A DNA stretch of 64,000 nt, taken from positions 9,000-72,999 of the forward strand of contig CAYYPH010000015.1 of the NCBI GenBank assembly GCA_964473485.1. The letters are read 5' to 3'. The notes beneath the pieces were generated by a model, which had not been told where the DNA came from, searched no databases, and was given only the letters and a program-made list of their open reading frames with translations. Position numbers and translations under genes: made by a program. Shown here piece by piece: positions 1 through 64,000 of the stretch (positions within the stretch are counted from its first letter, which is position 1; every line of letters starts with the position of its first letter). The DNA comes from an uncultured Prolixibacteraceae bacterium (lineage in GTDB: Bacteria; Bacteroidota; Bacteroidia; Bacteroidales; FEN-979).

Positions 1-94
1 AGCATTCTTTGGATATTCTGCAAAGAAACATCCTAAAAAATCGCAGGTACCGGGAGTGCATTATCACCGGATTATTTCAATAGACTATTTTTTG

Positions 95-102
95 TAATTT
101 CG
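95..102 (+). promoter_or_regulatory. Putative Bacteroidota sigma70 -7 element (TAATTTCG variant) upstream of lpdA
   Basis: TAnnTTYG-like motif 22 nt before the ATG at 125; one mismatch to TAnnTTTG. Confidence 0.4.
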
Positions 103-124
103 CACATTCAAAAAAAAGACTATC

Positions 125-1513
125 ATGAATTACGATATCATAGTTATTGGCAGTGGTCCCGGTGGTTACGTGGCCGCCATAAGGGCCGCCCAGCTTGGGT
201 TCAAGACAGCCGTGGTGGAACGGGCCGAATTAGGGGGCATCTGCCTGAACTGGGGATGCATACCTACCAAAGCCTTGCTGAAAAGCGCCGATGTTTTCCA
301 TCATGTCCAGCATGCCATCGATTACGGGATCTTCGCCGAAGAACCCAAACCCAATTTCAGTGCCATGATCAGCCGCAGTAGGAATGTTGCCGATACCATG
401 AGCAAGGGCATCCAGTATTTATTAAAGAAAAACAAGGTTGAACATATACAGGGAACAGGGGTTCTTAAGCCGGGAAAGAAGGTTGGGGTGACTGATGCCA
501 GCGGGCAATCCGTCGTCCATTCGGCCGAACATATCATTATTGCCACCGGTGCGCGTTCGCGAGAACTTCCCAATATCAGGCAGGACGGCAGACGGATCAT
601 TGGTTACAGGGAAGCCATGACGCTTCCTGAACAACCAAAAACCATGGTAGTCATCGGATCGGGTGCCATTGGTTCCGAGTTTGCATGGTTTTACCAGACC
701 ATTGGAACGAAAGTCACACTTGTTGAGGTTTTACCCAACATAGTTCCTGTTGAAGATGAAGAGGTTTCGAAGACACTCGAACGTTCTTTCAAGAAGGCCG
801 GAATGAAAGTGATGACTGGGGTTTCCGTGGAATCCGCAGAGGCCGGCGAAAACGGTTGCAAGGTGATTGTGAGCACCAAAAAGGGGTTGGAAATCCTGGA
901 ATGTGACATTGTTCTTTCAGCCGTGGGCATCACAACCAACACGGAAGGAATCGGATTGGAGGAGGTCGGCATTGCCACCGAGAAAGGCAAAGTAGTCGTT
1001 GATGACTTTTACCGCACCGGGGTGGAAGGGTATTATGCGATTGGCGATATTGTCAGAGGGCCCGCGCTGGCCCACGTCGCCTCGCATGAAGGGATCATCT
1101 GCATTGAGAAGATCGCAGGAAAACATGTTGAGCCGTTGGATTACACAAATATTCCCGGTTGCACCTATACCCATCCCGAAATCGCGTCGGTTGGCCTCAC
1201 CGAAAAAGCTGCCCGTGAAGCGGGACACGACATCCTTGTGGGCAAATTTCCATTTACGGCTTCGGGCAAGGCAACGGCCGCCGGTGCCCGCGAAGGATTC
1301 ATCAAGGTTATATTCGACGCAAAATACGGTGAGTGGCTCGGAGCCCACATGATCGGAGAAAATGTCACGGAGATGATCGCCGAGGTAGTTGTGGCAAGGA
1401 AGCTCGAAACGACCGGCAAGGAGATCATTGAATCGGTCCACCCGCATCCAACCCTCAGCGAAGCCATCATGGAAGCTGTTGCGCAGGCCTACGGTGAATG
1501 TATACACCTTTAA
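125..1513 (+). CDS. lpdA: Dihydrolipoamide dehydrogenase (E3)
   Basis: GSGPGG FAD-binding motif, redox-active GGICLNWGCIPTK, second GSGAIG motif, C-terminal HPHPTLSE. Confidence 0.97.
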   Translation: MNYDIIVIGSGPGGYVAAIRAAQLGFKTAVVERAELGGICLNWGCIPTKALLKSADVFHHVQHAIDYGIFAEEPKPNFSAMISRSRNVADTMSKGIQYLLKKNKVEHIQGTGVLKPGKKVGVTDASGQSVVHSAEHIIIATGARSRELPNIRQDGRRIIGYREAMTLPEQPKTMVVIGSGAIGSEFAWFYQTIGTKVTLVEVLPNIVPVEDEEVSKTLERSFKKAGMKVMTGVSVESAEAGENGCKVIVSTKKGLEILECDIVLSAVGITTNTEGIGLEEVGIATEKGKVVVDDFYRTGVEGYYAIGDIVRGPALAHVASHEGIICIEKIAGKHVEPLDYTNIPGCTYTHPEIASVGLTEKAAREAGHDILVGKFPFTASGKATAAGAREGFIKVIFDAKYGEWLGAHMIGENVTEMIAEVVVARKLETTGKEIIESVHPHPTLSEAIMEAVAQAYGECIHL

Positions 1514-1641
1514 AAAGCATTGGGGAAAAACCTCTGTGAACGCATAAAGTTCAATCTGAGCATATGGATGCTTGATTAACATTGTTTCTGAGAAGGGTTC
1601 CCCCTTAAGATATCGGAAGAAATCACATCAAAAAGTCAACC

Positions 1642-2184
1642 ATGGAGATCATCACCACTCCGCTTAAGGGTTTATTGATCATTAAACCTGATGTTTTTGA
1701 AGATGAAAGGGGATATTTCTTTGAATCCTTCAATCACGAAAAATTCCTGAAACTTGGATTGGACCTGCACTTTGTACAGGATAATGAATCGAAATCGAAA
1801 AAGGGCGTATTGCGCGGGCTCCATTTCCAGGCACCGCCTTTTGAACAGGGAAAACTGGTGCGGGTGATGAGGGGATCGGTTTTGGATGTGGCAGTGGACA
1901 TCAGGAGGGATTCCCCTACTTACGGGCGTTGGGAATCAATTATCCTATCGGGGCAGAACAAGTGGATGTACTGGATTCCGGCTGGTTTTGCCCATGGCTT
2001 TGTTACTTTGGAAGACGATACGATCTTTTTCTACAAATGCACCAACGTGTATAACAAAGCTTCTGAAGGCAGCATTCTCTGGCATGACGGTGACCTGAAC
2101 ATCAACTGGGGAATTGAAAACCCTGTAATCTCTGAAAAAGACAAAGCAGCTCCATTGTTTCGGCAATTCAACAGCCCTTTCTGA
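1642..2184 (+). CDS. rmlC: dTDP-4-dehydrorhamnose 3,5-epimerase
   Basis: FEDERGYFFESF, VQDNESKS, VLRGLHFQ, GFAHGF cupin motifs. Confidence 0.96.
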   Translation: MEIITTPLKGLLIIKPDVFEDERGYFFESFNHEKFLKLGLDLHFVQDNESKSKKGVLRGLHFQAPPFEQGKLVRVMRGSVLDVAVDIRRDSPTYGRWESIILSGQNKWMYWIPAGFAHGFVTLEDDTIFFYKCTNVYNKASEGSILWHDGDLNINWGIENPVISEKDKAAPLFRQFNSPF

Positions 2185-2185
2185 T

Positions 2186-3187
2186 ATGAAAAGAAAATTT
2201 TTTCTTTCCGGCGGAATTGCATTACTGGTAGTGGTAGCGTTTTTTTCCATCCGGGCCCTGATCAGTAAGAGTGATGCTGACAGAAAATATAACGGGTTAT
2301 TTCACCGGCACACCAAGATATTCGCCCCACCTGTTCCGTCCGTCGCTTCATTTGCAGGAGAACCGGTCCCGCTCGACAAATATTACGTAAGGGAAGCGCT
2401 TGAGCGTGAGATCCTCGCTGCCACGTTCATGCATACCAGCACAATCCTGATGTTCAAACGCGCCAACCGTTGGTTCCCTGTGATCGAACCCATTCTGAAA
2501 CAGCAGGGAATTCCGGATGACTTCAAATACCTGGCACTTGCCGAAAGCAACCTGGCCAATGTGGTATCGCCGGCCGGCGCCGAAGGATACTGGCAATTTT
2601 TAAAACCCACCGGGCAGAAATACGGTCTTGAAATCAATGATAACGTGGATGAGCGATATCATATGATCAAGGCGACAGTAGCGGCATGCAGTTATTTTTC
2701 GGAAGCTTACGGCAAATTCGGAAACTGGACACTGGCCGCGGCCTCATATAACCGCGGGCTGGACGGTTTGTCAAGAGCGCTTGAGAACCAGGCGGTATCT
2801 AATTTCTACGACCTGTACCTGAACGACGAGACTTCCCGGTACATCTACCGAATCGTGGCCATGAAAGAGATCTACAATCATCCGGTCAGGTACGGTTTTT
2901 ATCTCCGTCAGCAGGATTTTTATCCCCAGGTTCCCACCCGTAGCGTTATAGTCGACAGCAGCATCAGCAACCTGCCTCAGTTTGCAAAACAGATGAACAG
3001 TAATTTCAGGATCCTGCGGGAACTGAATCCCTGGATACAGAATTACACGCTTCCCAATAAATCAAGGAAAACCTATACCCTGCTTTTCCCTCTTGATAAT
3101 TCGGTCAGCCAGAAAGCACTCATGGAGAAAGTCCCGGTGAGTGAAATTTTCTATCATGACACGCTGAAAATCAGCGAAGTTAACTAA
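2186..3187 (+). CDS. Lytic transglycosylase (SLT domain, MltD-like), N-terminal membrane anchor
   Basis: YLALAES (catalytic Glu), [24 protein letters not shown] motifs; hydrophobic N-terminus. Confidence 0.9.
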
Positions 3188-3207
3188 TCAACATATCCAG
3201 TTCAGCG

Positions 3208-6045
3208 GTGGAGGAATATTTGGAAGTCTTCGGAGCCCGGGTCCACAACTTAAAGAACATCGACCTTGTCATACCGCGAAAAAAACTCGTGGTTCTGACC
3301 GGTCTGAGCGGCAGCGGAAAATCGTCGCTCGCTTTCGACACCATTTACGCCGAGGGGCAGCGTAGGTATATGGAAACCTTTTCTGCATACGCCCGTCAGT
3401 TTATTGGGAACCTTGAACGGCCCGATGTGGATAAGATAAACGGGCTCAGCCCGGTCATTGCCATTGAGCAGAAATCGACCAGCAGAAATCCCCGGTCAAC
3501 GGTAGGTACCATCACCGAAATATACGATTTCATGCGCCTGCTCTACGCCCGGATCGCCGATGCATTTTCCTACGAAACCGAAGAGCTGATGATCAGGTAC
3601 AGTGAGGAGCAGATACTGTCATTGATCCTTTCGAAATACAACGGGAAGGAGATCTCGATCCTTGCCCCTGTGGTGAAAGGGCGTAAGGGGCATTACCGCG
3701 AACTGTTCGACCAGATCCGGAAGCAGGGTTTCCTGCATGTCAGGATTGATGGTGTGGTAAAAGAGATCACCGTCGGACTTCAGCTTGACAGGTATAAAAT
3801 TCATGATATTGAGATCGTTATTGACCAGTTATCGGTAAGGCCCGGGATCAGGAACCGGCTGTCGGGTTCTGTCAGTCTTGCCATGCGGCAAGGCAAGGAA
3901 CAACTCATGGTGCTCGAACACGAAACAGGTACTGCCGGGCATTTCAGCAAAATGCTGATGTGTCCGACCACCGGAATTTCGTATGATGAACCCGAGCCCA
4001 ATTCTTTCTCCTTCAACTCACCTTACGGTGCCTGCCCAAAATGTAACGGCCTGGGAACCATCACTGAGGTTGACATCACCAAAATCATTCCCGACACTTC
4101 AAAAAGCATAAAAAAAGGCGGGATCGTTCCGATCGGGGAATATAAAAATTCCTGGATCTTTAAGCAGATAGAGGCCATCGGCGAAAAATACGAATTTGAC
4201 CTGAACACCCCTATCGCCGAGATACCCGAAAATGCCATCAACATGATCCTTTACGGCTCGGACGAGATACTCCGGGTGAAAAATGAATATCTTGGCGTTA
4301 CCTCTCATTATTCAATGAGTTACGAAGGGATCATCAATTTTATAAACTCCCAGAATGCCGAGACTGCTCCGGCCGGCATCGTGAAATGGGCCGGGTCGTT
4401 TATGAACCGCAAACCTTGTCCGGAGTGTCACGGTGCAAGGCTCAAAAAAGAATCCCTGCATTTCAGGATCGGTGGAAAGAATATCTCCGAACTGGCCTCG
4501 ATGGACCTGGTCAACCTTCAGCATTGGCTTGAAAAGATTGACCGGCAGCTCGACGAACGAAAAAAGACCATTGCCTTTGAGATCCTTCGGGAAATACGCA
4601 CCCGGATCCAGTTCCTGCTCGATGTCGGGATCGGGTATCTTACGCTCAACCGGACCGCGCGCAGTCTTTCCGGGGGTGAGAGCCAACGCATCAGGCTAGC
4701 CACCCAGATTGGTTCACAGCTTGTCGGAGTTCTCTACATCCTTGATGAACCAAGCATCGGCCTGCACCAGCACGACAACATGCGGCTGATAAACGCCCTG
4801 AAAAGCCTCCGTGATGGCGGCAACTCGGTGGTCGTTGTGGAACACGACCAGGAGACAATCATGGCTGCCGACCACGTTATCGATATCGGTCCGGGGGCAG
4901 GCGTGCACGGGGGAAGGGTTGTGGCTGAAGGAACACCAGCCGAAATCATGAAGAGCAGGCATCTGACAGGTCTTTACCTCAGCGGACAGAAGAGGATCAA
5001 CATTCCCGGCGAAAGACGCAAAGGCAATGGCCATCTGCTTGTCCTCTCCGGGGCCAGCGGGAACAACCTCAAAAACGTAACACTCGAACTCCCACTCGGA
5101 ACCCTTATTTGTGTAACCGGGCTAAGTGGAAGTGGCAAGTCATCCCTTATCAACGAAACCCTTTATCCCATCCTTAGCCGGCACTTTTACCGTTCCGACC
5201 AGAATCCGCTGCCATTCAGGGAGATCGACGGCATGCAGCACGTTGACAAAGTAATCGAGATCGACCAGTCGCCGATCGGGAGAACACCCAGGTCGAATCC
5301 GGCTACCTATACCAAAGTCTTTGATGAGATCAGGAAACTGTTTGCCAACCTCCCCGAATCAAAAATCAGAGGCTACCAGCCCGGCCGGTTCTCATTCAAC
5401 GTCAAGGGCGGACGATGCGAAACCTGCAAAGGCGCCGGGCTGCGCGTAATCGAGATGAACTTCCTCCCCGATGTATATGTGCTTTGCGAAAGCTGTCAGG
5501 GTCATCGTTATAACCGCGAAACGCTGGAAGTGAGGTACAGGGGAAAATCAATCAACGACGTGTTGAACATGACCATCGAACAGGCTGTTGACTTTTTTGA
5601 CCCGATCCCTTTCATTGTTCATAAAATAAAAACCCTGAACGAAGTAGGGCTGGGATATATCACCCTTGGACAGCAGTCGACAACCTTATCGGGAGGTGAG
5701 GCTCAGCGGGTCAAACTAGCCGCCGAACTGTCGAAGACTGATACCGGAAACACGTTGTACATACTTGACGAGCCCACCACCGGGCTGCATTTCGAGGATG
5801 TAAAAGTCCTGCTCTGCGTGCTCAACAAACTGGTTGACAAAGGCAACACGGTGCTTGTAATCGAGCATAACATGGAGGTCATCAAAATGGCCGATCACCT
5901 CATCGACATGGGACCTGAGGGTGGTGAACGGGGCGGAGCTATCATTGCAACAGGCACGCCCGAAAGCCTGGCAGAAGGTAATAAGGGTTACACCGCCCTG
6001 CACCTTAAAAAGGTACTGAACGGTGAAATGGTTATAAAACATTAG
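3208..6045 (+). CDS. uvrA: Excinuclease ABC subunit A
   Basis: GTG start; GARVHNLKN, two Walker A motifs ([10 protein letters not shown]), two LSGGE signatures, CxxC zinc fingers. Confidence 0.98.
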
Positions 6046-6049
6046 CACT

Positions 6050-6760
6050 ATGGAAAACGAAGAAATCAGGAAAATCGCTGAATCGTTTCAGCCTAAAACA
6101 TGGACCGAGACCATCAGCCTTGACACCTGGGAGATCTTCAAGGTGATCTCTGAGATGGTGGAAGGATTTGAAAAGCTCAGCAGGATCGGCCCCTGCGTTT
6201 CCATCTTCGGATCGGCGCGAACCCACGACGTACATCGTTACTATAAACTCACTGAAGAGATCGCCTACCTGCTTACCAAGTCCGGATTCGGGATCATTAC
6301 AGGTGGCGGACCTGGAATCATGGAAGCAGCCAACAAAGGGGCACACTTTGCAGGCGGCAAATCAGTGGGTCTGAATATTAATCTTCCTTTTGAACAAAAC
6401 CCGAACCCGTTCATCGACCGTAATAAGCTGATCAATTTTAATTATTTCTATGTCAGGAAAACTATGTTCATGCGGTATTCGATGGGATTCATCGCACTTC
6501 CGGGCGGTTTCGGGACCCTGGATGAGCTGACCGAAGCCATTACCCTGATCCAGACAAAAAAACTGCTGAAGTTCCCGGTCGTTCTTGTATCGGAGGATTA
6601 CTGGAGAGGGTTGACAGACTGGATTGAAGGCACCATCCTGAAAGAGCAGAACATCCACCGCGAAGACCTGCAGCTTTACAGTATCGTCAACACCGCGGAA
6701 GAGGCGGTTCACATCATCAACGAGTTCTATAAGACCTATGCGCTTAAACCCAATTTCTGA
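6050..6760 (+). CDS. LOG family (TIGR00730-like) nucleotide phosphoribohydrolase
   Basis: VSIFGSAR, ITGGGPGIMEAAN, PGGFGTLDE motifs. Confidence 0.9.
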   Translation: MENEEIRKIAESFQPKTWTETISLDTWEIFKVISEMVEGFEKLSRIGPCVSIFGSARTHDVHRYYKLTEEIAYLLTKSGFGIITGGGPGIMEAANKGAHFAGGKSVGLNINLPFEQNPNPFIDRNKLINFNYFYVRKTMFMRYSMGFIALPGGFGTLDELTEAITLIQTKKLLKFPVVLVSEDYWRGLTDWIEGTILKEQNIHREDLQLYSIVNTAEEAVHIINEFYKTYALKPNF

Positions 6761-6775
6761 TGTTAATTATTTGAT

Positions 6776-6783
6776 TATTTTTG
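6776..6783 (+). promoter_or_regulatory. Bacteroidota sigma70 -7 element upstream of rsfS-ftsH
   Basis: TATTTTTG, exact TAnnTTTG match 22 nt before the ATG at 6806. Confidence 0.6.
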
Positions 6784-6805
6784 CAATATCAACGAATAAC
6801 ACGGA

Positions 6806-7180
6806 ATGCCCGGAAAAAAAAAGAAAATAGCCTCCGAACCGTTGCTTGAGATCGCGATTACTGCCCTGACTGACAAAAAGGCCAGGAATCCTGTCATACT
6901 TGATTTTTCCAAACTCAAAGACCGTCTCTGCGATTTGTTCGTTATCTGTCATGGCACCTCACGCACTCAGATTGAGGCGATTGCAGATCACGTTGTATCG
7001 GAGGTCAAATCGAAAACCGGAGAAAATCCCTGGCACTGCGAGGGTCTCAGAAACGCGGAATGGATTTTGATCGACTACAGCGACATTGTCATTCATATTT
7101 TTCAGGAGGACCGCAGAAAGTTCTACAACCTCGAACAGTTGTGGGCTGACGCGGTGCTGACCCGGATTGAGGAGGCCTGA
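6806..7180 (+). CDS. rsfS: Ribosome silencing factor (Iojap)
   Basis: DKKA..VILD, FVICHGTSRTQIEAIAD, WILIDYSDIVIHIF, FYNLEQLWAD. Confidence 0.95.
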   Translation: MPGKKKKIASEPLLEIAITALTDKKARNPVILDFSKLKDRLCDLFVICHGTSRTQIEAIADHVVSEVKSKTGENPWHCEGLRNAEWILIDYSDIVIHIFQEDRRKFYNLEQLWADAVLTRIEEA

Positions 7181-7214
7181 AAATCAGTCATGACTCATAT
7201 ACCAATACGACATA

Positions 7215-9251
7215 ATGGCAGAGAAAGAAAATAAAGAGAATAAATTCATTCCACCCAAAGGGAAGCGTCCGAAATTTAATTTTTACTGGATTTACGCCAT
7301 CCTAGCAGTTATATTCATCACCATCCAGATCCTTAATTACAACAACCCGGTGAAGGAGGTCAGTTGGGCCCGGCTGGAGGAGATGCTGATAAGGCAGGAT
7401 GTGGAAAAGATCGTCATCGTAAATAAGGAGAATGCGGAAATTTTCATAAAGAAGGATAAGATCCAGAGCGACACCCTGTACAAGGAGTTCAACAAAAAGA
7501 GTTTTTCGACTGGTACCGGCGCCGCCAATCCGCAATATTATTACCAGATCGGTTCGGAGGAGATTTTTCACGGGCTGCTTAAAGACACGCGCGACACGAC
7601 CGTGGCGCGGATGAAACGCGACAGCGTTCCATCAACGGTGATAGCAGAATTTCAGAAACAGTACCCCTATCCGCCATCTACCGACACCCGTAAGGATTTC
7701 TGGGGTGACATACTGGGATATGTGCTCCCCATCCTGATTCTTGTTGCTGCCTGGTTCCTGATCATGCGGTTCATGAGCAAGGGAGCCGGTGGTGGAGGTC
7801 AGATCTTCAATATAGGCAAATCAAAGGCCCAGTTATTTGACAAGGATACAAGCGTAACGATCACTTTCAATGACGTTGCCGGTCTGGAGGAGGCCAAGGT
7901 GGAGATCATGGAGATTGTTGATTTTCTCAAGAACCCATCCAAATACACCAACCTGGGTGGAAAGATCCCCAAAGGTGCTTTACTGGTTGGTCCGCCGGGA
8001 ACCGGTAAGACACTGCTTGCCAAGGCTGTGGCCGGTGAAGCCAAAGTTCCTTTCTTTTCCATTTCAGGTTCCGACTTCGTGGAGATGTTTGTCGGAGTGG
8101 GTGCATCGAGGGTCAGGGACCTGTTCAGGCAAGCCAAAGAGAAGGCGCCATGCATCATTTTCATCGATGAAATAGATGCCATCGGCAGGGCCCGTGGCAG
8201 AAATGCCATCACCGGTGCTAACGATGAGAGGGAAAACACCCTGAACCAGCTCCTCACCGAAATGGATGGATTCGGCACCAATGCAGGTGTGATCATATTG
8301 GCGGCTACCAACCGGGCTGATATTCTTGACCGGGCGCTGATGAGGGCCGGCAGGTTCGACCGTCAGATCAATGTTGAATTGCCGGACCTTGAAGAACGTA
8401 AAGCCATCTTCAAGGTACACCTCAAACCCCTGAAACTGGACCCGTCGCTTGATGTTGACTTCCTGGCCAAGCAAACCCCGGGTTTTTCCGGAGCCGACAT
8501 CGCAAATGTTTGTAATGAAGCTGCCCTGATCGCGGCAAGAAAGAACAAATCGATCATCGAAAAACAGGATTTCCTGGATGCCATCGACCGGATCATCGGC
8601 GGACTTGAAAAACGGAACAAGATCATCTCGTCGCATGAAAAGAAAGTGATCGCGTTCCATGAATCAGGTCACGCCTCGGTAAGCTGGTTGCTCCAATACG
8701 CTCACCCGCTGGTCAAAGTAACCATCGTACCGCGCGGTAAAGCCCTTGGAGCCGCCTGGTACCTGCCCGAAGAACGGCAGATAACCACTTACGACCAGAT
8801 GTTCGACGAGATCACTTCGGCTGTGGGCGGACGGGCTTCCGAGGATATCTTTTTCGGAAAGGTATCCACCGGCGCACTCAATGACCTTGAAAAGGTCACC
8901 AAACAAGCCTATGCCATGGTGGTATACTTCGGTCTGAACAAAGAGATCGGCAACATCAGCTTTTACGACTCCACCGGTCAGAATGAATATGCCTTCCAGA
9001 AACCATACAGCGAAAAAACCGCTGAAGTGATCGACCGTGAGGTAAAAGCCATTGTAGAGTCCGCTTACTTGCGGGCAAAGACCATACTCAATGAAAACCG
9101 TGAAAAGGTTGAGAAACTTGCCAATCTCCTGCTCGACAGAGAAGTGATTTTCAGGGAAGATCTTGAGGATATTTTTGGCAAACGTCCGTGGGATAAGGAA
9201 GATGAGAACCTTCCCGCATTAAGGCAGGCTGAACAACCTTCACAATCCTGA
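7215..9251 (+). CDS. ftsH: ATP-dependent zinc metalloprotease FtsH
   Basis: Two TM segments, Walker A GPPGTGKT, Walker B IIFIDE, SRH region [25 protein letters not shown] zinc motif. Confidence 0.98.
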
Positions 9252-9256
9252 CATTT

Positions 9257-9913
9257 ATGGAAGAGAGCACTGCAAGAGAAAAGATTCTGAAACGAGTCAG
9301 GGATGCACTGATCGAAAAGACTGAGCCCCCCTACCCTATCATCGACCAGGAATCTTCAGTCTACAAGGATCTCACAGACTCTCTTGACGTTACATTTGCC
9401 GAAGAACTGGTGCAGATTGGAGGAAAATTCGTATACTGTGAAAGTGAGGATGAGTTTCTGAACAACCTTCAGTCTTTCATTGTCGAGAAGGAATGGGGAG
9501 TTCTCTATTGCCAGGACCCCAAGTTACATTTCCTGCTCAAACGTGGAGGCATTCCATTTGAAGCCCACACTGATGCCATCCTTGATGCGAAGATTGGCAT
9601 TACCCGGTGCGAATATCTCATCGCCAGGCTGGGAACCGTTATCGTATCGTCGAGGATGAGCCCGGGAAGAAAAATCACAGTATATCCCGAAACACATCTG
9701 ATCCTGGCATACACATCCCAGCTGGTCCCGGATCTGAAGCAGGCCTTGTCAGAGCTCAAGAAGAAATACCGTGATAATTACCCATCCATGATTTCACTGA
9801 TCACGGGTCCGAGCAGGACTGCCGACATAGAGAAAACGCTAGTCATGGGAGCCCACGGTCCCAGGTCATTCTACGTATTCCTGGTTGACGATTCCTCACC
9901 TTCCAATCCCTGA
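9257..9913 (+). CDS. LUD-domain protein (LutC/YkgG-like)
   Basis: C-terminal ITGPSRTADIEKTLVMGAHGP signature. Confidence 0.88.
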   Translation: MEESTAREKILKRVRDALIEKTEPPYPIIDQESSVYKDLTDSLDVTFAEELVQIGGKFVYCESEDEFLNNLQSFIVEKEWGVLYCQDPKLHFLLKRGGIPFEAHTDAILDAKIGITRCEYLIARLGTVIVSSRMSPGRKITVYPETHLILAYTSQLVPDLKQALSELKKKYRDNYPSMISLITGPSRTADIEKTLVMGAHGPRSFYVFLVDDSSPSNP

Positions 9914-9922
9914 CAACCGGCA

Positions 9923-10762
9923 ATGAGCAATTTTTGGGCAAGAACAATCACGGGACTGACCATGGTCTTTATTCTGCTTGCTGCCCTTTACCTTGGAGGC
10001 TGGTTTTTTGCATCCGTATTCATGTTGATCACGGTCCTGGCTTTATGGGAATTTTATCGCCTGGTATCCGGAATCTCAAAACCACAGATATTCTTTGGCA
10101 TTGTTTCAGGATCCCTGCTTTACGTCGTACTTACACTCCATTTTTTCTATGGCTCCGATCCCGGCGTCAGTACATGGCTTCATCCGGTCATGGCACTGGT
10201 GATCACCTGCTTGCTGTTTTGCCCCTTCATTATTGAGATTTTCCGTAATCAGACCGCTCCACTGATCAATATTGCCATAACCATAACGGGCGTCGTATAC
10301 GTTGCACTGCCCCTTGCACTGCTCAATTCTTTCAGTTCAGGCGATGCGGTCCGCCTTTCAGGTATCCCCGTGCTGCTTACCGGATATTTTATCCTGACCT
10401 GGTTTTACGATACTGCCGCGTACCTTTATGGCAAGCAATTCGGCAGGCACAAGTTTTTCGAGCGGATATCACCGAAAAAGACCTGGGAGGGTACCATAGC
10501 AGGTGCGTCGATTGCCTTTCTTACCGCAGGAGTTTTCACGATGCTGCCCGCCGGGTTCCCTGCTTATCACTGGATTCTTCTTGCTGTCATCGTCATGTTT
10601 TTCGGAACCCTCGGGGACCTCGCTGAATCTCTGCTTAAACGCTCACTTGAAGTAAAAGATTCCGGCACCATCCTGCCAGGTCACGGCGGGATTCTCGATA
10701 GGTTCGACACCATCCTCATTTCATCACCTTTTGTATTTTTGTACTTTCAGTTCTTTACCTAA
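9923..10762 (+). CDS. cdsA: Phosphatidate cytidylyltransferase
   Basis: Polytopic membrane protein; ISPKKTWEG, GDLAESLLKR, KDSGTILPGHGGILDRFD. Confidence 0.96.
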   Translation: MSNFWARTITGLTMVFILLAALYLGGWFFASVFMLITVLALWEFYRLVSGISKPQIFFGIVSGSLLYVVLTLHFFYGSDPGVSTWLHPVMALVITCLLFCPFIIEIFRNQTAPLINIAITITGVVYVALPLALLNSFSSGDAVRLSGIPVLLTGYFILTWFYDTAAYLYGKQFGRHKFFERISPKKTWEGTIAGASIAFLTAGVFTMLPAGFPAYHWILLAVIVMFFGTLGDLAESLLKRSLEVKDSGTILPGHGGILDRFDTILISSPFVFLYFQFFT

Positions 10763-10773
10763 TTCATCTCCCC

Positions 10774-11436
10774 ATGACCATCCACAAAGAGGGATATAAA
10801 ACCATTGTCATTGCTTTTCTGTTCGTTGCTGCCGTCCTGCTTGCATTCAATCACTTCATTGAGGAACAAACATGGATTCACTGGGTACTTTATGGATGCG
10901 GTCTTTGGTTTTTCGTGACAATCGTCAGATTTTTCCGGTCTCCCAAACGGGATACCAACGGCGGCGAACATATCATCCTCTGCCCTGCCGATGGAAAGGT
11001 GGTTGTTATTGAAAGAACCATTGAGCCAGAATATTTCAAGGATGAACGTATCCAGGTCTCCATCTTCATGTCGGCCAACAATGTGCATGTAAACTGGTTC
11101 CCGGTCCGCGGCGAAATTCTATACTATTATTATCACCCGGGCAAACATATGGTTGCCTTCAATCCAAAGGCATCCCTTGAAAACGAAAGGGCCACCACCG
11201 TCATCAAAACCCCCGAGGACCGGAAAATCCTTATCAGGCAGATAGCAGGAGCCATGGCCCGACGAATAAAATGTTACCCGAAGGTTGGGGAGCCTGTCGA
11301 ACAGGGCGATGAACTTGGTTTTATCAAATTCGGATCAAGGGTTGACCTGCTCCTCCCGGTCGACACGAAGATAGAGGTCAGTCTGAATCAGAAAGTCAGG
11401 GGAAAACAGACCATCATCGGTCGTATCCCGGTCTGA
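10774..11436 (+). CDS. psd: Phosphatidylserine decarboxylase proenzyme (short type)
   Basis: RFFRSP, PADGKVV, SIFMS..NVHVN, GFIKFGSRVD (self-cleavage GS). Confidence 0.93.
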   Translation: MTIHKEGYKTIVIAFLFVAAVLLAFNHFIEEQTWIHWVLYGCGLWFFVTIVRFFRSPKRDTNGGEHIILCPADGKVVVIERTIEPEYFKDERIQVSIFMSANNVHVNWFPVRGEILYYYYHPGKHMVAFNPKASLENERATTVIKTPEDRKILIRQIAGAMARRIKCYPKVGEPVEQGDELGFIKFGSRVDLLLPVDTKIEVSLNQKVRGKQTIIGRIPV

Positions 11437-11440
11437 CATA

Positions 11441-12097
11441 TCAATCCAGCGCCTTCGCAAGAAAGGCATTCAATGGGGCAAATGCCCCGAACACCCCTGC
11501 CATGTATTCGTGAATGTCTGCTCTGCTTAATGTGGCATCTTCCAACGGGTGCGACAAGATGTAATGGCGGTTTTTCAGGATATCAATATCGGGAAAATCT
11601 TTTGGAAAATCCCGGGGCGGTGTTTTTGCCTTGTCCATTTCATCAAGACCAGATGCCAGTTTCTTCAGGCTTTTTTCGTTTAGGATGGATTTAAACTCCC
11701 CGACATTATAAAAGATCTCCTGCCGGATTTTTTTCAACTGATCGGGTTGCGGCATATATACGCCAGTCGCCAGAAACGATTCGCCTGGCTGAATATGAAT
11801 GTAGTAGCCAGGTCCGGCACTTTTCCTGCCCTTTGAAGTGATCCAGGCTCCCATGTTGGTCTTGTAGGGAGATTTATCGCCTGAGAATCTCACATCCCTG
11901 TATATCCTGAACAGGCAATCCTGTGCCGTTACAAACCTTACGGATTCATCAAACCGGGCAATGGAAGGAATGACCTTTTCCACCAGCGACTGAACGGTTG
12001 CCTTTGCCTCTTCATACTGGTGTTTGTTCGCGTTGAACCATTCCCTGTTGTTGTTCTCCTTCAACATGGAGAGAAATGATAGTACCTGGGTCAGCAT
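11441..12097 (-). CDS. DUF2461 / TIGR02453 family protein
   Basis: FLSMLKENNNREWF, FRIYRDVRFS.DKSPYKT, PGYYIHIQPG; start moved to the ATG at 12097 (MLTQVL). Confidence 0.85.
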   Translation of the reverse strand: MLTQVLSFLSMLKENNNREWFNANKHQYEEAKATVQSLVEKVIPSIARFDESVRFVTAQDCLFRIYRDVRFSGDKSPYKTNMGAWITSKGRKSAGPGYYIHIQPGESFLATGVYMPQPDQLKKIRQEIFYNVGEFKSILNEKSLKKLASGLDEMDKAKTPPRDFPKDFPDIDILKNRHYILSHPLEDATLSRADIHEYMAGVFGAFAPLNAFLAKALD

Positions 12098-12180
12098 ACT
12101 TTTTTTCTGCAATAATAAAAAAAATCGTGATTCGGGATCGACCTTTTGCACCTGAAACCGATTAACCATAAAACGGGGTC

Positions 12181-13029
12181 ATGAAAAAAATACTGGCATT
12201 AATTGCAATTTCGCTGATCCCTGCCGCGACATATGCATCGACGGTAGGTGAACGGTTGCCCACGGGCGGCCGTGCCAAAGGCTTTGGAGAAACATCGGTC
12301 ACCTCGTGCGACCTCTGGAGTATCAGCAACAACCAGGCAGCCCTGGCATGGCAATCGTCAGTGGCGGCCGGCATATTCTTCGAAAATCACTTTATGATCA
12401 AGGAGCTGGGACGGCAATTTGCCGCATTTGCCTTTCCAACGCGGGCAGGAGTCATTGGTGCCGGATTCGGGTATTATGGCGACAAGGACTTCAATGAAAT
12501 AAAAACCGGCATATGTTTCAGCCGCCGGTTCGGACCAAGGTTCTCCGCCGGTCTGCAATTTGACTTGTATCATCTCAGGTTTTCAGATATTTATGGGAAA
12601 AAGACACTGGTTTCATGCGAGTTGGGGTTGTTTTACAGGGCAGGGAAAACGCTCCTGATCGGAGTGCATATCATAAATCCTGTTCCTGTTAAACTGGTTT
12701 CCGACCCTGCCGAGTACTTGCCGATGACATTTTGTGCCGGTGTGGGTTACCAGGTCTCTGATGCCTTTCTGCTCACCGCTGAAGCGGAAAAAGATCACCT
12801 GAATCCGCTGATAGTCAGATCTGGCTGCGAATACAGGATCAACGAAAAGTTCCGGATAAGAACCGGGATCATCAGCAGCCCGTGGTCCTTCTCATTTGGT
12901 TGCAGCCTTCATGCAGGACCACTTATTTTCGATATTGCTTCCCTGTATCACCAGCGACTGGGATTTAACCCTGCGGCTTCCCTGATTTACTGCTTCAATT
13001 ACAGAAAACGCCATGGATATAAGGATTAA
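12181..13029 (+). CDS. Outer-membrane beta-barrel protein, PorV/FadL-like N-terminal motif
   Basis: Signal peptide; GGRAKGFG..SV...DLWSISNNQAALA resembles the GARxxGMG...NPAGL motif; alternating beta-strand pattern. Confidence 0.6.
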   Translation: MKKILALIAISLIPAATYASTVGERLPTGGRAKGFGETSVTSCDLWSISNNQAALAWQSSVAAGIFFENHFMIKELGRQFAAFAFPTRAGVIGAGFGYYGDKDFNEIKTGICFSRRFGPRFSAGLQFDLYHLRFSDIYGKKTLVSCELGLFYRAGKTLLIGVHIINPVPVKLVSDPAEYLPMTFCAGVGYQVSDAFLLTAEAEKDHLNPLIVRSGCEYRINEKFRIRTGIISSPWSFSFGCSLHAGPLIFDIASLYHQRLGFNPAASLIYCFNYRKRHGYKD

Positions 13030-15100
13030 CATAAAGTACATGGCAGTGATATGGCTACTTGCCGCTTGCCTGACCGTTGATGCCCAGGAGGAAGTCCTGG
13101 AAGACCAGGTTGAAAAATGGACTGAAGCCGCCGAAGGGATGGACTACCCCGAAGATTTTCCGGAAGAGATCATGGAGATCATGGCCAGGCCGGTTGACCT
13201 GAACAGCAGCCGCCTGGATGACCTTCTTGCAATTCCCTTTCTGACCTCCTTACAGCAGACAAACCTGATCAGCTACCGGATGGAATACGGGAAGATACTT
13301 TCAGTGTACGAATTGACGGCGATTTCCGGTTTCGACTCCCTGATAGTCAGCAGAATATTGCCGTTTATTAAAACCGGCCGGGGTCAGGAACTTCCTTCTT
13401 TCACTCCCCGAAATCTGATTCGCCATGCCCATCATGAACTGATGATAAGGGTTTCGAGGATGTTCCCCGCAGCGGAAGCATACCGTACGCAGGTACTTCC
13501 CGACGGTATGCCGGACGCTCCCGTTTATCCCGGCAATCCGTTCCGCTACTGGTTCCGCTATCAGTACCGCTATCTTGATAAAATAATGATCGGTGTTGCC
13601 GGAGAAAAAGATCCGGGTGAGCAGTTTTTTGCCGGAAACCAGCAGCACGGGATGGACCACTACGCTGCCACCCTCAGCATCAGCAACATCGGGGTTCTGA
13701 AAAACCTTACCATCGGCAACTTCAGGGTTAATTTCGGGCAGGGGCTGACAACGGGATCGGGAAACTATTACGGGTCAACCCCCGGTTTCTGCATGAACAC
13801 CATAAGGCCAACCGGGATCAAACCGACGCTGAGCAACAATGAGATAAACGGATTAAAGGGAATGGGCGGAACCATCAGTGCCGGCAGGGTTGAGGGATCC
13901 GTCTGGTTTTCATATTGCGCCAGAGATGCTACGGTAATCCAGGATTATGCGGATGGACCTAAACAGATAAGCGCGTTATCAGGCAACGGCTACCACCGGA
14001 CGGAAACAGAAATACAAAAGAGAAACACTTTACGTGAGTCGTATGCCGGTGCGAACCTAACAGCCACTGTTATCAATGGTTTTAATGGGGGCCTGAAGAT
14101 CGGTGCGACTGCAACCTGGCTTTACTTTTCCATTCCGTTCGTGGCCGGTGATGAACCTTCAAAAATGTACGCATTCTCTGGAAACACCACTGTTTTCACA
14201 GGATTTGATTTTAACGGAAGATACAAGACTATGTTCTTTTCCGGTGAAATTTGCCGAAGTATAAATGGTGCGCTGGGTTTCATCGCAAGTCTGTCATTAA
14301 CACCGTCTGCCGGCAACGGGATTACGATAATATGCCGGCATTATGCACCAGCCTTCTGGAATCCATATGGCCACGCGTTCAGTCAGAGTTCAGCGAACAC
14401 CAATGAATCTGGGGTTTTCATTTCGGCAGGGGCCATTATTAAACCGAGGCTAAGCATGTCGCTTTTCGCTGATCTGTTCAGGTTTCCATGGTTGAGGTTC
14501 CGGACAGATTCACCGACTATTGGCCAGGAATACGGACTTTGCGCCCGATGGATCGCTTCCGGGGACCTGGAGACCGAAGCCAGGTTATCCATCAGGAACG
14601 GAGAGATCAACGAAACCATACCAACGGGAGAACATTTACACAGGGTTGTTGCCAAAACAAGCGAAACCATCCGCCTGAGCGTCATCTGGATGCCATGGCC
14701 TGAGATAAGATTCAAAACCAGGCTCGATATAAGGAGAGCCTGTCTTGTACCGGTCAGTAAACCCTACGGCTATATGATCTACCAGGAGGTACAGACAAAA
14801 CCTGCGAACTGGATAAGGGGGTTTACTTTCAGGATCGGGTTGTTTGACGTTCCCGATTATGAATCCCGCATCTATACTTATGAGCCTGATGTTCTCAATA
14901 GTTTTTCAGTTCCGGCATTTGAAGGCAGAGGGATGAGATCATGCCTGCTTCTGGCTCTTAATCCATTGAAATTTATGAAGCTATGGATAAAGGGTGGATT
15001 GACTTATTATATGGACAGGGATCAGGTAGGATCGGGACATGATGCAACACCCGGGAATCTCCGGTGCGATGTTTCAGCACAACTGGCTTTCGAGTTTTGA
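13013..15100 (+). CDS. Helix-hairpin-helix (ComEA-like) domain fused to a predicted outer-membrane beta-barrel
   Basis: Signal peptide; PVDLNSSRLDDLLAIPFL...YGKILSVYELTAISGFD HhH; aromatic-rich beta region ending in C-terminal Phe (QLAFEF). Confidence 0.75.
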   Translation: MDIRINIKYMAVIWLLAACLTVDAQEEVLEDQVEKWTEAAEGMDYPEDFPEEIMEIMARPVDLNSSRLDDLLAIPFLTSLQQTNLISYRMEYGKILSVYELTAISGFDSLIVSRILPFIKTGRGQELPSFTPRNLIRHAHHELMIRVSRMFPAAEAYRTQVLPDGMPDAPVYPGNPFRYWFRYQYRYLDKIMIGVAGEKDPGEQFFAGNQQHGMDHYAATLSISNIGVLKNLTIGNFRVNFGQGLTTGSGNYYGSTPGFCMNTIRPTGIKPTLSNNEINGLKGMGGTISAGRVEGSVWFSYCARDATVIQDYADGPKQISALSGNGYHRTETEIQKRNTLRESYAGANLTATVINGFNGGLKIGATATWLYFSIPFVAGDEPSKMYAFSGNTTVFTGFDFNGRYKTMFFSGEICRSINGALGFIASLSLTPSAGNGITIICRHYAPAFWNPYGHAFSQSSANTNESGVFISAGAIIKPRLSMSLFADLFRFPWLRFRTDSPTIGQEYGLCARWIASGDLETEARLSIRNGEINETIPTGEHLHRVVAKTSETIRLSVIWMPWPEIRFKTRLDIRRACLVPVSKPYGYMIYQEVQTKPANWIRGFTFRIGLFDVPDYESRIYTYEPDVLNSFSVPAFEGRGMRSCLLLALNPLKFMKLWIKGGLTYYMDRDQVGSGHDATPGNLRCDVSAQLAFEF

Positions 15101-15158
15101 ATTTCCACGGGTTTGTCACACATACGATAACCATTGCCGCGCAAGCTGCCTGGTGAGC

Positions 15159-15193
15159 AAAAAAAAAGCTGCCTATGTCATGGGCAGCCTTTT
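15159..15193. terminator. Bidirectional intrinsic terminator between convergent genes
   Basis: A9-GCTGCC-tatgtcatg-GGCAGC-cTTTT; on the minus strand the stem is followed by T9. Confidence 0.75.
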
Positions 15194-15209
15194 CATGGGC
15201 AAACAATGG

Positions 15210-15764
15210 CTATTTCTTGTGCTCCTTCATCTTTTGTAAAGCATCCATTCCCTTAATATTCATACCTTTCGACAGCTTTGATACGGTTGAAAGGTCGATG
15301 TTTCCGGTGAGACTGAGAACGGCCACCTCCTTCTTGTCTTTCATCAGCATGACCATTTCATTGATCTTGCCACTCTCATCCTGTTTGGTCAGAAACCTGA
15401 TATTCTGACGGCCTTCATTCAATGCCATCAATTCTTTGTAGGTACTCGGAGGAAACACACCGGCAAACTCATTGTAAATGGAAACTGCCTTGGCAATCTT
15501 TGTGGAATCAAAAGTATAGGTAAGCACTTTAAGTCCGTTGAGCTGTTCCATCATTTTTTTCATTTCGGTCATGCTGGAATCGTTCACCTGGTCCTTACCC
15601 ATTTGCAGGAACATCTGGAATAGTTCCTTTGAAATGTTGACTGAAGTAAAGCCCTCCTGGGTGGCGTATTTATCAAATACTTTATCGATGGGGCTTTGGG
15701 CATTTAATAGCAACGGGGCCAATAAAAGAAAGCCGATTGCTAGGTTACACATTTTTGTTTTCAT
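15210..15764 (-). CDS. DUF4252 family exported protein
   Basis: Signal peptide; SPIDKVFDKY...GFTSVNISKELF, INEMVML, LSLTGNIDL; typical position after ECF sigma/anti-sigma pair. Confidence 0.8.
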   Translation of the reverse strand: MKTKMCNLAIGFLLLAPLLLNAQSPIDKVFDKYATQEGFTSVNISKELFQMFLQMGKDQVNDSSMTEMKKMMEQLNGLKVLTYTFDSTKIAKAVSIYNEFAGVFPPSTYKELMALNEGRQNIRFLTKQDESGKINEMVMLMKDKKEVAVLSLTGNIDLSTVSKLSKGMNIKGMDALQKMKEHKK

Positions 15765-15766
15765 AA

Positions 15767-16354
15767 TTACCTGTTTTTGTTGGACACTGTTTGGGCATTG
15801 TCCGGGGTTAAACTAATTGGTTGATATTGATAAAATTTTGAAAGAAGCTCAACATTGTGCATGGCTTTATCGATGTATTGCATTTTCCCGGCTTCCACAA
15901 GGCCCTTATTCAATGTAGAGGAGACCAGCATAAGCGCTTCCGCTGCATTCACCATTGACTGCTGTTCGCTCAGCGCCATTGACTGGTCGCCGTTCCGCGG
16001 CAATATGTCAAAGCGGAAAGTGAATACCATGGCCACAAGCAGCAACACGGCGGCGGCAATACCCGAATAGAGGTAACGCCGGTTTACTGATCTCCACATC
16101 GGAATGGTAAGAGGCCGGTTATGCTCAGACATTTCCAGATCGCCGGGAATGACAAACTGTCCGGCAGCATCTGAGGTTATTTCGTTTTCGCTTCTCAGAT
16201 AGGAAAAGAACGGCTGGTGGTCTTTCAGGTGGTCCGGGACTTCGTCGCCTGAAAAAAAGTCTTTCAGGATCTTTTCTTCAGCCAGGGTTGTGTCACCATC
16301 ATAATACCTGTCGAGAAGTATTTCAATTTCTTTGATATTCATATTTGGTTGCAT
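15767..16354 (-). CDS. Putative anti-sigma factor (single TM)
   Basis: IEILLDRYYDGDTTLAEEKILKDFF N-terminal anti-sigma-like motif, one TM, overlaps the 3' end of the ECF sigma gene. Confidence 0.7.
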   Translation of the reverse strand: MQPNMNIKEIEILLDRYYDGDTTLAEEKILKDFFSGDEVPDHLKDHQPFFSYLRSENEITSDAAGQFVIPGDLEMSEHNRPLTIPMWRSVNRRYLYSGIAAAVLLLVAMVFTFRFDILPRNGDQSMALSEQQSMVNAAEALMLVSSTLNKGLVEAGKMQYIDKAMHNVELLSKFYQYQPISLTPDNAQTVSNKNR

Positions 16355-16838
16355 TTAGTATTAATTCCCTGATCCTTTTTCTTGCTCTCGAGAGGGCTAC
16401 CCTTATGGCATTCTCATTCATATCGGTCACCGCTGCAATTTCATCAAATTCATAGCCTTCCACGTCTCTAAGATGCATGATTGTACGTTGCTGCTCCGGT
16501 AGCATATTCATGGCGATCCTGATCTTGTTGAGCATATCAGAGTTATCCTCCCTCGTCTCTCCCGGAATATTCTCGAGGTACTGCCTATGGTTTTCCATAT
16601 TCTCAACAGGGTATTTCCTTCCTCTTATCTTGTCAAGGCATATATTGCGTGTTGTAGTCATGGCAAGTGCCTCGATACTTCTGTATTTACTCAGCTCCTC
16701 CCGCTTATTCCAAAGTCGTATGAAAACCTCCTGAACTGCATCCTCCGCCTCTTCCTGTTGTTCGAGCAGTCTCCGGGAGAACCTGAACAATTTGTCGCGC
16801 AATGGATAAACCGAAGTATTGAATTCCTTGAGGGTCAT
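16323..16838 (-). CDS. ECF (sigma-70 family) RNA polymerase sigma factor
   Basis: Region 2 (EAEDAVQEVFIRLW, TTRNICLDKIR) and region 4 (LPEQQRTIMHLRDVEGYEFDEIA...VALSRARK); start set at ATG 16838 because a -7 box lies at 16863-16870. Confidence 0.93.
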   Translation of the reverse strand: MTLKEFNTSVYPLRDKLFRFSRRLLEQQEEAEDAVQEVFIRLWNKREELSKYRSIEALAMTTTRNICLDKIRGRKYPVENMENHRQYLENIPGETREDNSDMLNKIRIAMNMLPEQQRTIMHLRDVEGYEFDEIAAVTDMNENAIRVALSRARKRIRELILNATKYEYQRN

Positions 16839-16862
16839 ACGGAAGGCAAGACGATAAAATCG

Positions 16863-16870
16863 CAAAAATA
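16863..16870 (-). promoter_or_regulatory. -7 element for the ECF sigma operon
   Basis: TATTTTTG on the minus strand, 24 nt upstream of ATG 16838. Confidence 0.55.
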
Positions 16871-16976
16871 TTACACCGATAGAATTATTCTTTTTAACCC
16901 TCTGAACAGAAATTATCAGGTGAGGTCGCCCAAGGCCTGGGAATAGACAGAATCTGAAAGAAAGTCAATCAGTTAC

Positions 16977-17006
16977 TTGCATGAAATATTTTTTTCTTTA
17001 TTTTTG
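16977..17006 (+). promoter_or_regulatory. Bacteroidota sigma70 promoter (-33 TTG / -7 TATTTTTG) for the peptide transporter
   Basis: TTG at 16977-16979, 19-nt spacer, TATTTTTG at 16999-17006. Confidence 0.6.
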
Positions 17007-17056
17007 CACTCAACATATCAGGCATCCAATCATTATTCACCAAATAATTTTGTTCT

Positions 17057-18883
17057 ATGTTGAAAGATCATCCTAAAGGGCTCTTTGTAGCATTTTTCTC
17101 AAACATGGGAGAACGATTCGGCTTCTACACCATGATGGCAATCCTCGTCCTGTTCCTTCAGGCAAGGTACGGTTTATCAGAAGAGGATGCCGGCAACTAT
17201 TACAGCTGGTTTTATTTTGGCATTTATGCCCTTGCACTTGTAGGCGGGATACTGGCAGACGTTTCAAGGAAATACAAGACGGTTATCCTTGCCGGTATCG
17301 TTGTGATGTTCCTGGGCTATCTGATCATGGCTCTCCCCGGGAATCCATTGGCCCTGACCCTTACCGGACTGTTTACCATTGCCTTCGGCAACGGTTTGTT
17401 CAAAGGCAACCTGCAGGCAGTGGTTGGTCAGTTATATGACGATCCAAAATATTCGAAAGTAAGGGATTCGGCTTTCATGATCTTTTACATGGGGATCAAC
17501 ATCGGCGCTTTTTTCGCCCCGTTCGTAGCCACCGGCGTCAGGAACTGGTTCCTGAAAACACAGGGATTCCTGCACGACGGGAGTCTGCCTGCCATGTGTC
17601 ATGCGTTTCAGAAAGGCACCCTTGAGGACACCACCAAATTCCAGGAGCTTGCCGATAAGGTTTCAGGCGCTCCTGTTGCCGATCTTGCTGTGTTTGCCCA
17701 GAGTTACATCGATGCCTTTGCCCGCGGATACAATTATGCGTTTGGCATTGCTGCCGGCGCCATGATCGTGTCTCTGCTGGTCTACGTCATCTTCAACAAG
17801 TTACTGCCCACTGTGGAAAAGGTGAAGAAAGCAGCCGATTCTGCCAAGCCCAAGACTAACGCGAATCTTGTCAGTTTCCTTCTTGGCGGCGGACTGATGA
17901 TTGCAAGTTCGTTTATCTTCTATTTTCTCCTTCGCGGTGTCGTCAAGGATCCTGCCGCTCTTGGCGCTGCCATCGGCTTGTTTATCGGATTCGTGGCCAT
18001 CATGTTCCAGATTTCAACCAAGGAGGAACGCCCCAGGGTAACGTCGCTGATCATGGTCTTCATCGTGGTGATCTTCTTCTGGATGTCGTTCCATCAGAAC
18101 GGTCTCACGCTGACCTTTTTCGCCCGCGATTATACCGTGAAAGAGGTGGATGCCTTCACAAACATTTTCTTTAACCTTGAATCGATCCTCACCTTCATAG
18201 GAGCGGTTGCAGGGCTTGTAATGCTGTTCAGCAAAAGTAAGACCCAGAAACTCATCGGAGCTGCCATGTTCCTTATCCTGGGTGGGCTTACCTATTACCT
18301 TATCAGCAATTACAGTTCTTCAAACCCCATTGCACCGGAGATCTTCCAGTCGTTCAACCCGCTCTTTATCGTCTCGCTTACCTTCCCGGTGATGGGAATC
18401 TTTGCCTGGCTGAACAGAAAAAACATGGAGCCTTCTGCTCCCAAGAAGATCGGTATCGGGATGATCATTGCCGCCATCGGTTTCGTCATCATCCTTGTAG
18501 CATCACTCGGACTTGTTTCGCCTCACGAATTGCAATACACCGATGTCTCGGGTGCCACCAAGTACAACCCGGTACCCGACACCTCAAGGGTGGTTCCATA
18601 CTGGCTGATCAGCGGATACCTTGTCCTGACCATCGCTGAACTCTTCCTGAGCCCTATGGGATTGTCATTTGTTTCGAAAGTAGCGCCGCCACGGTTCCAG
18701 GGTCTAATGCAGGGCGGATGGCTCCTGGCAACAGCCGTCGGAAATAAGTTCCTGTTTGTCGGAAGTAAATTCTGGGGAGTCCTTGACCTCTGGCAACTCT
18801 GGGCTATCTTCATTGTTTGCTGTATCCTGTCGGCCGTGTTCATTTTCTCGATCATGAAAAGGCTTGAAGCAGCCACCAAATAG
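17057..18883 (+). CDS. Proton-dependent oligopeptide transporter (POT/PTR, MFS)
   Basis: ExxERF-like NMGERFGFYTM, GNGLFKGN, FYMGINIGA, FQSFNP, ELFLSPMGLSFVSKVAP. Confidence 0.95.
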   Translation: MLKDHPKGLFVAFFSNMGERFGFYTMMAILVLFLQARYGLSEEDAGNYYSWFYFGIYALALVGGILADVSRKYKTVILAGIVVMFLGYLIMALPGNPLALTLTGLFTIAFGNGLFKGNLQAVVGQLYDDPKYSKVRDSAFMIFYMGINIGAFFAPFVATGVRNWFLKTQGFLHDGSLPAMCHAFQKGTLEDTTKFQELADKVSGAPVADLAVFAQSYIDAFARGYNYAFGIAAGAMIVSLLVYVIFNKLLPTVEKVKKAADSAKPKTNANLVSFLLGGGLMIASSFIFYFLLRGVVKDPAALGAAIGLFIGFVAIMFQISTKEERPRVTSLIMVFIVVIFFWMSFHQNGLTLTFFARDYTVKEVDAFTNIFFNLESILTFIGAVAGLVMLFSKSKTQKLIGAAMFLILGGLTYYLISNYSSSNPIAPEIFQSFNPLFIVSLTFPVMGIFAWLNRKNMEPSAPKKIGIGMIIAAIGFVIILVASLGLVSPHELQYTDVSGATKYNPVPDTSRVVPYWLISGYLVLTIAELFLSPMGLSFVSKVAPPRFQGLMQGGWLLATAVGNKFLFVGSKFWGVLDLWQLWAIFIVCCILSAVFIFSIMKRLEAATK

Positions 18884-18907
18884 TTATAAAAGAACCAAAT
18901 ACATTTG

Positions 18908-18942
18908 TCCGGCAGGAGCATCTCCTGCCGGATTTTTATTTT
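18908..18942 (+). terminator. Intrinsic terminator after the POT transporter
   Basis: Perfect 11-bp stem TCCGGCAGGAG-cat-CTCCTGCCGGA followed by TTTTTATTTT. Confidence 0.88.
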
Positions 18943-19004
18943 CGTTTCCCGGGACACCTTGACCGGAATCCATTCAATATTTAACAAGATCAACCAACCA
19001 TACC

Positions 19005-19985
19005 GTGGCCAAAAAAAAAGCAAATAAGGAAAAAAGCGACTCCGCAATATTTCCGTGGGGACATGCGCGGCGGTTCAACTCTTACACCGAACATATCCGG
19101 AAAGAGTTTGGCGGCAGGGTTCAGAAAGTGGTTGTGGATGCAGGATTCACCTGTCCCAACCGCGATGGTTTTAAAGGCATGGGAGGTTGCACCTACTGCG
19201 ACAACAATGCCTTCAACCCCTCCTACTGCCATCCAAGAGAGCACTTGCACACCCAGATCTCGAAAGGGATTTCGTTTCATGAAGTCAGGTACAGGAGGGC
19301 ACAGAAGTACCTGGTTTATTTCCAGCCATTCAGCAACACCTATGCGCCGTTGCAGGTTCTGCAGGATCTTTACGAAGAGGCCCTGGCCTACCCGGGGGTG
19401 ACCGGCATCGTGTTGGGCACCCGCCCCGATTGCATCGACGATGAAAAACTTGAGTATTTACGACAATTGTCGGAGAGAACCTTTGTTCAGGTTGAATACG
19501 GCATTGAATCTTGCTATAACGATACCCTGAAGAGAATCAACAGGGGACACGACTTTGAATGTTCGGCAGCCGTTATACAAAAAACCGCTGCGATGGGAAT
19601 CAGGACCGGCGCGCATCTGATTTTCGGGTTACCGGGCGAATCAACCGGAATGATGCTGGACATGGCCGGTATTATATCACGGCTGCCGCTTCACTCCATA
19701 AAGTTCCATCAACTGCAGATCGTCAGAGGAACACCCATGGAACAGGAATTTCTCAACCATCCGGAAGATTTCGTGCAATTCTCACTTCCTGAATACATTG
19801 CCTTCATCATCCGGTTCATCGAACGGCTCAGCCCGTCCATTGTAATTGAACGGTTCTCAGGCGAGGTTCCTCCCCGTTACCTTCACCACAGTTCATGGCA
19901 ATTAATCAGGTACGACGAAGTACTCAGGATGATCGAAGCCGAAATGGCATCACTCGACACCTGGCAGGGAAGACATTACACGTGA
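19005..19985 (+). CDS. Radical SAM protein, TIGR01212 (YhcC-like) family
   Basis: GTG start; DAGFTCPNRDG..G.GGCTYC, YFQPFSNTYAP, GTRPDC, KFHQLQIVRGT. Confidence 0.9.
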   Translation: MAKKKANKEKSDSAIFPWGHARRFNSYTEHIRKEFGGRVQKVVVDAGFTCPNRDGFKGMGGCTYCDNNAFNPSYCHPREHLHTQISKGISFHEVRYRRAQKYLVYFQPFSNTYAPLQVLQDLYEEALAYPGVTGIVLGTRPDCIDDEKLEYLRQLSERTFVQVEYGIESCYNDTLKRINRGHDFECSAAVIQKTAAMGIRTGAHLIFGLPGESTGMMLDMAGIISRLPLHSIKFHQLQIVRGTPMEQEFLNHPEDFVQFSLPEYIAFIIRFIERLSPSIVIERFSGEVPPRYLHHSSWQLIRYDEVLRMIEAEMASLDTWQGRHYT

Positions 19986-20662
19986 ATGGAGACGTTTGAG
20001 GCAAGAATGGCCCTTGTGATGGCTGTTTGCAAAAGGCTGATGGTTTCTTCAACCGGGTTCTTTGGATATCTGAACTGGGTGATCTCATTGATCTTTCCAC
20101 GCATCCTGAGGTATTGCAAGAAGCCACCGAAATTCTTCCTGATCATCCGGCAGGAGTTCATTACCACAAGGAGCATCAGGTCCTCGTTCGACAGGTGTTT
20201 GTCGTTCACGACGAGGTCATAAATCTCCTCCTGGATCTTCCGTTTCATCTCGAGGTTAAGGATCGGGAATTTTGTCTGATAAAAGACGATCATCAGGCTG
20301 TATTCTTCGCGGGTTATGATCTTATCCTGGATCAGTTGTTTCAGTATCGTCTTGCGGAGAAGCAGCTTTTTGTAAACGATTCGTTGGATCCATGAGCGGA
20401 GGCTGCGGCGCTTTTTGGATGTTTTGATAAGGTTGAGCACCCGGTCGAGAACTACCTCACCGGTCGATTTGGGATTGATCACTGCAATGTCGTCGGATGT
20501 GATCGTGATCCGGCCTTTTTGTTGCAGTTCAAACAAAATTGCACCGGCCAGGCCGAATTTAATCTTATGTTCCGATGCCCCGAACCATCCTTTATTATCA
20601 AGTGCGAGGAGGACAATCTTCTGAAGAAGATTCAGTTCAACTGGTTTCGTCGGTTTATCCAT
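19976..20662 (-). CDS. GOLPH3/Vps74 (GPP34) family protein
   Basis: LLQKIVLLALD, FGLAGAILFEL...GRI, STGEVVLDRVL, W..RI pattern typical of bacterial GPP34 proteins. Confidence 0.75.
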   Translation of the reverse strand: MDKPTKPVELNLLQKIVLLALDNKGWFGASEHKIKFGLAGAILFELQQKGRITITSDDIAVINPKSTGEVVLDRVLNLIKTSKKRRSLRSWIQRIVYKKLLLRKTILKQLIQDKIITREEYSLMIVFYQTKFPILNLEMKRKIQEEIYDLVVNDKHLSNEDLMLLVVMNSCRMIRKNFGGFLQYLRMRGKINEITQFRYPKNPVEETISLLQTAITRAILASNVSIHV

Positions 20663-20719
20663 CAGCTCTGTTCATTTTTCCGACAATAAAATTAAACAAA
20701 AATCAGATCAAAAAAGAAA

Positions 20720-21481
20720 TCAGTTAAAGGAACCACCGAGGTAAAGCTTTGTCTTCTCCATTTTGGGGTTTTCAAACACCTCTTTCACGCTACCCTGTTC
20801 AATGACGTCGCCCAGGTACATGAAGATCACGTGGTCGGCTATCCGTTTGGCCTGCCGCAGAATATGGGTAACCAGCACAATGGTGTACTTATCCTTGAGG
20901 TTCAGAAATGTATCCTCAATAAACTGGCTCGATATGGGGTCGAGGGCAGAGGTAGGTTCATCGGCCAGGATGATCTCGGGGTTGACTGCAAGGCCGCGGG
21001 CCAGGCAAAGACGTTGCTGCTGGCCGATAGAAAGGCGGGATGCAGGTTCCCTCAAACGGTTCCTGATCTCATCCCAGAGATTCGCCTGCTGCAGGTAATG
21101 AACCACCAGCCGGTGTATTTCAGTCCGTTTTTTTATCCCTCGCAATTTAAGTGCATAGGCAATGTTGTTGTAGATGGTCATTGGCAGCGGGTAGGGTCGT
21201 TGTGACAGGAGCCCCATCTGTTGCCGAAGTTTATAAATGTCGTCACGAGCTTCGAGGATATTCTTCTGATCGATCATGATGCGGCCACTCACTTTCAGCT
21301 CGGGGTAAAGGTCGGTAAGACGGTTCATGCATTTCAGCAGGGTTGTTTTACCGCATCCTGACGGCCCGAGGATAACCGTGATTTTGTTCCGTGGAATCTT
21401 GATGTTGACATCTTTCAGTATCCGGTTATGACCGGCTGTTACATTGAGATCGTTGATTCCTATAATGATATTGTCGTCCAT
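20720..21481 (-). CDS. pstB: Phosphate ABC transporter ATPase
   Basis: GPSGCGKTT, PYPLPMTIYNNIAY, LSIGQQQRLCLAR, ILADEPTSALDPIS. Confidence 0.92.
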   Translation of the reverse strand: MDDNIIIGINDLNVTAGHNRILKDVNIKIPRNKITVILGPSGCGKTTLLKCMNRLTDLYPELKVSGRIMIDQKNILEARDDIYKLRQQMGLLSQRPYPLPMTIYNNIAYALKLRGIKKRTEIHRLVVHYLQQANLWDEIRNRLREPASRLSIGQQQRLCLARGLAVNPEIILADEPTSALDPISSQFIEDTFLNLKDKYTIVLVTHILRQAKRIADHVIFMYLGDVIEQGSVKEVFENPKMEKTKLYLGGSFN

Positions 21482-21491
21482 TGCCCTAGCA

Positions 21492-22349
21492 TCAAAAATT
21501 AATCTTCGTTTTGTGATATCGCTTCCCGAGACCCCGTGAGAAAAGACTGACCAACAGAATAATAACGGTTAAAACGAGCGCCGAAGCATAGGCCCGTTCC
21601 TGAACTTCCGGCACCGGTGAGGAGAGCTGGAAGAAGATAGAGAGCGGCAATGTTGCCACTGGCTCCAGGAGGCCATTCGGTATATGGTCGGTATAACCTG
21701 CGGTAAACAAAACGGAGGCAGCATCGCCGATGGCGCGTCCAAATGAAAGCAGGATGGCTGTAATGATTCCCGAAACCGACTGGCGTGTAAGTATCTTGAA
21801 TGCCGTTTCCGATTTATTGGAACCGAGGGAGTAGGAGGCCTCCTGCAACCCGATCGGGATGGTCCGCAGGATTTCGTCCATCGAGCGGATCATGATGGGC
21901 AGGATAAAGAGTGATACCGTAAGGGTTCCGGCGAGCAGCGAGGTTTGCAGACCGAGATAGATCATCAGGGTAAATCCGAATGCGCCGTAAACGATTGAGG
22001 GGATTCCCCAGACAAGATCCAGCAGAAATCTGACAACTCCCGTCACTTTTTTATGCCTGATCAGGAAAACATTCAGATACAGCGCTACCGGCAGACCGAC
22101 AATGAATGCGATGACGGTGGCTCCGAACGCAAGGGCTAGTGATCCGAGGATGGCATTCAGTATTCCCCCTTCCTTGCCGTAATAATAACCCCCTGATGGC
22201 TCGCTGGTCAGCATCTCCCATGAAATCGACCGGATCCCTTTTTCGAAGATGCTGTAAATGATGATGGCAAGGATTGCCAGGATGAATAAAGTCGCCAGAA
22301 ACATCATGACCTGAAAAAACCGCTCTTCTATCTTCTGTGCTCTGGTCAT
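21492..22349 (-). CDS. pstA: Phosphate ABC transporter permease
   Basis: GGILNAILGS, WGIPSIVYG, EAA-like LQEASYSLG, RAIGDAA. Confidence 0.92.
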   Translation of the reverse strand: MTRAQKIEERFFQVMMFLATLFILAILAIIIYSIFEKGIRSISWEMLTSEPSGGYYYGKEGGILNAILGSLALAFGATVIAFIVGLPVALYLNVFLIRHKKVTGVVRFLLDLVWGIPSIVYGAFGFTLMIYLGLQTSLLAGTLTVSLFILPIMIRSMDEILRTIPIGLQEASYSLGSNKSETAFKILTRQSVSGIITAILLSFGRAIGDAASVLFTAGYTDHIPNGLLEPVATLPLSIFFQLSSPVPEVQERAYASALVLTVIILLVSLFSRGLGKRYHKTKINF

Positions 22350-22350
22350 A

Positions 22351-23241
22351 TCAGTACTTGTTGTATTTCACGATAAAAAAATGCATGATAAGGTTAAAGA
22401 ACAATGAAACGGCCAGGAGCAACAGTGCCGCAAACATCAGGGCAGAGTCGTAAAGGGGGATGGAAAGCATCTCGCCGTAGTTGTTGGCGATAAGTGCCGG
22501 GAGTGTGTAACCCGGATCAAAGACACCATCCGGCATCCGGACCACATTACCGACCACCATCAGCACGGCCATTGTCTCGCCGAAAGCCCTTGCCAGTCCA
22601 AATCCGAAGGCCGCTATAATACCCGGCAGCGCTTTCCGGATGAGTACATGTTTGATGGTTTGCCAGCGGGTTGCACCGAGCGAAAGGGTGGCTTCCTTCA
22701 GCTCCATCGGTATGGCCCTGAATATCTCGATGAGGATATTGAGAATAAAGGGTATGATCATGATGGAGAGAACAAAGGCAGCCGCCAGTATACTGTAACC
22801 CATGGTCTGTATGCCCAGCATGGGGCCCAGATACTTTGATATGAAGGGAACGATCACGAGAATCCCCCAGAGACCATAGACCACGGAGGGGATGCCTGCC
22901 AGGATATCAATGGCTGGATGCATGATCCGAAGGATGAACTTCCGGGTATACTGTGTTACAAAAATGGCGGTGAGAAGGCATACCGGTGCGGTGATCACCA
23001 TGGCCAGCAGGGTTACCCAGATTGAGCCAACGATAAAAGGGGCAAAGCCGAACTGTCCGCTGCTGGGTCGCCAGCTGGATGAAAAGATGAGATCGGCAAT
23101 CGATTTATCGTGCAGTAGAAAGACCGATTTGAGATAGAGGCCGAGAAAAAGAAGAAATGGAAGGAAGGCAACCAGCAACAAACTGATGATCATCCATGTA
23201 TAGTTTACAACATGCCGTTGTTGCCGGTTAAGCAGGTACAT
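22351..23241 (-). CDS. pstC: Phosphate ABC transporter permease
   Basis: SSSWRPSSGQFG, LAGIPSVVYGLWG, LKEATLSLGATRWQTI, ARAFGETMAVLMVVGN. Confidence 0.93.
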   Translation of the reverse strand: MYLLNRQQRHVVNYTWMIISLLLVAFLPFLLFLGLYLKSVFLLHDKSIADLIFSSSWRPSSGQFGFAPFIVGSIWVTLLAMVITAPVCLLTAIFVTQYTRKFILRIMHPAIDILAGIPSVVYGLWGILVIVPFISKYLGPMLGIQTMGYSILAAAFVLSIMIIPFILNILIEIFRAIPMELKEATLSLGATRWQTIKHVLIRKALPGIIAAFGFGLARAFGETMAVLMVVGNVVRMPDGVFDPGYTLPALIANNYGEMLSIPLYDSALMFAALLLLAVSLFFNLIMHFFIVKYNKY

Positions 23242-23243
23242 AG

Positions 23244-24230
23244 TTAATTCAGTTCTTGCAGGTCTGCACTTACCTGTTCGGGTTTAATATTCACGTAACC
23301 AGCTTCAAAAACCAATTTCTGACCATCCGTCAGGATCCATTTAAGGAAGGTGATCACAAGGGGATTGACTGGTTTTCCGCCGGAAACGAAGTAGAGATCG
23401 CGGGCCGGCGGTGAAGGATACCTACCGTCATTGATGGCCTTGATGACCTCGTCCATATTCATGTAAAAATCTTCTTCAGGATCGATCACTCCATTGTCGT
23501 TCAGGTCGATCGGAACAACGCTCAGTCCAGGGTAGGGCTTTCTGGATTTCATTTCATACACAAAGCCAAGATTGTTGAAACCGATCCCCCCGGTATTTTT
23601 TCTCACGGCATCGGCTACGCCGGGATCGCCGTTCACACCAAGTCCCAGGAGATCCTCCTGTTTTTTTCCGCTGAGGTATTTGGCCCACATATCAGCGGCA
23701 CCACATGCATCGGACCTGGAGAAGGCATTAATTTCGGTGGACAGAGAGGTTCCGGTAACCTGGCCCCAGGTCTTCAGATTTCCGGATATAAAGATATCAT
23801 AGAACTGTTGCCGTGTCATCCCTTTTCTATGGAGGATGCCGACCACCGGGTTCTGCGAATTGATTGTAGGTAACACGGCATCCTTGGCGACGGCTATCCA
23901 CCATGCCCCCTTGGCCTTCTCCTCAGGGCTTACCTCCTTTGAAAACATTGCCAGGTCTACCATTTTTGAAAGGGCATCGGTCATGCCTTTGCCGGCACCG
24001 CCGGCCGATACATTGACGGTTACCTTCGGGTGAAGTTTTTCAAATTCTTCGGCCCACCTTACCGTAAGCGGATAGAGGGCAAACGCCCCTGAAATGGTTA
24101 TCTTTCCTCTGAGGGTATCACCCTTTTCTGTTACTGAAGATGACGGACCGTTGTTGCAGGATACGAATATCAGCAGTCCTGCCGTCATGGAAATAAAGAA
24201 AATCGTTAAAGTACTTAAATGCCTCTTCAT
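23244..24230 (-). CDS. pstS: Phosphate-binding lipoprotein
   Basis: Lipobox-like IFVSC; ISGAFALYPL, SAGGAGKG, SRSDACG, YPSPPARDLYFV; start set at ATG 24230 (MKRHL). Confidence 0.88.
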   Translation of the reverse strand: MKRHLSTLTIFFISMTAGLLIFVSCNNGPSSSVTEKGDTLRGKITISGAFALYPLTVRWAEEFEKLHPKVTVNVSAGGAGKGMTDALSKMVDLAMFSKEVSPEEKAKGAWWIAVAKDAVLPTINSQNPVVGILHRKGMTRQQFYDIFISGNLKTWGQVTGTSLSTEINAFSRSDACGAADMWAKYLSGKKQEDLLGLGVNGDPGVADAVRKNTGGIGFNNLGFVYEMKSRKPYPGLSVVPIDLNDNGVIDPEEDFYMNMDEVIKAINDGRYPSPPARDLYFVSGGKPVNPLVITFLKWILTDGQKLVFEAGYVNIKPEQVSADLQELN

Positions 24231-24363
24231 GATCTGACCCTTAATAAAATACTGCAAACCGAATGGAAGAAGTCACCAATCAGCCGGCAACATTAATTTA
24301 GAAGAGGTAAAATTAACCCTTTCTGAGGTATCACCAAAAAAAATAAAGGTGATTGACAAAAAT

Positions 24364-25329
24364 TCAGGAAAGGAGGTGATCGATGATCTCCTCAACCTTC
24401 TTCCCTTCTGCTTCAGCTTTGTAATTGCGTACAATCCTGTGACGAAGCACCGAAGTGGCAACTGCTTTTACGTCGGCAATATCGGGCGAATATCTGCCAT
24501 TGAGGGCCGCATGACACTTGGCACCGAGGATGAGGTACTGCGAGGCCCTGGGACCGGCACCCCAGCTCAGGTAAAGGCCGGCCCACGGGTCGGACCTCGC
24601 AGTGCCGGGACGGGTCTTCGAAACCAGTTCCACCGCATAGTGATAAACATTGTCGGGCACCGGAACTTTACGGATGAGGTTCTGGAAATATATGATCTCT
24701 TCGGCCGAGATAACAACCTCAGGCTGAACCGACTTTTCAGTCGTTGTCGATTTCACGATCCTTATCTCTTCATCGAATGAGGGATAATCGAGCCAGATGT
24801 TGAACATAAAACGGTCGAGCTGGGCCTCAGGCAGCGGATAGGTGCCTTCCTGCTCGATCGGATTCTGGGTGGCAAGCACAAAAAAGGGTTCTTCCAGATG
24901 GTACGTGATGCCGGCGACCGTAACTGCTTTCTCCTGCATGGCTTCGAGCAGGGCCGACTGGGTTTTCGGCGGGGTACGGTTGATTTCGTCAGCAAGGATG
25001 ATGTTGGCGAAGACCGGGCCTTTGATGAAGCGGAAATGGCGGTTCTCATCCAGTATCTCCGTTCCTATAATATCCGAAGGCATAAGGTCGGGTGTAAACT
25101 GAATGCGATGGTACGTAAGTCCCAGTGATTTCGACAGGGTATTCACCATCAGCGTTTTGGCCAGGCCGGGAACTCCCACAAGCAGACAATGTCCCTTGCA
25201 GAAAATTGAAATCAAAAGATTTTTAACGATATCATCCTGTCCGATGATCACCTTTGCAATCTCACTCTTTAACCGGGAATATTTCTGAACCAGGGCGTCA
25301 ACCGCTTCAACATCCGTACGATAGGTCAT
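24364..25329 (-). CDS. MoxR family AAA+ ATPase
   Basis: LVGVPGLAKT, RIQFTPDLMPSDIIG, ILADEINRTPPKTQSALLEAM, TQNPIEQEGTYPLPEAQLDRF. Confidence 0.95.
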   Translation of the reverse strand: MTYRTDVEAVDALVQKYSRLKSEIAKVIIGQDDIVKNLLISIFCKGHCLLVGVPGLAKTLMVNTLSKSLGLTYHRIQFTPDLMPSDIIGTEILDENRHFRFIKGPVFANIILADEINRTPPKTQSALLEAMQEKAVTVAGITYHLEEPFFVLATQNPIEQEGTYPLPEAQLDRFMFNIWLDYPSFDEEIRIVKSTTTEKSVQPEVVISAEEIIYFQNLIRKVPVPDNVYHYAVELVSKTRPGTARSDPWAGLYLSWGAGPRASQYLILGAKCHAALNGRYSPDIADVKAVATSVLRHRIVRNYKAEAEGKKVEEIIDHLLS

Positions 25330-25331
25330 AA

Positions 25332-26723
25332 TTAGTTTGTTTTGGTCTTTACCCAGGCACGCTGGAATGTGCAGTGCCTGTAATCTTCCATCACCACGAT
25401 GTAGGTTGATAGCATTTTCTGATCAACCCAGCCTTCCACGACTTCCATCTTTTTCTTCTCCAGGGCCATCTGCTGAATTCTGGCATAATCGTCCTCCAGG
25501 TTTGCTTTATGAGGACTGGTACGCGATTTCAGGTAAAATATCCGGTAATCCTGTTTGCCTCGTTCGGTGTTCAGCACGGGGGCAGACACCTCGCCTACCT
25601 TGAGCTTGTCGACGACGAAGAAAACCTTGGCATCAATCTGTGAGGCTTCGAACTTACTGTTTCCGCTGGCCGGATTGATCAGCCATCCTCCGCTGTTCCT
25701 GTTGGGGTCGTCAGAATATTTCAGGACCGCCTGGTCGAACGTGATGGCTTTTTTGTTAATCAGTGAAACGACAGAATCGAGCGACACTTTGGCTATGTTC
25801 AGGTTCACCGGCGAGACTTTAGGCTGAAGAAGGATGTGCCTGACGTTGATGTATTCTCCCCGCCTTTCGATCATCTGGATCAGGTGAAACCCATCCTCGG
25901 TCTCAACAATGTCGGAGACTTCGCCCGGTTTTAATTTAAAGGAGGCTGCTTCGAATTCCGGGCGCATCTCGCCCCTCCTGAACATCCCCAGTTCGCCGCC
26001 CTGCTTGGAGGAGCCCGGATCCTCCGAATAGAGCACCGCCAGGGTGCTGAAATCATCACCCTTTTGGATTCTTTCCTTAAAGCTCTTTAGTTTGTCGCGT
26101 GCGGCCTGCTTTTCCGCCTCACCCATAGCCGGATGTCTCACAATCACACCAATTTCGTATTCGGAGCTGATCAAAGGGATACTGTCTTTCGGCATTTTTT
26201 TGAAAAACGCTTTCACTTCGGAGGGTGTAATGGCAACATCTTTTGTGATCTTCTGTTGTTCCTGCTCGGTAAGCATTTGCTCCCTGATCACTTCCCTGAG
26301 TTCGTTTTTTATTTCCAGGAGTGACTTCCCGAAATGTTCTTCAAGGCGTTCAGGTGTTCCGGCCTGGGAGATAAAAAACCGCATTCGCCGGTCCATTTCC
26401 GATTCCACCTGGTCATCGGTAACAGTGATGCTGTCGACCTGAGCCTGGTGCAGCAGCAACTTCTGATAAAGCAGGTTTTCGAGGATCTGGCATTTCAGAC
26501 TGGTTGCGGTTCCCTGAATGATGCCCTGGCTCCTGATCTGAATATACTGGCTTTCGATATCGGATCTGAGGACCATGTTGCCTCCGACCACTGCTGCCAC
26601 AGCATCGATGATTGTATCGGGGCGGTTCTGCGCGGCTGCCGGCGATGCATTAAAAGCAAGTAAGAAAATGCAAAAAAACGCTGTGGTGATAAGTTTCATA
26701 AACGGAAGTTTGGGCTTGTCCAT
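25332..26723 (-). CDS. surA: SurA-like periplasmic chaperone / parvulin PPIase
   Basis: IIDAVAAVVGGNMVLRSDI N-domain; rotamase motifs FSTLAVLYSEDPGS..GGELG and VRHILL. Confidence 0.8.
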   Translation of the reverse strand: MDKPKLPFMKLITTAFFCIFLLAFNASPAAAQNRPDTIIDAVAAVVGGNMVLRSDIESQYIQIRSQGIIQGTATSLKCQILENLLYQKLLLHQAQVDSITVTDDQVESEMDRRMRFFISQAGTPERLEEHFGKSLLEIKNELREVIREQMLTEQEQQKITKDVAITPSEVKAFFKKMPKDSIPLISSEYEIGVIVRHPAMGEAEKQAARDKLKSFKERIQKGDDFSTLAVLYSEDPGSSKQGGELGMFRRGEMRPEFEAASFKLKPGEVSDIVETEDGFHLIQMIERRGEYINVRHILLQPKVSPVNLNIAKVSLDSVVSLINKKAITFDQAVLKYSDDPNRNSGGWLINPASGNSKFEASQIDAKVFFVVDKLKVGEVSAPVLNTERGKQDYRIFYLKSRTSPHKANLEDDYARIQQMALEKKKMEVVEGWVDQKMLSTYIVVMEDYRHCTFQRAWVKTKTN

Positions 26724-27563
26724 TCAATATATTTCGAAATCGTTATCCGACCTGGCCCTGTTGAAGATATCCTGCTGCATGGTATTCAACAGATCTACCT
26801 TTCGCTTGTTCAGGATAATATCAATGATCCGCTGCCGTTCAAAACTTAACGGTGAAACGCTTTCTTTTATTTTAAAATCGTCAAACCGCACCAGGTAGAT
26901 AAAGAGAGAGTCCTGATACTCAAGAAACCGGTTATTCTTCAGAAAATCTTCCTGATTGTAACTTTTTACAGGCACAAGTTTAAGCAGGTCGCTGAAAAGC
27001 AACCAGTTCTGGTTATCGAGAAAAAAATCGGCTGCCTGCTTTTCACATAGATCAGCCAGGCGGTTCCTATCATCCGGGTCATCAGAGTTCAGGTATTTTA
27101 TAAACTGCTTCAATGATCTGTTACGAAGGGGAAGTTTGACATACCGGAACTGCACTATATTATCCTTAAGCAGGAAATTCTGCTGATTGGCATCATAGTA
27201 ACTCTGAATTTCATCATTGGTAACTAGGGTGTCGAGTTTCTGCCTGACCAAAGCATTCTCATATTCGTAAATGATGAGTGAGTTTTTGTAATTCTCCAGT
27301 TGTCGTGAAAAATCGAGTTGTTCGCCGGTAAGGTTCTTTTCAGCCTGATGAATAATGAGCCGTTGCGATATCCAGTTCCGGACATAAGCCTTTGCAAGTG
27401 CGATACTATCTGCAGAGGAGGTTCCGGCAGGGATCACATCACGTAGCTCGGACTCATAAAGATATTCATCATAAGCCCTGGCCAGGACACGTTCATCACT
27501 TTTTTTAAATAGGGTTCCGCACGAGGCAAGGACGACCAACAGGAGAATGAATGCCCGATTCAC
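26724..27563 (-). CDS. Lipoprotein, PPIase/SurA-N-like (conserved in the Bacteroidota guaB-surA cluster)
   Basis: Lipobox VLASC; VLARAYDEYLYESEL; PLSFERQRIIDIILNKRK. Confidence 0.7.
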   Translation of the reverse strand: MNRAFILLLVVLASCGTLFKKSDERVLARAYDEYLYESELRDVIPAGTSSADSIALAKAYVRNWISQRLIIHQAEKNLTGEQLDFSRQLENYKNSLIIYEYENALVRQKLDTLVTNDEIQSYYDANQQNFLLKDNIVQFRYVKLPLRNRSLKQFIKYLNSDDPDDRNRLADLCEKQAADFFLDNQNWLLFSDLLKLVPVKSYNQEDFLKNNRFLEYQDSLFIYLVRFDDFKIKESVSPLSFERQRIIDIILNKRKVDLLNTMQQDIFNRARSDNDFEIY

Positions 27564-27569
27564 AGCAGG

Positions 27570-29561
27570 TCATCTGATTTTAGCTAAAACTTCCTTGTTC
27601 ACCGTAACCGGGTATTTTGCTCTCAAAGCCTTTATCCACTCCTTTTCGAGGTAATTCTGGTAATCGGCTGTGATTAATCCGCGGGCCTCGTTCAGTTCCT
27701 TGGGCTGTGGCTTGAGTACTTTGCGGACATACACGAAAAGCGTGGCGTCCTTTTGTTTAATATCACCCGAAAAACCAGGTGTCCATGCTATAGAATCGAT
27801 GATATTGTTTTCTTTTTTGCTGAATTTTCCACTTTCGATGGTGAGAATTTTCAGGGAATCACCGTTGATCTCTTTCAATACATCCTGGTCGGTAAGCCCC
27901 GACTGTATAAAGTTTTTCACCCGCTGCACCGCTGCAATATCCCTTACGGTATATATGCTGGCATCGAGACGGGTTTCCCACATATAATTATTCTTGTTCT
28001 TCTGGTAAAAATCCTTCAGCCCCAGCGTGTCTTTGACTGCCTTTGACCATACTTTCTGATCAGTAAGGTCGAAGAGCAATATTCCATCGCGGTATTCGGC
28101 CATGAGGGCCTTAAAATCGGGATGCTTGTTCTCCAACTGGGTATTTTCCCATTTCAGTAGATTATCGTCAAGAAATGCTTTGAACATCTTATCCACATAA
28201 GCCGGGATATTTTGTTTTTCCTGCTTCCGCTGTGTTTTTGCAAGATAGCTCGCGAAGTCTGTCTGGAGCAGTGTCAGGTTACCGATCTTGCAAATGGGCT
28301 TTGTAAGGCCGGAGGCCATCGAAGCCTTCCACGTTCCGAAAAAGATGCTGTCGGTAACAACCGGATAAAATGCCTTCACCGCATCCGTGAACTCTGTAAC
28401 GCCGTATTCAGCTCTGATACGCTCCAGTACAACCTGTTTGGTAAGTTCACCACGGTTGTCTTTCATGATCTTTTGCTTCAATTCTGCCTTTTCTTCATCA
28501 AAAGGCCGTTGTCCTTTCTTTTCAATCAGTTTGATGATGTGCCAGCCATAAGGGGTAAGCGTTGGTTTGGAAAAATCGCCGGGATTCTGGAGCGGGTAGA
28601 TGGCTTCAATAAATTCAGGCACCATTCTGTTAACGCCGAATGCGGGCAGCACCCCGCCTTTTGCGGCAGATCCCTTATCATCGGAATAGCTCTTGACCAG
28701 GTCCTCGAAAGGAGTACCACCCGTAAGCAGCTTATAAACTGAGTCTACCCTGTTTCTTAGTCTGGCTGAATCTTCGGCAGTGGCATTTTTCGGAACGGAG
28801 ACAAAGATATGGGCCACTGTAACTTTACCCAGGGCAGGTCTGCGATCAGTAACTTTGATCAGGTGATAGCCGTATTCAGTTCTTACAGGGGTCGAAACCT
28901 TTCCCACTTCGGTATTGTAGGCTCCGTTTTCGAAGGGATAAACCATATCGAACACCGTGAAATAACCCAGGTCTCCTTTATTACCTTTCATGTAGGGATG
29001 CTGCTGGGTAGCCTCCCTGTCTTTGGCCGAAGGGTCTTCTGAAAACTCGATGGCCATCTGTTCATAAGATGCCCCACCCTTAATTTTGCTCAGAACATCA
29101 AGGGCTTTATTGTATGCAGCCAGCGTGTCCTCAGGACTGGGATCGGGTTTCAGTCTGAAAAAAATGTGACTGGCGCGGAGGTCGGTTTTCTGTCTTTCAT
29201 AGGCCTCGTTAATCAGCCGGTCGAGGGTGGCATCATCGGTAAAATAAGGTTTTGCAAGCTGTTCGCGGTAGCCGTTCAGCTCATTTCTGAAAGATGCGAG
29301 GGTGTCGAGCCCCATCTCTTCTGCCTCTTTCACTTTCAGTTTGAAGTTAATATAGAGTTCAAGGTATTCGTCAAGTGATTTTTTATCGATGGCTTCGCCT
29401 TTGACGTTGTTTTTCTGGTAGATGCTCATGAATTCACTGACCTTGATCTTTTTGCCTGCGATTGTCATCAATGTCTCATCGGCATTTGCCTGGGCGAGAG
29501 CAAACAAGGGAAAAACCATCCACAGAACCAATAGTAAAACTTTCGTGCTTAAACTATTCAT
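27570..29561 (-). CDS. Parvulin-type peptidyl-prolyl isomerase with two rotamase domains
   Basis: Signal peptide; LRASHIFF...FSEDPSA..GDLGYF, VAHIFV...YSDDKGSA.KGGVL, TPYGWHIIK. Confidence 0.88.
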   Translation of the reverse strand: MNSLSTKVLLLVLWMVFPLFALAQANADETLMTIAGKKIKVSEFMSIYQKNNVKGEAIDKKSLDEYLELYINFKLKVKEAEEMGLDTLASFRNELNGYREQLAKPYFTDDATLDRLINEAYERQKTDLRASHIFFRLKPDPSPEDTLAAYNKALDVLSKIKGGASYEQMAIEFSEDPSAKDREATQQHPYMKGNKGDLGYFTVFDMVYPFENGAYNTEVGKVSTPVRTEYGYHLIKVTDRRPALGKVTVAHIFVSVPKNATAEDSARLRNRVDSVYKLLTGGTPFEDLVKSYSDDKGSAAKGGVLPAFGVNRMVPEFIEAIYPLQNPGDFSKPTLTPYGWHIIKLIEKKGQRPFDEEKAELKQKIMKDNRGELTKQVVLERIRAEYGVTEFTDAVKAFYPVVTDSIFFGTWKASMASGLTKPICKIGNLTLLQTDFASYLAKTQRKQEKQNIPAYVDKMFKAFLDDNLLKWENTQLENKHPDFKALMAEYRDGILLFDLTDQKVWSKAVKDTLGLKDFYQKNKNNYMWETRLDASIYTVRDIAAVQRVKNFIQSGLTDQDVLKEINGDSLKILTIESGKFSKKENNIIDSIAWTPGFSGDIKQKDATLFVYVRKVLKPQPKELNEARGLITADYQNYLEKEWIKALRAKYPVTVNKEVLAKIR

Positions 29562-29629
29562 ATTTACAGTATTTAATATATCATTAACGAAATAATATTC
29601 TTTTAATTATATCCTTGACAGGTGAGGAT

Positions 29630-31099
29630 TTATTTCCTGCTGTAGTTAGGTGCTTCACTGATGATGGTCACATCGTGCGGATGGCTTTCGACGACCCCGG
29701 CCGAAGTGATCTTGATGAAACGCGCTGTCTGAAGCTTTTCGATATTGGACGATCCGGTGTAGCCCATGCCGGCCCTCAAACCGCCCACCATCTGATAGAT
29801 CACCTCCGATAAGGATCCTTTGTAAGGGACCCTGCCAACAATACCTTCGGGAACAAGTTTCTTGACATCATCTTCAACATCCTGGAAATAACGGTCTTTC
29901 GAACCTTTCTGCATGGCCTCGATGGAGCCCATTCCCCGGTAGGTTTTGTATTTTCTGCCTTCAAAGATCACGGTTTCGCCAGGTGATTCATCCACACCGG
30001 CAAAGAGCGACCCGGCCATTATCGAATAGGCGCCTGCGGCGAGGGCTTTCACGATGTCGCCGGTATATCTTATTCCGCCGTCGGCAATGGCCGGTATGCC
30101 GGTGCCCTTTAAGGCCTTAGCCACATCGTAAATGGCTGATAATTGCGGGACACCGATGCCGGCAATGATCCGGGTGGTGCAGATGGATCCCGGTCCGATT
30201 CCGATTTTCACTGCATCAACACCGGCTTTGACCAGGTCGCGTGCCGCTTCGGCTGTTCCAATATTTCCGACAACCAGATCTACCTGGGGGTAGGCCGACT
30301 TGACCAACCTGGCCATTTCGATTACTCCCCTGGAATGACCGTGGGCCGTGTCAATAACGATGGCGTCGACATTCTCGCGCACCAGGGCTGCCACCCTTTC
30401 GAGCGTGTCGCCTGTAACACCAACACCGGCTGCCACCCTGAGACGCCCTAGCTGATCCTTGCAGGCATTGGGCCGGGCCTTGATTTTAATAATGTCTTTG
30501 TAGGTAATGAGGCCTATCAGCTTAAAATCCTTATCGACCACCGGAAGTTTCTCAATCTTGTGTTTCTGAAGGATCGCTTCTGCCTGTTCAAAGTCGGTAA
30601 ACTCACTGATGGTGATCACATTCTTCGTCATCACCTCTTCGACGGGTCGCGAATGATCGCGTTCGAACCGCAGATCGCGGTTGGTGATGATCCCCACCAG
30701 TTTCTGATTGTCGTTGGTAACCGGGATTCCCCCAATACTGTATTCCTTCATCATGGCCAGGGCATCGCCGACCAGGGCATTGTCGGGCAGCGTGACCGGG
30801 ACCAAAATCATTCCATTCTCCGCTCTCTTGACCTTTCGCACCTGCATGGCCTGTTCCTCAATGGTCATGTTCTTATGGAGCACCCCGATACCGCCTTCCT
30901 GGGCCATGGCAATCGCCATGCGTGATTCGGTAACCGTGTCCATCGCGGCTGAAACGATTGGAATGTTAAGCTTGATATTTTTCGACAGCAAGGTAGAAAT
31001 ATCTGTTTCGCGGGGAAGAACCTCTGAATAGGCCGGTACCAGCAGCACATCGTCGTAAGTGAGTCCTTCACCCCGGAATTTATCAGAATCTAAAAACAT
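29630..31099 (-). CDS. guaB: Inosine-5'-monophosphate dehydrogenase
   Basis: [22 protein letters not shown] pair, [11 protein letters not shown] catalytic Cys, YRGMGS. Confidence 0.98.
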
Positions 31100-31119
31100 A
31101 TGGCTGGAAATTAAGTGTG

Positions 31120-31127
31120 CAAATGTA
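31120..31127 (-). promoter_or_regulatory. -7 element for guaB
   Basis: TACATTTG on the minus strand, 20 nt upstream of the guaB start. Confidence 0.6.
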
Positions 31128-31242
31128 AGAAAAAATGTAATTTAACTGGTAGTCCGAAATAATTACCTTTTCCCTGACCTGCAGCCGGAGAACATCTGTA
31201 AGCAAAATAAAATGATATGAATTTTCTAACCCGGACCCGGTT

Positions 31243-32733
31243 TCAGGGATAGAGTTCTTTATGACATTCAGTGCAGAAATAGGTCTTCCAGTTATCTTTC
31301 ACATCCACCGGATGCAGGAATACCATGGAACTGTCAATCCCGCCATACCTGACCTTTCCGGTAGGACCCTGGGCCACAATCGTATGACATATGTCGCAGT
31401 CCTTGGAAATGGTCCGCCCCTTTTCGCTGGTATGACGGTCGGAGTGGCAACGGAAACAACCGTCAGACTCCAGATGACCGATGTGATTCAGGTAATTTTT
31501 GGCAGAAGCACGCATGTAAGGGAAGACATTCATCGAAAATTCCTTTAAAATTCCGGCGATGGCTTTATCAATCAAATTTTTTCCGGTCGCAAACACTTCA
31601 GGGTAACCTGTACGGTAAAAATTGGTTATGCTGTCGCGGATGTAAGCGTGGGCTGAATCCTTGTCAGTAAAAGGTCCCTTCAGTACATTCATGGCCACCT
31701 GTTTAATATAGGGCAGTTCTTTGGGAATCTCTCCGGTAATCAATGCATTATCAACAAACTGTATAGCCGACTTATACGAATGTGACGGCCGGTTATGGCA
31801 ATCCATACAATCCATCAACCGAACCGGCAACGTATCCAGTGCTTTCGGATCAAGCGGGTTCTCGGAATCCTGGAATATCTGGACCTCCCCGGTTTTCATG
31901 TTTGTAAACCTTACCCAGGGAATGACCTCCCGGTCGGTGGTTGCTGCCACGTATTCAATGTGAACATCCTGGTTGATATGCCAGTGTATTCCCTCGGTGA
32001 GGCCCATGGGGCTGTGATCGGGGCCAATCCGCATTAACAGCGAGCAATTCCACTCGGTATTCGCCGAATCAGCCAGGTATGACCGTTCATGCCGGATTTT
32101 CTTGGCGTAGAATTTCTGGGGCCAATGACACCGTTCGCAGGTCTCCCTGGCGGGTCGCAGATCTTTGATGGGGGTCTCAATAGGGCGTGCATATTTATTG
32201 AAGATCACGGAATAGACCTGGTATAAGCCTGATAGCTTTGATTTAACATACCAGCCGGCGCCCTCTCCCACGTGACACTCCACGCAGGCTACACGGGCAT
32301 GCGGCGAGTGCAGATAGGTGACGTACTCCGGCTCCATCACATCATGGCATAATTTCCCGCAGAAAGGCACGGATTCAGTGTAATTGAACGCTTCGTAACT
32401 ACCCATCGCCGAAATGATAAGAAACAAAAATGTGAAAATCGAAACTGTGATAAACCTGCTCCTGTTGCGGGGGATATTGAGGTCGAGCACGGGCCATCGT
32501 TTTTCAGGATCATGTGTCTTCTTCCGGTTAATAAACATCCCGACAGGTATCATCAGCAGACCGATGACCAGAATAACCGGTAAAATGATGTAGGTAAAAA
32601 TACCGTTGTAGGGATTTGGATGCTCTGTCAGCAATGACTGAACGAAAAGCACCAGAATGAGGATCAGGCTGTTTACGGCAAAGATGAAACCCGTGATACT
32701 TACCCAGTTCGAAACACTTTTTGGTAATTTCAT
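31243..32733 (-). CDS. Membrane-anchored heptaheme c-type cytochrome, NapC/NirT family (ImcH-like architecture)
   Basis: Three N-terminal TM helices, then CGKLCH, CVECH, CERCH, CMDCH, CFRCH, CDICH, CTECH (1 CX3CH + 6 CX2CH). Confidence 0.85.
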   Translation of the reverse strand: MKLPKSVSNWVSITGFIFAVNSLILILVLFVQSLLTEHPNPYNGIFTYIILPVILVIGLLMIPVGMFINRKKTHDPEKRWPVLDLNIPRNRSRFITVSIFTFLFLIISAMGSYEAFNYTESVPFCGKLCHDVMEPEYVTYLHSPHARVACVECHVGEGAGWYVKSKLSGLYQVYSVIFNKYARPIETPIKDLRPARETCERCHWPQKFYAKKIRHERSYLADSANTEWNCSLLMRIGPDHSPMGLTEGIHWHINQDVHIEYVAATTDREVIPWVRFTNMKTGEVQIFQDSENPLDPKALDTLPVRLMDCMDCHNRPSHSYKSAIQFVDNALITGEIPKELPYIKQVAMNVLKGPFTDKDSAHAYIRDSITNFYRTGYPEVFATGKNLIDKAIAGILKEFSMNVFPYMRASAKNYLNHIGHLESDGCFRCHSDRHTSEKGRTISKDCDICHTIVAQGPTGKVRYGGIDSSMVFLHPVDVKDNWKTYFCTECHKELYP

Positions 32734-32820
32734 AGTTACTTGGCTTTAATTGCTTGATGGTTGACATTTAGGCGTGTTAAAAATAAATATAAATTTCCGA
32801 AAATATCAAATAACCATATG

Positions 32821-32828
32821 TAAGTTTG
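32821..32828 (+). promoter_or_regulatory. -7 element for the cyclophilin gene
   Basis: TAAGTTTG 17 nt before the ATG at 32846. Confidence 0.55.
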
Positions 32829-32845
32829 TGGAAATAATTTGAACC

Positions 32846-33490
32846 ATGCTTAAGACTTCGGGTTCGTTAGCTGTCAGCATACTGTTTTTGATCAATACAT
32901 TGTTTTCACAGGAACTTCCTGACCAGTCGGTAATGAAAGCCCATGCTCCGGCCACTTTCCAGGCTGTATTCTCCACCACGCAGGGAGATTTCACCATTGA
33001 AGTGGTCAGAAACTGGTCTCCAGCCGGGGCCGACCGCTTATATCAACTGCTCATGACCGGATACTTCAACCAAAACAGCCTTTTCAGGGTCCAGAAATCC
33101 TATGTTGTACAGTTCGGTATAAGCGACTTTGCGGATGTGAATTATTTCTGGGACCGGAAGCCGATACCGGATGAACCTGTAAGGATGAGCAATAAAAAGG
33201 GGTACGTATCCTTTGCCCGTGATGGCATGTCGAGCAGGACCACCCAGTTGTTTATCAACATGAAAGACAATCCGAAACTTGACACGGTCGATTATAACGG
33301 GTTGAAAGGATTTCCGCCAGTCGGAATGATCACAAAAGGGTTCGAAGTCGTAGAAAGACTTTATGGTGAGTATGGTTTTGAACCTGCACGACATCAGGAT
33401 TCAATCATGGCAAAAGGGAACGGGTTTCTGCACCGGAAATTTCCGAAACTGGATTACATCCGGGAGGCCTACATCCTATCTGATAAATAG
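32846..33490 (+). CDS. Cyclophilin-type peptidyl-prolyl isomerase, exported
   Basis: Signal peptide; TTQGDFTIEV..WSPAGADR, FRVQKSYVVQFG, GYVSFARDG..SRTTQLFINMKDN..LD. Confidence 0.88.
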   Translation: MLKTSGSLAVSILFLINTLFSQELPDQSVMKAHAPATFQAVFSTTQGDFTIEVVRNWSPAGADRLYQLLMTGYFNQNSLFRVQKSYVVQFGISDFADVNYFWDRKPIPDEPVRMSNKKGYVSFARDGMSSRTTQLFINMKDNPKLDTVDYNGLKGFPPVGMITKGFEVVERLYGEYGFEPARHQDSIMAKGNGFLHRKFPKLDYIREAYILSDK

Positions 33491-33501
33491 GGAATCCGGC
33501 A

Positions 33502-34110
33502 CTATTGGGAAGAGTAGGTCGTTTTCACGGTGATGTACGCAGGATAAGTCAGGGCCGTCTTTCCGACGTAAATGGTTGGTTTCAGCCTGATTCTGAATCG
33601 TGTGGGCACATTGCCCACCCCGGCCAGGTTCATACCGAAATTCAGAATGGCATCGGCTGATTTTCCCTTCAGAACCGTTTTAAGATCGACTGCCACCTGG
33701 ACGGGGATGTTTGTTACGCTTTTACCTGGGATGACAAACGGCTTTTCCAGGACCCCGGAGGTCATCTGGATTTCATCGATGAAAAGGACCCATTCAAGCC
33801 GGTTCAGGCCGGCTGGATCACTGTTGGGATTACGTCCTTCAAGGTTAAGCTGCAGGGAAAGAGGCACTGTCGGGCTGGTCAGACTTCCCATGATCCTGGC
33901 CATGTCGGTGAGACTCATATCGGAGATTGACCGTATGTTCTGAACCAATACACCGGCAATATTTACATCCTGCACCGATTGGATTCTAAAGTCGCATTTG
34001 GCCAGGTTTGATGCGTACTTAGCCTGCCTGGTCAAGTCGCAGCCCGTATCTGTTACCAGCAGGGTCATCAGGGCCAGGCTAAAAAAAAAGGCAAATGGTT
34101 TGATGCGCAT
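33502..34110 (-). CDS. LEA_2/WHy-like lipoprotein (hypothetical)
   Basis: Lipobox-like DTGC; LNLEGRNPN..PAGLNRLEWVLFIDE...SG beta-sandwich pattern. Confidence 0.6.
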   Translation of the reverse strand: MRIKPFAFFFSLALMTLLVTDTGCDLTRQAKYASNLAKCDFRIQSVQDVNIAGVLVQNIRSISDMSLTDMARIMGSLTSPTVPLSLQLNLEGRNPNSDPAGLNRLEWVLFIDEIQMTSGVLEKPFVIPGKSVTNIPVQVAVDLKTVLKGKSADAILNFGMNLAGVGNVPTRFRIRLKPTIYVGKTALTYPAYITVKTTYSSQ

Positions 34111-34169
34111 TTTTTCGGTTTTTTGACTTTAACTGATCGGGTCGGAATTATACTACAGAGTCTGGCTAT

Positions 34170-37100
34170 CTACCACGTCAAACGGATAAACTTTGTTTCA
34201 TTGGGTTTGAAAGGGAGCCACACCGGTTGGGATTTATCAATCGAACCGGCCGGTTTTGTCCACCATGTTTTCAGGTTTTCGAACACCACATTAACTTCAT
34301 TCACCATGGTTGCCCCGGTGATCGCCGCCATCGATTTATCTTTCCCGGCCGGATGCATCAGCAGCAATGAATCAGATTTACCGGCGGTTTCGCGCAACTG
34401 AAGTACCATCTCTTTCCCGTTTGCCGAAGGGTAAGTGCAAACCATTAAAATACCGGGATTTCCTTCGGGAAGATAAGCGTTCGGGACAGGTAACGCAGGA
34501 GGCTTCGCTGCGGCCGGAAATACCCTTGTAATCAGCGGGATCCTTGCATTCCAGCCAAAGCGGGTCGCCAGGGCGTTCGACGGATCGCCTGATGATGTAA
34601 GCTGGTAGGTCCACCTCAGCTCTCCTTCCTGGCTGGCAAAGAAATTGGTGGTCCAGTAATTATTCAGAACCCAGGAGTAGACAGCCTGGCTTGCGGGCTT
34701 GAATACCCGTTCAAATTTTCCAAGGTTGATATCTCCGAGGTGCACCAGCGGGATCTCCGGCGAGGAAAGAACAATCTGCGCTTCCGTATTTCTTACCGCC
34801 ACAAAGTTCTGTATCCCTGTCCAGTCGGATGCCGAACCCGGAATACGGGTTATCTCAGGATTCATGGTTCCCCCGCTAACTTCAGCCATAAAATGTGCGC
34901 CTTCGAGCCGGAAAGGGAACGCAACATAAACCGCTTCAGGCGAAATTACCGGCAGTTTTTTCATGGAATAGGCAAATTCAATCTTTTTTTCATCATGGTA
35001 CAACCTGATCTCCAGTGTTACTCCCGAGGGATCAGCACATTCAGTCAATTCGCCAATGAGTGTCAGGCTTGTCCACACCGGGCCATTTTTAAGTTCGCCA
35101 AACCGGATTCCGGTCCATTGACGCCTCGAAAAATCTTCGAGACGGAGTTGTTCCAGTTGCGAACGGTTATTGCCAAGCCTTTCATAGATCACAGTACCCA
35201 GTGGCCAAGGGGCATTCTGATCAAGCAATTGCCTATTCAGTTCACGGTCAACAAGGCTCTTGATCCTTCCCTCCGACTGATCGAATTCAATCCGGTAAAA
35301 TTCGTTTTCAAGAATCCCGTTAAAAGGTTGCCCGGCCTGTTGTATCCGGGGAGTTTTTGCGGTGACAATGCGATAGGACTTATATCCCATCGGGGGAATA
35401 TTTTCAGCCCGTACAAGCCAATAGGTTCCATCCTCGCGTCGTGAAAGCGGCTGCACCAGCACAGTGTCACTTCCATCGAGAATGGCAAATCCCCTGTCTT
35501 CTGGTATTATCTGGTGGTCAATATAAACAATGGCATTGGCTGTCCGTGTAAAATCGAGCGTATTGATCACGATCAACGACGGAACCTCACATCGGGGCAG
35601 CAATGGCTGGATCCGTCCCATCATTCCTTCCCTGAAAATATGTTCCCTTTTTACCGCCGACCAGATGTACGACTCCTTCAGTCCAATCTGGACGACGCTG
35701 TTTTCGCACAGCGGATCGGAGATACTTTCGGCGGCGCCAAAAGTATGTTCATCATAGAAGATCAGTTCCTCGGCAACCCTCCGGTGCTCATCTGTAAGGT
35801 AATCGCCGGGGGGCGCTCCAATCAGTGCACCGAATGAAGCGAGTCCCTGACCGGCAATGAAATCTGCATGGGTCTTCCGGGCATAGGCGGTCGGTATGGC
35901 GGCCGATCCGAAACCATCCATCCACCAGTCGGGCCATGCTCCCCTGATCACAGGCAGGTCGTTTCCGTATTTCGTCCTGATGATCGCGGGAAATTCAGAA
36001 AGAGTGGCGAGACGAAGCCGGGGCCAAACATATTGTTCATTCCATTTTCTCACCAGTTCGCAGGCCGTGGTTGATGGCGGCGAATTATCCGTGAGGTGCC
36101 CGCTGAACTGAATGGCATACTCATGAAAGCCATAACCCCGCTTACGGATGTCATCCAGGTGGTCCAGCAGGTTTTTCCCAAAGGTATCAAGGTTGGTTAG
36201 GATGCCCAGGTTATTGCCCATCATGTAATGTTCGGGCCGATTAACAAGCAAGCGGTTTCCCGAGGGCGATTCCCACCAGAAAGCGGTTGGAACGTTGAAT
36301 GGTTTCAGGGCACGGTGTGTATTCTGTGCCATATTCAGGATGCCGATTCCAGCAACAGGAAGATAATCGGCAAGACACCACGGGACTCCGTTGATATCGC
36401 TCTGCATGGCCGACCGCACTGAAAATCCTGAATCCCGGATCATCTTCACTGACTGCAGCGACAAGGCAACCATTGGTTCATCTGAAAGATCGGATCCGTT
36501 GACGAACATTGCCGCGATTTCAATCCTGTTTTCCTTCACTCTTTTCCGCAGACGTTCGATCTGCTCCCGGGGCCTGGTTTTCAGATACTCCCCAACGGCC
36601 CATGATGTTTCGCAGGTCCAGCGGAACCTGGCATCGTCTGGCAGGGAATCGGTCTGGTCGCAAAAATCAAGTGCATAATCGAGGTATCTCAGGTGTTCGG
36701 GCAGTATTTCGGTCTGTGGCCTGGTGTATCCGATATCGGTGTGGGTGTGCTGAACAAGGTAGATCTCCCAAGGATAAGGCGGATCAATAGTGAAGGAAAA
36801 GGGTTCATCCGGCCGGCCCGAAACGGAAAAAATGCCATTGATCGTCTCCGGGCCGGAAGATTCCGGGAAAAGGACGCTGAAATTATTGAATCCCGTTTCT
36901 ATCAGTACCTCCCTGCCGGCCATCCCTTCGATCCGTATTGCTCCTCTGCGGGCATCACCCGGATTGACAAACTGAAACCAAACCCTTCTTAAATTACCAC
37001 CATTTCCGCGTATCAATGAAGATTCCTTGATGATCGAGAAGGATTCAGTGACCGGAGCCTCGAATGTCATGTACCAGGACCGGCTCCCCCCGGTTTCGCC

Positions 37101-37601
37101 CTGAATTCTTAGGACCTGGGCCTCGCCGTTGCGGATCATTGATGCGGGCACCGTCAGTATAGCATAACCCATCGGGTCGGCATATTTATCAAGCATCGTC
37201 GGCCTGAACTCAAGCGTCGAATTCAGGATCCCCCGGGCCAGGAATGATTTCTTTTCGCTGGTGACCGGATTGGTGAAAGTGAGGCAATAGGTACCGTTGA
37301 TAAACAACCTGAATGGATGGCTGTCGGGATTGGCATCGATGCCGAAAATCCATATGATGCTGACCATTGCCGGATTACCCTGAAGGTTTACCGGTGAGGT
37401 GGTCCACTCGACATACTGCAGTGAATCGAGTGACCTGACCAGCATGGAGGTGCCGACTCCGGGAATGGGTGAATGGTATTGAAATCCGCCTCCCTTCAGG
37501 GTTCGTTCATAACCGTTCATGAAAGCATTTTTCTGAGCTGGCAGGTTGCCAATGCAACAAAACATAATGATGCCCACCAGGAAAGTCACTAATCGTTTCA
37601 T
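34170..37601 (-). CDS. Large exported glycoside hydrolase, GH38 (alpha-mannosidase)-like
   Basis: Signal peptide from MKRLV (37601); VQHTHTDIGY metal-binding motif, FRWTCE, YDEHTFGA, C-terminal YSWVLNNYWTTNF supersandwich motif. Confidence 0.75.
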   Translation of the reverse strand: MKRLVTFLVGIIMFCCIGNLPAQKNAFMNGYERTLKGGGFQYHSPIPGVGTSMLVRSLDSLQYVEWTTSPVNLQGNPAMVSIIWIFGIDANPDSHPFRLFINGTYCLTFTNPVTSEKKSFLARGILNSTLEFRPTMLDKYADPMGYAILTVPASMIRNGEAQVLRIQGETGGSRSWYMTFEAPVTESFSIIKESSLIRGNGGNLRRVWFQFVNPGDARRGAIRIEGMAGREVLIETGFNNFSVLFPESSGPETINGIFSVSGRPDEPFSFTIDPPYPWEIYLVQHTHTDIGYTRPQTEILPEHLRYLDYALDFCDQTDSLPDDARFRWTCETSWAVGEYLKTRPREQIERLRKRVKENRIEIAAMFVNGSDLSDEPMVALSLQSVKMIRDSGFSVRSAMQSDINGVPWCLADYLPVAGIGILNMAQNTHRALKPFNVPTAFWWESPSGNRLLVNRPEHYMMGNNLGILTNLDTFGKNLLDHLDDIRKRGYGFHEYAIQFSGHLTDNSPPSTTACELVRKWNEQYVWPRLRLATLSEFPAIIRTKYGNDLPVIRGAWPDWWMDGFGSAAIPTAYARKTHADFIAGQGLASFGALIGAPPGDYLTDEHRRVAEELIFYDEHTFGAAESISDPLCENSVVQIGLKESYIWSAVKREHIFREGMMGRIQPLLPRCEVPSLIVINTLDFTRTANAIVYIDHQIIPEDRGFAILDGSDTVLVQPLSRREDGTYWLVRAENIPPMGYKSYRIVTAKTPRIQQAGQPFNGILENEFYRIEFDQSEGRIKSLVDRELNRQLLDQNAPWPLGTVIYERLGNNRSQLEQLRLEDFSRRQWTGIRFGELKNGPVWTSLTLIGELTECADPSGVTLEIRLYHDEKKIEFAYSMKKLPVISPEAVYVAFPFRLEGAHFMAEVSGGTMNPEITRIPGSASDWTGIQNFVAVRNTEAQIVLSSPEIPLVHLGDINLGKFERVFKPASQAVYSWVLNNYWTTNFFASQEGELRWTYQLTSSGDPSNALATRFGWNARIPLITRVFPAAAKPPALPVPNAYLPEGNPGILMVCTYPSANGKEMVLQLRETAGKSDSLLLMHPAGKDKSMAAITGATMVNEVNVVFENLKTWWTKPAGSIDKSQPVWLPFKPNETKFIRLTW

Positions 37602-37710
37602 TGTCCCGAAAATCATTGAAATAAAAAAAAAGATGATCAACTACTGCCGGCTAAGATAGGAATAAACTGCATTGGTGGATACAAGATAAAATCCAGGTTG
37701 TAAGCCGGCA

Positions 37711-38985
37711 TTACCGGAGCAGTAGAATGGTGCCTTTATTGCTGGATTTGAACTTCTTGTTATCCTCATAATAGATGACCCAGGTGTAAACGCCTTCCTG
37801 AGCCTGCTGACCGTTCAGGGTTCCGTCCCACGATTCACGGATATCGTTACTTGAAAAAACGACCTGCCCCCACCGGTTATAAATCTGAAGGTTATACTTT
37901 GTGATATTTTCGGGCGGTAACCCAAGAATGCTGAAACGGTCATTGATACCATCACCGTTGGGTGTGAAACTGTTGGGGATATATGGAACCACAAAAACCG
38001 TCACCTCGGCTTTGAACTCCTGTCCGTTGCAGATCGTGCAATAAACCGTATAGCGTGTGGTTTCACTTGGCGAGACGACAAGTTCCTGCTGGTCTGTCAT
38101 AAATTCCGTTCCGTTATACCAGCGGAATGAGATTTTATTCCCGGGAGTCACTGGTTTCAGATTATAGGGGATACGCGAAATCTGAAAACTGTCGACCGAC
38201 GACGGAGTGTACTTCCATGCCATGGTATCGGCGCTCCAGGATGTGGCATTATAACCCGGTACCGCAAAGCCGGTATATCCGCTGATGTCCTGCACTCCAA
38301 GCGTGGCCCTGTTATCGAGCCAATCGGGACACGCCGGTTTGCGCATGATATGATTTTCGATCTCACCGGTTGCTTCATTCAGTACGATCTGAAAGGTAAT
38401 TCCCTGGTTCTGGCATTGATACATCGGACATTCGCACCACATCACCACCAGTTGCCTGGCAGGTGCCGACCCGATGGTCTGATAGAAAATATATGGACTT
38501 CCGGCCTGCACCGGGTTAAGGTCCTGGAACGGGCCGAGTATGCAATTTTTAGGATTGTAGTCAGCCGCGCTGGGTATGGCAAAGGCCTGCCGGGTTCCCT
38601 GGGCATTCTGGTTCGGGCTGAAGCTGATCCAGCCATTGGCTCCAACCCAGAACTGGGTATACCGGTTGCCAAAGAAAACAAATTCAAAACCGATTGGGAA
38701 TGGTCCCTCCACGCCATCGTCACTGGTGGTGATCCCGTTTCCTATCAATCCGTAAGTGGCCTTGAGGGTTACAGGTATCCCTGGATTAATGGTATCGTTG
38801 ACCCCGGCCGACAACTGCGGCAAGGCTTCGGAAGGGTAAAGGAATAAAACCAGGGAGAAAAAGAAAAAAAGGATGGAGCAGAAAGGATTTTTGACATGTG
38901 AATGAAAGAAACCGGCGAGTATAAAGGGACCACCTGCAACCCGATGCAATCCTGAAGCAATTCCCGTCATAGTCCTTATTGACAT
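37711..38985 (-). CDS. T9SS type-B cargo protein (gliding motility-associated C-terminal domain) with nidogen-like region; start uncertain
   Basis: C-terminal IPNSFTPNGDGINDRF...IYNRWGQVVF...WDG...GVY...KGTILLLR; GPFPIGFEFVFFG..Y...WVGANGWISF nidogen-like motif. Confidence 0.8.
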   Translation of the reverse strand: MSIRTMTGIASGLHRVAGGPFILAGFFHSHVKNPFCSILFFFFSLVLFLYPSEALPQLSAGVNDTINPGIPVTLKATYGLIGNGITTSDDGVEGPFPIGFEFVFFGNRYTQFWVGANGWISFSPNQNAQGTRQAFAIPSAADYNPKNCILGPFQDLNPVQAGSPYIFYQTIGSAPARQLVVMWCECPMYQCQNQGITFQIVLNEATGEIENHIMRKPACPDWLDNRATLGVQDISGYTGFAVPGYNATSWSADTMAWKYTPSSVDSFQISRIPYNLKPVTPGNKISFRWYNGTEFMTDQQELVVSPSETTRYTVYCTICNGQEFKAEVTVFVVPYIPNSFTPNGDGINDRFSILGLPPENITKYNLQIYNRWGQVVFSSNDIRESWDGTLNGQQAQEGVYTWVIYYEDNKKFKSSNKGTILLLR

Positions 38986-39021
38986 TTCAAAGCAAATATC
39001 CGTAAATTTCTGAAATAATCT

Positions 39022-39029
39022 TACTTTTG
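39022..39029 (+). promoter_or_regulatory. -7 element for glyA
   Basis: TACTTTTG upstream of the ATG at 39088. Confidence 0.5.
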
Positions 39030-39087
39030 TCCTTTGAAAGGCCAATATTCACAAAACGAAATAAATATTCCAAAAATTTTATCTGTT

Positions 39088-40368
39088 ATGAAAAAAGATA
39101 CCGCGCTTTTCAGGATCATCAGCAACGAGTTGCATCGACAGACCAGTGGCCTGGAGCTGATTGCTTCCGAAAATTTTGTCAGTAACCAGGTGTTAAAAGC
39201 CATGGGTTCATGCCTTACCAACAAATACGCCGAAGGATATCCCGGGAAAAGATATTACGGAGGTTGTCAGCACGTGGATGAGTCGGAGCAACTGGCCATT
39301 GACCGCGCCAAAGAGTTGTTCAATGCAGCCTGGGCCAATGTGCAGCCTCATTCAGGTGCACAGGCCAACATGGCGGTTTTAATGACCTGCCTGAAACCGG
39401 GCGACACTTTTATGGGTCTTGACCTGGCGCACGGGGGCCATCTTTCACACGGATCACCGGTTAACTCTTCGGGGATACTTTACAAGGCAGTAGGGTACCA
39501 GGTTGAACAGGAAACCGGAGTGATTGATTACGAAAAAATGGAAGAAAAGGCGCGTACCATCAAACCGAAATTAATGATCGCCGGCGCTTCAGCCTATTCA
39601 CGTGACTGGGATTACAAGCGCATGCGCCAGATCGCTGACAGCATTGGCGCTCTTCTGATGGCCGACATCGCGCATCCTGCCGGTTTAATCGCGCGCGGGT
39701 TGCTTAACGACCCGATGCCTTATTGCCACATTGTAACCACCACAACGCATAAGACCCTGCGAGGTCCGCGCGGCGGCATGATCCTGATGGGTAAGGATTT
39801 CGAAAACCCATGGGGCCTCACGACACCCAAAGGCGAAATCAAGATGATGTCACAATTACTTGATTCTGCTGTTTTTCCAGGGGTTCAGGGCGGCCCGCTT
39901 GAACATGTCATCGCTGCCAAGGCTGTTTCGTTCTTCGAGGCATTATCCGACGAGTACATGGATTACATCATCCAGGTCAAGAAGAATGCAGCCGCGATGG
40001 CCAAAGCTTTCATCGACAAGGGTTACCATGTAATTTCCGGTGGCACTGACAACCATCTCATGCTGATTGATCTCCGCACAAAATTCCCTGATATCACAGG
40101 AAAACAGGTAGAAAACACACTTGTAAGAGCCGACATCACCGTTAACAAAAATATGGTTCCGTTCGACAGCCGTTCGCCCTTCCAGACCTCCGGGCTCCGC
40201 GTCGGCACCCCGGCTGTTACCACCCGCGGCCTGAAAGAAAAACACATGCCCAAAATCGTAAACCTGATCGATGAAGTGATCGGCGATATCGAAAATGAAG
40301 ACAGAATCCTGAAGGTGCGTAAAAAGGTGAATGACATGATGGCTGATCTTCCGCTCTTTGCCTATTAA
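39088..40368 (+). CDS. glyA: Serine hydroxymethyltransferase
   Basis: [48 protein letters not shown] (PLP Lys); start set at ATG 39088. Confidence 0.98.
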
Positions 40369-40388
40369 AACATTGTATTTCGGAACGG

Positions 40389-40883
40389 ATGAAGAACTTA
40401 ATGTTGGTCAGGCACGCAAAAGCCTCCTGGGAGGAACCCGGGAATGCCGATGCTGACCGGAAACTGGTGCCTAAAGGGATAAAGAGGACAAAACAGGTCG
40501 TTGAATTCTTACAGCAACGAGGTGTCACTGTCGGTCTCATGGTTTCAAGCCCCGCGGTAAGGGCTTATGAAACAGCCAGGCTGATCGCTGAAGGATTGCA
40601 ATACCCGGTGTCGAAGATCAGGATTGAACGGAAATTATATGACTCCTATTACGACCGGATCCTGGATGTCATCTACGCCACCCCGAATGAGGTAGATTCG
40701 CTGATGTTATTCGGGCACAACCCGACTTTTACACAGCTTGCCAATCTGTTCCTGCACCCCGGGATCGATAATCTTCCCACCACCGGCATCGTATGTGTTT
40801 CATTTGCAGTAGATAAATGGGAATTAATACCATCCGTTGAACCAAAGCAGGAATTTGTCGTTTTTCCGAAAATGTTATCCTGA
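40389..40883 (+). CDS. sixA: Histidine phosphatase, SixA family
   Basis: LVRHAKASW, SSPAVRAYETA, LFGHNPTF. Confidence 0.85.
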   Translation: MKNLMLVRHAKASWEEPGNADADRKLVPKGIKRTKQVVEFLQQRGVTVGLMVSSPAVRAYETARLIAEGLQYPVSKIRIERKLYDSYYDRILDVIYATPNEVDSLMLFGHNPTFTQLANLFLHPGIDNLPTTGIVCVSFAVDKWELIPSVEPKQEFVVFPKMLS

Positions 40884-40890
40884 AAAATCC

Positions 40891-42945
40891 ATGGAAAAAG
40901 CCCCGATACTGAACAGGGATCTTAACTGGCTGTACTTTAACGGCAGGGTTCTGCAGGAGGCTGCTGATCCTCGTAATCCGCTGCTTGAGCGGCTTAAGTT
41001 TCTGGGCATTTTTTCGAATAACCGTGATGAGTTCTTCAGGGTCAGGGTGGCTACGCTGAACCGCATGCTCAAGGTGGAGCGGATGCGGTACGACACACCC
41101 GTCAATCCCCGGAAAACCCTCAAGGATATCCTTTCGTTGGTTCAGCTTCAGGAAAAGGAGTTCATGGATATTTACGGGAGCATTGTCAGAGAGCTTGCCG
41201 GGCATGATATTTTCATCATCGACGAAGGCAGACTATCTGAACAGCAGGGGCAGTTTGTTCGCCGTTATTTTCACGAGAAAGTGCGCGTATGCCTTTTCCC
41301 GATCATGATCAGCAGTTTAAGAGACCTTTCATCACTCCGCGACAAAAGCATTTACCTTGCCGCGGTGCTGGGAAGAAAGGACAAGGCCATCAAGGATGAC
41401 TACGCCCTCATCGAGGTTCCGACCAAGACCCTTTCAAGGTTCCTGATCCTTCCTCCCGAAGGGAACAAGCGGTTTATCATTCTGCTTGACGATATCATCC
41501 GTTATTGTTTGTCTGATGTTTTTTCGATCTTCGGGTACGACACATTCAGCGCTTACACGGTGAAGATAACCCGTGATGCGGAGATCGATATTGACACGGA
41601 TGTTTCGAAAAGTTTCCTGGAGGTGATGACCGAGGGGCTGAAACAACGTAAAAGAGGGATGCCGGTCAGGTTTGTCTATGATCAGTCGATTCCTCCTGAG
41701 TTGCTGAAGATCATCATGAAACGGCTGGAGATCACCAAGGATGACAAGACACGCGGGGGCGGGCGCTATCACAACTTCAAGGATTTCATGAGTTTCCCTA
41801 ACCTTGACCACCGCGAACTGGAGTATGAACCGCTGGTGCCGTTACCCCACAAAGATTTACCAGCAAACAGGAGCATTCTATCCTCGATAAGGCAAAAAGA
41901 CATCCTGCTGCATTACCCGTACCAGTCGTTTCAATACATTATCGACCTGCTCAGGGAGGCCTCCGTTGATCCAAGGGTTCGCTCCATCAAAATGACGATT
42001 TACCGTGCTGCCCGGAATTCAAGTGTGATCAATGCCCTGATTAATGCCGCGAGAAACGGTAAATATGTTACCGTTTTCATGGAACTGCAGGCCCGTTTCG
42101 ATGAGGAGGCAAATATCTATTGGAGCGAAAGGCTGAGGGAGGAAGGGGTTAAGGTTATCCACAGCATTCCCGGATTCAAGGTACACTGTAAACTGATCCT
42201 GGTAAGGCGAAAGGAAAACAACACCAATTTTTACTTTTCGCTGGTGGGAACTGGCAATTTCAATGAAGACACGGCCCGGGTTTACTCCGACGTGAGTCTA
42301 CTCACTGCCGACCAGAAGATCTGCAACGATGTTGTGAGTGCTTTCCACCTCATGGAAGAGAATTACAGACCTTACAAATTTAAAACGCTGGTGGTGGCGC
42401 CATTTTCCATGCGCAACTTCTTTATAAAAATGCTGAACCAGGAAGTGCGGAATGCGGCAAAAGGCCGGGAAGCATGGGCGATCATCAAGCTGAACAACCT
42501 CGTTGACAGTGTGATGGTCAAGAAACTCTACAAAGCCAGCCAGGCTGGTGTCAGAATCAAGCTCATCATACGCGGTGTCTGCACACTGGTTCCCGGAGTG
42601 CCCGGGTTAAGCGAAAACATCGAGGCCATCAGCATCGTCGACAGGTTTCTGGAACACGCCCGTGTCATCATATTCTGCAATGGCGGGAACCACCAGTACT
42701 ATATCACTTCCGCCGACTGGATGGTCAGGAATTTCGACAACCGTATCGAAGTGGCTTCGCCCATCCATGATCCTGCTATCAGGGAACAACTGAGAAACAT
42801 CATGAACATTCAGCTCGCCGACAACGTTAAGGCCCGACTCATCGGCCCCGGTCTTCCCAATGAATACAAGATTACCGAAGACCGGGAGATAAGGTCACAG
42901 ATGGAGATTTATGATATGCTGAAAAAGGAGCATTCCCTAATCTGA
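40891..42945 (+). CDS. ppk1: Polyphosphate kinase 1
   Basis: NRDLNWLYFNGRVLQEA, NPLLERLKFLGIFSNNRDEFFRVRVA, LLHYPYQSF, ELQARFDEEANI, KVHCK, SADWMVRNFDNRIEV; start set at ATG 40891. Confidence 0.97.
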   Translation: MEKAPILNRDLNWLYFNGRVLQEAADPRNPLLERLKFLGIFSNNRDEFFRVRVATLNRMLKVERMRYDTPVNPRKTLKDILSLVQLQEKEFMDIYGSIVRELAGHDIFIIDEGRLSEQQGQFVRRYFHEKVRVCLFPIMISSLRDLSSLRDKSIYLAAVLGRKDKAIKDDYALIEVPTKTLSRFLILPPEGNKRFIILLDDIIRYCLSDVFSIFGYDTFSAYTVKITRDAEIDIDTDVSKSFLEVMTEGLKQRKRGMPVRFVYDQSIPPELLKIIMKRLEITKDDKTRGGGRYHNFKDFMSFPNLDHRELEYEPLVPLPHKDLPANRSILSSIRQKDILLHYPYQSFQYIIDLLREASVDPRVRSIKMTIYRAARNSSVINALINAARNGKYVTVFMELQARFDEEANIYWSERLREEGVKVIHSIPGFKVHCKLILVRRKENNTNFYFSLVGTGNFNEDTARVYSDVSLLTADQKICNDVVSAFHLMEENYRPYKFKTLVVAPFSMRNFFIKMLNQEVRNAAKGREAWAIIKLNNLVDSVMVKKLYKASQAGVRIKLIIRGVCTLVPGVPGLSENIEAISIVDRFLEHARVIIFCNGGNHQYYITSADWMVRNFDNRIEVASPIHDPAIREQLRNIMNIQLADNVKARLIGPGLPNEYKITEDREIRSQMEIYDMLKKEHSLI

Positions 42946-42956
42946 ATCTGAAAATC

Positions 42957-42988
42957 CATTCACTCATTCACTCAATCACTCAATCACA
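42957..42988 (+). repeat. 8-bp tandem repeat (CAWTCACT x4) in the ppk1-ftsB spacer
   Basis: cattcact cattcact caatcact caatcaca. Confidence 0.8.
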
Positions 42989-42996
42989 CACTACCA

Positions 42997-43344
42997 ATGA
43001 ACCTTCGCGGCATAGCCGAACAACTCCGTGTCAGACCGGTTTTCAGGATGCTGGCAAAGGTGTTGCTGAATAAATACCTGATCACCACTGTCGGGTTCAT
43101 TGTTTGGATGGTATTTTTCGATAGTAACAACCTGATCACAAGGAACAGGCTGCAGGACAAGCTGGACGGCCTGAACCAGGAAAAACAGTTCTATATCAGG
43201 GAGATAATCAAGGACAGCACCCTTACACAGCAGCTTTTAAAGGATAGCTTAAAACTGGAGCAGTTCGCGAGGGAGAGGTATCTGATGAAACGCGATAACG
43301 AAGATCTTTTCCTGGTTATCGACACCGCCATCCGGGATCACTGA
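42997..43344 (+). CDS. Septum formation initiator family protein (FtsB/DivIC-like)
   Basis: NKYLI...WMVFFDSNNL TM, coiled coil, LEQFARERYLMKRDNEDLF. Confidence 0.85.
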   Translation: MNLRGIAEQLRVRPVFRMLAKVLLNKYLITTVGFIVWMVFFDSNNLITRNRLQDKLDGLNQEKQFYIREIIKDSTLTQQLLKDSLKLEQFARERYLMKRDNEDLFLVIDTAIRDH

Positions 43345-43356
43345 TCATCTGTGGCA

Positions 43357-45855
43357 TCATTGCGGATCAACATCAAGGATGATCCTCACCGATTTATAAT
43401 CCTGTTTTCTGTGAAACTCGCTGATGACCCCGGTCAGTGTCGTTTTCATTGCCGCAACCTGGCTATCCCTTTCTATTTTCAGCATGATATGCTTGATGTG
43501 CAGGTTCATGATGCGTGAAACCATAGGATATTCAGGGCCCAGCACCCGTTTACCGAAACATTGTCTAAGGACGGCGGCCAGTTGATCGGCTGCTTTTCCA
43601 AGAATCTCCGGATCTTTATGCTTCAGTCTCAGGATGATCAGCCTGAAGTAGGGCGGGTACCTGAATTTCAGCCGTTCGGCCAGCTGCTGGCGGAACATGG
43701 CCGTGTAGTCATGGTTCATCACATCGCGGATGATCATATGACCGGGATTGAAAGTCTGAATGATCACCTGGCCCTGTTTCTCCTTGCGGCCTGACCGCCC
43801 GCTTACCTGCGACATCAGCTGAAATCCTCTTTCGGCCGATCTGAAATCGGGGTAATTCAGCAGGTTGTCGGCATTCAGAATGGCCACCAGGCTAACGCGG
43901 TCGAAATCGAGCCCCTTCGTGACCATCTGGGTTCCCACCAGGATATCCACCTGTCCCTGCTCGAAATCGCTGATGATTTGCTGATGTGAATTCCTGCTTC
44001 TGGTGGTGTCGAGATCCATCCTTGAGATGCGGGCCCCGGGGAAGAGTAATCCGATCTCCTCTTCCACTTTTTCGGTACCGAAACCTTTCATTTTAATATG
44101 ATGCCCGCGGCATTCGGGGCATTCCACGGGGATCTTTGCCGTGTAACCACAGTAGTGACAACGTAGCTGGTTGATTTTTTTATGATAGACCAGGGTAACG
44201 TCGCAATTTTTACAGGCCGGCATCCAGTGGCACAAATCACATTCGAGCCTGAGGGAAAACCCTCTTCTGTTCTGGAAAATGATCACCTGTTCCCGGCGTT
44301 CCAGGGCGTCATTAATGGCATCAAGCAACGCGGATGAAAAATGACTCTTCATTTTTCCGGTGCGGAGCGCCTCCCGCAAATCAATGATCCTTACCAGCGG
44401 CAACTCCAGGTTCCCGTAACGCTCTGGCAAATCCACCAGTCCGTATTTCCCCGATGAAGCGTTAAAGTAAGTCTCTATTGAGGGGGTGGCGGAACCCAGC
44501 AATGTTTTAGCCCCATGCAGGTGGGCGAGGTAAATGGCTGAATCGCGGGCGTTGTATCGCGGTGCCGGATCGAACTGCTTGAAGGAAGAATCGTGTTCCT
44601 CATCTACGATCACCATACCCAATGCCGTAAAGGGAAGAAAAAGCGCCGAGCGTGCTCCCAGGATGATGTCATACTTAGGCCCGTCAGCCTCCGGGTCTCC
44701 GTGACGCAACACTGCATTCCATATCTCCACCCGTTCATGATGGTTGAAGCGGGAGTGATAAACCCCGACCCTGTGACCGAAATATTTTCTGAGGCGATTG
44801 ATTATCTGTGCGGTGAGTGCAATTTCAGGCAGCATGAAGAGCACCTGTCTGCCCTGCCCGATCACTTCATCGATCAGCTTAATATAGATCTCTGTTTTTC
44901 CGCTCGAAGTCACTCCATGAAGAAGGATTACATCTCTGGTGGCGAAAGACGCTTTTATCTGACAGAAAGCCTCTTCCTGCCTCCCGCTTAGAACCACCGA
45001 AGAGGGCGGGGTCGTTAAATCCGGGGTATCGAACCTTCCGACCAACCGTTCGTATTGCTCCAGGATATTCTTTTTTACCAGGTTGCCCAATTGAACCAGG
45101 TTCCCCCTTGATTCCTTCAGCAACTCTTTGCGGGTAACCTCGGCTGTGATTCCTGTAACAGCCTGCGACAGCCTGACATAGGTCATCAGGATGTCGAGTT
45201 GCCGCGGAGCCCTCCGGTCGAGTTCATCGAACACCTGTCGGAGCGACGCCTCATCCGCACTGAATTCTTCTGTAAGGCGCACGTATACTTCCATCCGTGG
45301 TTTGTAGGGATCGTTCAGTTCCTCCTCGGATATGATAAATCCCTGGTCGATCAGCGACTTGATGACCGGAATGGTTTTCTTGAGATCAAGTATACGCGAG
45401 ACCTCCGACACCGCAATGGTTTTCCTGTTGTGAAGTGCTTCAAGAAGCAGCAACTGCTTCTCGTTCAGGCGCGAGGTATCCGGCTTTACCTGTTGATTCA
45501 GGGCAATGCGTGATTCACTGGCCAGTTTCAGCGCTGCAGGCAGGGCGGCATTCATCACATCCCCCTGATAACAAAGGTAATATGAAGCCATCCATTCCCA
45601 AAAGGTCATCTGCAGCGGTGTAACCAGCGGAACTTCATCGAGCACCGACAGGATATATTTGGGGATACCTGATGGAGGCGGTTTTTCGTGAATCCTCACC
45701 ACGACTGCGGTGTATATCCGTTTTTGTCCGAATTGCACCACCACCCTGCCTCCTGTCCTCACCGAGTCGTTCAGTTCAAAGGGCACGCGGTAGGTGAAGG
45801 TGCCGCTGACCGGCAGCGGCAACAGCACATCTGCAAAGAGTGTGATGCGGTCCAC
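43357..45855 (-). CDS. priA: Replication restart helicase (primosomal protein N')
   Basis: LHGVTSSGKTEIY, LPEIALT, IVDEEHD, LGSATPS, two CxxC pairs (CDLC/CKNC, CHYC/CPEC), RSGR. Confidence 0.97.
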   Translation of the reverse strand: MDRITLFADVLLPLPVSGTFTYRVPFELNDSVRTGGRVVVQFGQKRIYTAVVVRIHEKPPPSGIPKYILSVLDEVPLVTPLQMTFWEWMASYYLCYQGDVMNAALPAALKLASESRIALNQQVKPDTSRLNEKQLLLLEALHNRKTIAVSEVSRILDLKKTIPVIKSLIDQGFIISEEELNDPYKPRMEVYVRLTEEFSADEASLRQVFDELDRRAPRQLDILMTYVRLSQAVTGITAEVTRKELLKESRGNLVQLGNLVKKNILEQYERLVGRFDTPDLTTPPSSVVLSGRQEEAFCQIKASFATRDVILLHGVTSSGKTEIYIKLIDEVIGQGRQVLFMLPEIALTAQIINRLRKYFGHRVGVYHSRFNHHERVEIWNAVLRHGDPEADGPKYDIILGARSALFLPFTALGMVIVDEEHDSSFKQFDPAPRYNARDSAIYLAHLHGAKTLLGSATPSIETYFNASSGKYGLVDLPERYGNLELPLVRIIDLREALRTGKMKSHFSSALLDAINDALERREQVIIFQNRRGFSLRLECDLCHWMPACKNCDVTLVYHKKINQLRCHYCGYTAKIPVECPECRGHHIKMKGFGTEKVEEEIGLLFPGARISRMDLDTTRSRNSHQQIISDFEQGQVDILVGTQMVTKGLDFDRVSLVAILNADNLLNYPDFRSAERGFQLMSQVSGRSGRKEKQGQVIIQTFNPGHMIIRDVMNHDYTAMFRQQLAERLKFRYPPYFRLIILRLKHKDPEILGKAADQLAAVLRQCFGKRVLGPEYPMVSRIMNLHIKHIMLKIERDSQVAAMKTTLTGVISEFHRKQDYKSVRIILDVDPQ

Positions 45856-45870
45856 GAAAAAATAAAATTG

Positions 45871-46851
45871 TCAGAGCGCAAGAATGCGCGACATTTCGAG
45901 AAGGTCCTTATTGATATCCTTGTGATGCTTGATGGCTTTCTCAAAAGGGGTGTAGGTCACCTCTTTGTTTACGATACCGGCCATCACGTCACGGTGTCCT
46001 TCCATCAGTCCCCGGACTGCCAGGAAACCCAGGCTGCTGGCGAGTACACGGTCGAAGGCACTGGGCGCCCCCCCGCGTTGAATATGACCGAGAATGGTTA
46101 CCCGTGCATCGATCTCAGGTAATTTCTCTTTGACTTTGGCGGCAACTTCGTAGGCTCCTCCCATATCATCGCCTTCGGCAACAATGACGATTCCGGAGGT
46201 CTTGTTCTTGCGCCAGTCATGTTTCAGCAGCCGTGCAAGATTGTCAATATAGGTAGTGGTTTCGGGCACCAGGATGAATTCCGCCCCGCAGGCGATACCG
46301 CTGCGTAGCGCGATGAACCCGGCATCTCTCCCCATCACCTCGAGAAAGAACAGGCGCTCATGCGAAGTGGCCGTGTCCCTGATCTTATCTGCCGCCTCCA
46401 CTACGGTGTTGATTGCGGTATCGTAGCCAATGGTAGCATCGGTGCCATAAAGGTCGTTGTCGATCGTTCCCGGCAGTCCGATGATCGGCAGGTTGAACTC
46501 CTGGTTAAAGATGTTGGCGCCGGTAAAGGTCCCGTTCCCGCCAATCACCACAAGGGCATCGATATTGTGTTCCCTGATATTGTTGTAGGCTTGAAGCCGG
46601 CCTTCATATTCCATAAAACGCTTGCTTCGGGCTGTTTTGAGTATCGTACCTCCACGCTGGATGATATTGCTTACGGAATGACTGTATAACTGTTCAATCT
46701 GATTATCGATCATCCCTTCATAGCCACGGTAAATTCCGTAAACGTCCAGTCCCATGTATATGGCCGTGCGCACCACCGCCCTGATGGCGGCATTCATGCC
46801 GGGAGAATCTCCCCCCGAGGTCATAACCCCGATTTTTGTAATGTGTGACAT
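45871..46851 (-). CDS. pfkA: ATP-dependent 6-phosphofructokinase
   Basis: MTSGGDSPGMNA, GGTILKTAR, IGGNGT, PGTIDND (Gly at the ATP-specificity positions), EVMGRDAG, GHIQRGG; start set at ATG 46851. Confidence 0.96.
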   Translation of the reverse strand: MSHITKIGVMTSGGDSPGMNAAIRAVVRTAIYMGLDVYGIYRGYEGMIDNQIEQLYSHSVSNIIQRGGTILKTARSKRFMEYEGRLQAYNNIREHNIDALVVIGGNGTFTGANIFNQEFNLPIIGLPGTIDNDLYGTDATIGYDTAINTVVEAADKIRDTATSHERLFFLEVMGRDAGFIALRSGIACGAEFILVPETTTYIDNLARLLKHDWRKNKTSGIVIVAEGDDMGGAYEVAAKVKEKLPEIDARVTILGHIQRGGAPSAFDRVLASSLGFLAVRGLMEGHRDVMAGIVNKEVTYTPFEKAIKHHKDINKDLLEMSRILAL

Positions 46852-46879
46852 ACGTTTGAATTGATTTAATTTTAACTTC

Positions 46880-48031
46880 TTAGCTGTATCCTTTTTTCCC
46901 CTTGAAAAGATCAAATTTCAGGAACCGGCATTCGAGCGGTCCGTTAAACAATGTGATCTTCCGCGAGGGCCTTAACCCGATGAATTTTATCGCTCCCAGA
47001 TCCGACGAAATGAGCCAGGCCGTGCAACCGGTAAAATTCCTTTTCATTACATTGCCGATCATCTGGTAAAAGGCAACCGAGTCATCCAGTTTGATCCTCT
47101 CATCGTAAGGCGGATTGAAAAGGAGGAATCCCGGCGAGCCTGGCGACACTGCATCTTCAAATGAAACCTTCTCAATAAGCACCCTCTCCTGAAGTCCTGC
47201 AAAAGCCAGGTTTTCCGTTGCCGAACGAATGGCGCGCTCCGATCGGTCGCCCCCCCTGATTACAAGATTCGGCTCATCCTTCATGGTTAGCCCGGCCGAA
47301 CTGACCCGTTCCCACAGACCGGCATCGAAATCGGGCCAGTTCATAAACCCGTAATGGTCACGGAACCGGCCGGGGGGAATTTCAAGTCCAAGCATGGCGG
47401 CTTCGATAAGGATCGTCCCCGATCCGCACATCGGGTCAAGCAGCGGGATACCGGCGTGCCAGCCCGACAGTTTAATCAGGCCGGCGGCAAGAACCTCGCT
47501 GATAGGCGCAGGTCCGGCGCTCTGCCTGTAGCCCCTCCGGTGGAGCGATTGCCCCGATGAATCAATGGCCACGGTACATGAATCCCTGAAAAGATGAACA
47601 TTGATCCTGAATGATGGATTTGAAAGGTCGACCGATGGCCGGCGGCCCGTGATATTCCTGATCCGGTCGACAATCGCATCTTTCGACCGCTGGGCCACAT
47701 ACTGTGAGTTTGTAAAAACCGTATAGGAAATCACCGCATCAATAGAGATGGTATGGTCTGGAGAGATGATCTGCTCCCATGGGTATTCGTTAATAGATTT
47801 ATAAAGGTCTGACTGTTCAATGATCTCAAAGTGAAAAAGCGGTTTAAGGATTCGCAGCGCAGTGCGGCAATGAAAGTTGACCCGGTACATTAACTCCTGG
47901 TCGCCGGTAAAGGACACTGCCCTGTTTAGGGTGAGAATGTCGTGCGCACCAATAGATAATAATTCCTCTGCCAGGACGCCCTCAAGTCCTGAAATAGTCT
48001 TGGCTATCAGAGGAAAACCAGTGTTGCTCAT
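46880..48031 (-). CDS. THUMP-domain class I SAM-dependent RNA methyltransferase (RlmL/Trm14-like)
   Basis: GLEGVLAEEL, LHRRGYR...API.EVLAAG, LLDPMCGSGTILIEAA, NPPY; start set at ATG 48031. Confidence 0.9.
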   Translation of the reverse strand: MSNTGFPLIAKTISGLEGVLAEELLSIGAHDILTLNRAVSFTGDQELMYRVNFHCRTALRILKPLFHFEIIEQSDLYKSINEYPWEQIISPDHTISIDAVISYTVFTNSQYVAQRSKDAIVDRIRNITGRRPSVDLSNPSFRINVHLFRDSCTVAIDSSGQSLHRRGYRQSAGPAPISEVLAAGLIKLSGWHAGIPLLDPMCGSGTILIEAAMLGLEIPPGRFRDHYGFMNWPDFDAGLWERVSSAGLTMKDEPNLVIRGGDRSERAIRSATENLAFAGLQERVLIEKVSFEDAVSPGSPGFLLFNPPYDERIKLDDSVAFYQMIGNVMKRNFTGCTAWLISSDLGAIKFIGLRPSRKITLFNGPLECRFLKFDLFKGKKGYS

Positions 48032-48129
48032 GGGTGCTGTTCGTTCTGCAGAAACCGTAAAAAAAAGAGGTTGTTTGCCCGCCGAAGGTACGAAATATTT
48101 ATCCCGGGTATCAGTTACACAAGGTTTAT

Positions 48130-48137
48130 TAACTTTG
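48130..48137 (+). promoter_or_regulatory. -7 element for the DUF5686 gene
   Basis: TAACTTTG 14 nt upstream of the ATG at 48152. Confidence 0.5.
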
Positions 48138-48151
48138 AAAAAAAAGTCAGA

Positions 48152-50668
48152 ATGCAGCGACACTTTCTTATCACATTCATAATCTGCCTGTTACATGCAT
48201 TTCCCATGCATGGACAGGAGACAAATTACACCTCAGGGAAAATCATCGATGCAAAAACCCGGGAACCTTTAGCGTTTGTCAATATTGTGATCAACAATGG
48301 AAACACCGGGGGTACCAGCGACATTGACGGAAAATTCAGGCTGCGCTCATCAAAGCCGGTTACCAGTCTCCGCTTCTCTTTCGTAGGATATGAATCAAAA
48401 ACGATCAGTACCGTCAGTAAAACCAAAGATCTGCTGGTGCAACTAACGCCGAAGGAGATTGATCTGGGTGAGGTTGAGATCCTTCCCGGAATCAATCCCG
48501 CTCACCGGATCATCAGCAATGTGATCGAAAACCGTGACATCAACGATCCGGAGAAGGTGAAGACCTTTTCATACACGGCCTATGACAAGACCGTATTTAC
48601 GGCCGACATTGACACTACATTGAAAAACGATTTCGCCGCCCTCGTCGACACTACGGGATACAGGCCTGCCGGGGGGATGGGCATGGATTTCACTATGAAT
48701 GCCGACTCTGTGAAAATGGATTCGGCCACCCGTGATTCAGCCACCCGTTTTCTGGAAGATCTGATCAGCAAACAATATCTTTTCCTGATGGAGAATGTAA
48801 CCAAACGGAAGTTCATGGCTCCCGACAAAAACTATAACAAGGTGATCGCGACCAAAATGTCGGGTTTTAAAGACCCCATCATGGTTTTCATTGCCACCCA
48901 GATTCAGTCCTTTTCCTTTTATAAACCGGTTATCACCATTTTTCAGAGAGAATACATCAATCCCATCGGTTCCGGGGGGTTGAACAAATATTTTTTCAAG
49001 ATCGAAGACACCACCTATTCCGGCAAAGACACCGTTTTTATCGTTTCATTCAGGCCCAGGAAGGGCACCAATTTCGATGGGCTTAAGGGAGTTCTTGCCA
49101 TCAATACGTTTAACTGGGCGATCCAGAATGTCAGCGCCGAACCCCATCCGAACGACGGCGGGTTCATGATCAGGATCCACCAGATGTATGAGCTTATCGA
49201 AGGCAAGCAGTGGTTCCCTGTACAGCTTAACACCGATGTGGCCTTTAACAATTTACGGATCGGGAAATACAAAGCGGTAGGAAGCGGCAGGAGTTACATT
49301 CGCGACATTGTGCTCAATCCGGAGTTGGTCAGGAGGGAATTCAGCCATCTTGACATCGAGGTGGACCCGATGGCCACCGACCGTAACGAGAACTTCTGGA
49401 ATCTTTACCGGATCGACAGCCTGACGTCGAAGGACCGCCAGACTTACAAGGTGCTCGACAGCGTAGGAAAAGCCAATAATTTTGACAAGATGGCAAAATC
49501 TCTTCAGACGATCCTGACCGGCAGGATCCCATGGGGACCCATTGATCTGGACATCAACAAATTTCTCAACTACAACACCTACGAAGGATTGATACTGGGT
49601 GCTGGGCTTCACACCAACGACAAACTTTCGCAATGGTTCAGGATCGGCGGTTTTTACCAGTATGCCTTTGCCATCTCAACCTCAAAATATGGCGGCGATT
49701 TCAAGATCATCGCGAACCGGCGGCATGACCTGACGTTTTCGGGCGCCTATTTCTATGACCTGATCGAGTCGGGAGGGGTTAGTTTCCCAAGTGATTACGA
49801 AAGCATACTATCCGGAAATTTCCGGCAGCTTATGATTAAAAAACTGGATCGTACCGAGAGTTTCGGTCTCTCTATGGGTTTCAGGGCACTGAAATACGTG
49901 CTTTTCAACGCAGGTTTTACCAGGGAACAAAAGCAATCGACTACCTTCGACTTCGCCACTCAGGAAGGGAATGCCACCATCCTTGATGATCAGTTCCTCT
50001 TCTCAAATTTCACAGCGGGGTTTAAATGGGCCTATGGAGAGAAATTCATCCAGACGGTCAACAACAAGATATCGCTCGGGACCAGTTACCCGGTTATCTG
50101 GATTCAATACACCCTGGGGCTTAAGGGATTCCTGAATGGTGAATACGACTACAACAAAATCGACCTTAAGATCCGTAAAACATTCAATATAAAATACCTG
50201 GGAAAACTAACCCTGCAACTGAACGGGGGATATGTCGATCAGCCCATCCCTGCAACCAATCTTTATTACGCCCCCGGCAGCTACCGGTTAATCACGCTGT
50301 TTGCCCCGGGCAGCTTTGCCACGATGCGCAACAACGAGTTCCTGTCGAGCAAGTACCTCTCGCTTTACCTTTACCATGATTTTGGTTACCTGCTCTACAA
50401 AAGCAAAAACTGGTTTCATCCTGAGTTTGCCGTCTCACAGAATATCGGTTTCGGATGGCTTGACCACGCTGAGCGTTATCAATATATCAGTATCGCGCCC
50501 CGCATCATGGATCTGGGTTATTACGAGTCGGGACTGCTGATCAACAACCTGGTCAATCTGCAGTTATACAAGATCGGTGTGGGAGCCTTTTACCGCTGGG
50601 GGCCCTATTCGTTCGACAAAGTGGGCGACAATTTCGCTTACAAGATTTCGATGATATTTCCTTTCTGA
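48152..50668 (+). CDS. Outer-membrane protein with carboxypeptidase-regulatory-like domain and DUF5686 barrel
   Basis: Signal peptide; SGKIIDAKTREPLAFVNI...GTSDIDGKF...FSFVGYE, YNTYEG..LG, C-terminal Phe; start set at ATG 48152. Confidence 0.8.
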   Translation: MQRHFLITFIICLLHAFPMHGQETNYTSGKIIDAKTREPLAFVNIVINNGNTGGTSDIDGKFRLRSSKPVTSLRFSFVGYESKTISTVSKTKDLLVQLTPKEIDLGEVEILPGINPAHRIISNVIENRDINDPEKVKTFSYTAYDKTVFTADIDTTLKNDFAALVDTTGYRPAGGMGMDFTMNADSVKMDSATRDSATRFLEDLISKQYLFLMENVTKRKFMAPDKNYNKVIATKMSGFKDPIMVFIATQIQSFSFYKPVITIFQREYINPIGSGGLNKYFFKIEDTTYSGKDTVFIVSFRPRKGTNFDGLKGVLAINTFNWAIQNVSAEPHPNDGGFMIRIHQMYELIEGKQWFPVQLNTDVAFNNLRIGKYKAVGSGRSYIRDIVLNPELVRREFSHLDIEVDPMATDRNENFWNLYRIDSLTSKDRQTYKVLDSVGKANNFDKMAKSLQTILTGRIPWGPIDLDINKFLNYNTYEGLILGAGLHTNDKLSQWFRIGGFYQYAFAISTSKYGGDFKIIANRRHDLTFSGAYFYDLIESGGVSFPSDYESILSGNFRQLMIKKLDRTESFGLSMGFRALKYVLFNAGFTREQKQSTTFDFATQEGNATILDDQFLFSNFTAGFKWAYGEKFIQTVNNKISLGTSYPVIWIQYTLGLKGFLNGEYDYNKIDLKIRKTFNIKYLGKLTLQLNGGYVDQPIPATNLYYAPGSYRLITLFAPGSFATMRNNEFLSSKYLSLYLYHDFGYLLYKSKNWFHPEFAVSQNIGFGWLDHAERYQYISIAPRIMDLGYYESGLLINNLVNLQLYKIGVGAFYRWGPYSFDKVGDNFAYKISMIFPF

Positions 50669-50681
50669 ATGTTGACCGTCT

Positions 50682-50702
50682 AATTTAGAATAATTCGAAA
50701 TT
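50682..50702. promoter_or_regulatory. Near-perfect 10-1-10 palindrome, candidate Fur-family operator upstream of the respiratory operon
   Basis: AATTTAGAAT-A-ATTCGAAATT, one mismatch from perfect dyad symmetry. Confidence 0.55.
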
Positions 50703-50735
50703 TTGGGGCACAAAAGTCAGGTTTGAATATTTATT

Positions 50736-50743
50736 TATATTTG
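50736..50743 (+). promoter_or_regulatory. -7 element for the Fe-S/NrfD/cytochrome c/oxidase operon
   Basis: TATATTTG 28 nt upstream of the ATG at 50772. Confidence 0.6.
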
Positions 50744-50771
50744 TCCATATAATTTCATCAGCGACTCAACT

Positions 50772-51737
50772 ATGGAAGATAACCACAACCATCAACCTAC
50801 CGAAGGAGATCCAAAAGGTTCATCGAGAAGAGACTTTCTGAAGAATCTCGGACTGGCCGGGGTGGGTGTTGCAACAGGCGCGGCCGCGCTCTATTCGGGT
50901 CATATTTTTGAGGCAAAAAAGGAAGTTTCAGGTGTAAAAAGAGTGTTACTTACCCAGGACGGAAAGCTGGTTCAGGTGGATTCGTTGAAAATGAAGGCGA
51001 TGGAAAAGACCGGAGAAGAGCTGCTCACCTTTCAGGGCCGCGAAGGGATTCCCGGACGGCGATGGGTGATGGTGACCGATCTCTCGCGTTGCCGTAATGC
51101 CCGGCGTTGTATTACCGCCTGCCAGGAGGCACACCAGCTGAAACCGGAGCAGTATCATATCAATACGCTGCAGATGCAGGATTCGCCGAATACTGCCCCC
51201 TACCACATGCCCAAAAACTGCCAGCACTGCGACAATCCGCCCTGTGTTTCGGTATGCCCTGTTGATGCCACCTACAAACGCCCCGATGGAATTGTGCTGA
51301 TCGATAACGACCGGTGTATCGGATGCCGGTTCTGTATGTCGGCCTGCCCTTACTCAGCAAGGATTTTTAATTGGCTGGAGCCGAAAGATGCCGCCAAGCA
51401 TCAGGATCAGGATTACAATGTGGAGTTAAATGTCCCTCAGAAACTTGGCACCATTTCAAAATGCCTTTTCAGCGCCGACCGTCTTCGCGAAGGCAAACTG
51501 CCCTATTGTGTATCAGCCTGTCCGAACGGGGTATACTATTTCGGCGATGAAAACGAGGATGCAGTAACCAACGGAACCACGCAGGAGACAGTGAGGCTCA
51601 GCAAGCTGTTGCGCGATAACGGCGGATACCAGCTCATGCCGGAGCTTGGGACCAAGCCGAGGGTCTATTATCTTCCCCCGAAGAACCGTCTTTTCCCATT
51701 TGATGAAACTCCAGAACCATCCCCTAAAAAAGCGTGA
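50772..51737 (+). CDS. Tat-exported multi-Fe-S protein (NrfC/DsrO/ActB2-like)
   Basis: SSRRDFLK twin-arginine signal; Cys groups CRNARRCITAC, CQHCDNPPCVSVCP, CIGCRFCMSACP, KCLFS...PYCVSACP; GTKPRVYY. Confidence 0.9.
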   Translation: MEDNHNHQPTEGDPKGSSRRDFLKNLGLAGVGVATGAAALYSGHIFEAKKEVSGVKRVLLTQDGKLVQVDSLKMKAMEKTGEELLTFQGREGIPGRRWVMVTDLSRCRNARRCITACQEAHQLKPEQYHINTLQMQDSPNTAPYHMPKNCQHCDNPPCVSVCPVDATYKRPDGIVLIDNDRCIGCRFCMSACPYSARIFNWLEPKDAAKHQDQDYNVELNVPQKLGTISKCLFSADRLREGKLPYCVSACPNGVYYFGDENEDAVTNGTTQETVRLSKLLRDNGGYQLMPELGTKPRVYYLPPKNRLFPFDETPEPSPKKA

Positions 51738-53065
51738 ACCATATGGAATACAACAAATTAACCATTGAGAAAGTCACCTATGACCTGAGCCATCATATTC
51801 GGATCAACAAAGGGTTTATCCTTTGGATGGGTTTCCTGACCGTGTCGCTGCTGATATGTCTTTACGCTTATTCAGTGCAGCTCAGGGAAGGTCTGGGAGT
51901 GGCCGGAATACGTGACTATGTGAGCTGGGGCATCTACCTTTCGAACTTCGTTTTTTTCGTGGCTTCCAGCCTTATCGGTATGCTGATCAGTGCTGTTCTT
52001 GGCCTGATCGGGTTCAAATGGGTGACGCCGTTGACCAGAATCGCCGAAACCATCGCCGTGGCCTTTGCCGCTGTTGCGGGGCTGGTGATCGTTTCGGACA
52101 TGGGGCGACCGGAGCGGCTGGCCTATGTTTTCATTCATGCGCGTTTCCAGTCGCCGATCCTCTGGGACGTTACTGTGATCACTACCTATTTTGTGCTGAG
52201 CCTGTTACTTCTTTACCTTCCGCTGATAGCCGACATGGCCATCATTCACCGGAAGTTTGATGCCCTGCCCGCCTGGTTAAAACCCGTCTACAAAATCCTT
52301 TCCCTCAATTTCACCGACTCACCCGAACAGAACCGGATCATTCACCGGGCAATAAGGATCCTGCTCATCCTGATCGTTCCGATGGCCCTATCCATTCATA
52401 CCGTCACATCGTGGTTGTTTGCCGTTACCTCACGGGCAGGCTGGGACAGCACGATCTTTGGGCCGTATTTCGTATCCGGGGCCTTTGTTGCCGGGGCAGC
52501 GGCCGTAATCGTGGCCATGTACTTCTTTCGGAATAACTACAAGCTGCAAGACTACCTGACGGAAATGCATTTCAACAACATGGGCAAGGTACTGGCTTTG
52601 GTCTCGCTGGTCTATCTCTATTTCAACATCAATGAGTTTCTTGTACCGGGATACAAACTCAAACGGGCCGATGCCGTTCACCTGCATGAATTACTTGCAG
52701 GCAAGGATGCCGCGATGTTCTGGCTTGTCCAGGTGGGAGGCCTTATCGTTCCCATTATTCTGATGCTGTTCAGGAGGTTCAGGAAACCGTTGCCAATCAT
52801 GCTCATCTCTGTTGCAGTGATCGTCGCGGCGTGGTTTAAACGCTACCTGATCGTCATCCCCACGCAGGAGCATCCTTTCCTGCCCATACAGCATGTGCCT
52901 GAAAACTTTGTTCACTACACCCCCACCCTCCTTGAATCGCTTATTTCGCTGGCGCCTTTCCTCCTTGTTCTGATCATCATCACACTAATCTCCAAGTTTT
53001 TTCCCGTTATCCCGATCCACGAGACAGCCAGGGAAAAAGGGATTGAGCATGTAACCTTTGATTAA
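51734..53065 (+). CDS. NrfD/PsrC-family quinone-interacting membrane protein (10 TM, ActC/QrcD/DsrP-like)
   Basis: WGIYLSNFVFF, DMGRPER, FQSPILWD, SIHTVTSWLF, WDSTIFGPYFVSGAFVAG; about 10 hydrophobic helices. Confidence 0.9.
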   Translation: MNHMEYNKLTIEKVTYDLSHHIRINKGFILWMGFLTVSLLICLYAYSVQLREGLGVAGIRDYVSWGIYLSNFVFFVASSLIGMLISAVLGLIGFKWVTPLTRIAETIAVAFAAVAGLVIVSDMGRPERLAYVFIHARFQSPILWDVTVITTYFVLSLLLLYLPLIADMAIIHRKFDALPAWLKPVYKILSLNFTDSPEQNRIIHRAIRILLILIVPMALSIHTVTSWLFAVTSRAGWDSTIFGPYFVSGAFVAGAAAVIVAMYFFRNNYKLQDYLTEMHFNNMGKVLALVSLVYLYFNINEFLVPGYKLKRADAVHLHELLAGKDAAMFWLVQVGGLIVPIILMLFRRFRKPLPIMLISVAVIVAAWFKRYLIVIPTQEHPFLPIQHVPENFVHYTPTLLESLISLAPFLLVLIIITLISKFFPVIPIHETAREKGIEHVTFD

Positions 53066-53085
53066 TCAACAAACAACCGGAAATT

Positions 53086-53988
53086 ATGCGTTTCAACTCA
53101 CTGATAATCATTTCCTTCATCCTTACACAGGGATTCAGTATAACTGCTTCCGGCCAGGCATGGGTTGTTCCCGATGACCAGAAAGCGATCAGGGCACCAT
53201 TCAAATTCACGCCCGATATGCAGAAGAAGGGGGAGGAACTTTATGCCAAAAACTGTCAGTCGTGTCACGGTCAGCCCGGAAAAGATAACTGGGCCCAGCT
53301 GACACCTCCGCCGGGTGACCTGGCCAAGGACAAAGTGGCCAAAGAGACCGATGGGGAGATGTTTTACAAGATCACTGCAGGAAGGCCGCCGATGCCTGAA
53401 TTCAGGAATATTCTCACCGAGGACGAGCGCTGGTGGGTGGTAGCCTATGTCCGTACTTTTCACGCAGGATATGTGCAGCCTGAACCAGGTCCAGTAAAAG
53501 CTTTCGACGGCCGGACCATCACGCTTCACATGAAATTCAACGAAAAGGAGAAAAAGATCATTGTCAGCGCTACCGAGCTGACAAAAGAGAATACCCAGAT
53601 ACCGGCTGAAGGAGTGGATATATCGGTTTGGGTGAAACGCTATTTCGGCCTCATGCAGGCCACCGAGGTCAAGACCACTGGCCCCTCGGGGAATGCAGTG
53701 TTTTCCTTCCCTGAAGACATACCGGGCAATAAGGGTGGCTTTGTGGATCTTGTGGCGAGGGTCAATGATCCGAAAGGGACGATGCGGTCATCACCGGCTA
53801 CGGCCAGTCTGGCGATTGGGAAACCCACAGACCTGCCGGGCCTGACCGAAACCCGTGCATGGTGGTCAGTGAGGTCGCAGGCGCCGGTTTGGGTCATTCT
53901 GACCTATTCCCTGTCCGTCATCATTGTTTGGGGATTCATACTATATATTGTTTATACCATATTGCAGATAAGAAAGGTGAGCGGGTGA
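53086..53988 (+). CDS. Monoheme cytochrome c with an extra beta-sandwich-like domain and C-terminal TM anchor
   Basis: Signal peptide; GEELYAKNCQSCHG, distal ligand candidate RPPMPEF; C-terminal VWVILTYSLSVIIVWGFILYIVY. Confidence 0.85.
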   Translation: MRFNSLIIISFILTQGFSITASGQAWVVPDDQKAIRAPFKFTPDMQKKGEELYAKNCQSCHGQPGKDNWAQLTPPPGDLAKDKVAKETDGEMFYKITAGRPPMPEFRNILTEDERWWVVAYVRTFHAGYVQPEPGPVKAFDGRTITLHMKFNEKEKKIIVSATELTKENTQIPAEGVDISVWVKRYFGLMQATEVKTTGPSGNAVFSFPEDIPGNKGGFVDLVARVNDPKGTMRSSPATASLAIGKPTDLPGLTETRAWWSVRSQAPVWVILTYSLSVIIVWGFILYIVYTILQIRKVSG

Positions 53989-54054
53989 ACAGGTGAGCGG
54001 GTGAACAGGTGAGCGGGTGAACAGGTGAACGAGGGAGCAGGTGAACAGGTGAAT
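53975..54054 (+). repeat. 8/16-bp tandem repeat (AGGTGAGC GGGTGAAC x3, then degenerate 8-mers)
   Basis: Three exact 16-bp copies at 53975-54022, then aggtgaac gagggagc aggtgaac aggtgaat. Confidence 0.9.
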
Positions 54055-54127
54055 GGGGGAATAGAAACCTAGGTTATACGAAATTTGATTAGGAAGGGGT
54101 GAAGATCATGATCAAAACAAAATAAAG

Positions 54128-54919
54128 ATGTACAGAATCAGACTTTTTCTTTGTTTACTGGCGGTTCTGCTGCTGAGCCAGGGGCAAGTGGTATCGGCAC
54201 AGGAAGGAACTGCCATTGAGGCCGGGATCATCGAACAACTCGATACTATCGTTCCTGCCTCGCTCGTCTTTACCGATGAATCAGGGAAGACCGTGAATCT
54301 CAGGTCAATCATCACAAAACCAACCATTCTCGTGCTGGTTTATTTCGATTGTCCGGGTATTTGTCCGGCCATACTCTCGGGTGTCTCCGACGTAGTGGAG
54401 AAACTGGGAATGGAACTGGGAAAAGAATACCAGATTTTATCCATCAGTTTTAATCCGGCCGATACACCTGAAAAAGCGGTGAGCCTGAAACGAAATTACC
54501 TCCGCGATCACAGCCGCGAACACGCAGATTCGTGGATGTATCTTACCGGCGACAGTGCCAACATCAACGCCCTGACACGTGCGGTGGGTTACTATTTCAA
54601 ACCGATGGGGAACGATTTTATGCATCCGTCATGTATCATTGTACTCAGCCCTCAGGCAAAGGTAACCCGGTACCTTTACGGCACCTCATTTCTCCCGTTC
54701 GATGTGAAAATGGCCATTGTTGAAGCGCAAAAAGGCCAGTCAAGACCGACCATCAACCGGGTTCTGGAATACTGCTTCAGCTATGATCCCGAAGGTAGGA
54801 AATACACCCTCCAGGTCACAAAAATTGCCGCCACCATCATCATCTTTTTTGCGGTAGTCCTATTCACTACGCTCATTATCAGGTCATCCAGGAAAAAGAA
54901 AAAATCAAATCAACAATAA
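54128..54919 (+). CDS. SCO1/SenC family copper chaperone
   Basis: YFDCPGICP (CxxxC), DFMHPS conserved His, C-terminal TM. Confidence 0.92.
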   Translation: MYRIRLFLCLLAVLLLSQGQVVSAQEGTAIEAGIIEQLDTIVPASLVFTDESGKTVNLRSIITKPTILVLVYFDCPGICPAILSGVSDVVEKLGMELGKEYQILSISFNPADTPEKAVSLKRNYLRDHSREHADSWMYLTGDSANINALTRAVGYYFKPMGNDFMHPSCIIVLSPQAKVTRYLYGTSFLPFDVKMAIVEAQKGQSRPTINRVLEYCFSYDPEGRKYTLQVTKIAATIIIFFAVVLFTTLIIRSSRKKKKSNQQ

Positions 54920-54920
54920 T

Positions 54921-56531
54921 ATGACAGACGAAACCAGACATCACCCGGAGCCCAGTTACCTGGTCGATACCGGGAAATACAAGGGACTTATGGCGTGGCT
55001 CACCTCCACTGACCATAAGCGGATCGGCCTGATGTACATGTATGCCATGATGATATTTTTCATTGTCGGGGTTTTACTCGGGGTAATTATGCGTATTGAG
55101 TTATACTTCCCGGGCCAGCAGGTTTATGGTCCACAGGCTTACAATGGCATTTTCACCATCCATGGAATCATCATGATCTTCACCGTTGTTATACCCGGGC
55201 TTGCAGCCGTTTTCGGCAACATCATGATGCCCATCATGATCGGAGCCAAGGACGTGGCATTTCCCCGGCTTAACCTGTTTTCATTTTATCTCTACATACT
55301 TGGCGCTGCTATCGCCCTTACATCACAGTTCATGGGTGATGGGCCACCCGACACGGGCTGGACGTTTTATGCCCCCTATTCCATACAGTCGAACACCAAT
55401 GTCGTGGCTGCCGTTTTCGGTGCATTCGTGCTGGGATTTTCCTCCATTTTGACTGGTCTTAATTTCATCGTTACCATTCATCGGATGAGAGCGCCTGGCA
55501 TGACCTTCTTCAAGATGCCCCTGTTCCCCTGGTCACTTTATGCAACGGCCTGGATACAGGTACTTGCCACCCCTATCGTTGGTATCACCCTCCTGATGAT
55601 CATTGCCGAAAGATGGCTGCGGATTGGCTTTTTCGATCCGTCCCTGGGTGGCGACCCCATCCTTTACCAGCATCTTTTCTGGATTTATTCCCATCCGGCA
55701 GTTTATATCATGATCCTTCCCGCCATGGGCGTCATCACCGAGATCATCCCCACTTTCGCCCAGCGCAAGATATTCGGGTACAAAGCCATCGCCATATCCA
55801 GTCTTGCCATAGCCCTGGTGGGCTATTTCGTATGGGCACACCATATGTACACCTCGGGAATGAGCACCACGGCACGCTGGGTTTTCTCGCTGCTAACCTT
55901 CCTTGTGGCGGTTCCGAGCTCGATCAAAGTCTTCAACTGGGTCAGCACCATGTACAAAGGTTCCATCGCCATTCAGCCGCCATTCCTCTATGCAGTCGGT
56001 TTTATCTTTCTTTTCATGATCGGCGGTATGACGGGTCTTTCGCTCGGTGCCCTTGCCACCAACATTCATGTGCATGACACCTCTTACGTGGTTGCCCACT
56101 TTCATTACATCGTGTTCGGGGGCGTAGGCTTTGCCTTTTTCGCGGCATTGTTTTACTGGTACCCGAAGATATGGGGCCGCATGTACGATTTCAAACTGGC
56201 CAACTGGTCGTTCATATTCATGTTCGTTGGTTTCAACCTGCTCTATTTCCCGCAGTTTGTGATCGGCATCATGGGAATGCCAAGAAGGTATTTCGACTAC
56301 CTGCCCCAATTTACATTCGGGCACCAGTTGTCGTTTTTTGGCGGCATACTGCTGGTTATAGGATTTATCCTTATGTTAAAAACCCTTTCCAGTAAAAAAG
56401 GCGCAAAGGCACCCGACAATCCATGGGGAGGCCGTACTTTTGAATGGACGATACCTTCGCCCCCGCCTGTGGAGAACTTTGAGGTGATGCCGGTAATGGG
56501 CGAAAAGGATGAACCCTACGACTACAAGTAA
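54921..56531 (+). CDS. ctaD: Heme-copper oxygen reductase subunit I, A2 type
   Basis: TDHKRIG, TIHGIIMIF, KDVAFPRLN (D-channel Asp/Asn), FWIYSHPAVY (A2 YS motif), WAHHMY, IKVFNW (K-channel Lys), VVAHFHY. Confidence 0.96.
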   Translation: MTDETRHHPEPSYLVDTGKYKGLMAWLTSTDHKRIGLMYMYAMMIFFIVGVLLGVIMRIELYFPGQQVYGPQAYNGIFTIHGIIMIFTVVIPGLAAVFGNIMMPIMIGAKDVAFPRLNLFSFYLYILGAAIALTSQFMGDGPPDTGWTFYAPYSIQSNTNVVAAVFGAFVLGFSSILTGLNFIVTIHRMRAPGMTFFKMPLFPWSLYATAWIQVLATPIVGITLLMIIAERWLRIGFFDPSLGGDPILYQHLFWIYSHPAVYIMILPAMGVITEIIPTFAQRKIFGYKAIAISSLAIALVGYFVWAHHMYTSGMSTTARWVFSLLTFLVAVPSSIKVFNWVSTMYKGSIAIQPPFLYAVGFIFLFMIGGMTGLSLGALATNIHVHDTSYVVAHFHYIVFGGVGFAFFAALFYWYPKIWGRMYDFKLANWSFIFMFVGFNLLYFPQFVIGIMGMPRRYFDYLPQFTFGHQLSFFGGILLVIGFILMLKTLSSKKGAKAPDNPWGGRTFEWTIPSPPPVENFEVMPVMGEKDEPYDYK

Positions 56532-56571
56532 TTTGTCAAGCAACAACCAATAATTTGTAAATCATTTATTT

Positions 56572-57165
56572 ATGGAACATCGAGACGATGTGGGCGCAAA
56601 ACTCGGGATGTGGATATTTATTTTCACGGAGATCCTGCTATTTGGCGGACTATTCCTGGTATATGCCATTATGAGGCATCATTACACGGAGGACTTCCAC
56701 CAGGCGGCAAACCATCTGAATGCCTTTATTGGCGCTATCAACACGGTAGTACTCCTGATCAGCAGCGCCACAGTGGCCATGTCGATTACAGCCATCCAGA
56801 AAGGTGATAAGAAGATGGCTTTGACGTTTCTTTTTATCACGCTTCTCTGCGCCCTGGGCTTCCTGGTGAATAAGTACTTTGAATGGGGTCACAAGATACA
56901 CATCGGGCTGTACCCTGGGAGCGACCTGATGCTTTCGCTCAACCACGGCTCTGTGATGTTTTTCGGGCTTTACTACCTGATGACCGGGCTTCATATGTTC
57001 CATCTGATCGTAGGAGCCATCATCCTTGCTGTCATCATGGTAAAGATCAACAACGACAGTATCCATGCCGGAAAATATGTCCTTTTGGAAAACGGCGGCT
57101 TGTACTGGCACCTGGTCGACCTGATATGGATCTACCTTTTTCCATTGCTGTACCTCATCACCTAA
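56572..57165 (+). CDS. ctaE: Cytochrome c oxidase subunit III (short form)
   Basis: LGMWIFIFTEILLFGGLF, NTVVLLISS, YYLMTGLHMFH, GLYWHLVDLIWIYLFPLLY. Confidence 0.94.
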   Translation: MEHRDDVGAKLGMWIFIFTEILLFGGLFLVYAIMRHHYTEDFHQAANHLNAFIGAINTVVLLISSATVAMSITAIQKGDKKMALTFLFITLLCALGFLVNKYFEWGHKIHIGLYPGSDLMLSLNHGSVMFFGLYYLMTGLHMFHLIVGAIILAVIMVKINNDSIHAGKYVLLENGGLYWHLVDLIWIYLFPLLYLIT

Positions 57166-57180
57166 ACACAGGGAAATGGT

Positions 57181-57215
57181 AAAATTGAAAATGGAAAATT
57201 GAAAATGGAAAACGG
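57181..57215 (+). repeat. 7-bp tandem repeat (AAAAT(T/G)G x5)
   Basis: aaaattg aaaatgg aaaattg aaaatgg aaaacgg. Confidence 0.8.
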
Positions 57216-57241
57216 ACTCTATTAAGTTGATTGTCATGCCC

Positions 57242-57269
57242 AATTCGTAATTCGTAAATCGTAAATTGA
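57242..57269 (+). repeat. 7-bp tandem repeat (AAWTCGT x3-4)
   Basis: aattcgt aattcgt aaatcgt aaattga. Confidence 0.75.
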
Positions 57270-57274
57270 AAAAC

Positions 57275-57559
57275 ATGCATACTGAAGAACAACATGTTAC
57301 GCCATACATCGCCCACGCATGGGTGCTGATCGCACTTTTGGTGATGACCACCATAACCATCACCGTTACCTGGATCGACCTTTCGGCCTTAACAGTAGCC
57401 GTTGCCTTGCTTATCGCAACAGTCAAAGCAGTCATTGTGCTGACCTATTTCATGCACCTGAAATTTGAATCGGGTCTTTTCAAGGTCTTTGTATTGATGG
57501 TCCTGCTGATCTATGCACTGGTGATCATTTTCACGCTTTCGGATTACCTGTTGAGGTAA
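57275..57559 (+). CDS. ctaF: Cytochrome c oxidase subunit IV family protein
   Basis: Three TM; WVLIALLVMT, IATVKAVIVLTYFMHLKFE; ATG 57275 (alternative TTG 57266). Confidence 0.88.
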   Translation: MHTEEQHVTPYIAHAWVLIALLVMTTITITVTWIDLSALTVAVALLIATVKAVIVLTYFMHLKFESGLFKVFVLMVLLIYALVIIFTLSDYLLR

Positions 57560-57646
57560 ACGGAAGGCATGAGCAATTAACTGAAAACAGAAGGGACTGG
57601 ATAATAATAACAGAACAATTGTACTTCGTAAACGTAAATTTTCTAT

Positions 57647-58552
57647 ATGGGTGCTTCCAATTTTGTTGAAGGAGTAGATCTTGCGTTCAAGATCATCTTT
57701 GGCATCAGCCTCTTTTTCCTGGTAAGCATAACGGCGGTTATGCTCTATTTTCTGTACCGCTACAACCGGAAACGGCATCCGGTCGCTATCCAGATAAAAG
57801 AGAACAACTGGCTGGAAATCACATGGATCGTTGTGCCGCTGATCCTGGTGTTATTGATGTTTTATTATGGATATGTGGCTTTCAGCCCCATGCGAAACGT
57901 GCCAGAGAACGCCATACCCGTCAAAGTGATCGGCAAGATGTGGGAGTGGATCTTTGAATACGAAGGCGGAAAACAATCCAAAACACTGGTTGTTCCTATC
58001 AACAAACCGATCAGGCTTAATCTCTATTCCCCCGATGTCATCCACGCCCTTTACATTCCTGCCTTCAGAGTTAAGGAGGACGTGGTTCCGGGCAAAAACA
58101 ACTACCTGTGGTTCGAGGCCAAGCAATTTGGGGAGTACGACATCCTGTGCACTGTATTTTGCGGTATCAGGCACTCTTACATGGAGGCAAAGGCCAAAGT
58201 GGTAACCGAAGAAGAGTACAAAGCCTGGCTTGCCGCGCTGCCTTTGCCTTCGGCTGAGCCGGAAGGTCTGAAGATTCTGAAGAAAAACGCCTGTACCGGT
58301 TGTCATTCACTGGATGGCACCAAACTGGTCGGTACCACTTTCAAAGGGCTTTACGGTAAGAAAGAAAAGGTGGTAACGGATGGGAAGGAACGCGAAATCA
58401 TCGTTGATGACGAATATATCAAAACCTCTATTTACGACCCTGATAAAGATCTCGTTTCAGGATTCCCGAAAGGTTTGATGAAGACCTACAAGGGGCTGGT
58501 CACTGAGGAGGAGGCGACAAAGGTGATTGAGTACCTGAAAGAGCTGAAGTAA
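57647..58552 (+). CDS. ctaC: Cytochrome c oxidase subunit II with fused C-terminal cytochrome c (caa3-type)
   Basis: Two TM, MWEWIFEY, DVIHALYIPAFRVKEDVVPG, CuA motif CTVFCGIRHSYM, heme motif CTGCH with GLMKTY Met. Confidence 0.94.
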   Translation: MGASNFVEGVDLAFKIIFGISLFFLVSITAVMLYFLYRYNRKRHPVAIQIKENNWLEITWIVVPLILVLLMFYYGYVAFSPMRNVPENAIPVKVIGKMWEWIFEYEGGKQSKTLVVPINKPIRLNLYSPDVIHALYIPAFRVKEDVVPGKNNYLWFEAKQFGEYDILCTVFCGIRHSYMEAKAKVVTEEEYKAWLAALPLPSAEPEGLKILKKNACTGCHSLDGTKLVGTTFKGLYGKKEKVVTDGKEREIIVDDEYIKTSIYDPDKDLVSGFPKGLMKTYKGLVTEEEATKVIEYLKELK

Positions 58553-58570
58553 ACCAAATTTTGAATAATC

Positions 58571-58602
58571 TGATTGACTGACTGATTGATTGATTGATTG
58601 AT
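58571..58602 (+). repeat. 4-bp microsatellite (TGAY x8)
   Basis: tgat tgac tgac tgat tgat tgat tgat tgat. Confidence 0.85.
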
Positions 58603-58604
58603 TT

Positions 58605-58654
58605 AATTTTGAATTTTGCCATTTGAACTTTGAATTTTGAATTTGAATTTGAAT
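58605..58654 (+). repeat. 6/7-bp tandem repeat (AATTTTG-type)
   Basis: aattttg aattttg ccatttg aactttg aattttg aatttg aatttg aat. Confidence 0.8.
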
Positions 58655-58673
58655 CTCTCCTGACTTCCCTCTT

Positions 58674-59540
58674 TTGCACACTGCCGGTATAAAAGACATC
58701 CTGATCCTTACCCGTTTTCCGGTATCCCTGGCGGTTACCGTTACTTCGCTTACTGCCATGATCATGGCTTCGGGCGAATTCAACATGCAGATGCTTTGGC
58801 CGCTAGGTGGGATTTTCCTGCTGGCCTCCGGCGCATCCGCTTTTAACCAGTACCAGGAGTGGCCATGGGACGAAAAAATGGAGCGGACCCGCAGAAGGCC
58901 CATTCCGTCGCGCCGCATCAGTCCTGCCGAGGGTCTGCGGATTGCCCTGATCACGCTCGTTGGGGGACTTATCATCCTGATGTACAAAGTCAACTGGAAC
59001 TGTTTTATTTTGGGAGTCATCAACCTGCTGTGGTACAATGGTTTTTACACCTGGCTTAAAAAGAAAACGGCCTTTGCGGTGGTACCCGGTGCCCTCACCG
59101 GATCCATTCCGGTTTTGATGGGATGGAGTGCCGTTGAGAACGATTACTTCGCCCCTCCTGCCGCGTTCCTGGCCTTTTTTATATTCATATGGCAGATGCC
59201 GCATTTCTGGATGCTGTCGATAAAATACGGGGATGAATATAGCAAGGCCGGTTTCCCAATGCTGAAAAACCACTTTTCGGAAAAACAGATCAGGATTATC
59301 ATCATGGTCTGGGTCATTGCTTCTTCGGCCGCATCGCTGATGTTTATCTATTTCAACCTGCTGAACCATCCCGTGATCATATACGCTGTCGCGGCTATCA
59401 ACCTGGTACTGATTTCTACCATCTTTTACCAGTTTTTCATTTCAAGGAGACTGAATTACCGCCTTATCTTCATGACTGCCAACCTTTACATGATGGGAGT
59501 GATGGTCGCCCTGATCGTGGAAACCCTGCTGAACAATTAG
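58674..59540 (+). CDS. ctaB: Protoheme IX farnesyltransferase (heme O synthase)
   Basis: ASAFNQYQEWPWDEKMERTRRRPIPS, FYTWLKKKT, WQMPHFW, EYSKAGFPML; TTG start (in-frame TGA at 58650-58652 bounds the ORF). Confidence 0.92.
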   Translation: MHTAGIKDILILTRFPVSLAVTVTSLTAMIMASGEFNMQMLWPLGGIFLLASGASAFNQYQEWPWDEKMERTRRRPIPSRRISPAEGLRIALITLVGGLIILMYKVNWNCFILGVINLLWYNGFYTWLKKKTAFAVVPGALTGSIPVLMGWSAVENDYFAPPAAFLAFFIFIWQMPHFWMLSIKYGDEYSKAGFPMLKNHFSEKQIRIIIMVWVIASSAASLMFIYFNLLNHPVIIYAVAAINLVLISTIFYQFFISRRLNYRLIFMTANLYMMGVMVALIVETLLNN

Positions 59541-59561
59541 GGAATAGGGGATAGTGAAAAT

Positions 59562-59647
59562 TCAATCAAACAAACAATCAGTCAATCAATCATTCAGTCA
59601 TTCAGTCAATCAATCATTCAGTCATTCAGTCAATCAGTCAATCATTC
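59562..59647 (+). repeat. 4-bp-period degenerate microsatellite (CAAT/CAGT/CATT) containing an exact 24-bp duplication
   Basis: gtcaatcaatcattcagtcattca at 59581-59604 and 59605-59628, flanked by further caatca/gtcaatca units. Confidence 0.88.
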
Positions 59648-59650
59648 CAT

Positions 59651-60754
59651 ATGCATGAACTTTATCAAAAGAACAAACTTTTCTTCCTGGTTCTGCTGGT
59701 CGCGGCCGTCGGGTTTCTGACCTGGTACTTCCTCGACATTGTCATTTTCGTTATCGTGGCAGCCGTTATCGCGATCATTGGAACACCTTTGGTGGATTTA
59801 CTCGACAGGATCAGGATATGGAAATTCAAATTTCCTCATTTCCTCAGTGTAACTCTCACCCTGATGCTGATTCTGGCAACGTTCCTGGGGATGTTCGCGC
59901 TTTTTATCCCGCTGGTGATCAAGGAGGCACAATTGATCAGTACCATCGACGGCACTCAATTGATGGCTCACTACGACCAGGAGATGCGGCACCTGCATTA
60001 CATGATCAATCAGTACGGCCTTATGCCCAAGGGAATGACGCTGGAGAAAAGCATCAAAGAGGCCATCCTGAAATTCATCGATTTCGACTTCTTCTCGAAT
60101 GTCCTGACCTCGGTGATATCCTTTACCGGAACTTTCTTTTTCAACATCTTCTCTGTTGCGTTTCTCTCCTTCTTTTTCCTGATGGATCCAGTTATGCTTC
60201 CCCGGGCCATCCTGCTATTTACACCCAAAGCCTATGAGGAGCAGGTAAAAAATGTCATGATCAAAAGCCGCGCACTCCTATCACGTTATTTCATCGGGTT
60301 AATCCTGCAGATCACGGCCAACATCATTACCTATTCGCTGGCGCTTTACATCGTAGGAGTTCCGAACCCCCTGGTAATAGGCTTCTTCACAGGGGTCATC
60401 ATCATCATACCTTACATCGGAGGTATCATATCAATGATCATGGGTTTACTGATCGGTTTAACGGGCATTGTCGCCCTGGGTGATTATTCCCTCCTCATGC
60501 CTATGGCGCTGAAAATAATCATCGCCATGTTTATCGTTCAGATGATCGACAACAATATTTTTGCACCATTCATTCAGGGGAAAAGCGTTAAAGCCCATCC
60601 TGTCGAGGTCTTTATTGTCGTCATTGCCGCCGCGAGCCTGGGCGGGATCATCGGGATGGTCGTTGCCGTGCCGGCCTACGGATTTCTGAAGATAGTGGTA
60701 CAGGAGGTCAGGGAACACATTAAGCCACTGGACAGCGTGTCGCATGACACGTGA
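59651..60754 (+). CDS. AI-2E (PerM/UPF0118) family transporter
   Basis: Polytopic; FLSFFFLMD, LLSRYFIG, IIPYIGG, QMIDNNIFAPFIQGKSVKAHP. Confidence 0.92.
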   Translation: MHELYQKNKLFFLVLLVAAVGFLTWYFLDIVIFVIVAAVIAIIGTPLVDLLDRIRIWKFKFPHFLSVTLTLMLILATFLGMFALFIPLVIKEAQLISTIDGTQLMAHYDQEMRHLHYMINQYGLMPKGMTLEKSIKEAILKFIDFDFFSNVLTSVISFTGTFFFNIFSVAFLSFFFLMDPVMLPRAILLFTPKAYEEQVKNVMIKSRALLSRYFIGLILQITANIITYSLALYIVGVPNPLVIGFFTGVIIIIPYIGGIISMIMGLLIGLTGIVALGDYSLLMPMALKIIIAMFIVQMIDNNIFAPFIQGKSVKAHPVEVFIVVIAAASLGGIIGMVVAVPAYGFLKIVVQEVREHIKPLDSVSHDT

Positions 60755-60784
60755 CGGGAAATCGTGACGCGTGACGGGTGACGA
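60751..60784 (+). repeat. 7-bp repeat (GTGACGN x4) starting at the AI-2E stop codon
   Basis: gtgacgg gaaatc gtgacgc gtgacgg gtgacga. Confidence 0.7.
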
Positions 60785-60824
60785 ATTTTATTTACGGATT
60801 CTCCGAAAAAAGCTATTCTTATAC

Positions 60825-60832
60825 TATCTTTG
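60825..60832 (+). promoter_or_regulatory. -7 element for the YtxH/holin-like gene trio
   Basis: TATCTTTG 30 nt upstream of the ATG at 60863. Confidence 0.55.
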
Positions 60833-60862
60833 TCTGGGTTCTTCAATTAAAGACGCATAATC

Positions 60863-61111
60863 ATGGCGAAATCAGGTTCAAAAGTTTGGTTGGCAGCAGC
60901 GCTTGGCTTGGCTGCCGGTATTGGGGTCGGTATGCTGATCGCACCGGCCAAGGGCTCAAAAACCCGGAAAAGACTGAAGAAGAGGATCATGGGTTTTGCC
61001 GACCTGATGCAGGAGGACATTTCGGAAAAACTGAACGCAATCAAATCAGCTCTTGGGGCAGAGGAAAAATCGGTTCACATGGATGATGAAGTTACTGAGG
61101 AGGGTAAATAA
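60863..61111 (+). CDS. YtxH-domain small membrane-anchored protein
   Basis: LGLAAGIGVGMLIAPAKGSKTRKRLK signature. Confidence 0.88.
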   Translation: MAKSGSKVWLAAALGLAAGIGVGMLIAPAKGSKTRKRLKKRIMGFADLMQEDISEKLNAIKSALGAEEKSVHMDDEVTEEGK

Positions 61112-61476
61112 TGGAATCTGAAAGACTTTCTGACAATGTCTCGTCGTTGACCGAGAATGTCAAGGATTATATAAACCTGCGAATCGACCTGTTCAAGCTG
61201 ATCATTACCGAGAAGATAGCAAAGGTCGCCTCTTTTTTCCTCATCAGTGTTGTGTTTTTCATCCTTGCGATGTTCATGCTGCTTTTCCTGTCGCTGGCAT
61301 TTATGTTCTGGTTTGGGGAGGTTGCAGGACCGATCTGGGCAGGTGCACTGATTGTCACAGCGTTTTATATCATCGCCGGGCTGCTGGTTTGGTGGAAGAG
61401 ACATGAAATATTCCTGAATCCCCTGGTCATGCAGATCACCAAAATCCTGATGGAGGATCCTGATGAAAACAAGTAA
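61111..61476 (+). CDS. Holin-like two-TM protein (phage_holin_3_6/YqjE-like)
   Basis: KDYINLRIDLFKL..TEK, two TM helices, GALIVTAFYII; coupled to YtxH by a TAATG overlap. Confidence 0.75.
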   Translation: MESERLSDNVSSLTENVKDYINLRIDLFKLIITEKIAKVASFFLISVVFFILAMFMLLFLSLAFMFWFGEVAGPIWAGALIVTAFYIIAGLLVWWKRHEIFLNPLVMQITKILMEDPDENK

Positions 61477-61750
61477 CCGTTATCACGTGAAACCGGAAAA
61501 GATCCGCTCGCTCAAGGATCTGGAGCTGGAACGGCAAAGGCTCAGATTGGAAATTCTGAAAACTGAAGAGCATATCCATCGCGACTACCGGAGAATTCTC
61601 GATGCCTTCACCCTCAAAAATATAGCATCAAGCGTGTTGGGTGACCTGGCCCACAACGCCACCTTTGCCGGTAAGGCCTTTGCATTCGGGAAGGCGATCA
61701 TGTCAAAGCGAAAAAAGAAAAAAAAGAATCAGTCCGAATCTGAATCATAA
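61463..61750 (+). CDS. Small basic hypothetical protein (YqjK-like position)
   Basis: IRSLKDLELERQRLRLEI coiled coil, basic C-terminus; overlaps the previous gene. Confidence 0.65.
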   Translation: MKTSNRYHVKPEKIRSLKDLELERQRLRLEILKTEEHIHRDYRRILDAFTLKNIASSVLGDLAHNATFAGKAFAFGKAIMSKRKKKKKNQSESES

Positions 61751-61759
61751 ACCAGGCTC

Positions 61760-62491
61760 ATGGTCCTTGAGGTTTGCGTAAATTCTGCCATGTCGGCCAT
61801 CGAAGCCCAGAAAGGCGGCGCCGACCGCGTTGAACTCTGTGAAAACCTGCACGATGGCGGCACCACTCCCAGCGCCGGAGCGATCCGGCTGGCCAGGGAA
61901 AAGTTACACATTCAACTATTTGTGATGATCCGCCCGCGCGGAGGTGACTTTCTTTATTCGGAGGATGAATTCCGGATGATGCAACACGACATCAAAGTGG
62001 CCAAAGCGGAAGGTGCTGATGGCGTTGTTTTCGGGATCCTGAACCCCGATGGAACCATCGACCGGGAGCGGATGAAGATGCTCGCAGCATTGGCGCGACC
62101 CATGGGCATCACTTGTCACAGGGCCTTCGACATGACCCACGATCCGATAAAAGCAATGGAGGACTTGATAATCCTGGGCTTTGACCGTATCCTGACATCC
62201 GGACAAAAACCCACCGCACCCGAAGGTGCTGACCTTATCAGGAACCTCGTCGCCAGCGCCGCCGGAAGGATCATCATCATGCCGGGCAGCGGGGTCAAGG
62301 AGCACAACATTGTTGAATTACGCGCAAAGACAGGAGCCACGGAATTTCATATACACCTTGACAAGCAAGAACCCAGCGGGATGGTTTTCAAACAAACATC
62401 CGTATACATGGGAAAACCCGACCAGTCGGAGTTTGAACATGTACTGACCGACTGGAAGCGAATAGCCAACGTAAGGAGGTTACTGGAATAG
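61760..62491 (+). CDS. cutC: Copper homeostasis protein CutC
   Basis: LEVCVNS, GADRVELC, GGTTPSAG, MIRPRGGDF, TCHRAFD, RILTSG, MPGSGV. Confidence 0.95.
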   Translation: MVLEVCVNSAMSAIEAQKGGADRVELCENLHDGGTTPSAGAIRLAREKLHIQLFVMIRPRGGDFLYSEDEFRMMQHDIKVAKAEGADGVVFGILNPDGTIDRERMKMLAALARPMGITCHRAFDMTHDPIKAMEDLIILGFDRILTSGQKPTAPEGADLIRNLVASAAGRIIIMPGSGVKEHNIVELRAKTGATEFHIHLDKQEPSGMVFKQTSVYMGKPDQSEFEHVLTDWKRIANVRRLLE

Positions 62492-62492
62492 G

Positions 62493-62543
62493 ACCCCGAC
62501 GGGGTCCCACCACCCCGACGGGGTCCCCCTACCCCGACGGGGT
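62493..62543. repeat. Three 13-bp palindromes (ACCCCG-A-CGGGGT) at 19-bp spacing; REP-like cluster
   Basis: Exact copies at 62493-62505, 62512-62524, 62531-62543 between convergent cutC and sirtuin genes. Confidence 0.88.
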
Positions 62544-62565
62544 GCCGTAACAGCCCAGGGATCAG

Positions 62566-63261
62566 TCACATGATATTGTCTTTCAACAACATCTGAATAC
62601 ATTTCGCCACCCCTGTTGTGGCTTTTTCCCTGATCACGGTGAGGTTGCGAATATAATAACCGGGTTCGGCTGCCGGATCGACAAGGAATTTCGGGGCTCT
62701 CGACGGAGCATACTGAAGCAATCCGGCAGCAGGGTAGACCTGTAGTGATGTGCCGACCACCACAACCACGTCGGCCCTGCGGATCAAAGAGGTAGCCTCC
62801 ATGATCAGGGGGACAGGCTCTCCGAACCAGACAATGTGGGGCCGTAACTGGGAACCCTTTTCGCAGCAATCACCAAGTTTCAGTTCCCATCCATCGAGGG
62901 CATAAACAAGGTCGGGATCGCGGGTGGAGCGAACTTTTTTCAGTTCACCGTGAAGGTGCAACACTTTGGTGGAACCCGCTCTTTCGTGGAGGTCATCAAC
63001 ATTCTGGGTAATAATCTGCACATCGAACCATTGTTCGAGCGCCGCCAGGTCGAAGTGCGCTTTGTTCGGTTCAACCTCGTACAACTGCTTCCTGCGCATG
63101 TTATAAAAATCAAGAACCAACTGCGGATCGCGCTCCCATGCATCCGGACTGGCCACCTCCTCAATACGGTATGAATTCCAAAGTCCATCGGCATCGCGGA
63201 AGGTTTTAATGCCGCTCTCCTGGCTTATCCCGGCTCCGGAAATCAAGACTATATTTTTCAT
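62566..63261 (-). CDS. cobB: NAD-dependent protein deacylase (Sir2/CobB, class III)
   Basis: GAGISQESGIKTFRD, FYNMRR (YxxR), TQNVDDLHERAG, HLHG, RPHIVWFGE, GTSLQVYPAA; ATG 63261 (alternative GTG 63270). Confidence 0.93.
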   Translation of the reverse strand: MKNIVLISGAGISQESGIKTFRDADGLWNSYRIEEVASPDAWERDPQLVLDFYNMRRKQLYEVEPNKAHFDLAALEQWFDVQIITQNVDDLHERAGSTKVLHLHGELKKVRSTRDPDLVYALDGWELKLGDCCEKGSQLRPHIVWFGEPVPLIMEATSLIRRADVVVVVGTSLQVYPAAGLLQYAPSRAPKFLVDPAAEPGYYIRNLTVIREKATTGVAKCIQMLLKDNIM

Positions 63262-63351
63262 CTGTTTCACAAGGTCCTTTCACCTGTCAGAACGTAGTAT
63301 CACATGATTAAAACCGCTTTCCCCGATTTGTTGTTGTAAAAAATCCTAAGG

Positions 63352-63388
63352 CCAGGCATGGTCATCCGGGGTTATAAACCATGCCTGG
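63352..63388. other. 11-bp inverted repeat with 15-nt loop just downstream of the NCS2 gene
   Basis: CCAGGCATGGT (63352-63362) ... ACCATGCCTGG (63378-63388). Confidence 0.6.
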
Positions 63389-63389
63389 G

Positions 63390-64000
63390 CTAAATTTTCC
63401 TCTCCTTTGCCGCGAAAACCTGGTTCAGAATAACGGCCATCAATGTGGAAACCGTCAGGGAGGATGAAAATACCGGCGCCAGCCATGAAGGTACTGTCAT
63501 AAAAAGCGAAGTCGTAATATCAACACTCAGCCCGAAGATCATGGAGATACCAATGATGAAGATCATTCGGGTGGTGATCGCGTTGGCCAGGATGATCTGC
63601 ATTCCTGAGATCAGCATGTAGGAGGTCACAAAAACCACGATGGCTCCCATGACAGGTAAAGGCATAATGGTGAAGATGGCGGCGATTTTTGGCAGGAATC
63701 CAAGGAAAATAAAGATCAGTCCCGCACTCCAGGCGATCACCCTGCTGGTAGCTCCTGTTGCAGCCGATAAACCGACGTTGCTTGCAGAGGTATCGGTGGC
63801 CACACCCCCCAGGAATCCGCAGGTAAATACGCTGATGCCGGAAGCCATCAACCCTTTTCCGACATTTTTCAGATCCGGCTCTTTCCAATCGGCATCACCA
63901 AGTTTCTGGCAGGTGATAATATTCCCAAACGACTTCAGGCACTGGATGATGGAAATTAAAATGAACGGCATAAGAAGGGAAAGGTCAAAGGAATACCGGA
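63390..64000 (-). CDS. Nucleobase:cation symporter-2 (xanthine/uracil permease), 5' part outside the window
   Basis: DTSASNVGLSAATGATSR NAT-signature region, FLPKIAAIFTIMPLPVMGA; frame open to the window edge. Confidence 0.88.
   Translation of the reverse strand, partial: RYSFDLSLLMPFILISIIQCLKSFGNIITCQKLGDADWKEPDLKNVGKGLMASGISVFTCGFLGGVATDTSASNVGLSAATGATSRVIAWSAGLIFIFLGFLPKIAAIFTIMPLPVMGAIVVFVTSYMLISGMQIILANAITTRMIFIIGISMIFGLSVDITTSLFMTVPSWLAPVFSSSLTVSTLMAVILNQVFAAKERKI

What the first reader, a model, noticed from the sequence alone, without database searches (positions are those of the whole stretch)
31243..32733. Stand-alone ImcH-like 3-TM heptaheme quinol oxidase in a Bacteroidota genome
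Seen: three N-terminal TM helices followed by seven heme-binding motifs, the first an atypical CX3CH (CGKLCH). The gene lies between guaB and a cyclophilin with no partner reductase gene. Established: NapC/NirT proteins are tetraheme quinol dehydrogenases usually encoded with their terminal reductase, whereas Geobacter sulfurreducens ImcH is a NapC/NirT-related inner-membrane protein with about three TM helices and seven hemes, needed for respiration of high-potential extracellular acceptors. Inference: this organism may route menaquinol electrons to periplasmic or extracellular acceptors (Fe(III)/Mn oxides, humics, electrodes). This is not a trait usually assigned to fermentative Bacteroidales.
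Basis: partly seen in the sequence, partly recalled or inferred. Interest (0 to 1): 0.68.

Follow-up and report, generated by a model that had tools for sequence, protein, structure and literature searches.

The report
ImcH-family heptahaem quinol dehydrogenase gene
The gene encodes a membrane cytochrome of the known ImcH family, which takes electrons from menaquinol and hands them to periplasmic carriers; the call is correct, but the family is already reported and very common in environmental Bacteroidota, and this organism is a respirer rather than a fermenter.

Summary
Window 31243..32733 (-) is an intact 496-aa ORF with three N-terminal TM helices and seven haem motifs (CGKLCH, then six CXXCH). 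It is the only multihaem ORF in the 64 kb, and guaB and a cyclophilin flank it.

It fits the ImcH family as published:
- length, three TM helices, and a CX3CH directly after TM3
- haem spacing identical to the listed Draconibacterium sediminis ImcH homologue and near-identical to Geobacter GSU3259
- the published haem-1 pocket residues of GSU3259 (H137, E127, K173, Q179, Y188) recur at a constant -7 offset (H130, E120, K166, Q172, Y181)

It fails the NrfH, NapC and TorC equivalog models. Only its N-terminal region resembles NrfH in fold.

The family is huge: at least 7989 90%-identity clusters and at least 584 species genomes. ImcH homologues in Bacteroidota are already published. Standing alone is normal, since Geobacter imcH is monocistronic. 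In roughly a quarter of related loci the gene sits beside multihaem cytochromes, a DUF5777 beta-barrel, NrfCD-like and CbcL-like modules and CcsBA.

The "fermentative Bacteroidales" framing fails: the same window encodes a cytochrome c oxidase cluster. The terminal acceptor is unknown.

Verdict: a new member of a known kind, of modest interest.

The parts
31243..32733 (-). imcH-like gene, 496 aa, inner-membrane heptahaem c-type cytochrome
   Evidence: ORF; motifs; Pfam PF03264 plus c7/c3; family comparison
32629..32706 (-). TM helix 1 (residues 10-35)
   Evidence: AlphaFold helices with pLDDT about 85; coordinates checked
32515..32613 (-). TM helix 2 (residues 41-73), followed by a positively charged cytoplasmic loop (residues 69-92, 7 K/R)
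32380..32472 (-). TM helix 3 (residues 88-118). It corresponds to the single NrfH anchor helix and ends at E120, the equivalent of ImcH E127.
32119..32457 (-). NapC/NirT/NrfH-like region (residues 93-205) holding haems 1-3 and the putative menaquinol site: H130, M133, K166, Q172, Y181
   Evidence: PF03264 E 3.4e-7; TIGR03153 partial hit; phmmer alignment to 2j7a_C with K166-K82, Q172-D89 and M133-M49; Foldseek hit to 2j7a_C, prob 1.00, rmsd 2.7 A; published ImcH residues
32344..32361 (-). Haem motif 1, atypical CX3CH (CGKLCH)
   Evidence: invariant in A1 and A2; family hallmark
32272..32286 (-). Haem motif 2, CVECH
32125..32139 (-). Haem motif 3, CERCH
31864..32100 (-). Beta-rich insert (residues 212-290) between haems 3 and 4. 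It carries the invariant GIHWH (H250, H252), candidate distal ligands. No PDB counterpart.
31795..31809 (-). Haem motif 4, CMDCH, inside the invariant DCMDCHNRPSH
31528..31767 (-). Helical domain (residues 323-402), pLDDT above 90, no PDB counterpart
31444..31458 (-). Haem motif 5, CFRCH
31384..31398 (-). Haem motif 6, CDICH
31261..31275 (-). Haem motif 7, CTECH. In the Geobacter model this is the solvent-exposed exit haem.
32734..32845 (.). 112-nt divergent intergenic region between imcH and the cyclophilin gene. It is AT-rich and holds a TATATTTA-type element resembling the Bacteroidota -7 box. The promoter assignment is inferred.
   Evidence: Sequence read; the sigma-70 scan is not above background
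31100..31242 (.). 143-nt spacer between the imcH stop and the guaB start. It holds TACATTTG, which matches the Bacteroidota -7 consensus TAnnTTTG, so guaB probably has its own promoter. This is inferred.
   Evidence: Sequence read

Best explanation
The gene encodes an ImcH-family inner-membrane cytochrome.

Proposed mechanism:
- Three helices anchor it in the cytoplasmic membrane, with the haem domain in the periplasm.
- Menaquinol is oxidised in a pocket beside haem 1, at the periplasmic face just after TM3. H130 of the CX3CH motif is the proximal ligand and Q172 the distal one. E120, K166 and Y181 are the protonatable residues.
- Protons are released to the periplasm, so the step is electroneutral.
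- Electrons run along the seven-haem chain to the exposed last haem. From there they pass to soluble or membrane-associated periplasmic c-type cytochromes encoded elsewhere in the genome.

Shown here: the architecture, family membership by published criteria, conservation of the pocket residues, purifying selection, and the NrfH-like fold of the N-terminal part.

Inferred from the Geobacter work: quinol oxidation, the direction of proton release, and the hand-over to periplasmic cytochromes.

Unknown: the terminal acceptor in this organism. An extracellular or high-potential acceptor chain is the leading guess, because relatives place imcH inside multihaem-cytochrome/beta-barrel islands. The cytochrome c oxidase branch encoded 18 kb away is an alternative sink.
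For: Architecture and motifs.

Published family definition (3 TM, CX3CH next to the TM domain, six CX2CH, 495-519 aa).

Haem positions in Table S3: the window protein has the same inter-motif spacing (24/49/110/117/20/41) as the listed Bacteroidetes ImcH homologue, Draconibacterium sediminis WP_045033316.1. GSU3259 has 24/49/106/117/20/38.

Published GSU3259 residues H137, E127, K173, Q179 and Y188 map to H130, E120, K166, Q172 and Y181 at one constant offset. K166 and Q172 are invariant, and E120 and Y181 at least 90% conserved, across 74 homologues.

The phmmer alignment to NrfH puts K166 on K82 and Q172 on D89.

The AlphaFold model (pLDDT 79.4, pTM 0.75) matches only NrfH in the PDB, as reported for Geobacter ImcH.

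Relatives at 53-55% identity come from Melioribacter and Caldithrix, genera whose proteins are listed as ImcH homologues.

Full-length 38% identity (E 5e-118) to a Deltaproteobacteria/Acidobacteriota-type family member, P0150.

Neighbourhoods of relatives hold multihaem cytochromes, a DUF5777 beta-barrel, cytochrome b561, an NrfCD-like module, CbcL-like fusions and CcsBA.

Two near-identical RNA-library contigs lie inside the gene.
Against: No direct alignment to the GSU3259 sequence could be made, because that sequence could not be retrieved. The link rests on published coordinates and on transitive homology.

No downstream carrier, outer-membrane conduit or Ccs/Ccm gene lies in the 64 kb. 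None lies in the 10 kb to the left either.

In the closest clade (68% identity or more) imcH sits next to guaB, with no cytochrome neighbours.

No ImcH homologue from Bacteroidota has been tested experimentally, as far as the searched literature shows.

The RNA evidence is thin, and one of the two libraries may contain DNA.
Confidence: 0.8

Rival explanations
1. It works mainly as a quinol:cytochrome c oxidoreductase for oxygen respiration. It would reduce the monohaem cytochrome c and the cytochrome c domain of CoxB in the haem-copper oxidase cluster in the same window, rather than extracellular acceptors.
For: The window encodes CtaD, CtaE, a CoxIV-like small ORF, CoxB with a C-terminal cytochrome c, SCO1, CtaB and a monohaem cytochrome c at 53086..59540. 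The family also occurs in aerobic lineages such as Cytophagales. In Geobacter, ImcH serves high-potential acceptors.
Against: The oxidase cluster has its own adjacent NrfC/NrfD-like quinol module. In relatives, imcH co-localises with multihaem cytochromes and a beta-barrel rather than with oxidase genes. No published link between ImcH and oxygen reduction was found.
Confidence: 0.15
2. It is a dedicated NrfH/NapC/TorC-type anchor for a specific periplasmic reductase (nitrite, nitrate, TMAO/DMSO) encoded elsewhere.
For: Pfam PF03264 and a partial TIGR03153 NrfH hit. Sources name the protein 'NapC/NirT family cytochrome c'.
Against: NrfH scores 48.7 bits against a cut-off of 134.2. TorC scores 10.8 against 478. 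NapC/NirT TIGR02161 gives no hit. The protein has seven haems and three TM helices instead of four haems and one helix. No nrfA, napA or torA lies next to it in the window or in any of 83 related loci examined; the 5-haem neighbours hit no NrfA model.
Confidence: 0.04
3. It runs in reverse as a quinone reductase, taking up electrons from Fe(II), a cathode or reduced humics.
For: Multihaem chains are in principle reversible. Related CymA and CbcL/MtoC families occur in iron oxidisers.
Against: ImcH homologues have so far been found only in Fe(III) reducers, not in oxidisers. The low haem potentials of -358 to -150 mV favour quinol oxidation towards higher-potential partners.
Confidence: 0.03

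Closest known systems
ImcH (GSU3259) of Geobacter sulfurreducens, inner-membrane heptahaem menaquinol dehydrogenase
   Same: Length is 496 against 507 aa. Both have three N-terminal TM helices, a CX3CH first motif directly after TM3 and six CXXCH motifs. Spacing is 24/49/110/117/20/41 against 24/49/106/117/20/38. The haem-1 pocket residues His/Gln/Glu/Lys/Tyr recur at a constant offset. The first part has an NrfH-like fold. Both genes stand alone.
   Different: Different phylum. A 4-residue longer insert lies between haems 3 and 4, and a 3-residue longer spacer before haem 7. Sequence identity to GSU3259 itself was not measured. The host has a cytochrome c oxidase cluster nearby and no visible Ppc/Omc-type partners in the window. 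Function is untested.
Draconibacterium sediminis WP_045033316.1, Melioribacter roseus WP_014855859.1 and Caldithrix abyssi WP_006929899.1 (published ImcH homologues of the FCB group)
   Same: Haem-motif spacing is identical to Draconibacterium and within one residue of Melioribacter. Genome relatives from Prolixibacteraceae, Melioribacter and Caldithrix are 53-62% identical to the window protein.
   Different: These proteins are 488-490 aa against 496. The window protein belongs to an uncultured Bacteroidales clade whose nearest genome representative is 78% identical.
NrfH (PDB 2j7a chain C), NapC/NirT/CymA tetrahaem quinol dehydrogenases
   Same: Homologous N-terminal region with the anchor helix, the haem-1 quinol pocket, the conserved Lys (K82/K166) and the Met after the first motif.
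   Different: Those proteins have one TM helix and four haems in about 140-190 aa, a CXXCH first motif, and are usually encoded with their reductase. The window protein has three helices, seven haems, a roughly 100-aa insert and a roughly 190-aa C-terminal extension. It scores far below the equivalog cut-offs.
CbcL/MtrH/MtoC (multihaem c plus dihaem b quinol oxidoreductases)
   Same: Same physiological niche: an inner-membrane gateway to periplasmic cytochromes. Homologues sit next to imcH in several related Bacteroidota loci: L034, L068, L069 and L071.
   Different: The window protein has no cytochrome b domain, and the haem domain is not homologous. No CbcL-like gene is present in the window.

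Membership tests
ImcH family | Three N-terminal transmembrane helices with the haem domain periplasmic | tested here: met
   Helices 10-35, 41-73 and 88-118. Positive-inside loop charges.
ImcH family | Atypical CX3CH first haem motif immediately after the TM domain | tested here: met
   C125GKLCH130, seven residues after TM3. Invariant in 74 homologues.
ImcH family | Six further CXXCH motifs with the family spacing; length 495-519 aa, or at least 75% of GSU3259 | tested here: met
   Motifs at 150, 199, 309, 426, 446 and 487 in 496 aa. Spacing compared with Table S3.
ImcH family | Region of NapC/NirT/NrfH homology covering the first haems | tested here: met
   PF03264 above the gathering score. 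phmmer hit to NrfH, E 3e-4. Foldseek hit to NrfH, prob 1.00.
ImcH family | Haem-1 pocket: His proximal and Gln distal ligands plus conserved Glu, Lys and Tyr (GSU3259 H137, Q179, E127, K173, Y188) | tested here: met
   H130, Q172, E120, K166 and Y181 at a constant -7 offset from the published numbers. Conservation. The mapping was made from published residue numbers, not from an alignment with the GSU3259 sequence.
ImcH family | Significant direct sequence similarity to, and phylogenetic clustering with, GSU3259 | not testable with these tools
   The GSU3259 sequence could not be retrieved. Indirect support: 38% full-length identity to family member P0150, and 53-62% identity to genera listed as ImcH-bearing.
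ImcH family | Menaquinol oxidation, reduction of periplasmic cytochromes, and requirement for high-potential acceptors | not testable with these tools
   Known only for Geobacter.
NrfH (TIGR03153 equivalog) | Score above the curated cut-off; tetrahaem; single TM helix; encoded with nrfA | tested here: not met
   48.7 bits against a cut-off of 134.2, covering residues 98-205 only. Seven haems and three TM helices. No nrfA-like gene in the window.
NapC/NirT (TIGR02161), TorC (TIGR02162), CymA | Match to the family model; four or five haems; single anchor helix | tested here: not met
   No TIGR02161 hit at E of 1 or below. TorC scores 10.8 bits against 478.
CbcL/MtrH/MtoC | Multihaem c domain fused to or paired with a HydC/FdnI-type dihaem cytochrome b | tested here: not met
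   No cytochrome b domain in the protein, and none adjacent.

The most novel reading that the evidence does not exclude
In this abundant sludge, biofilm and sediment Bacteroidales, ImcH may be the inner-membrane entry point of an uncharacterised Bacteroidota-type trans-envelope electron conduit. That conduit would be built from 5- and 7-haem cytochromes and a DUF5777 outer-membrane beta-barrel, under Crp/Fnr control and encoded elsewhere in the genome. Polysaccharide-degrading Bacteroidales would then be overlooked respirers of Fe(III)/Mn(IV), humics or electrodes.
Probability: 0.3. Interest if true: 0.6.

Novelty: new member of a known kind. Interest (0 to 1): 0.25.

Why it matters
imcH is used as a marker gene for predicting extracellular electron transfer from metagenomes. 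This work shows three things:
- The family is a common component of environmental Bacteroidota, found in hundreds of species genomes.
- It often sits in a recurring cytochrome/beta-barrel island.
- It also occurs alone in genomes that carry an aerobic chain.

Two practical points follow. A lone imcH hit should not be read as proof of metal respiration. And cultured relatives such as Draconibacterium, Prolixibacter, Tangfeifania, Marinifilum and Rosettibacter are available for testing what ImcH does outside Geobacter. For this window the result is a sound annotation, not a discovery.

Tried and rejected
1. The first AlphaFold run, with 30 close homologues, was unusable (pLDDT 59.8, pTM 0.35). 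A 74-sequence alignment that added the P0150 clade gave pLDDT 79.4 and pTM 0.75.

2. Attempts to obtain the Geobacter GSU3259 sequence for direct alignment all failed:
- No 50%-cluster representative in the top 150 carried a Geobacter name.
- P0150, chosen for motif numbering like that of GSU3259, belongs to a Polyangia/Acidobacteriota/Deferrimicrobiaceae clade.
- No supplement with sequences is held.
I did not use the third homology search. Any query less than 50% identical to Geobacter would not bring it into the top 120.

3. Walking along the source contig: the left 10 kb is housekeeping. The right-end look-ups failed or returned only a short contig.

4. I did not search for the relatives' partner cytochromes in the window organism's own genome. 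The only recognisable positive would have been a hit on the same 360-kb contig, which had a low prior, and a negative result would say nothing.

5. Literature searches pairing ImcH with Bacteroidota or Bacteroidales returned mostly unrelated hits. PMC10504345 mentions imcH only for a Pelobacteraceae MAG.

6. The sigma-70 promoter and terminator scan was not above background and does not suit Bacteroidota promoters.

7. Antisense ORFs inside the gene (for example 31261..31548 +) are treated as spurious, because the sense frame is the conserved one.

Full report
**What is there**

Window 31243..32733 (-) is an uninterrupted 496-aa ORF. It carries seven c-type haem motifs at C125 (CGKLCH, a CX3CH), C150, C199, C309, C426, C446 and C487. 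A six-frame scan of the whole window found no other ORF with more than one such motif, so the cluster is not a chance feature.

AlphaFold places three long helices at 10-35, 41-73 and 88-118. The loop between helices 2 and 3 has 7 K/R, while the loop between helices 1 and 2 has none. This gives an N-in topology with the haem domain in the periplasm.

**Is it a real, functional gene?**

- In 30 Bacteroidota homologues (60-80% identity) and in a 74-sequence set reaching 36% identity, all seven motifs are invariant. So are several extra histidines that could serve as distal ligands: H145, H250, H318 and H474 are invariant, and H252, H420 and H434 are at least 90% conserved.
- Against homologues of 68-78% identity, synonymous sites are saturated (pS 0.70-0.85) while pN is 0.14-0.20.
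- Two short contigs from RNA libraries, one from wastewater and one from sediment, match inside the gene with 0 and 2 mismatches. This is weak evidence of expression.

**What family**

Pfam finds the NapC/NirT N-terminal domain (residues 93-181) and c7/c3-type signatures at the C-terminus. NCBIfam gives only a partial NrfH hit of 48.7 bits against a cut-off of 134.2, nothing for NapC/NirT, and a negligible TorC hit. In the PDB only NrfH matches, both by sequence (E 3e-4) and by fold (2j7a_C, probability 1.00, rmsd 2.7 A over 108 columns). Residues from about 210 to 496 have no structural counterpart.

The published description of ImcH fits point by point:
- Family members of 495-519 aa with the CX3CH next to the TM domain, plus six CX2CH (Zhong and Shi 2018, PMC6295460).

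Table S3 of the Zhong and Shi paper lists haem positions. The window protein has exactly the inter-motif spacing of the one Bacteroidetes entry, Draconibacterium sediminis (24/49/110/117/20/41). It is within one residue of Melioribacter roseus. It differs from GSU3259 (24/49/106/117/20/38) only by a 4-residue and a 3-residue length change.

The Geobacter ImcH study (bioRxiv 10.1101/2023.05.03.539133) names H137 and Q179 as the ligands of haem 1. It names E127, K173 and Y188 as conserved pocket residues. The window protein has H130, Q172, E120, K166 and Y181, a single constant offset of 7. In the 74-sequence alignment K166 and Q172 are invariant, and E120 and Y181 are at least 90% conserved. 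The phmmer alignment to NrfH independently puts K166 on the essential K82 and Q172 on D89.

I could not retrieve the GSU3259 sequence itself. Direct identity and tree placement therefore remain untested.

**How common is it?**

- At least 7989 clusters at 90% identity match the protein, and the top 120 are all full-length at 60% identity or more.
- 3279 clusters at 50% identity match, 679 of them below 1e-30.
- Nearly all of the top 150 representatives share the three hydrophobic segments, the CX3CH and five or six CXXCH. Some carry C-terminal multihaem extensions.
The best 80 come from Bacteroidales, Prolixibacteraceae, Tangfeifania, Marinifilum, Lentimicrobiaceae, Cytophagales, Ignavibacteriota (Melioribacter, Rosettibacter primus) and Calditrichota.
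- More distant clusters are named from Planctomycetota, Acidobacteriota and Verrucomicrobiota.
- The literature already states that ImcH is widespread, including in Bacteroidota.

**Context**

In the clade closest to the window (68% identity or more) the order imcH-guaB-SurA-like PPIases-MoxR-pst is conserved, and no cytochrome gene is nearby. This looks like lineage synteny, not functional linkage. A TACATTTG element in the 143-nt spacer suggests that guaB has its own promoter (inference).

At 50-72% identity the picture changes. Of 83 related loci, many of them truncated, the following were found near imcH:
- 22 have a 5-haem cytochrome.
- 17 have a 7-haem cytochrome.
- 19 have a DUF5777 membrane beta-barrel.
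- 19 have a Crp/Fnr regulator.
- 16 have a cytochrome b561.
- 12 to 16 have an NrfC/NrfD-like pair followed by a conserved gene of about 330 aa.
- 4 have a CbcL-like fusion of 18-19 haems with cytochrome b.
- 5 have a fused CcsBA maturation gene.

L014 (72% identity) shows the full island on one strand: Crp, 5-haem, 126-aa ORF, DUF5777, monohaem c, 7-haem, b561, FeS, NrfD, 330-aa ORF, imcH, riboflavin kinase. An anode-enriched Bacteroidetes MAG with six multihaem cytochrome genes and a beta-barrel has been described (PMC8258643). These neighbourhoods support a role for the family in moving electrons across the envelope. None of this island is in the window.

**The organism**

The window also holds a respiratory cluster at 50772..59540:
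- a Tat-type 4Fe-4S protein (NrfC/DsrO-like)
- an NrfD/DsrP-like membrane subunit
- a 300-aa monohaem cytochrome c
- SCO1
- cytochrome c oxidase subunits I and III, a small subunit-IV-like ORF, and subunit II with a C-terminal cytochrome c
- haem O synthase

The FeS and NrfD proteins are 50% and 36% identical to the pair that sits beside imcH in L014. So this is a respiring organism that makes c-type cytochromes, and it must therefore have a maturation system (inference). DNA runs place it in sludge, biofilm, wastewater and sediment.

**Mechanism**

I favour the Geobacter model. Menaquinol is oxidised at the haem-1 pocket, protons and electrons are released on the periplasmic side, and electrons travel through seven haems to periplasmic cytochromes. 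Confidence in this biochemical role is about 0.8.

The end of the chain is open:
- An extracellular or otherwise high-potential acceptor chain encoded elsewhere is the leading possibility (about 0.3-0.4).
- Feeding the cytochrome c oxidase branch is a live alternative (about 0.15).
- A dedicated NrfH/NapC-type role is essentially excluded by the model scores, the architecture and the absence of reductase neighbours in 83 loci.

**Verdict**

Standing alone is typical of ImcH. The ecological surprise is overstated, because the family is published for, and pervasive in, environmental Bacteroidota, and this organism respires. It is a new member of a known kind, with an interest score of about 0.25.

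Noticed in passing
window 50772..59540 (+): A respiratory cluster: Tat-type 4Fe-4S NrfC/DsrO-like protein (321 aa), NrfD/DsrP-like membrane subunit (443 aa), 300-aa monohaem cytochrome c, SCO1, CtaD, CtaE, a subunit-IV-like ORF of about 95 aa (about 57270..57560), CoxB with a C-terminal cytochrome c, and haem O synthase. It looks like a reduced alternative-complex-III-like quinol:cytochrome c module joined to a caa3-type oxidase. It lacks the pentahaem ActA and the molybdopterin-like ActB1.
   Followed up: partly
L014 731..12008; L071 1197..15403; L025 316..13738: A recurring island around imcH in Bacteroidales and Cytophagales: Crp/Fnr, 5-haem, small ORF, DUF5777 beta-barrel, monohaem c, 7-haem, cytochrome b561, FeS, NrfD, 330-aa ORF, imcH. 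Variants add a CbcL-like 19-haem/cytochrome b fusion, a 4-haem protein and a fused CcsBA. L025 carries two full-length imcH paralogues (5570..7075 and 10001..11500).
   Followed up: partly
window 53086..53988 (+): The 300-aa monohaem cytochrome c matches two separate genes of the L014 island. Its N-terminal part matches the monohaem c (35%) and its C-terminal part matches the 330-aa ORF of unknown function (28%). This suggests a fusion.
   Followed up: no
L018, L060: Contigs carrying Bacteroidota-like imcH (64% and 52% identity) are filed under a Gloeobacterales cyanobacterium MAG and a Heimdallarchaeota MAG. Binning contamination is likely.
   Followed up: no
P0129, P0134, P0162, P0153, P0155: Some family members are much longer. 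Some are 876-940 aa with 19-20 extra haem motifs after the ImcH core. Others are 734-771 aa with about 10-16 hydrophobic segments fused in front of it.
   Followed up: no
window 31345..31347 (residue 463): The 360-kb ENA contig that otherwise matches the window has Phe where the window has Tyr at residue 463. This is one non-synonymous difference in 1491 nt, a strain-level variant.
   Followed up: yes
window 12181..15100 (+): Two consecutive ORFs of 282 and 695 aa have no Pfam family, apart from a sub-threshold helix-hairpin-helix hit in the second.
   Followed up: no
window 15210..16865 (-): An ECF-type sigma factor is followed by an ORF with no family match and a DUF4252 protein. This is a typical Bacteroidota sigma/anti-sigma-like trio.
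   Followed up: no
window 26724..29561 and 25332..26723 (-): Directly downstream of guaB lie two SurA-like parvulin PPIases with an unannotated 279-aa ORF between them, then MoxR and pstSCAB. This block is syntenic with imcH-guaB across the clade.
   Followed up: partly

What the first reader, a model, noticed from the sequence alone, without database searches (positions are those of the whole stretch)
50772..59540. Minimal three-subunit 'alternative complex III'-like module directly upstream of a caa3-type oxidase
Seen: one promoter drives a Tat Fe-S protein, a 10-TM NrfD-family protein (4-bp overlap), a TM-anchored monoheme cytochrome c, and then sco-coxI-III-IV-II-ctaB, with no clear terminator between them. 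Established: canonical ACIII (Rhodothermus, Chloroflexus, Flavobacterium) has pentaheme ActA, a large ActB with a molybdopterin-fold domain, ActC, ActD, ActE and ActF, and can form a supercomplex with aa3 oxidase. NrfC/NrfD-type pairs otherwise serve a molybdoenzyme, NrfA or Dsr/Qrc partners. Here there is no ActA, ActD, ActF, Mo subunit or multiheme partner. Inference: a reduced quinol:cytochrome c oxidoreductase that passes electrons from menaquinol through Fe-S and one heme c to the heme c/CuA of subunit II. This would be a compact, possibly uncharacterised menaquinol-to-O2 chain for a microaerobic or O2-scavenging lifestyle. This is my best candidate for an undescribed system in the window.
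Basis: partly seen in the sequence, partly recalled or inferred. Interest (0 to 1): 0.72.

Follow-up and report, generated by a model that had tools for sequence, protein, structure and literature searches.

The report
Three-subunit quinol:cytochrome c module beside oxidase
A conserved trio of genes (a secreted iron-sulfur protein, a 10-helix quinol-binding membrane protein and a membrane-anchored one-heme cytochrome c) lies directly upstream of a caa3 oxidase operon in a Bacteroidales genome from wastewater; it probably does the job of respiratory complex III with far fewer parts, and nobody has tested it.

Summary
All nine genes sit at the stated coordinates: Tat Fe-S protein, 10-TM NrfD protein, monoheme cytochrome c, then sco-coxI-III-IV-II(c)-ctaB.

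The trio is not a chance neighbour. In 80 related Bacteroidota loci it is almost always intact. In 66 of them a cytochrome-c-dependent terminal enzyme lies beside it: caa3 oxidase, cbb3 oxidase or the periplasmic nitrate reductase NapAB. Spacers can be as short as 1-16 nt.

The membrane subunit is ActC-like in sequence and in predicted fold (TM 0.9). It falls outside the canonical ActC clade and has the DsrP/QrcD-type Asp in the quinol pocket. The Fe-S subunit is nearest DsrO/PsrB. It keeps the quinol-proximal cluster as four-Cys and has only three Cys at each of the two distal clusters. The cytochrome also carries an Ig-like domain and a C-terminal helix. In distant relatives this domain and helix are fused to the NrfD protein.

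Best reading: a menaquinol:cytochrome c oxidoreductase with the same job as ACIII or bc1. It is not a member of ACIII, DsrMKJOP or Qrc.

Not shown: enzyme activity, co-transcription, and absence of ACIII or bc1 elsewhere in the genome.

Verdict: a new variant of a known kind, interest 0.62.

The parts
50736..50743 (+). Bacteroidetes-type -7 promoter motif TATATTTG, with a TTTG at 50722, 29 nt upstream of the first ATG
   Evidence: Pattern search and motif listing. Only two intergenic -7 motifs occur in 50000-60800, this one and 58604. The combined TTTG-N(10-24)-TAnnTTTG pattern is no more frequent in the window than chance (4 found, 2.9 expected), so this is a consensus match only and function is not shown.
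50772..51737 (+). Tat-exported four-cluster-type Fe-S subunit, 321 aa. Nearest DsrO/PsrB. Cysteine groups I and IV each lack their second Cys.
   Evidence: Pfam Fer4_11 at 2.6e-22. NCBIfam DsrO 187.9 bits against a cut-off of 200. PDB: PsrB 1e-31 and the ActB C-terminus 2.5e-22. Cys pattern and its conservation across 71 homologues.
51743..53065 (+). 10-TM NrfD-family quinol-binding subunit, ActC-like, 440 aa. An alternative GTG start at 51734 gives 443 aa.
   Evidence: Pfam NrfD at 1.8e-32. PDB ActC at 1.5e-46. Family profile 282-304 bits to ActC. Ten hydrophobic segments. AF2 pLDDT 85.8 and Foldseek TM 0.89-0.90 to ActC.
53086..53988 (+). Monoheme class-I cytochrome c domain (CQSCH at residue 57; invariant M103-P104), then a periplasmic Ig-like beta-sandwich (about 140-245) and a C-terminal TM anchor (268-286)
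   Evidence: Pfam Cytochrome_CBB3 at 1.2e-13. PDB: c552 5e-11, ActE 1e-7, QcrC 4e-7. AF2 pLDDT about 90 for residues 140-245. Invariant residues. The C-terminal half is homologous to C-terminal extensions of distant NrfD proteins.
53975..54060 (+). Purine-rich tandem repeat (16-mer AGGTGAGCGGGTGAAC, 4.9 copies) filling most of the 139-nt cyt c-to-sco spacer. Its length differs between strains.
   Evidence: TRF. L001 carries 16 nt more, and the six short-read contigs checked (L002-L004, L006, L009-L011) all end inside it. No stable fold, no Rfam match.
54128..54919 (+). Sco/SenC copper chaperone with a CPGIC motif and a C-terminal TM
   Evidence: Pfam SCO1-SenC at 9.2e-13; sequence.
54921..56531 (+). 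Heme-copper oxidase subunit I (A-type)
   Evidence: Pfam COX1 at 7e-149. TIGR02891 649.9 bits, just under its 670.75 cut-off.
56572..57165 (+). Oxidase subunit III
   Evidence: Pfam COX3 at 1.1e-17.
57266..57559 (+). caa3-type oxidase subunit IV. Public gene calls give 94 aa, which corresponds to a start near 57275.
   Evidence: TIGR02229 caa3_sub_IV 59.6 bits against a cut-off of 37.25; gene call in L001.
57647..58552 (+). Oxidase subunit II with a CuA motif and a fused C-terminal cytochrome c domain (CTGCH at residue 216). This fusion is what makes the oxidase caa3-type.
   Evidence: TIGR02866 166.8 bits against a cut-off of 147.7; Pfam COX2 plus Cytochrom_C; motifs.
58674..59540 (+). Heme o synthase CtaB/CyoE. 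It has its own -7 motif at 58604.
   Evidence: TIGR01473 208.2 bits (cut-off 210.3); Pfam UbiA at 1.3e-47.

Best explanation
The three genes encode a self-contained, periplasm-facing menaquinol:cytochrome c oxidoreductase. It has the same job as cytochrome bc1 or alternative complex III.

Proposed steps, all inferred from homology and context:
1. Menaquinol binds near the outer face of the 10-helix NrfD subunit, in the pocket that keeps the Ser, the Asp (WD motif) and the DsrP/QrcD-type Asp. It is oxidised there, and its two protons leave to the periplasm.
2. The electrons enter the proximal [4Fe-4S] cluster of the Tat-exported Fe-S subunit. They run along the four-cluster wire. The two distal clusters have only three Cys ligands and are probably [3Fe-4S], which would mean higher potential.
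3. The electrons reduce the His/Met heme of the third subunit. That subunit is held on the complex by its Ig-like domain and C-terminal helix.
4. In this genome the heme passes electrons to the cytochrome c domain and CuA of subunit II of the co-encoded caa3 oxidase. In relatives the same trio serves cbb3 oxidase or NapAB.

Shown: gene content, domains, conserved residues, fold similarity, conserved synteny and gene fusions.
Inferred: direction of electron flow, cluster types, physical complex, co-transcription and any proton pumping.
For: 1. Domains and motifs.
2. The NrfD subunit resembles ActC over its full length: phmmer 1.5e-46, family profile 282-304 bits with ActF at 15-50 bits and no PsrC at E<=10, AF2 model TM 0.89-0.90 to four ActC structures.
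3. R. marinus ActC Ser164, Asp169 and Arg395 are kept and invariant in the 10-sequence NrfD alignment A2 and at least 95% conserved in the 80 Bacteroidota homologues. His139 is replaced by Asp. Asp is the strictly conserved residue of the menadiol pocket of DsrP, where quinol oxidation and DsrP-to-DsrO-to-DsrJ transfer were proposed from structures (bioRxiv 10.64898/2026.08.25.746951).
4. Synteny in 80 Bacteroidota loci: the trio is intact in nearly all. Partners are co-directional caa3 in 45 (47 counting two contigs cut at sco), divergent caa3 plus downstream cbb3 in 6, cbb3 in 7, and napAGHBD in 6. Spacers of 1-16 nt occur in 9 loci.
5. Fusions: NrfD to Ig/TM (P0005, P0006, P0010, P0015, P0021, P0023) and NrfD to Fe-S (P0018). 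Distant members are again flanked by an Fe-S gene and a monoheme cytochrome c gene.
6. The heme domain's nearest solved relatives include cytochromes that hand electrons to heme-copper oxidases: ActE, actinobacterial QcrC and CcoP; the top hits are two c552 entries.
7. Precedent that a complex III equivalent feeds Nap: C. jejuni QcrABC (PMC6195509).
Against: - There is no biochemical, genetic or transcript evidence. The one metatranscriptome run that holds this sequence covers only one 200-nt piece of coxI.
- The rest of the genome could not be searched, so a canonical ACIII or bc1 complex may also be present.
- In one relative the trio lies next to actBCDEF (L084), so it need not replace ACIII.
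- Five loci with at least 5 kb of flank have no terminal reductase nearby (L058, L066, L075, L079, L088).
- The Nap clusters already carry napGH, a known quinol dehydrogenase pair.
- A menaquinol-to-heme-c step through low-potential [4Fe-4S] clusters is plausible, but the potentials are unknown.
Confidence: 0.68

Rival explanations
1. The trio is only part of a larger ACIII-type or other multi-subunit complex. The missing subunits (a pentaheme ActA-like cytochrome, a molybdopterin-fold domain, ActD/ActF, or a small membrane protein) are encoded elsewhere.
For: In L084 the trio directly follows actBCDEF. In 27 of the caa3-linked relatives a conserved ~125-aa 4-TM ORF without a Pfam family sits between the cytochrome gene and sco; it could be a fourth subunit. 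The window encodes a separate membrane-bound NrfH/NapC-like cytochrome with 6-7 heme motifs at 31243-32733.
Against: Only one of 80 loci has act genes within 10 kb. The 4-TM ORF is absent from the whole window and from many relatives whose trio is intact. All fusions seen join only the three trio components. Distant family members show the same three-part neighbourhood.
Confidence: 0.12
2. The module runs the other way, like QrcABCD. It would take electrons from a periplasmic donor via the cytochrome and reduce menaquinone.
For: The NrfD subunit has the Asp found in QrcD and DsrP, and it scores on the QrcD, HybB and DsrP models. NrfCD-type modules are known to work in either direction (PMC6303296).
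Against: The neighbours are terminal oxidases and reductases, not periplasmic hydrogenases, formate dehydrogenases or sulfur-oxidising enzymes. The heme has the invariant Met-Pro typical of His/Met high-potential class I cytochromes. QrcC and QrcD scores are far below their cut-offs (114 against 400; 50 against 570).
Confidence: 0.07
3. The adjacency has no functional meaning here. The trio and the cox genes are separate transcription units, and the trio serves another, unknown periplasmic acceptor.
For: The 139-nt repeat-filled spacer could hold an unrecognised promoter. The trio occurs without any nearby reductase in five well-flanked loci, and it pairs with different partners in different lineages.
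Against: 66 of 80 loci place the trio beside a cytochrome-c-dependent enzyme, often with spacers of 16 nt or less that leave no room for a promoter or terminator. The spacer in the window has no -7 motif and no terminator-like hairpin.
Confidence: 0.08

Closest known systems
Alternative complex III (ActABCDEF; Rhodothermus marinus 6F0K, Flavobacterium johnsoniae 6BTM, Roseiflexus 6LOD, Chloroflexus 8K9E)
   Same: The 10-TM quinol-binding subunit is closest to ActC in sequence and in predicted fold. An NrfC-type Fe-S wire and a monoheme cytochrome c lead to a caa3 oxidase encoded next door. Ser164, Asp169 and Arg395 of ActC are kept.
   Different: There is no ActA, ActB1 domain, ActD or ActF. 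ActC His139 is Asp and Asp253 is Leu. ActB lacks a Cys at the quinol-proximal cluster, whereas here that cluster has four Cys and the two distal clusters have three. The NrfD protein falls outside the canonical ActC clade. The cytochrome has an Ig-like domain and a C-terminal helix that ActE does not show in the match.
DsrJOP module of the DsrMKJOP complex of sulfate reducers and sulfur oxidisers
   Same: The parts list is the same: periplasmic cytochrome c plus a Tat Fe-S protein plus a 10-TM NrfD protein. The best curated-model hits are DsrO (188 bits) and DsrP (124 bits). The quinol-pocket Asp matches. The proposed flow of quinol to P subunit to O subunit to cytochrome matches.
   Different: Both scores are below their cut-offs (200 and 350). 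There is no DsrM, DsrK or triheme DsrJ. [quoted passage not shown] The partner is an oxidase or Nap rather than DsrC.
TMH1-DsrOhPh-tetrahaem locus of cable bacteria and some Gamma- and Betaproteobacteria, speculated to be a 'candidate alternative complex III' (PMC13047784)
   Same: A stand-alone DsrOP-like pair with its own c-type cytochrome and a single-helix element, proposed to link the quinol pool to periplasmic acceptors. It is also uncharacterised.
   Different: That cytochrome is a tetrahaem with His/His ligation, and the locus is not reported next to an oxidase operon. No sequences were on hand, so homology at clade level was not tested.
QrcABCD (menaquinone reductase of Desulfobacterota)
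   Same: A 10-TM NrfD-type subunit plus a four-cluster Fe-S subunit plus a cytochrome c, all facing the periplasm.
   Different: Qrc has a multiheme QrcA and a molybdopterin-like QrcB, runs towards quinone reduction, and has a [3Fe-4S] at the proximal site. The model scores here are far below the cut-offs.
Cytochrome bc1 / QcrABC
   Same: The inferred job is the same: quinol:cytochrome c oxidoreductase feeding caa3 or cbb3 oxidases and, in Campylobacter, Nap (PMC6195509).
   Different: There is no sequence or structural relationship: no cytochrome b, no Rieske protein, and no Q-cycle architecture.

Membership tests
Alternative complex III | 10-TMH ActC-type quinol-binding subunit | tested here: met
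   phmmer to four ActC chains at 1.5e-46 to 2.4e-37. Family profile 282-304 bits, full length. Ten hydrophobic segments. Foldseek TM 0.89-0.90 to ActC and 0.57-0.62 to ActF.
Alternative complex III | ActC quinol-site residues His139 and Asp253 (R. marinus numbering), together with Ser164, Asp169 and Arg395 | tested here: not met
   His139 is Asp and Asp253 is Leu. Ser164, Asp169 and Arg395 are kept (alignment; residue list from PMC8076601; conservation).
Alternative complex III | ActB with an N-terminal molybdopterin-fold (B1) domain | tested here: not met
   The Fe-S protein is 321 aa with Fer4 domains only. It aligns only to residues 796-1023 of R. marinus ActB.
Alternative complex III | [3Fe-4S] at the quinol-proximal cluster (second Cys of group III missing in ActB) | tested here: not met
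   Group III here is CIGCRFCMSACP, against CIGTRYC in ActB. The missing Cys are instead in groups I and IV.
Alternative complex III | Pentaheme ActA plus membrane subunits ActD and ActF in the cluster | tested here: not met
   None occurs in the operon or in the 64-kb window, and none in 79 of 80 related loci. Presence elsewhere in the genome could not be tested.
Alternative complex III | Monoheme ActE | tested here: inconclusive
   The heme domain matches R. marinus ActE at 1.1e-7, but it matches c552 better at 5e-11. It also carries an extra Ig-like domain and a C-terminal TM.
Alternative complex III | NrfD subunit groups inside the canonical ActC clade | tested here: not met
   A distance (NJ) tree of 120 sequences rooted on ActF puts the trio clade in a separate radiation from R. 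marinus, Roseiflexus and L084 ActC. The method is crude and has no support values.
DsrMKJOP (DsrJOP module) | Passes the NCBIfam equivalog cut-offs for DsrO (200 bits) and DsrP (350 bits) | tested here: not met
   DsrO 187.9 bits and DsrP 123.5 bits. Relatives score 182-188 and 124-149 bits.
DsrMKJOP (DsrJOP module) | Conserved Asp in the DsrP quinol pocket (Asp107 in the structure paper) | tested here: met
   Asp sits at the position of ActC His139 (SDMGRP), in at least 90% of the 10-sequence alignment A2 and at least 95% of the 80 Bacteroidota homologues (alignment). The equivalence of this position to DsrP Asp107 is stated in the preprint.
DsrMKJOP (DsrJOP module) | Accompanying dsrM, dsrK and triheme dsrJ; DsrO with four [4Fe-4S] | tested here: not met
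   No such genes are in the window. The cytochrome has one CXXCH. Two cluster sites have three Cys.
QrcABCD | QrcA multiheme and QrcB molybdopterin-like subunits; QrcC and QrcD equivalog scores | tested here: not met
   QrcC 113.7 bits against 400 and QrcD 49.6 against 570. No QrcA or QrcB genes in the locus.
Polysulfide/nitrite-type NrfCD or PsrBC pairs serving a catalytic subunit | 8-TM PsrC/NrfD-type anchor and an adjacent molybdoenzyme or NrfA | tested here: not met
   The family profile finds no PsrC chain in the PDB even at E<=10. The protein has 10 TM segments. There is no catalytic subunit gene. Only the Fe-S subunit resembles PsrB (1.2e-31).
caa3-type cytochrome c oxidase | Subunit II with CuA and a fused cytochrome c domain; caa3 subunit IV; A-type subunit I | tested here: met
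   TIGR02866 166.8 bits (cut-off 147.7). Pfam Cytochrom_C at residues 207-301 with CTGCH. TIGR02229 59.6 bits (cut-off 37.25). COX1 Pfam 496.8 bits. TIGR02891 is just under its cut-off at 649.9 against 670.75.

The most novel reading that the evidence does not exclude
The trio is a third, structurally distinct class of respiratory 'complex III': three subunits, no heme b, no Rieske protein and no multiheme wire. It would be the main or only route from menaquinol to cytochrome-c-dependent oxidases and Nap in much of the Bacteroidales, with relatives in other phyla. It would contain two [3Fe-4S] clusters at the heme end of the Fe-S wire. It would dock on its oxidase through the membrane-anchored cytochrome.
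Probability: 0.4. Interest if true: 0.8.

Novelty: new variant of a known kind. Interest (0 to 1): 0.62.

Why it matters
Two solutions are characterised for passing electrons from quinol to cytochrome c: bc1/b6f-type complexes and the six- or seven-subunit ACIII. A three-subunit enzyme doing the same job would be the simplest known. It would explain how many facultatively aerobic or nitrate-respiring Bacteroidales, which are abundant in sludge, sediments and marine detritus, connect their menaquinone pool to caa3, cbb3 and Nap. It would also correct generic 'polysulfide reductase' or 'molybdoenzyme anchor' annotations in hundreds of genomes. The question is directly testable because cultured species carry the trio (Marinifilum, Maribellus, Draconibacterium, Geofilum, Ancylomarina). 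Finally, it would give a minimal system for asking whether ActC/DsrP-type subunits pump protons.

Tried and rejected
I used the representative search instead.
- The first look-up of the NrfD protein with the GTG start found nothing. Public gene calls use the ATG start.
- The 27-sequence alignment was too diverse for the search for related loci. A 10-sequence alignment worked. That used the only genome-contig scan, so relatives' genomes could not then be searched for act or bc1 genes.
The cytochrome model therefore rests on 14 rows, and its heme domain is unreliable (pLDDT below 50 for residues 1-134).
- Foldseek of the Ig-like domain gave only generic beta-sandwich hits, none at E<=0.001 and none from ACIII. 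It is not ActD, and Pfam finds no ActD/DUF3341.
- RNA evidence: one metatranscriptome run with a single informative 200-nt contig. It is useless for operon structure.
- The sigma-70 scan found no more sites than shuffled sequence, and that promoter type is inappropriate for Bacteroidota. The terminator scan has no + strand hit in any spacer.
- Rfam found nothing in 50000-61000.
- A literature query with rare tokens was swamped by actin and B-cell papers. The Duarte et al. 2021 BBA review of the NrfD family is not held, so I cannot exclude that it lists this group.
- Rejected idea: that the cytochrome's C-terminal part is only a linker. Its homology to NrfD extensions and its confident fold contradict this.
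- Rejected idea: that the Fe-S subunit is ActB2-like in cluster make-up. The Cys pattern contradicts this.

Full report
**What is there.** ORF listing and domain scans (Pfam, NCBIfam) confirm nine co-directional genes between 50772 and 59540.
- A 321-aa protein with a twin-arginine signal (SRRDFLK) and four-cluster ferredoxin motifs.
- A 440/443-aa NrfD-family protein with ten hydrophobic segments.
- A 300-aa protein with one CXXCH and a C-terminal helix.
- Then sco, coxI, coxIII, a caa3-type subunit IV, a coxII with a CuA motif and a fused CXXCH cytochrome c domain, and heme o synthase.

Public gene calls on near-identical contigs start the NrfD gene at the ATG 9 nt downstream. The rest of the 64-kb window holds housekeeping genes and one NrfH/NapC-like membrane cytochrome with 6-7 heme motifs at 31243-32733. 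It has no act, bc1 or molybdopterin genes.

**Source.** The window matches a 360-kb metagenome contig at 99.7%. The DNA is found in sludge, wastewater, biofilm and sediment metagenomes. The closest genomes are Bacteroidales/Prolixibacteraceae-like MAGs, at 84% identity for the NrfD protein.

**The trio is a conserved unit, linked to terminal enzymes that need cytochrome c.** A profile scan of one genome per species returned at least 594 relatives. The best 80 loci are all labelled Bacteroidota or carry no phylum name (three rows read only 'bacterium' or 'Chlorobi'). They include isolates of Marinifilum, Geofilum, Saccharicrinis, Ancylomarina, Maribellus and Draconibacterium. tblastn and blastp of the window proteins and of reference neighbours gave the following.
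- Fe-S, NrfD and cytochrome genes occur together in nearly all loci.
- Co-directional sco-cox (caa3) follows in 45 loci, plus two contigs cut at sco.
- A divergent cox operon upstream plus cbb3 genes downstream occurs in 6.
- cbb3 (ccoI-ccoNO-ccoP-ccoG) follows in 7.
- napA-G-H-B-D follows in 6.
- A canonical actBCDEF cluster lies next to the trio in one Chitinophagales locus.
- Nothing lies nearby in 13 loci; seven of those have under 2.2 kb of sequence after the trio, and one (L042) is a lone NrfD gene.

Pfam confirmed the cbb3 and nap neighbours. In nine loci the cytochrome gene ends 1-16 nt before the next gene, which leaves no room for separate signals.

**Beyond Bacteroidota.** Distant NrfD homologues (35-45% identity) are again flanked by a small Fe-S gene and a monoheme cytochrome c gene. 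Many of them carry a 200-300-aa C-terminal extension, made of a TM helix, an Ig-like domain and a final TM helix. This extension is homologous to residues about 136-298 of the window's cytochrome subunit (blastp 6e-12 to 3e-5; alignment). One homologue is fused to the Fe-S subunit. These fusions argue that the three proteins form one complex.

**What the subunits resemble: the NrfD protein.**
- It matches only ActC chains of the four solved ACIII structures (1.5e-46 to 2.4e-37).
- A family profile scores 282-304 bits on ActC, 15-50 on ActF, and finds no PsrC at E<=10.
- An AlphaFold2 model (pLDDT 85.8) superposes on ActC at TM 0.89-0.90.
- A distance tree nevertheless puts the trio clade outside canonical ActC.
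- Trio NrfD proteins score 124-149 bits on the curated DsrP model, where true ActC scores about 51.
- Of the ActC residues highlighted in PMC8076601, Ser164, Asp169 and the mid-membrane Arg395 are invariant here. His139 is Asp, the residue found in DsrP, QrcD and HybB. Asp253 is Leu.
- A 2026 preprint on DsrMKJOP structures places menadiol in DsrP next to that Asp and proposes the flow DsrP to DsrO to DsrJ.

**What the subunits resemble: the Fe-S protein.**
- It is closest to DsrO (187.9 bits, cut-off 200) and PsrB (1.2e-31). ActB's C-terminal part comes third among solved chains.
- Its cysteine pattern is distinctive and conserved. Groups II and III are complete, so the two clusters nearest the quinol site should be [4Fe-4S]. 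Groups I and IV each lack their second Cys (Ala and Ser instead), leaving three Cys for each of the two distal clusters.
- ActB instead lacks the group III Cys, which makes its proximal cluster [3Fe-4S].
- Distant trio relatives keep all 16 Cys, and the Chitinophagales trio lacks only the group I Cys. The loss was therefore stepwise within Bacteroidota.
- That the three-Cys sites are [3Fe-4S] is my inference from the classic motif rule (established knowledge of NarH, SdhB and 7Fe ferredoxins).

**What the subunits resemble: the cytochrome.**
- It has invariant C57, C60, H61 and M103-P104, as expected for His/Met class I cytochromes.
- Its nearest solved relatives are c552, ActE, actinobacterial QcrC and CcoP.
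- Residues 140-245 fold as a beta-sandwich (pLDDT about 90) followed by a TM helix.
- Foldseek finds only generic Ig-like folds and no ACIII subunit.

**Mechanism proposed.** Menaquinol is oxidised at the periplasmic face of the NrfD subunit, and its protons are released outside. Electrons pass along the Fe-S wire to the tethered heme c. From there they go to the cytochrome c/CuA of subunit II of the caa3 oxidase, or to cbb3 or NapAB in relatives. Campylobacter Nap depends on its complex III (PMC6195509), which shows this kind of wiring is realistic. Proton pumping through the NrfD subunit is possible because Arg395 is kept, but there is no evidence either way.

**Transcription.** A Bacteroidetes -7 motif lies 29 nt upstream of the first gene, and another lies before ctaB. 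None is in the 139-nt spacer before sco. That spacer is a purine-rich tandem repeat whose length differs between strains; the six short-read contigs checked all end inside it. It has no hairpin and no Rfam match. The RNA data are too thin to decide.

**Comparison with the known.** The trio works like ACIII or bc1 but fails the membership tests for ACIII, DsrMKJOP, Qrc and Psr/Nrf. The general idea that NrfCD-type pairs can act alone towards periplasmic cytochromes is established (PMC6303296). Genome papers have predicted multiheme versions (PMC3534657, PMC9386147). A tetrahaem DsrOP-like locus in cable bacteria has been called a candidate alternative complex III (PMC13047784). I found no description of the monoheme, oxidase-linked Bacteroidota trio, and public names are generic. 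The key NrfD-family review was not readable here.

**Verdict.** It is a new variant of a known kind, uncharacterised, widespread and experimentally approachable. Interest 0.62.

Noticed in passing
window 53975-54060, 57174-57216, 57242-57264, 58571-58654, 59562-59644: Several intergenic spacers of the operon (cyt c-sco, coxIII-coxIV, coxII-ctaB, ctaB-downstream gene) are filled with short tandem repeats: a 16-mer x4.9, AAATGGA x6, AATTCGT x3.3, TGAT x8, AATTTTG x7 and CAATCAGT x8.8. The first begins inside the last codons of the cytochrome gene. It is 16 nt longer in a 99.7%-identical contig (L001), and the six short-read contigs checked all end inside it.
   Followed up: partly
window 31243-32733 (- strand): A 496-aa membrane protein with three N-terminal TM segments, six CXXCH motifs and one CX3CH motif. 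It has weak NrfH/NapC similarity (TIGR03153 7.9e-13; PDB 2j7a_C 3e-4). It is a lone gene between IMP dehydrogenase and a prolyl isomerase. It may be a second quinol dehydrogenase of unknown partner.
   Followed up: partly
L019:12241-12615, L036:12253-12639, L050:12322-12714 and about 24 other loci: A conserved ~125-aa protein with about four hydrophobic stretches (judged by eye from the sequences) and no Pfam family lies between the cytochrome gene and sco in many relatives (44-85% identical to one another). It is absent from the whole window and from relatives with short spacers. It could be an optional fourth subunit or an oxidase assembly factor.
   Followed up: partly
L084:360-12749 (uncultured Chitinophagales): A canonical actB-C-D-E-F cluster is followed directly by the trio. 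There the Ig/TM protein (320 aa) and the cytochrome c (138 aa) are separate genes, and only cysteine group I has lost a Cys.
   Followed up: partly
L042:9959-11290 (Prolixibacteraceae MAG, 3.2-Mb contig): A lone NrfD homologue (59% identity) with no Fe-S or cytochrome gene beside it. This is the only such case among the 80 loci.
   Followed up: no
L032:5424-8113 (- strand) and L055: Cytochrome bd genes (cydAB) lie divergently upstream of the trio in Marinifilum flexuosum, and a cydA homologue lies upstream in L055. Three oxygen reductase systems can therefore cluster around the module.
   Followed up: no
window 48071-50668: The gene just upstream encodes a DUF5686 / CarboxypepD_reg-like protein typical of Bacteroidota. 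It is syntenic in all near-identical contigs, but nothing ties it functionally to the module.
   Followed up: no
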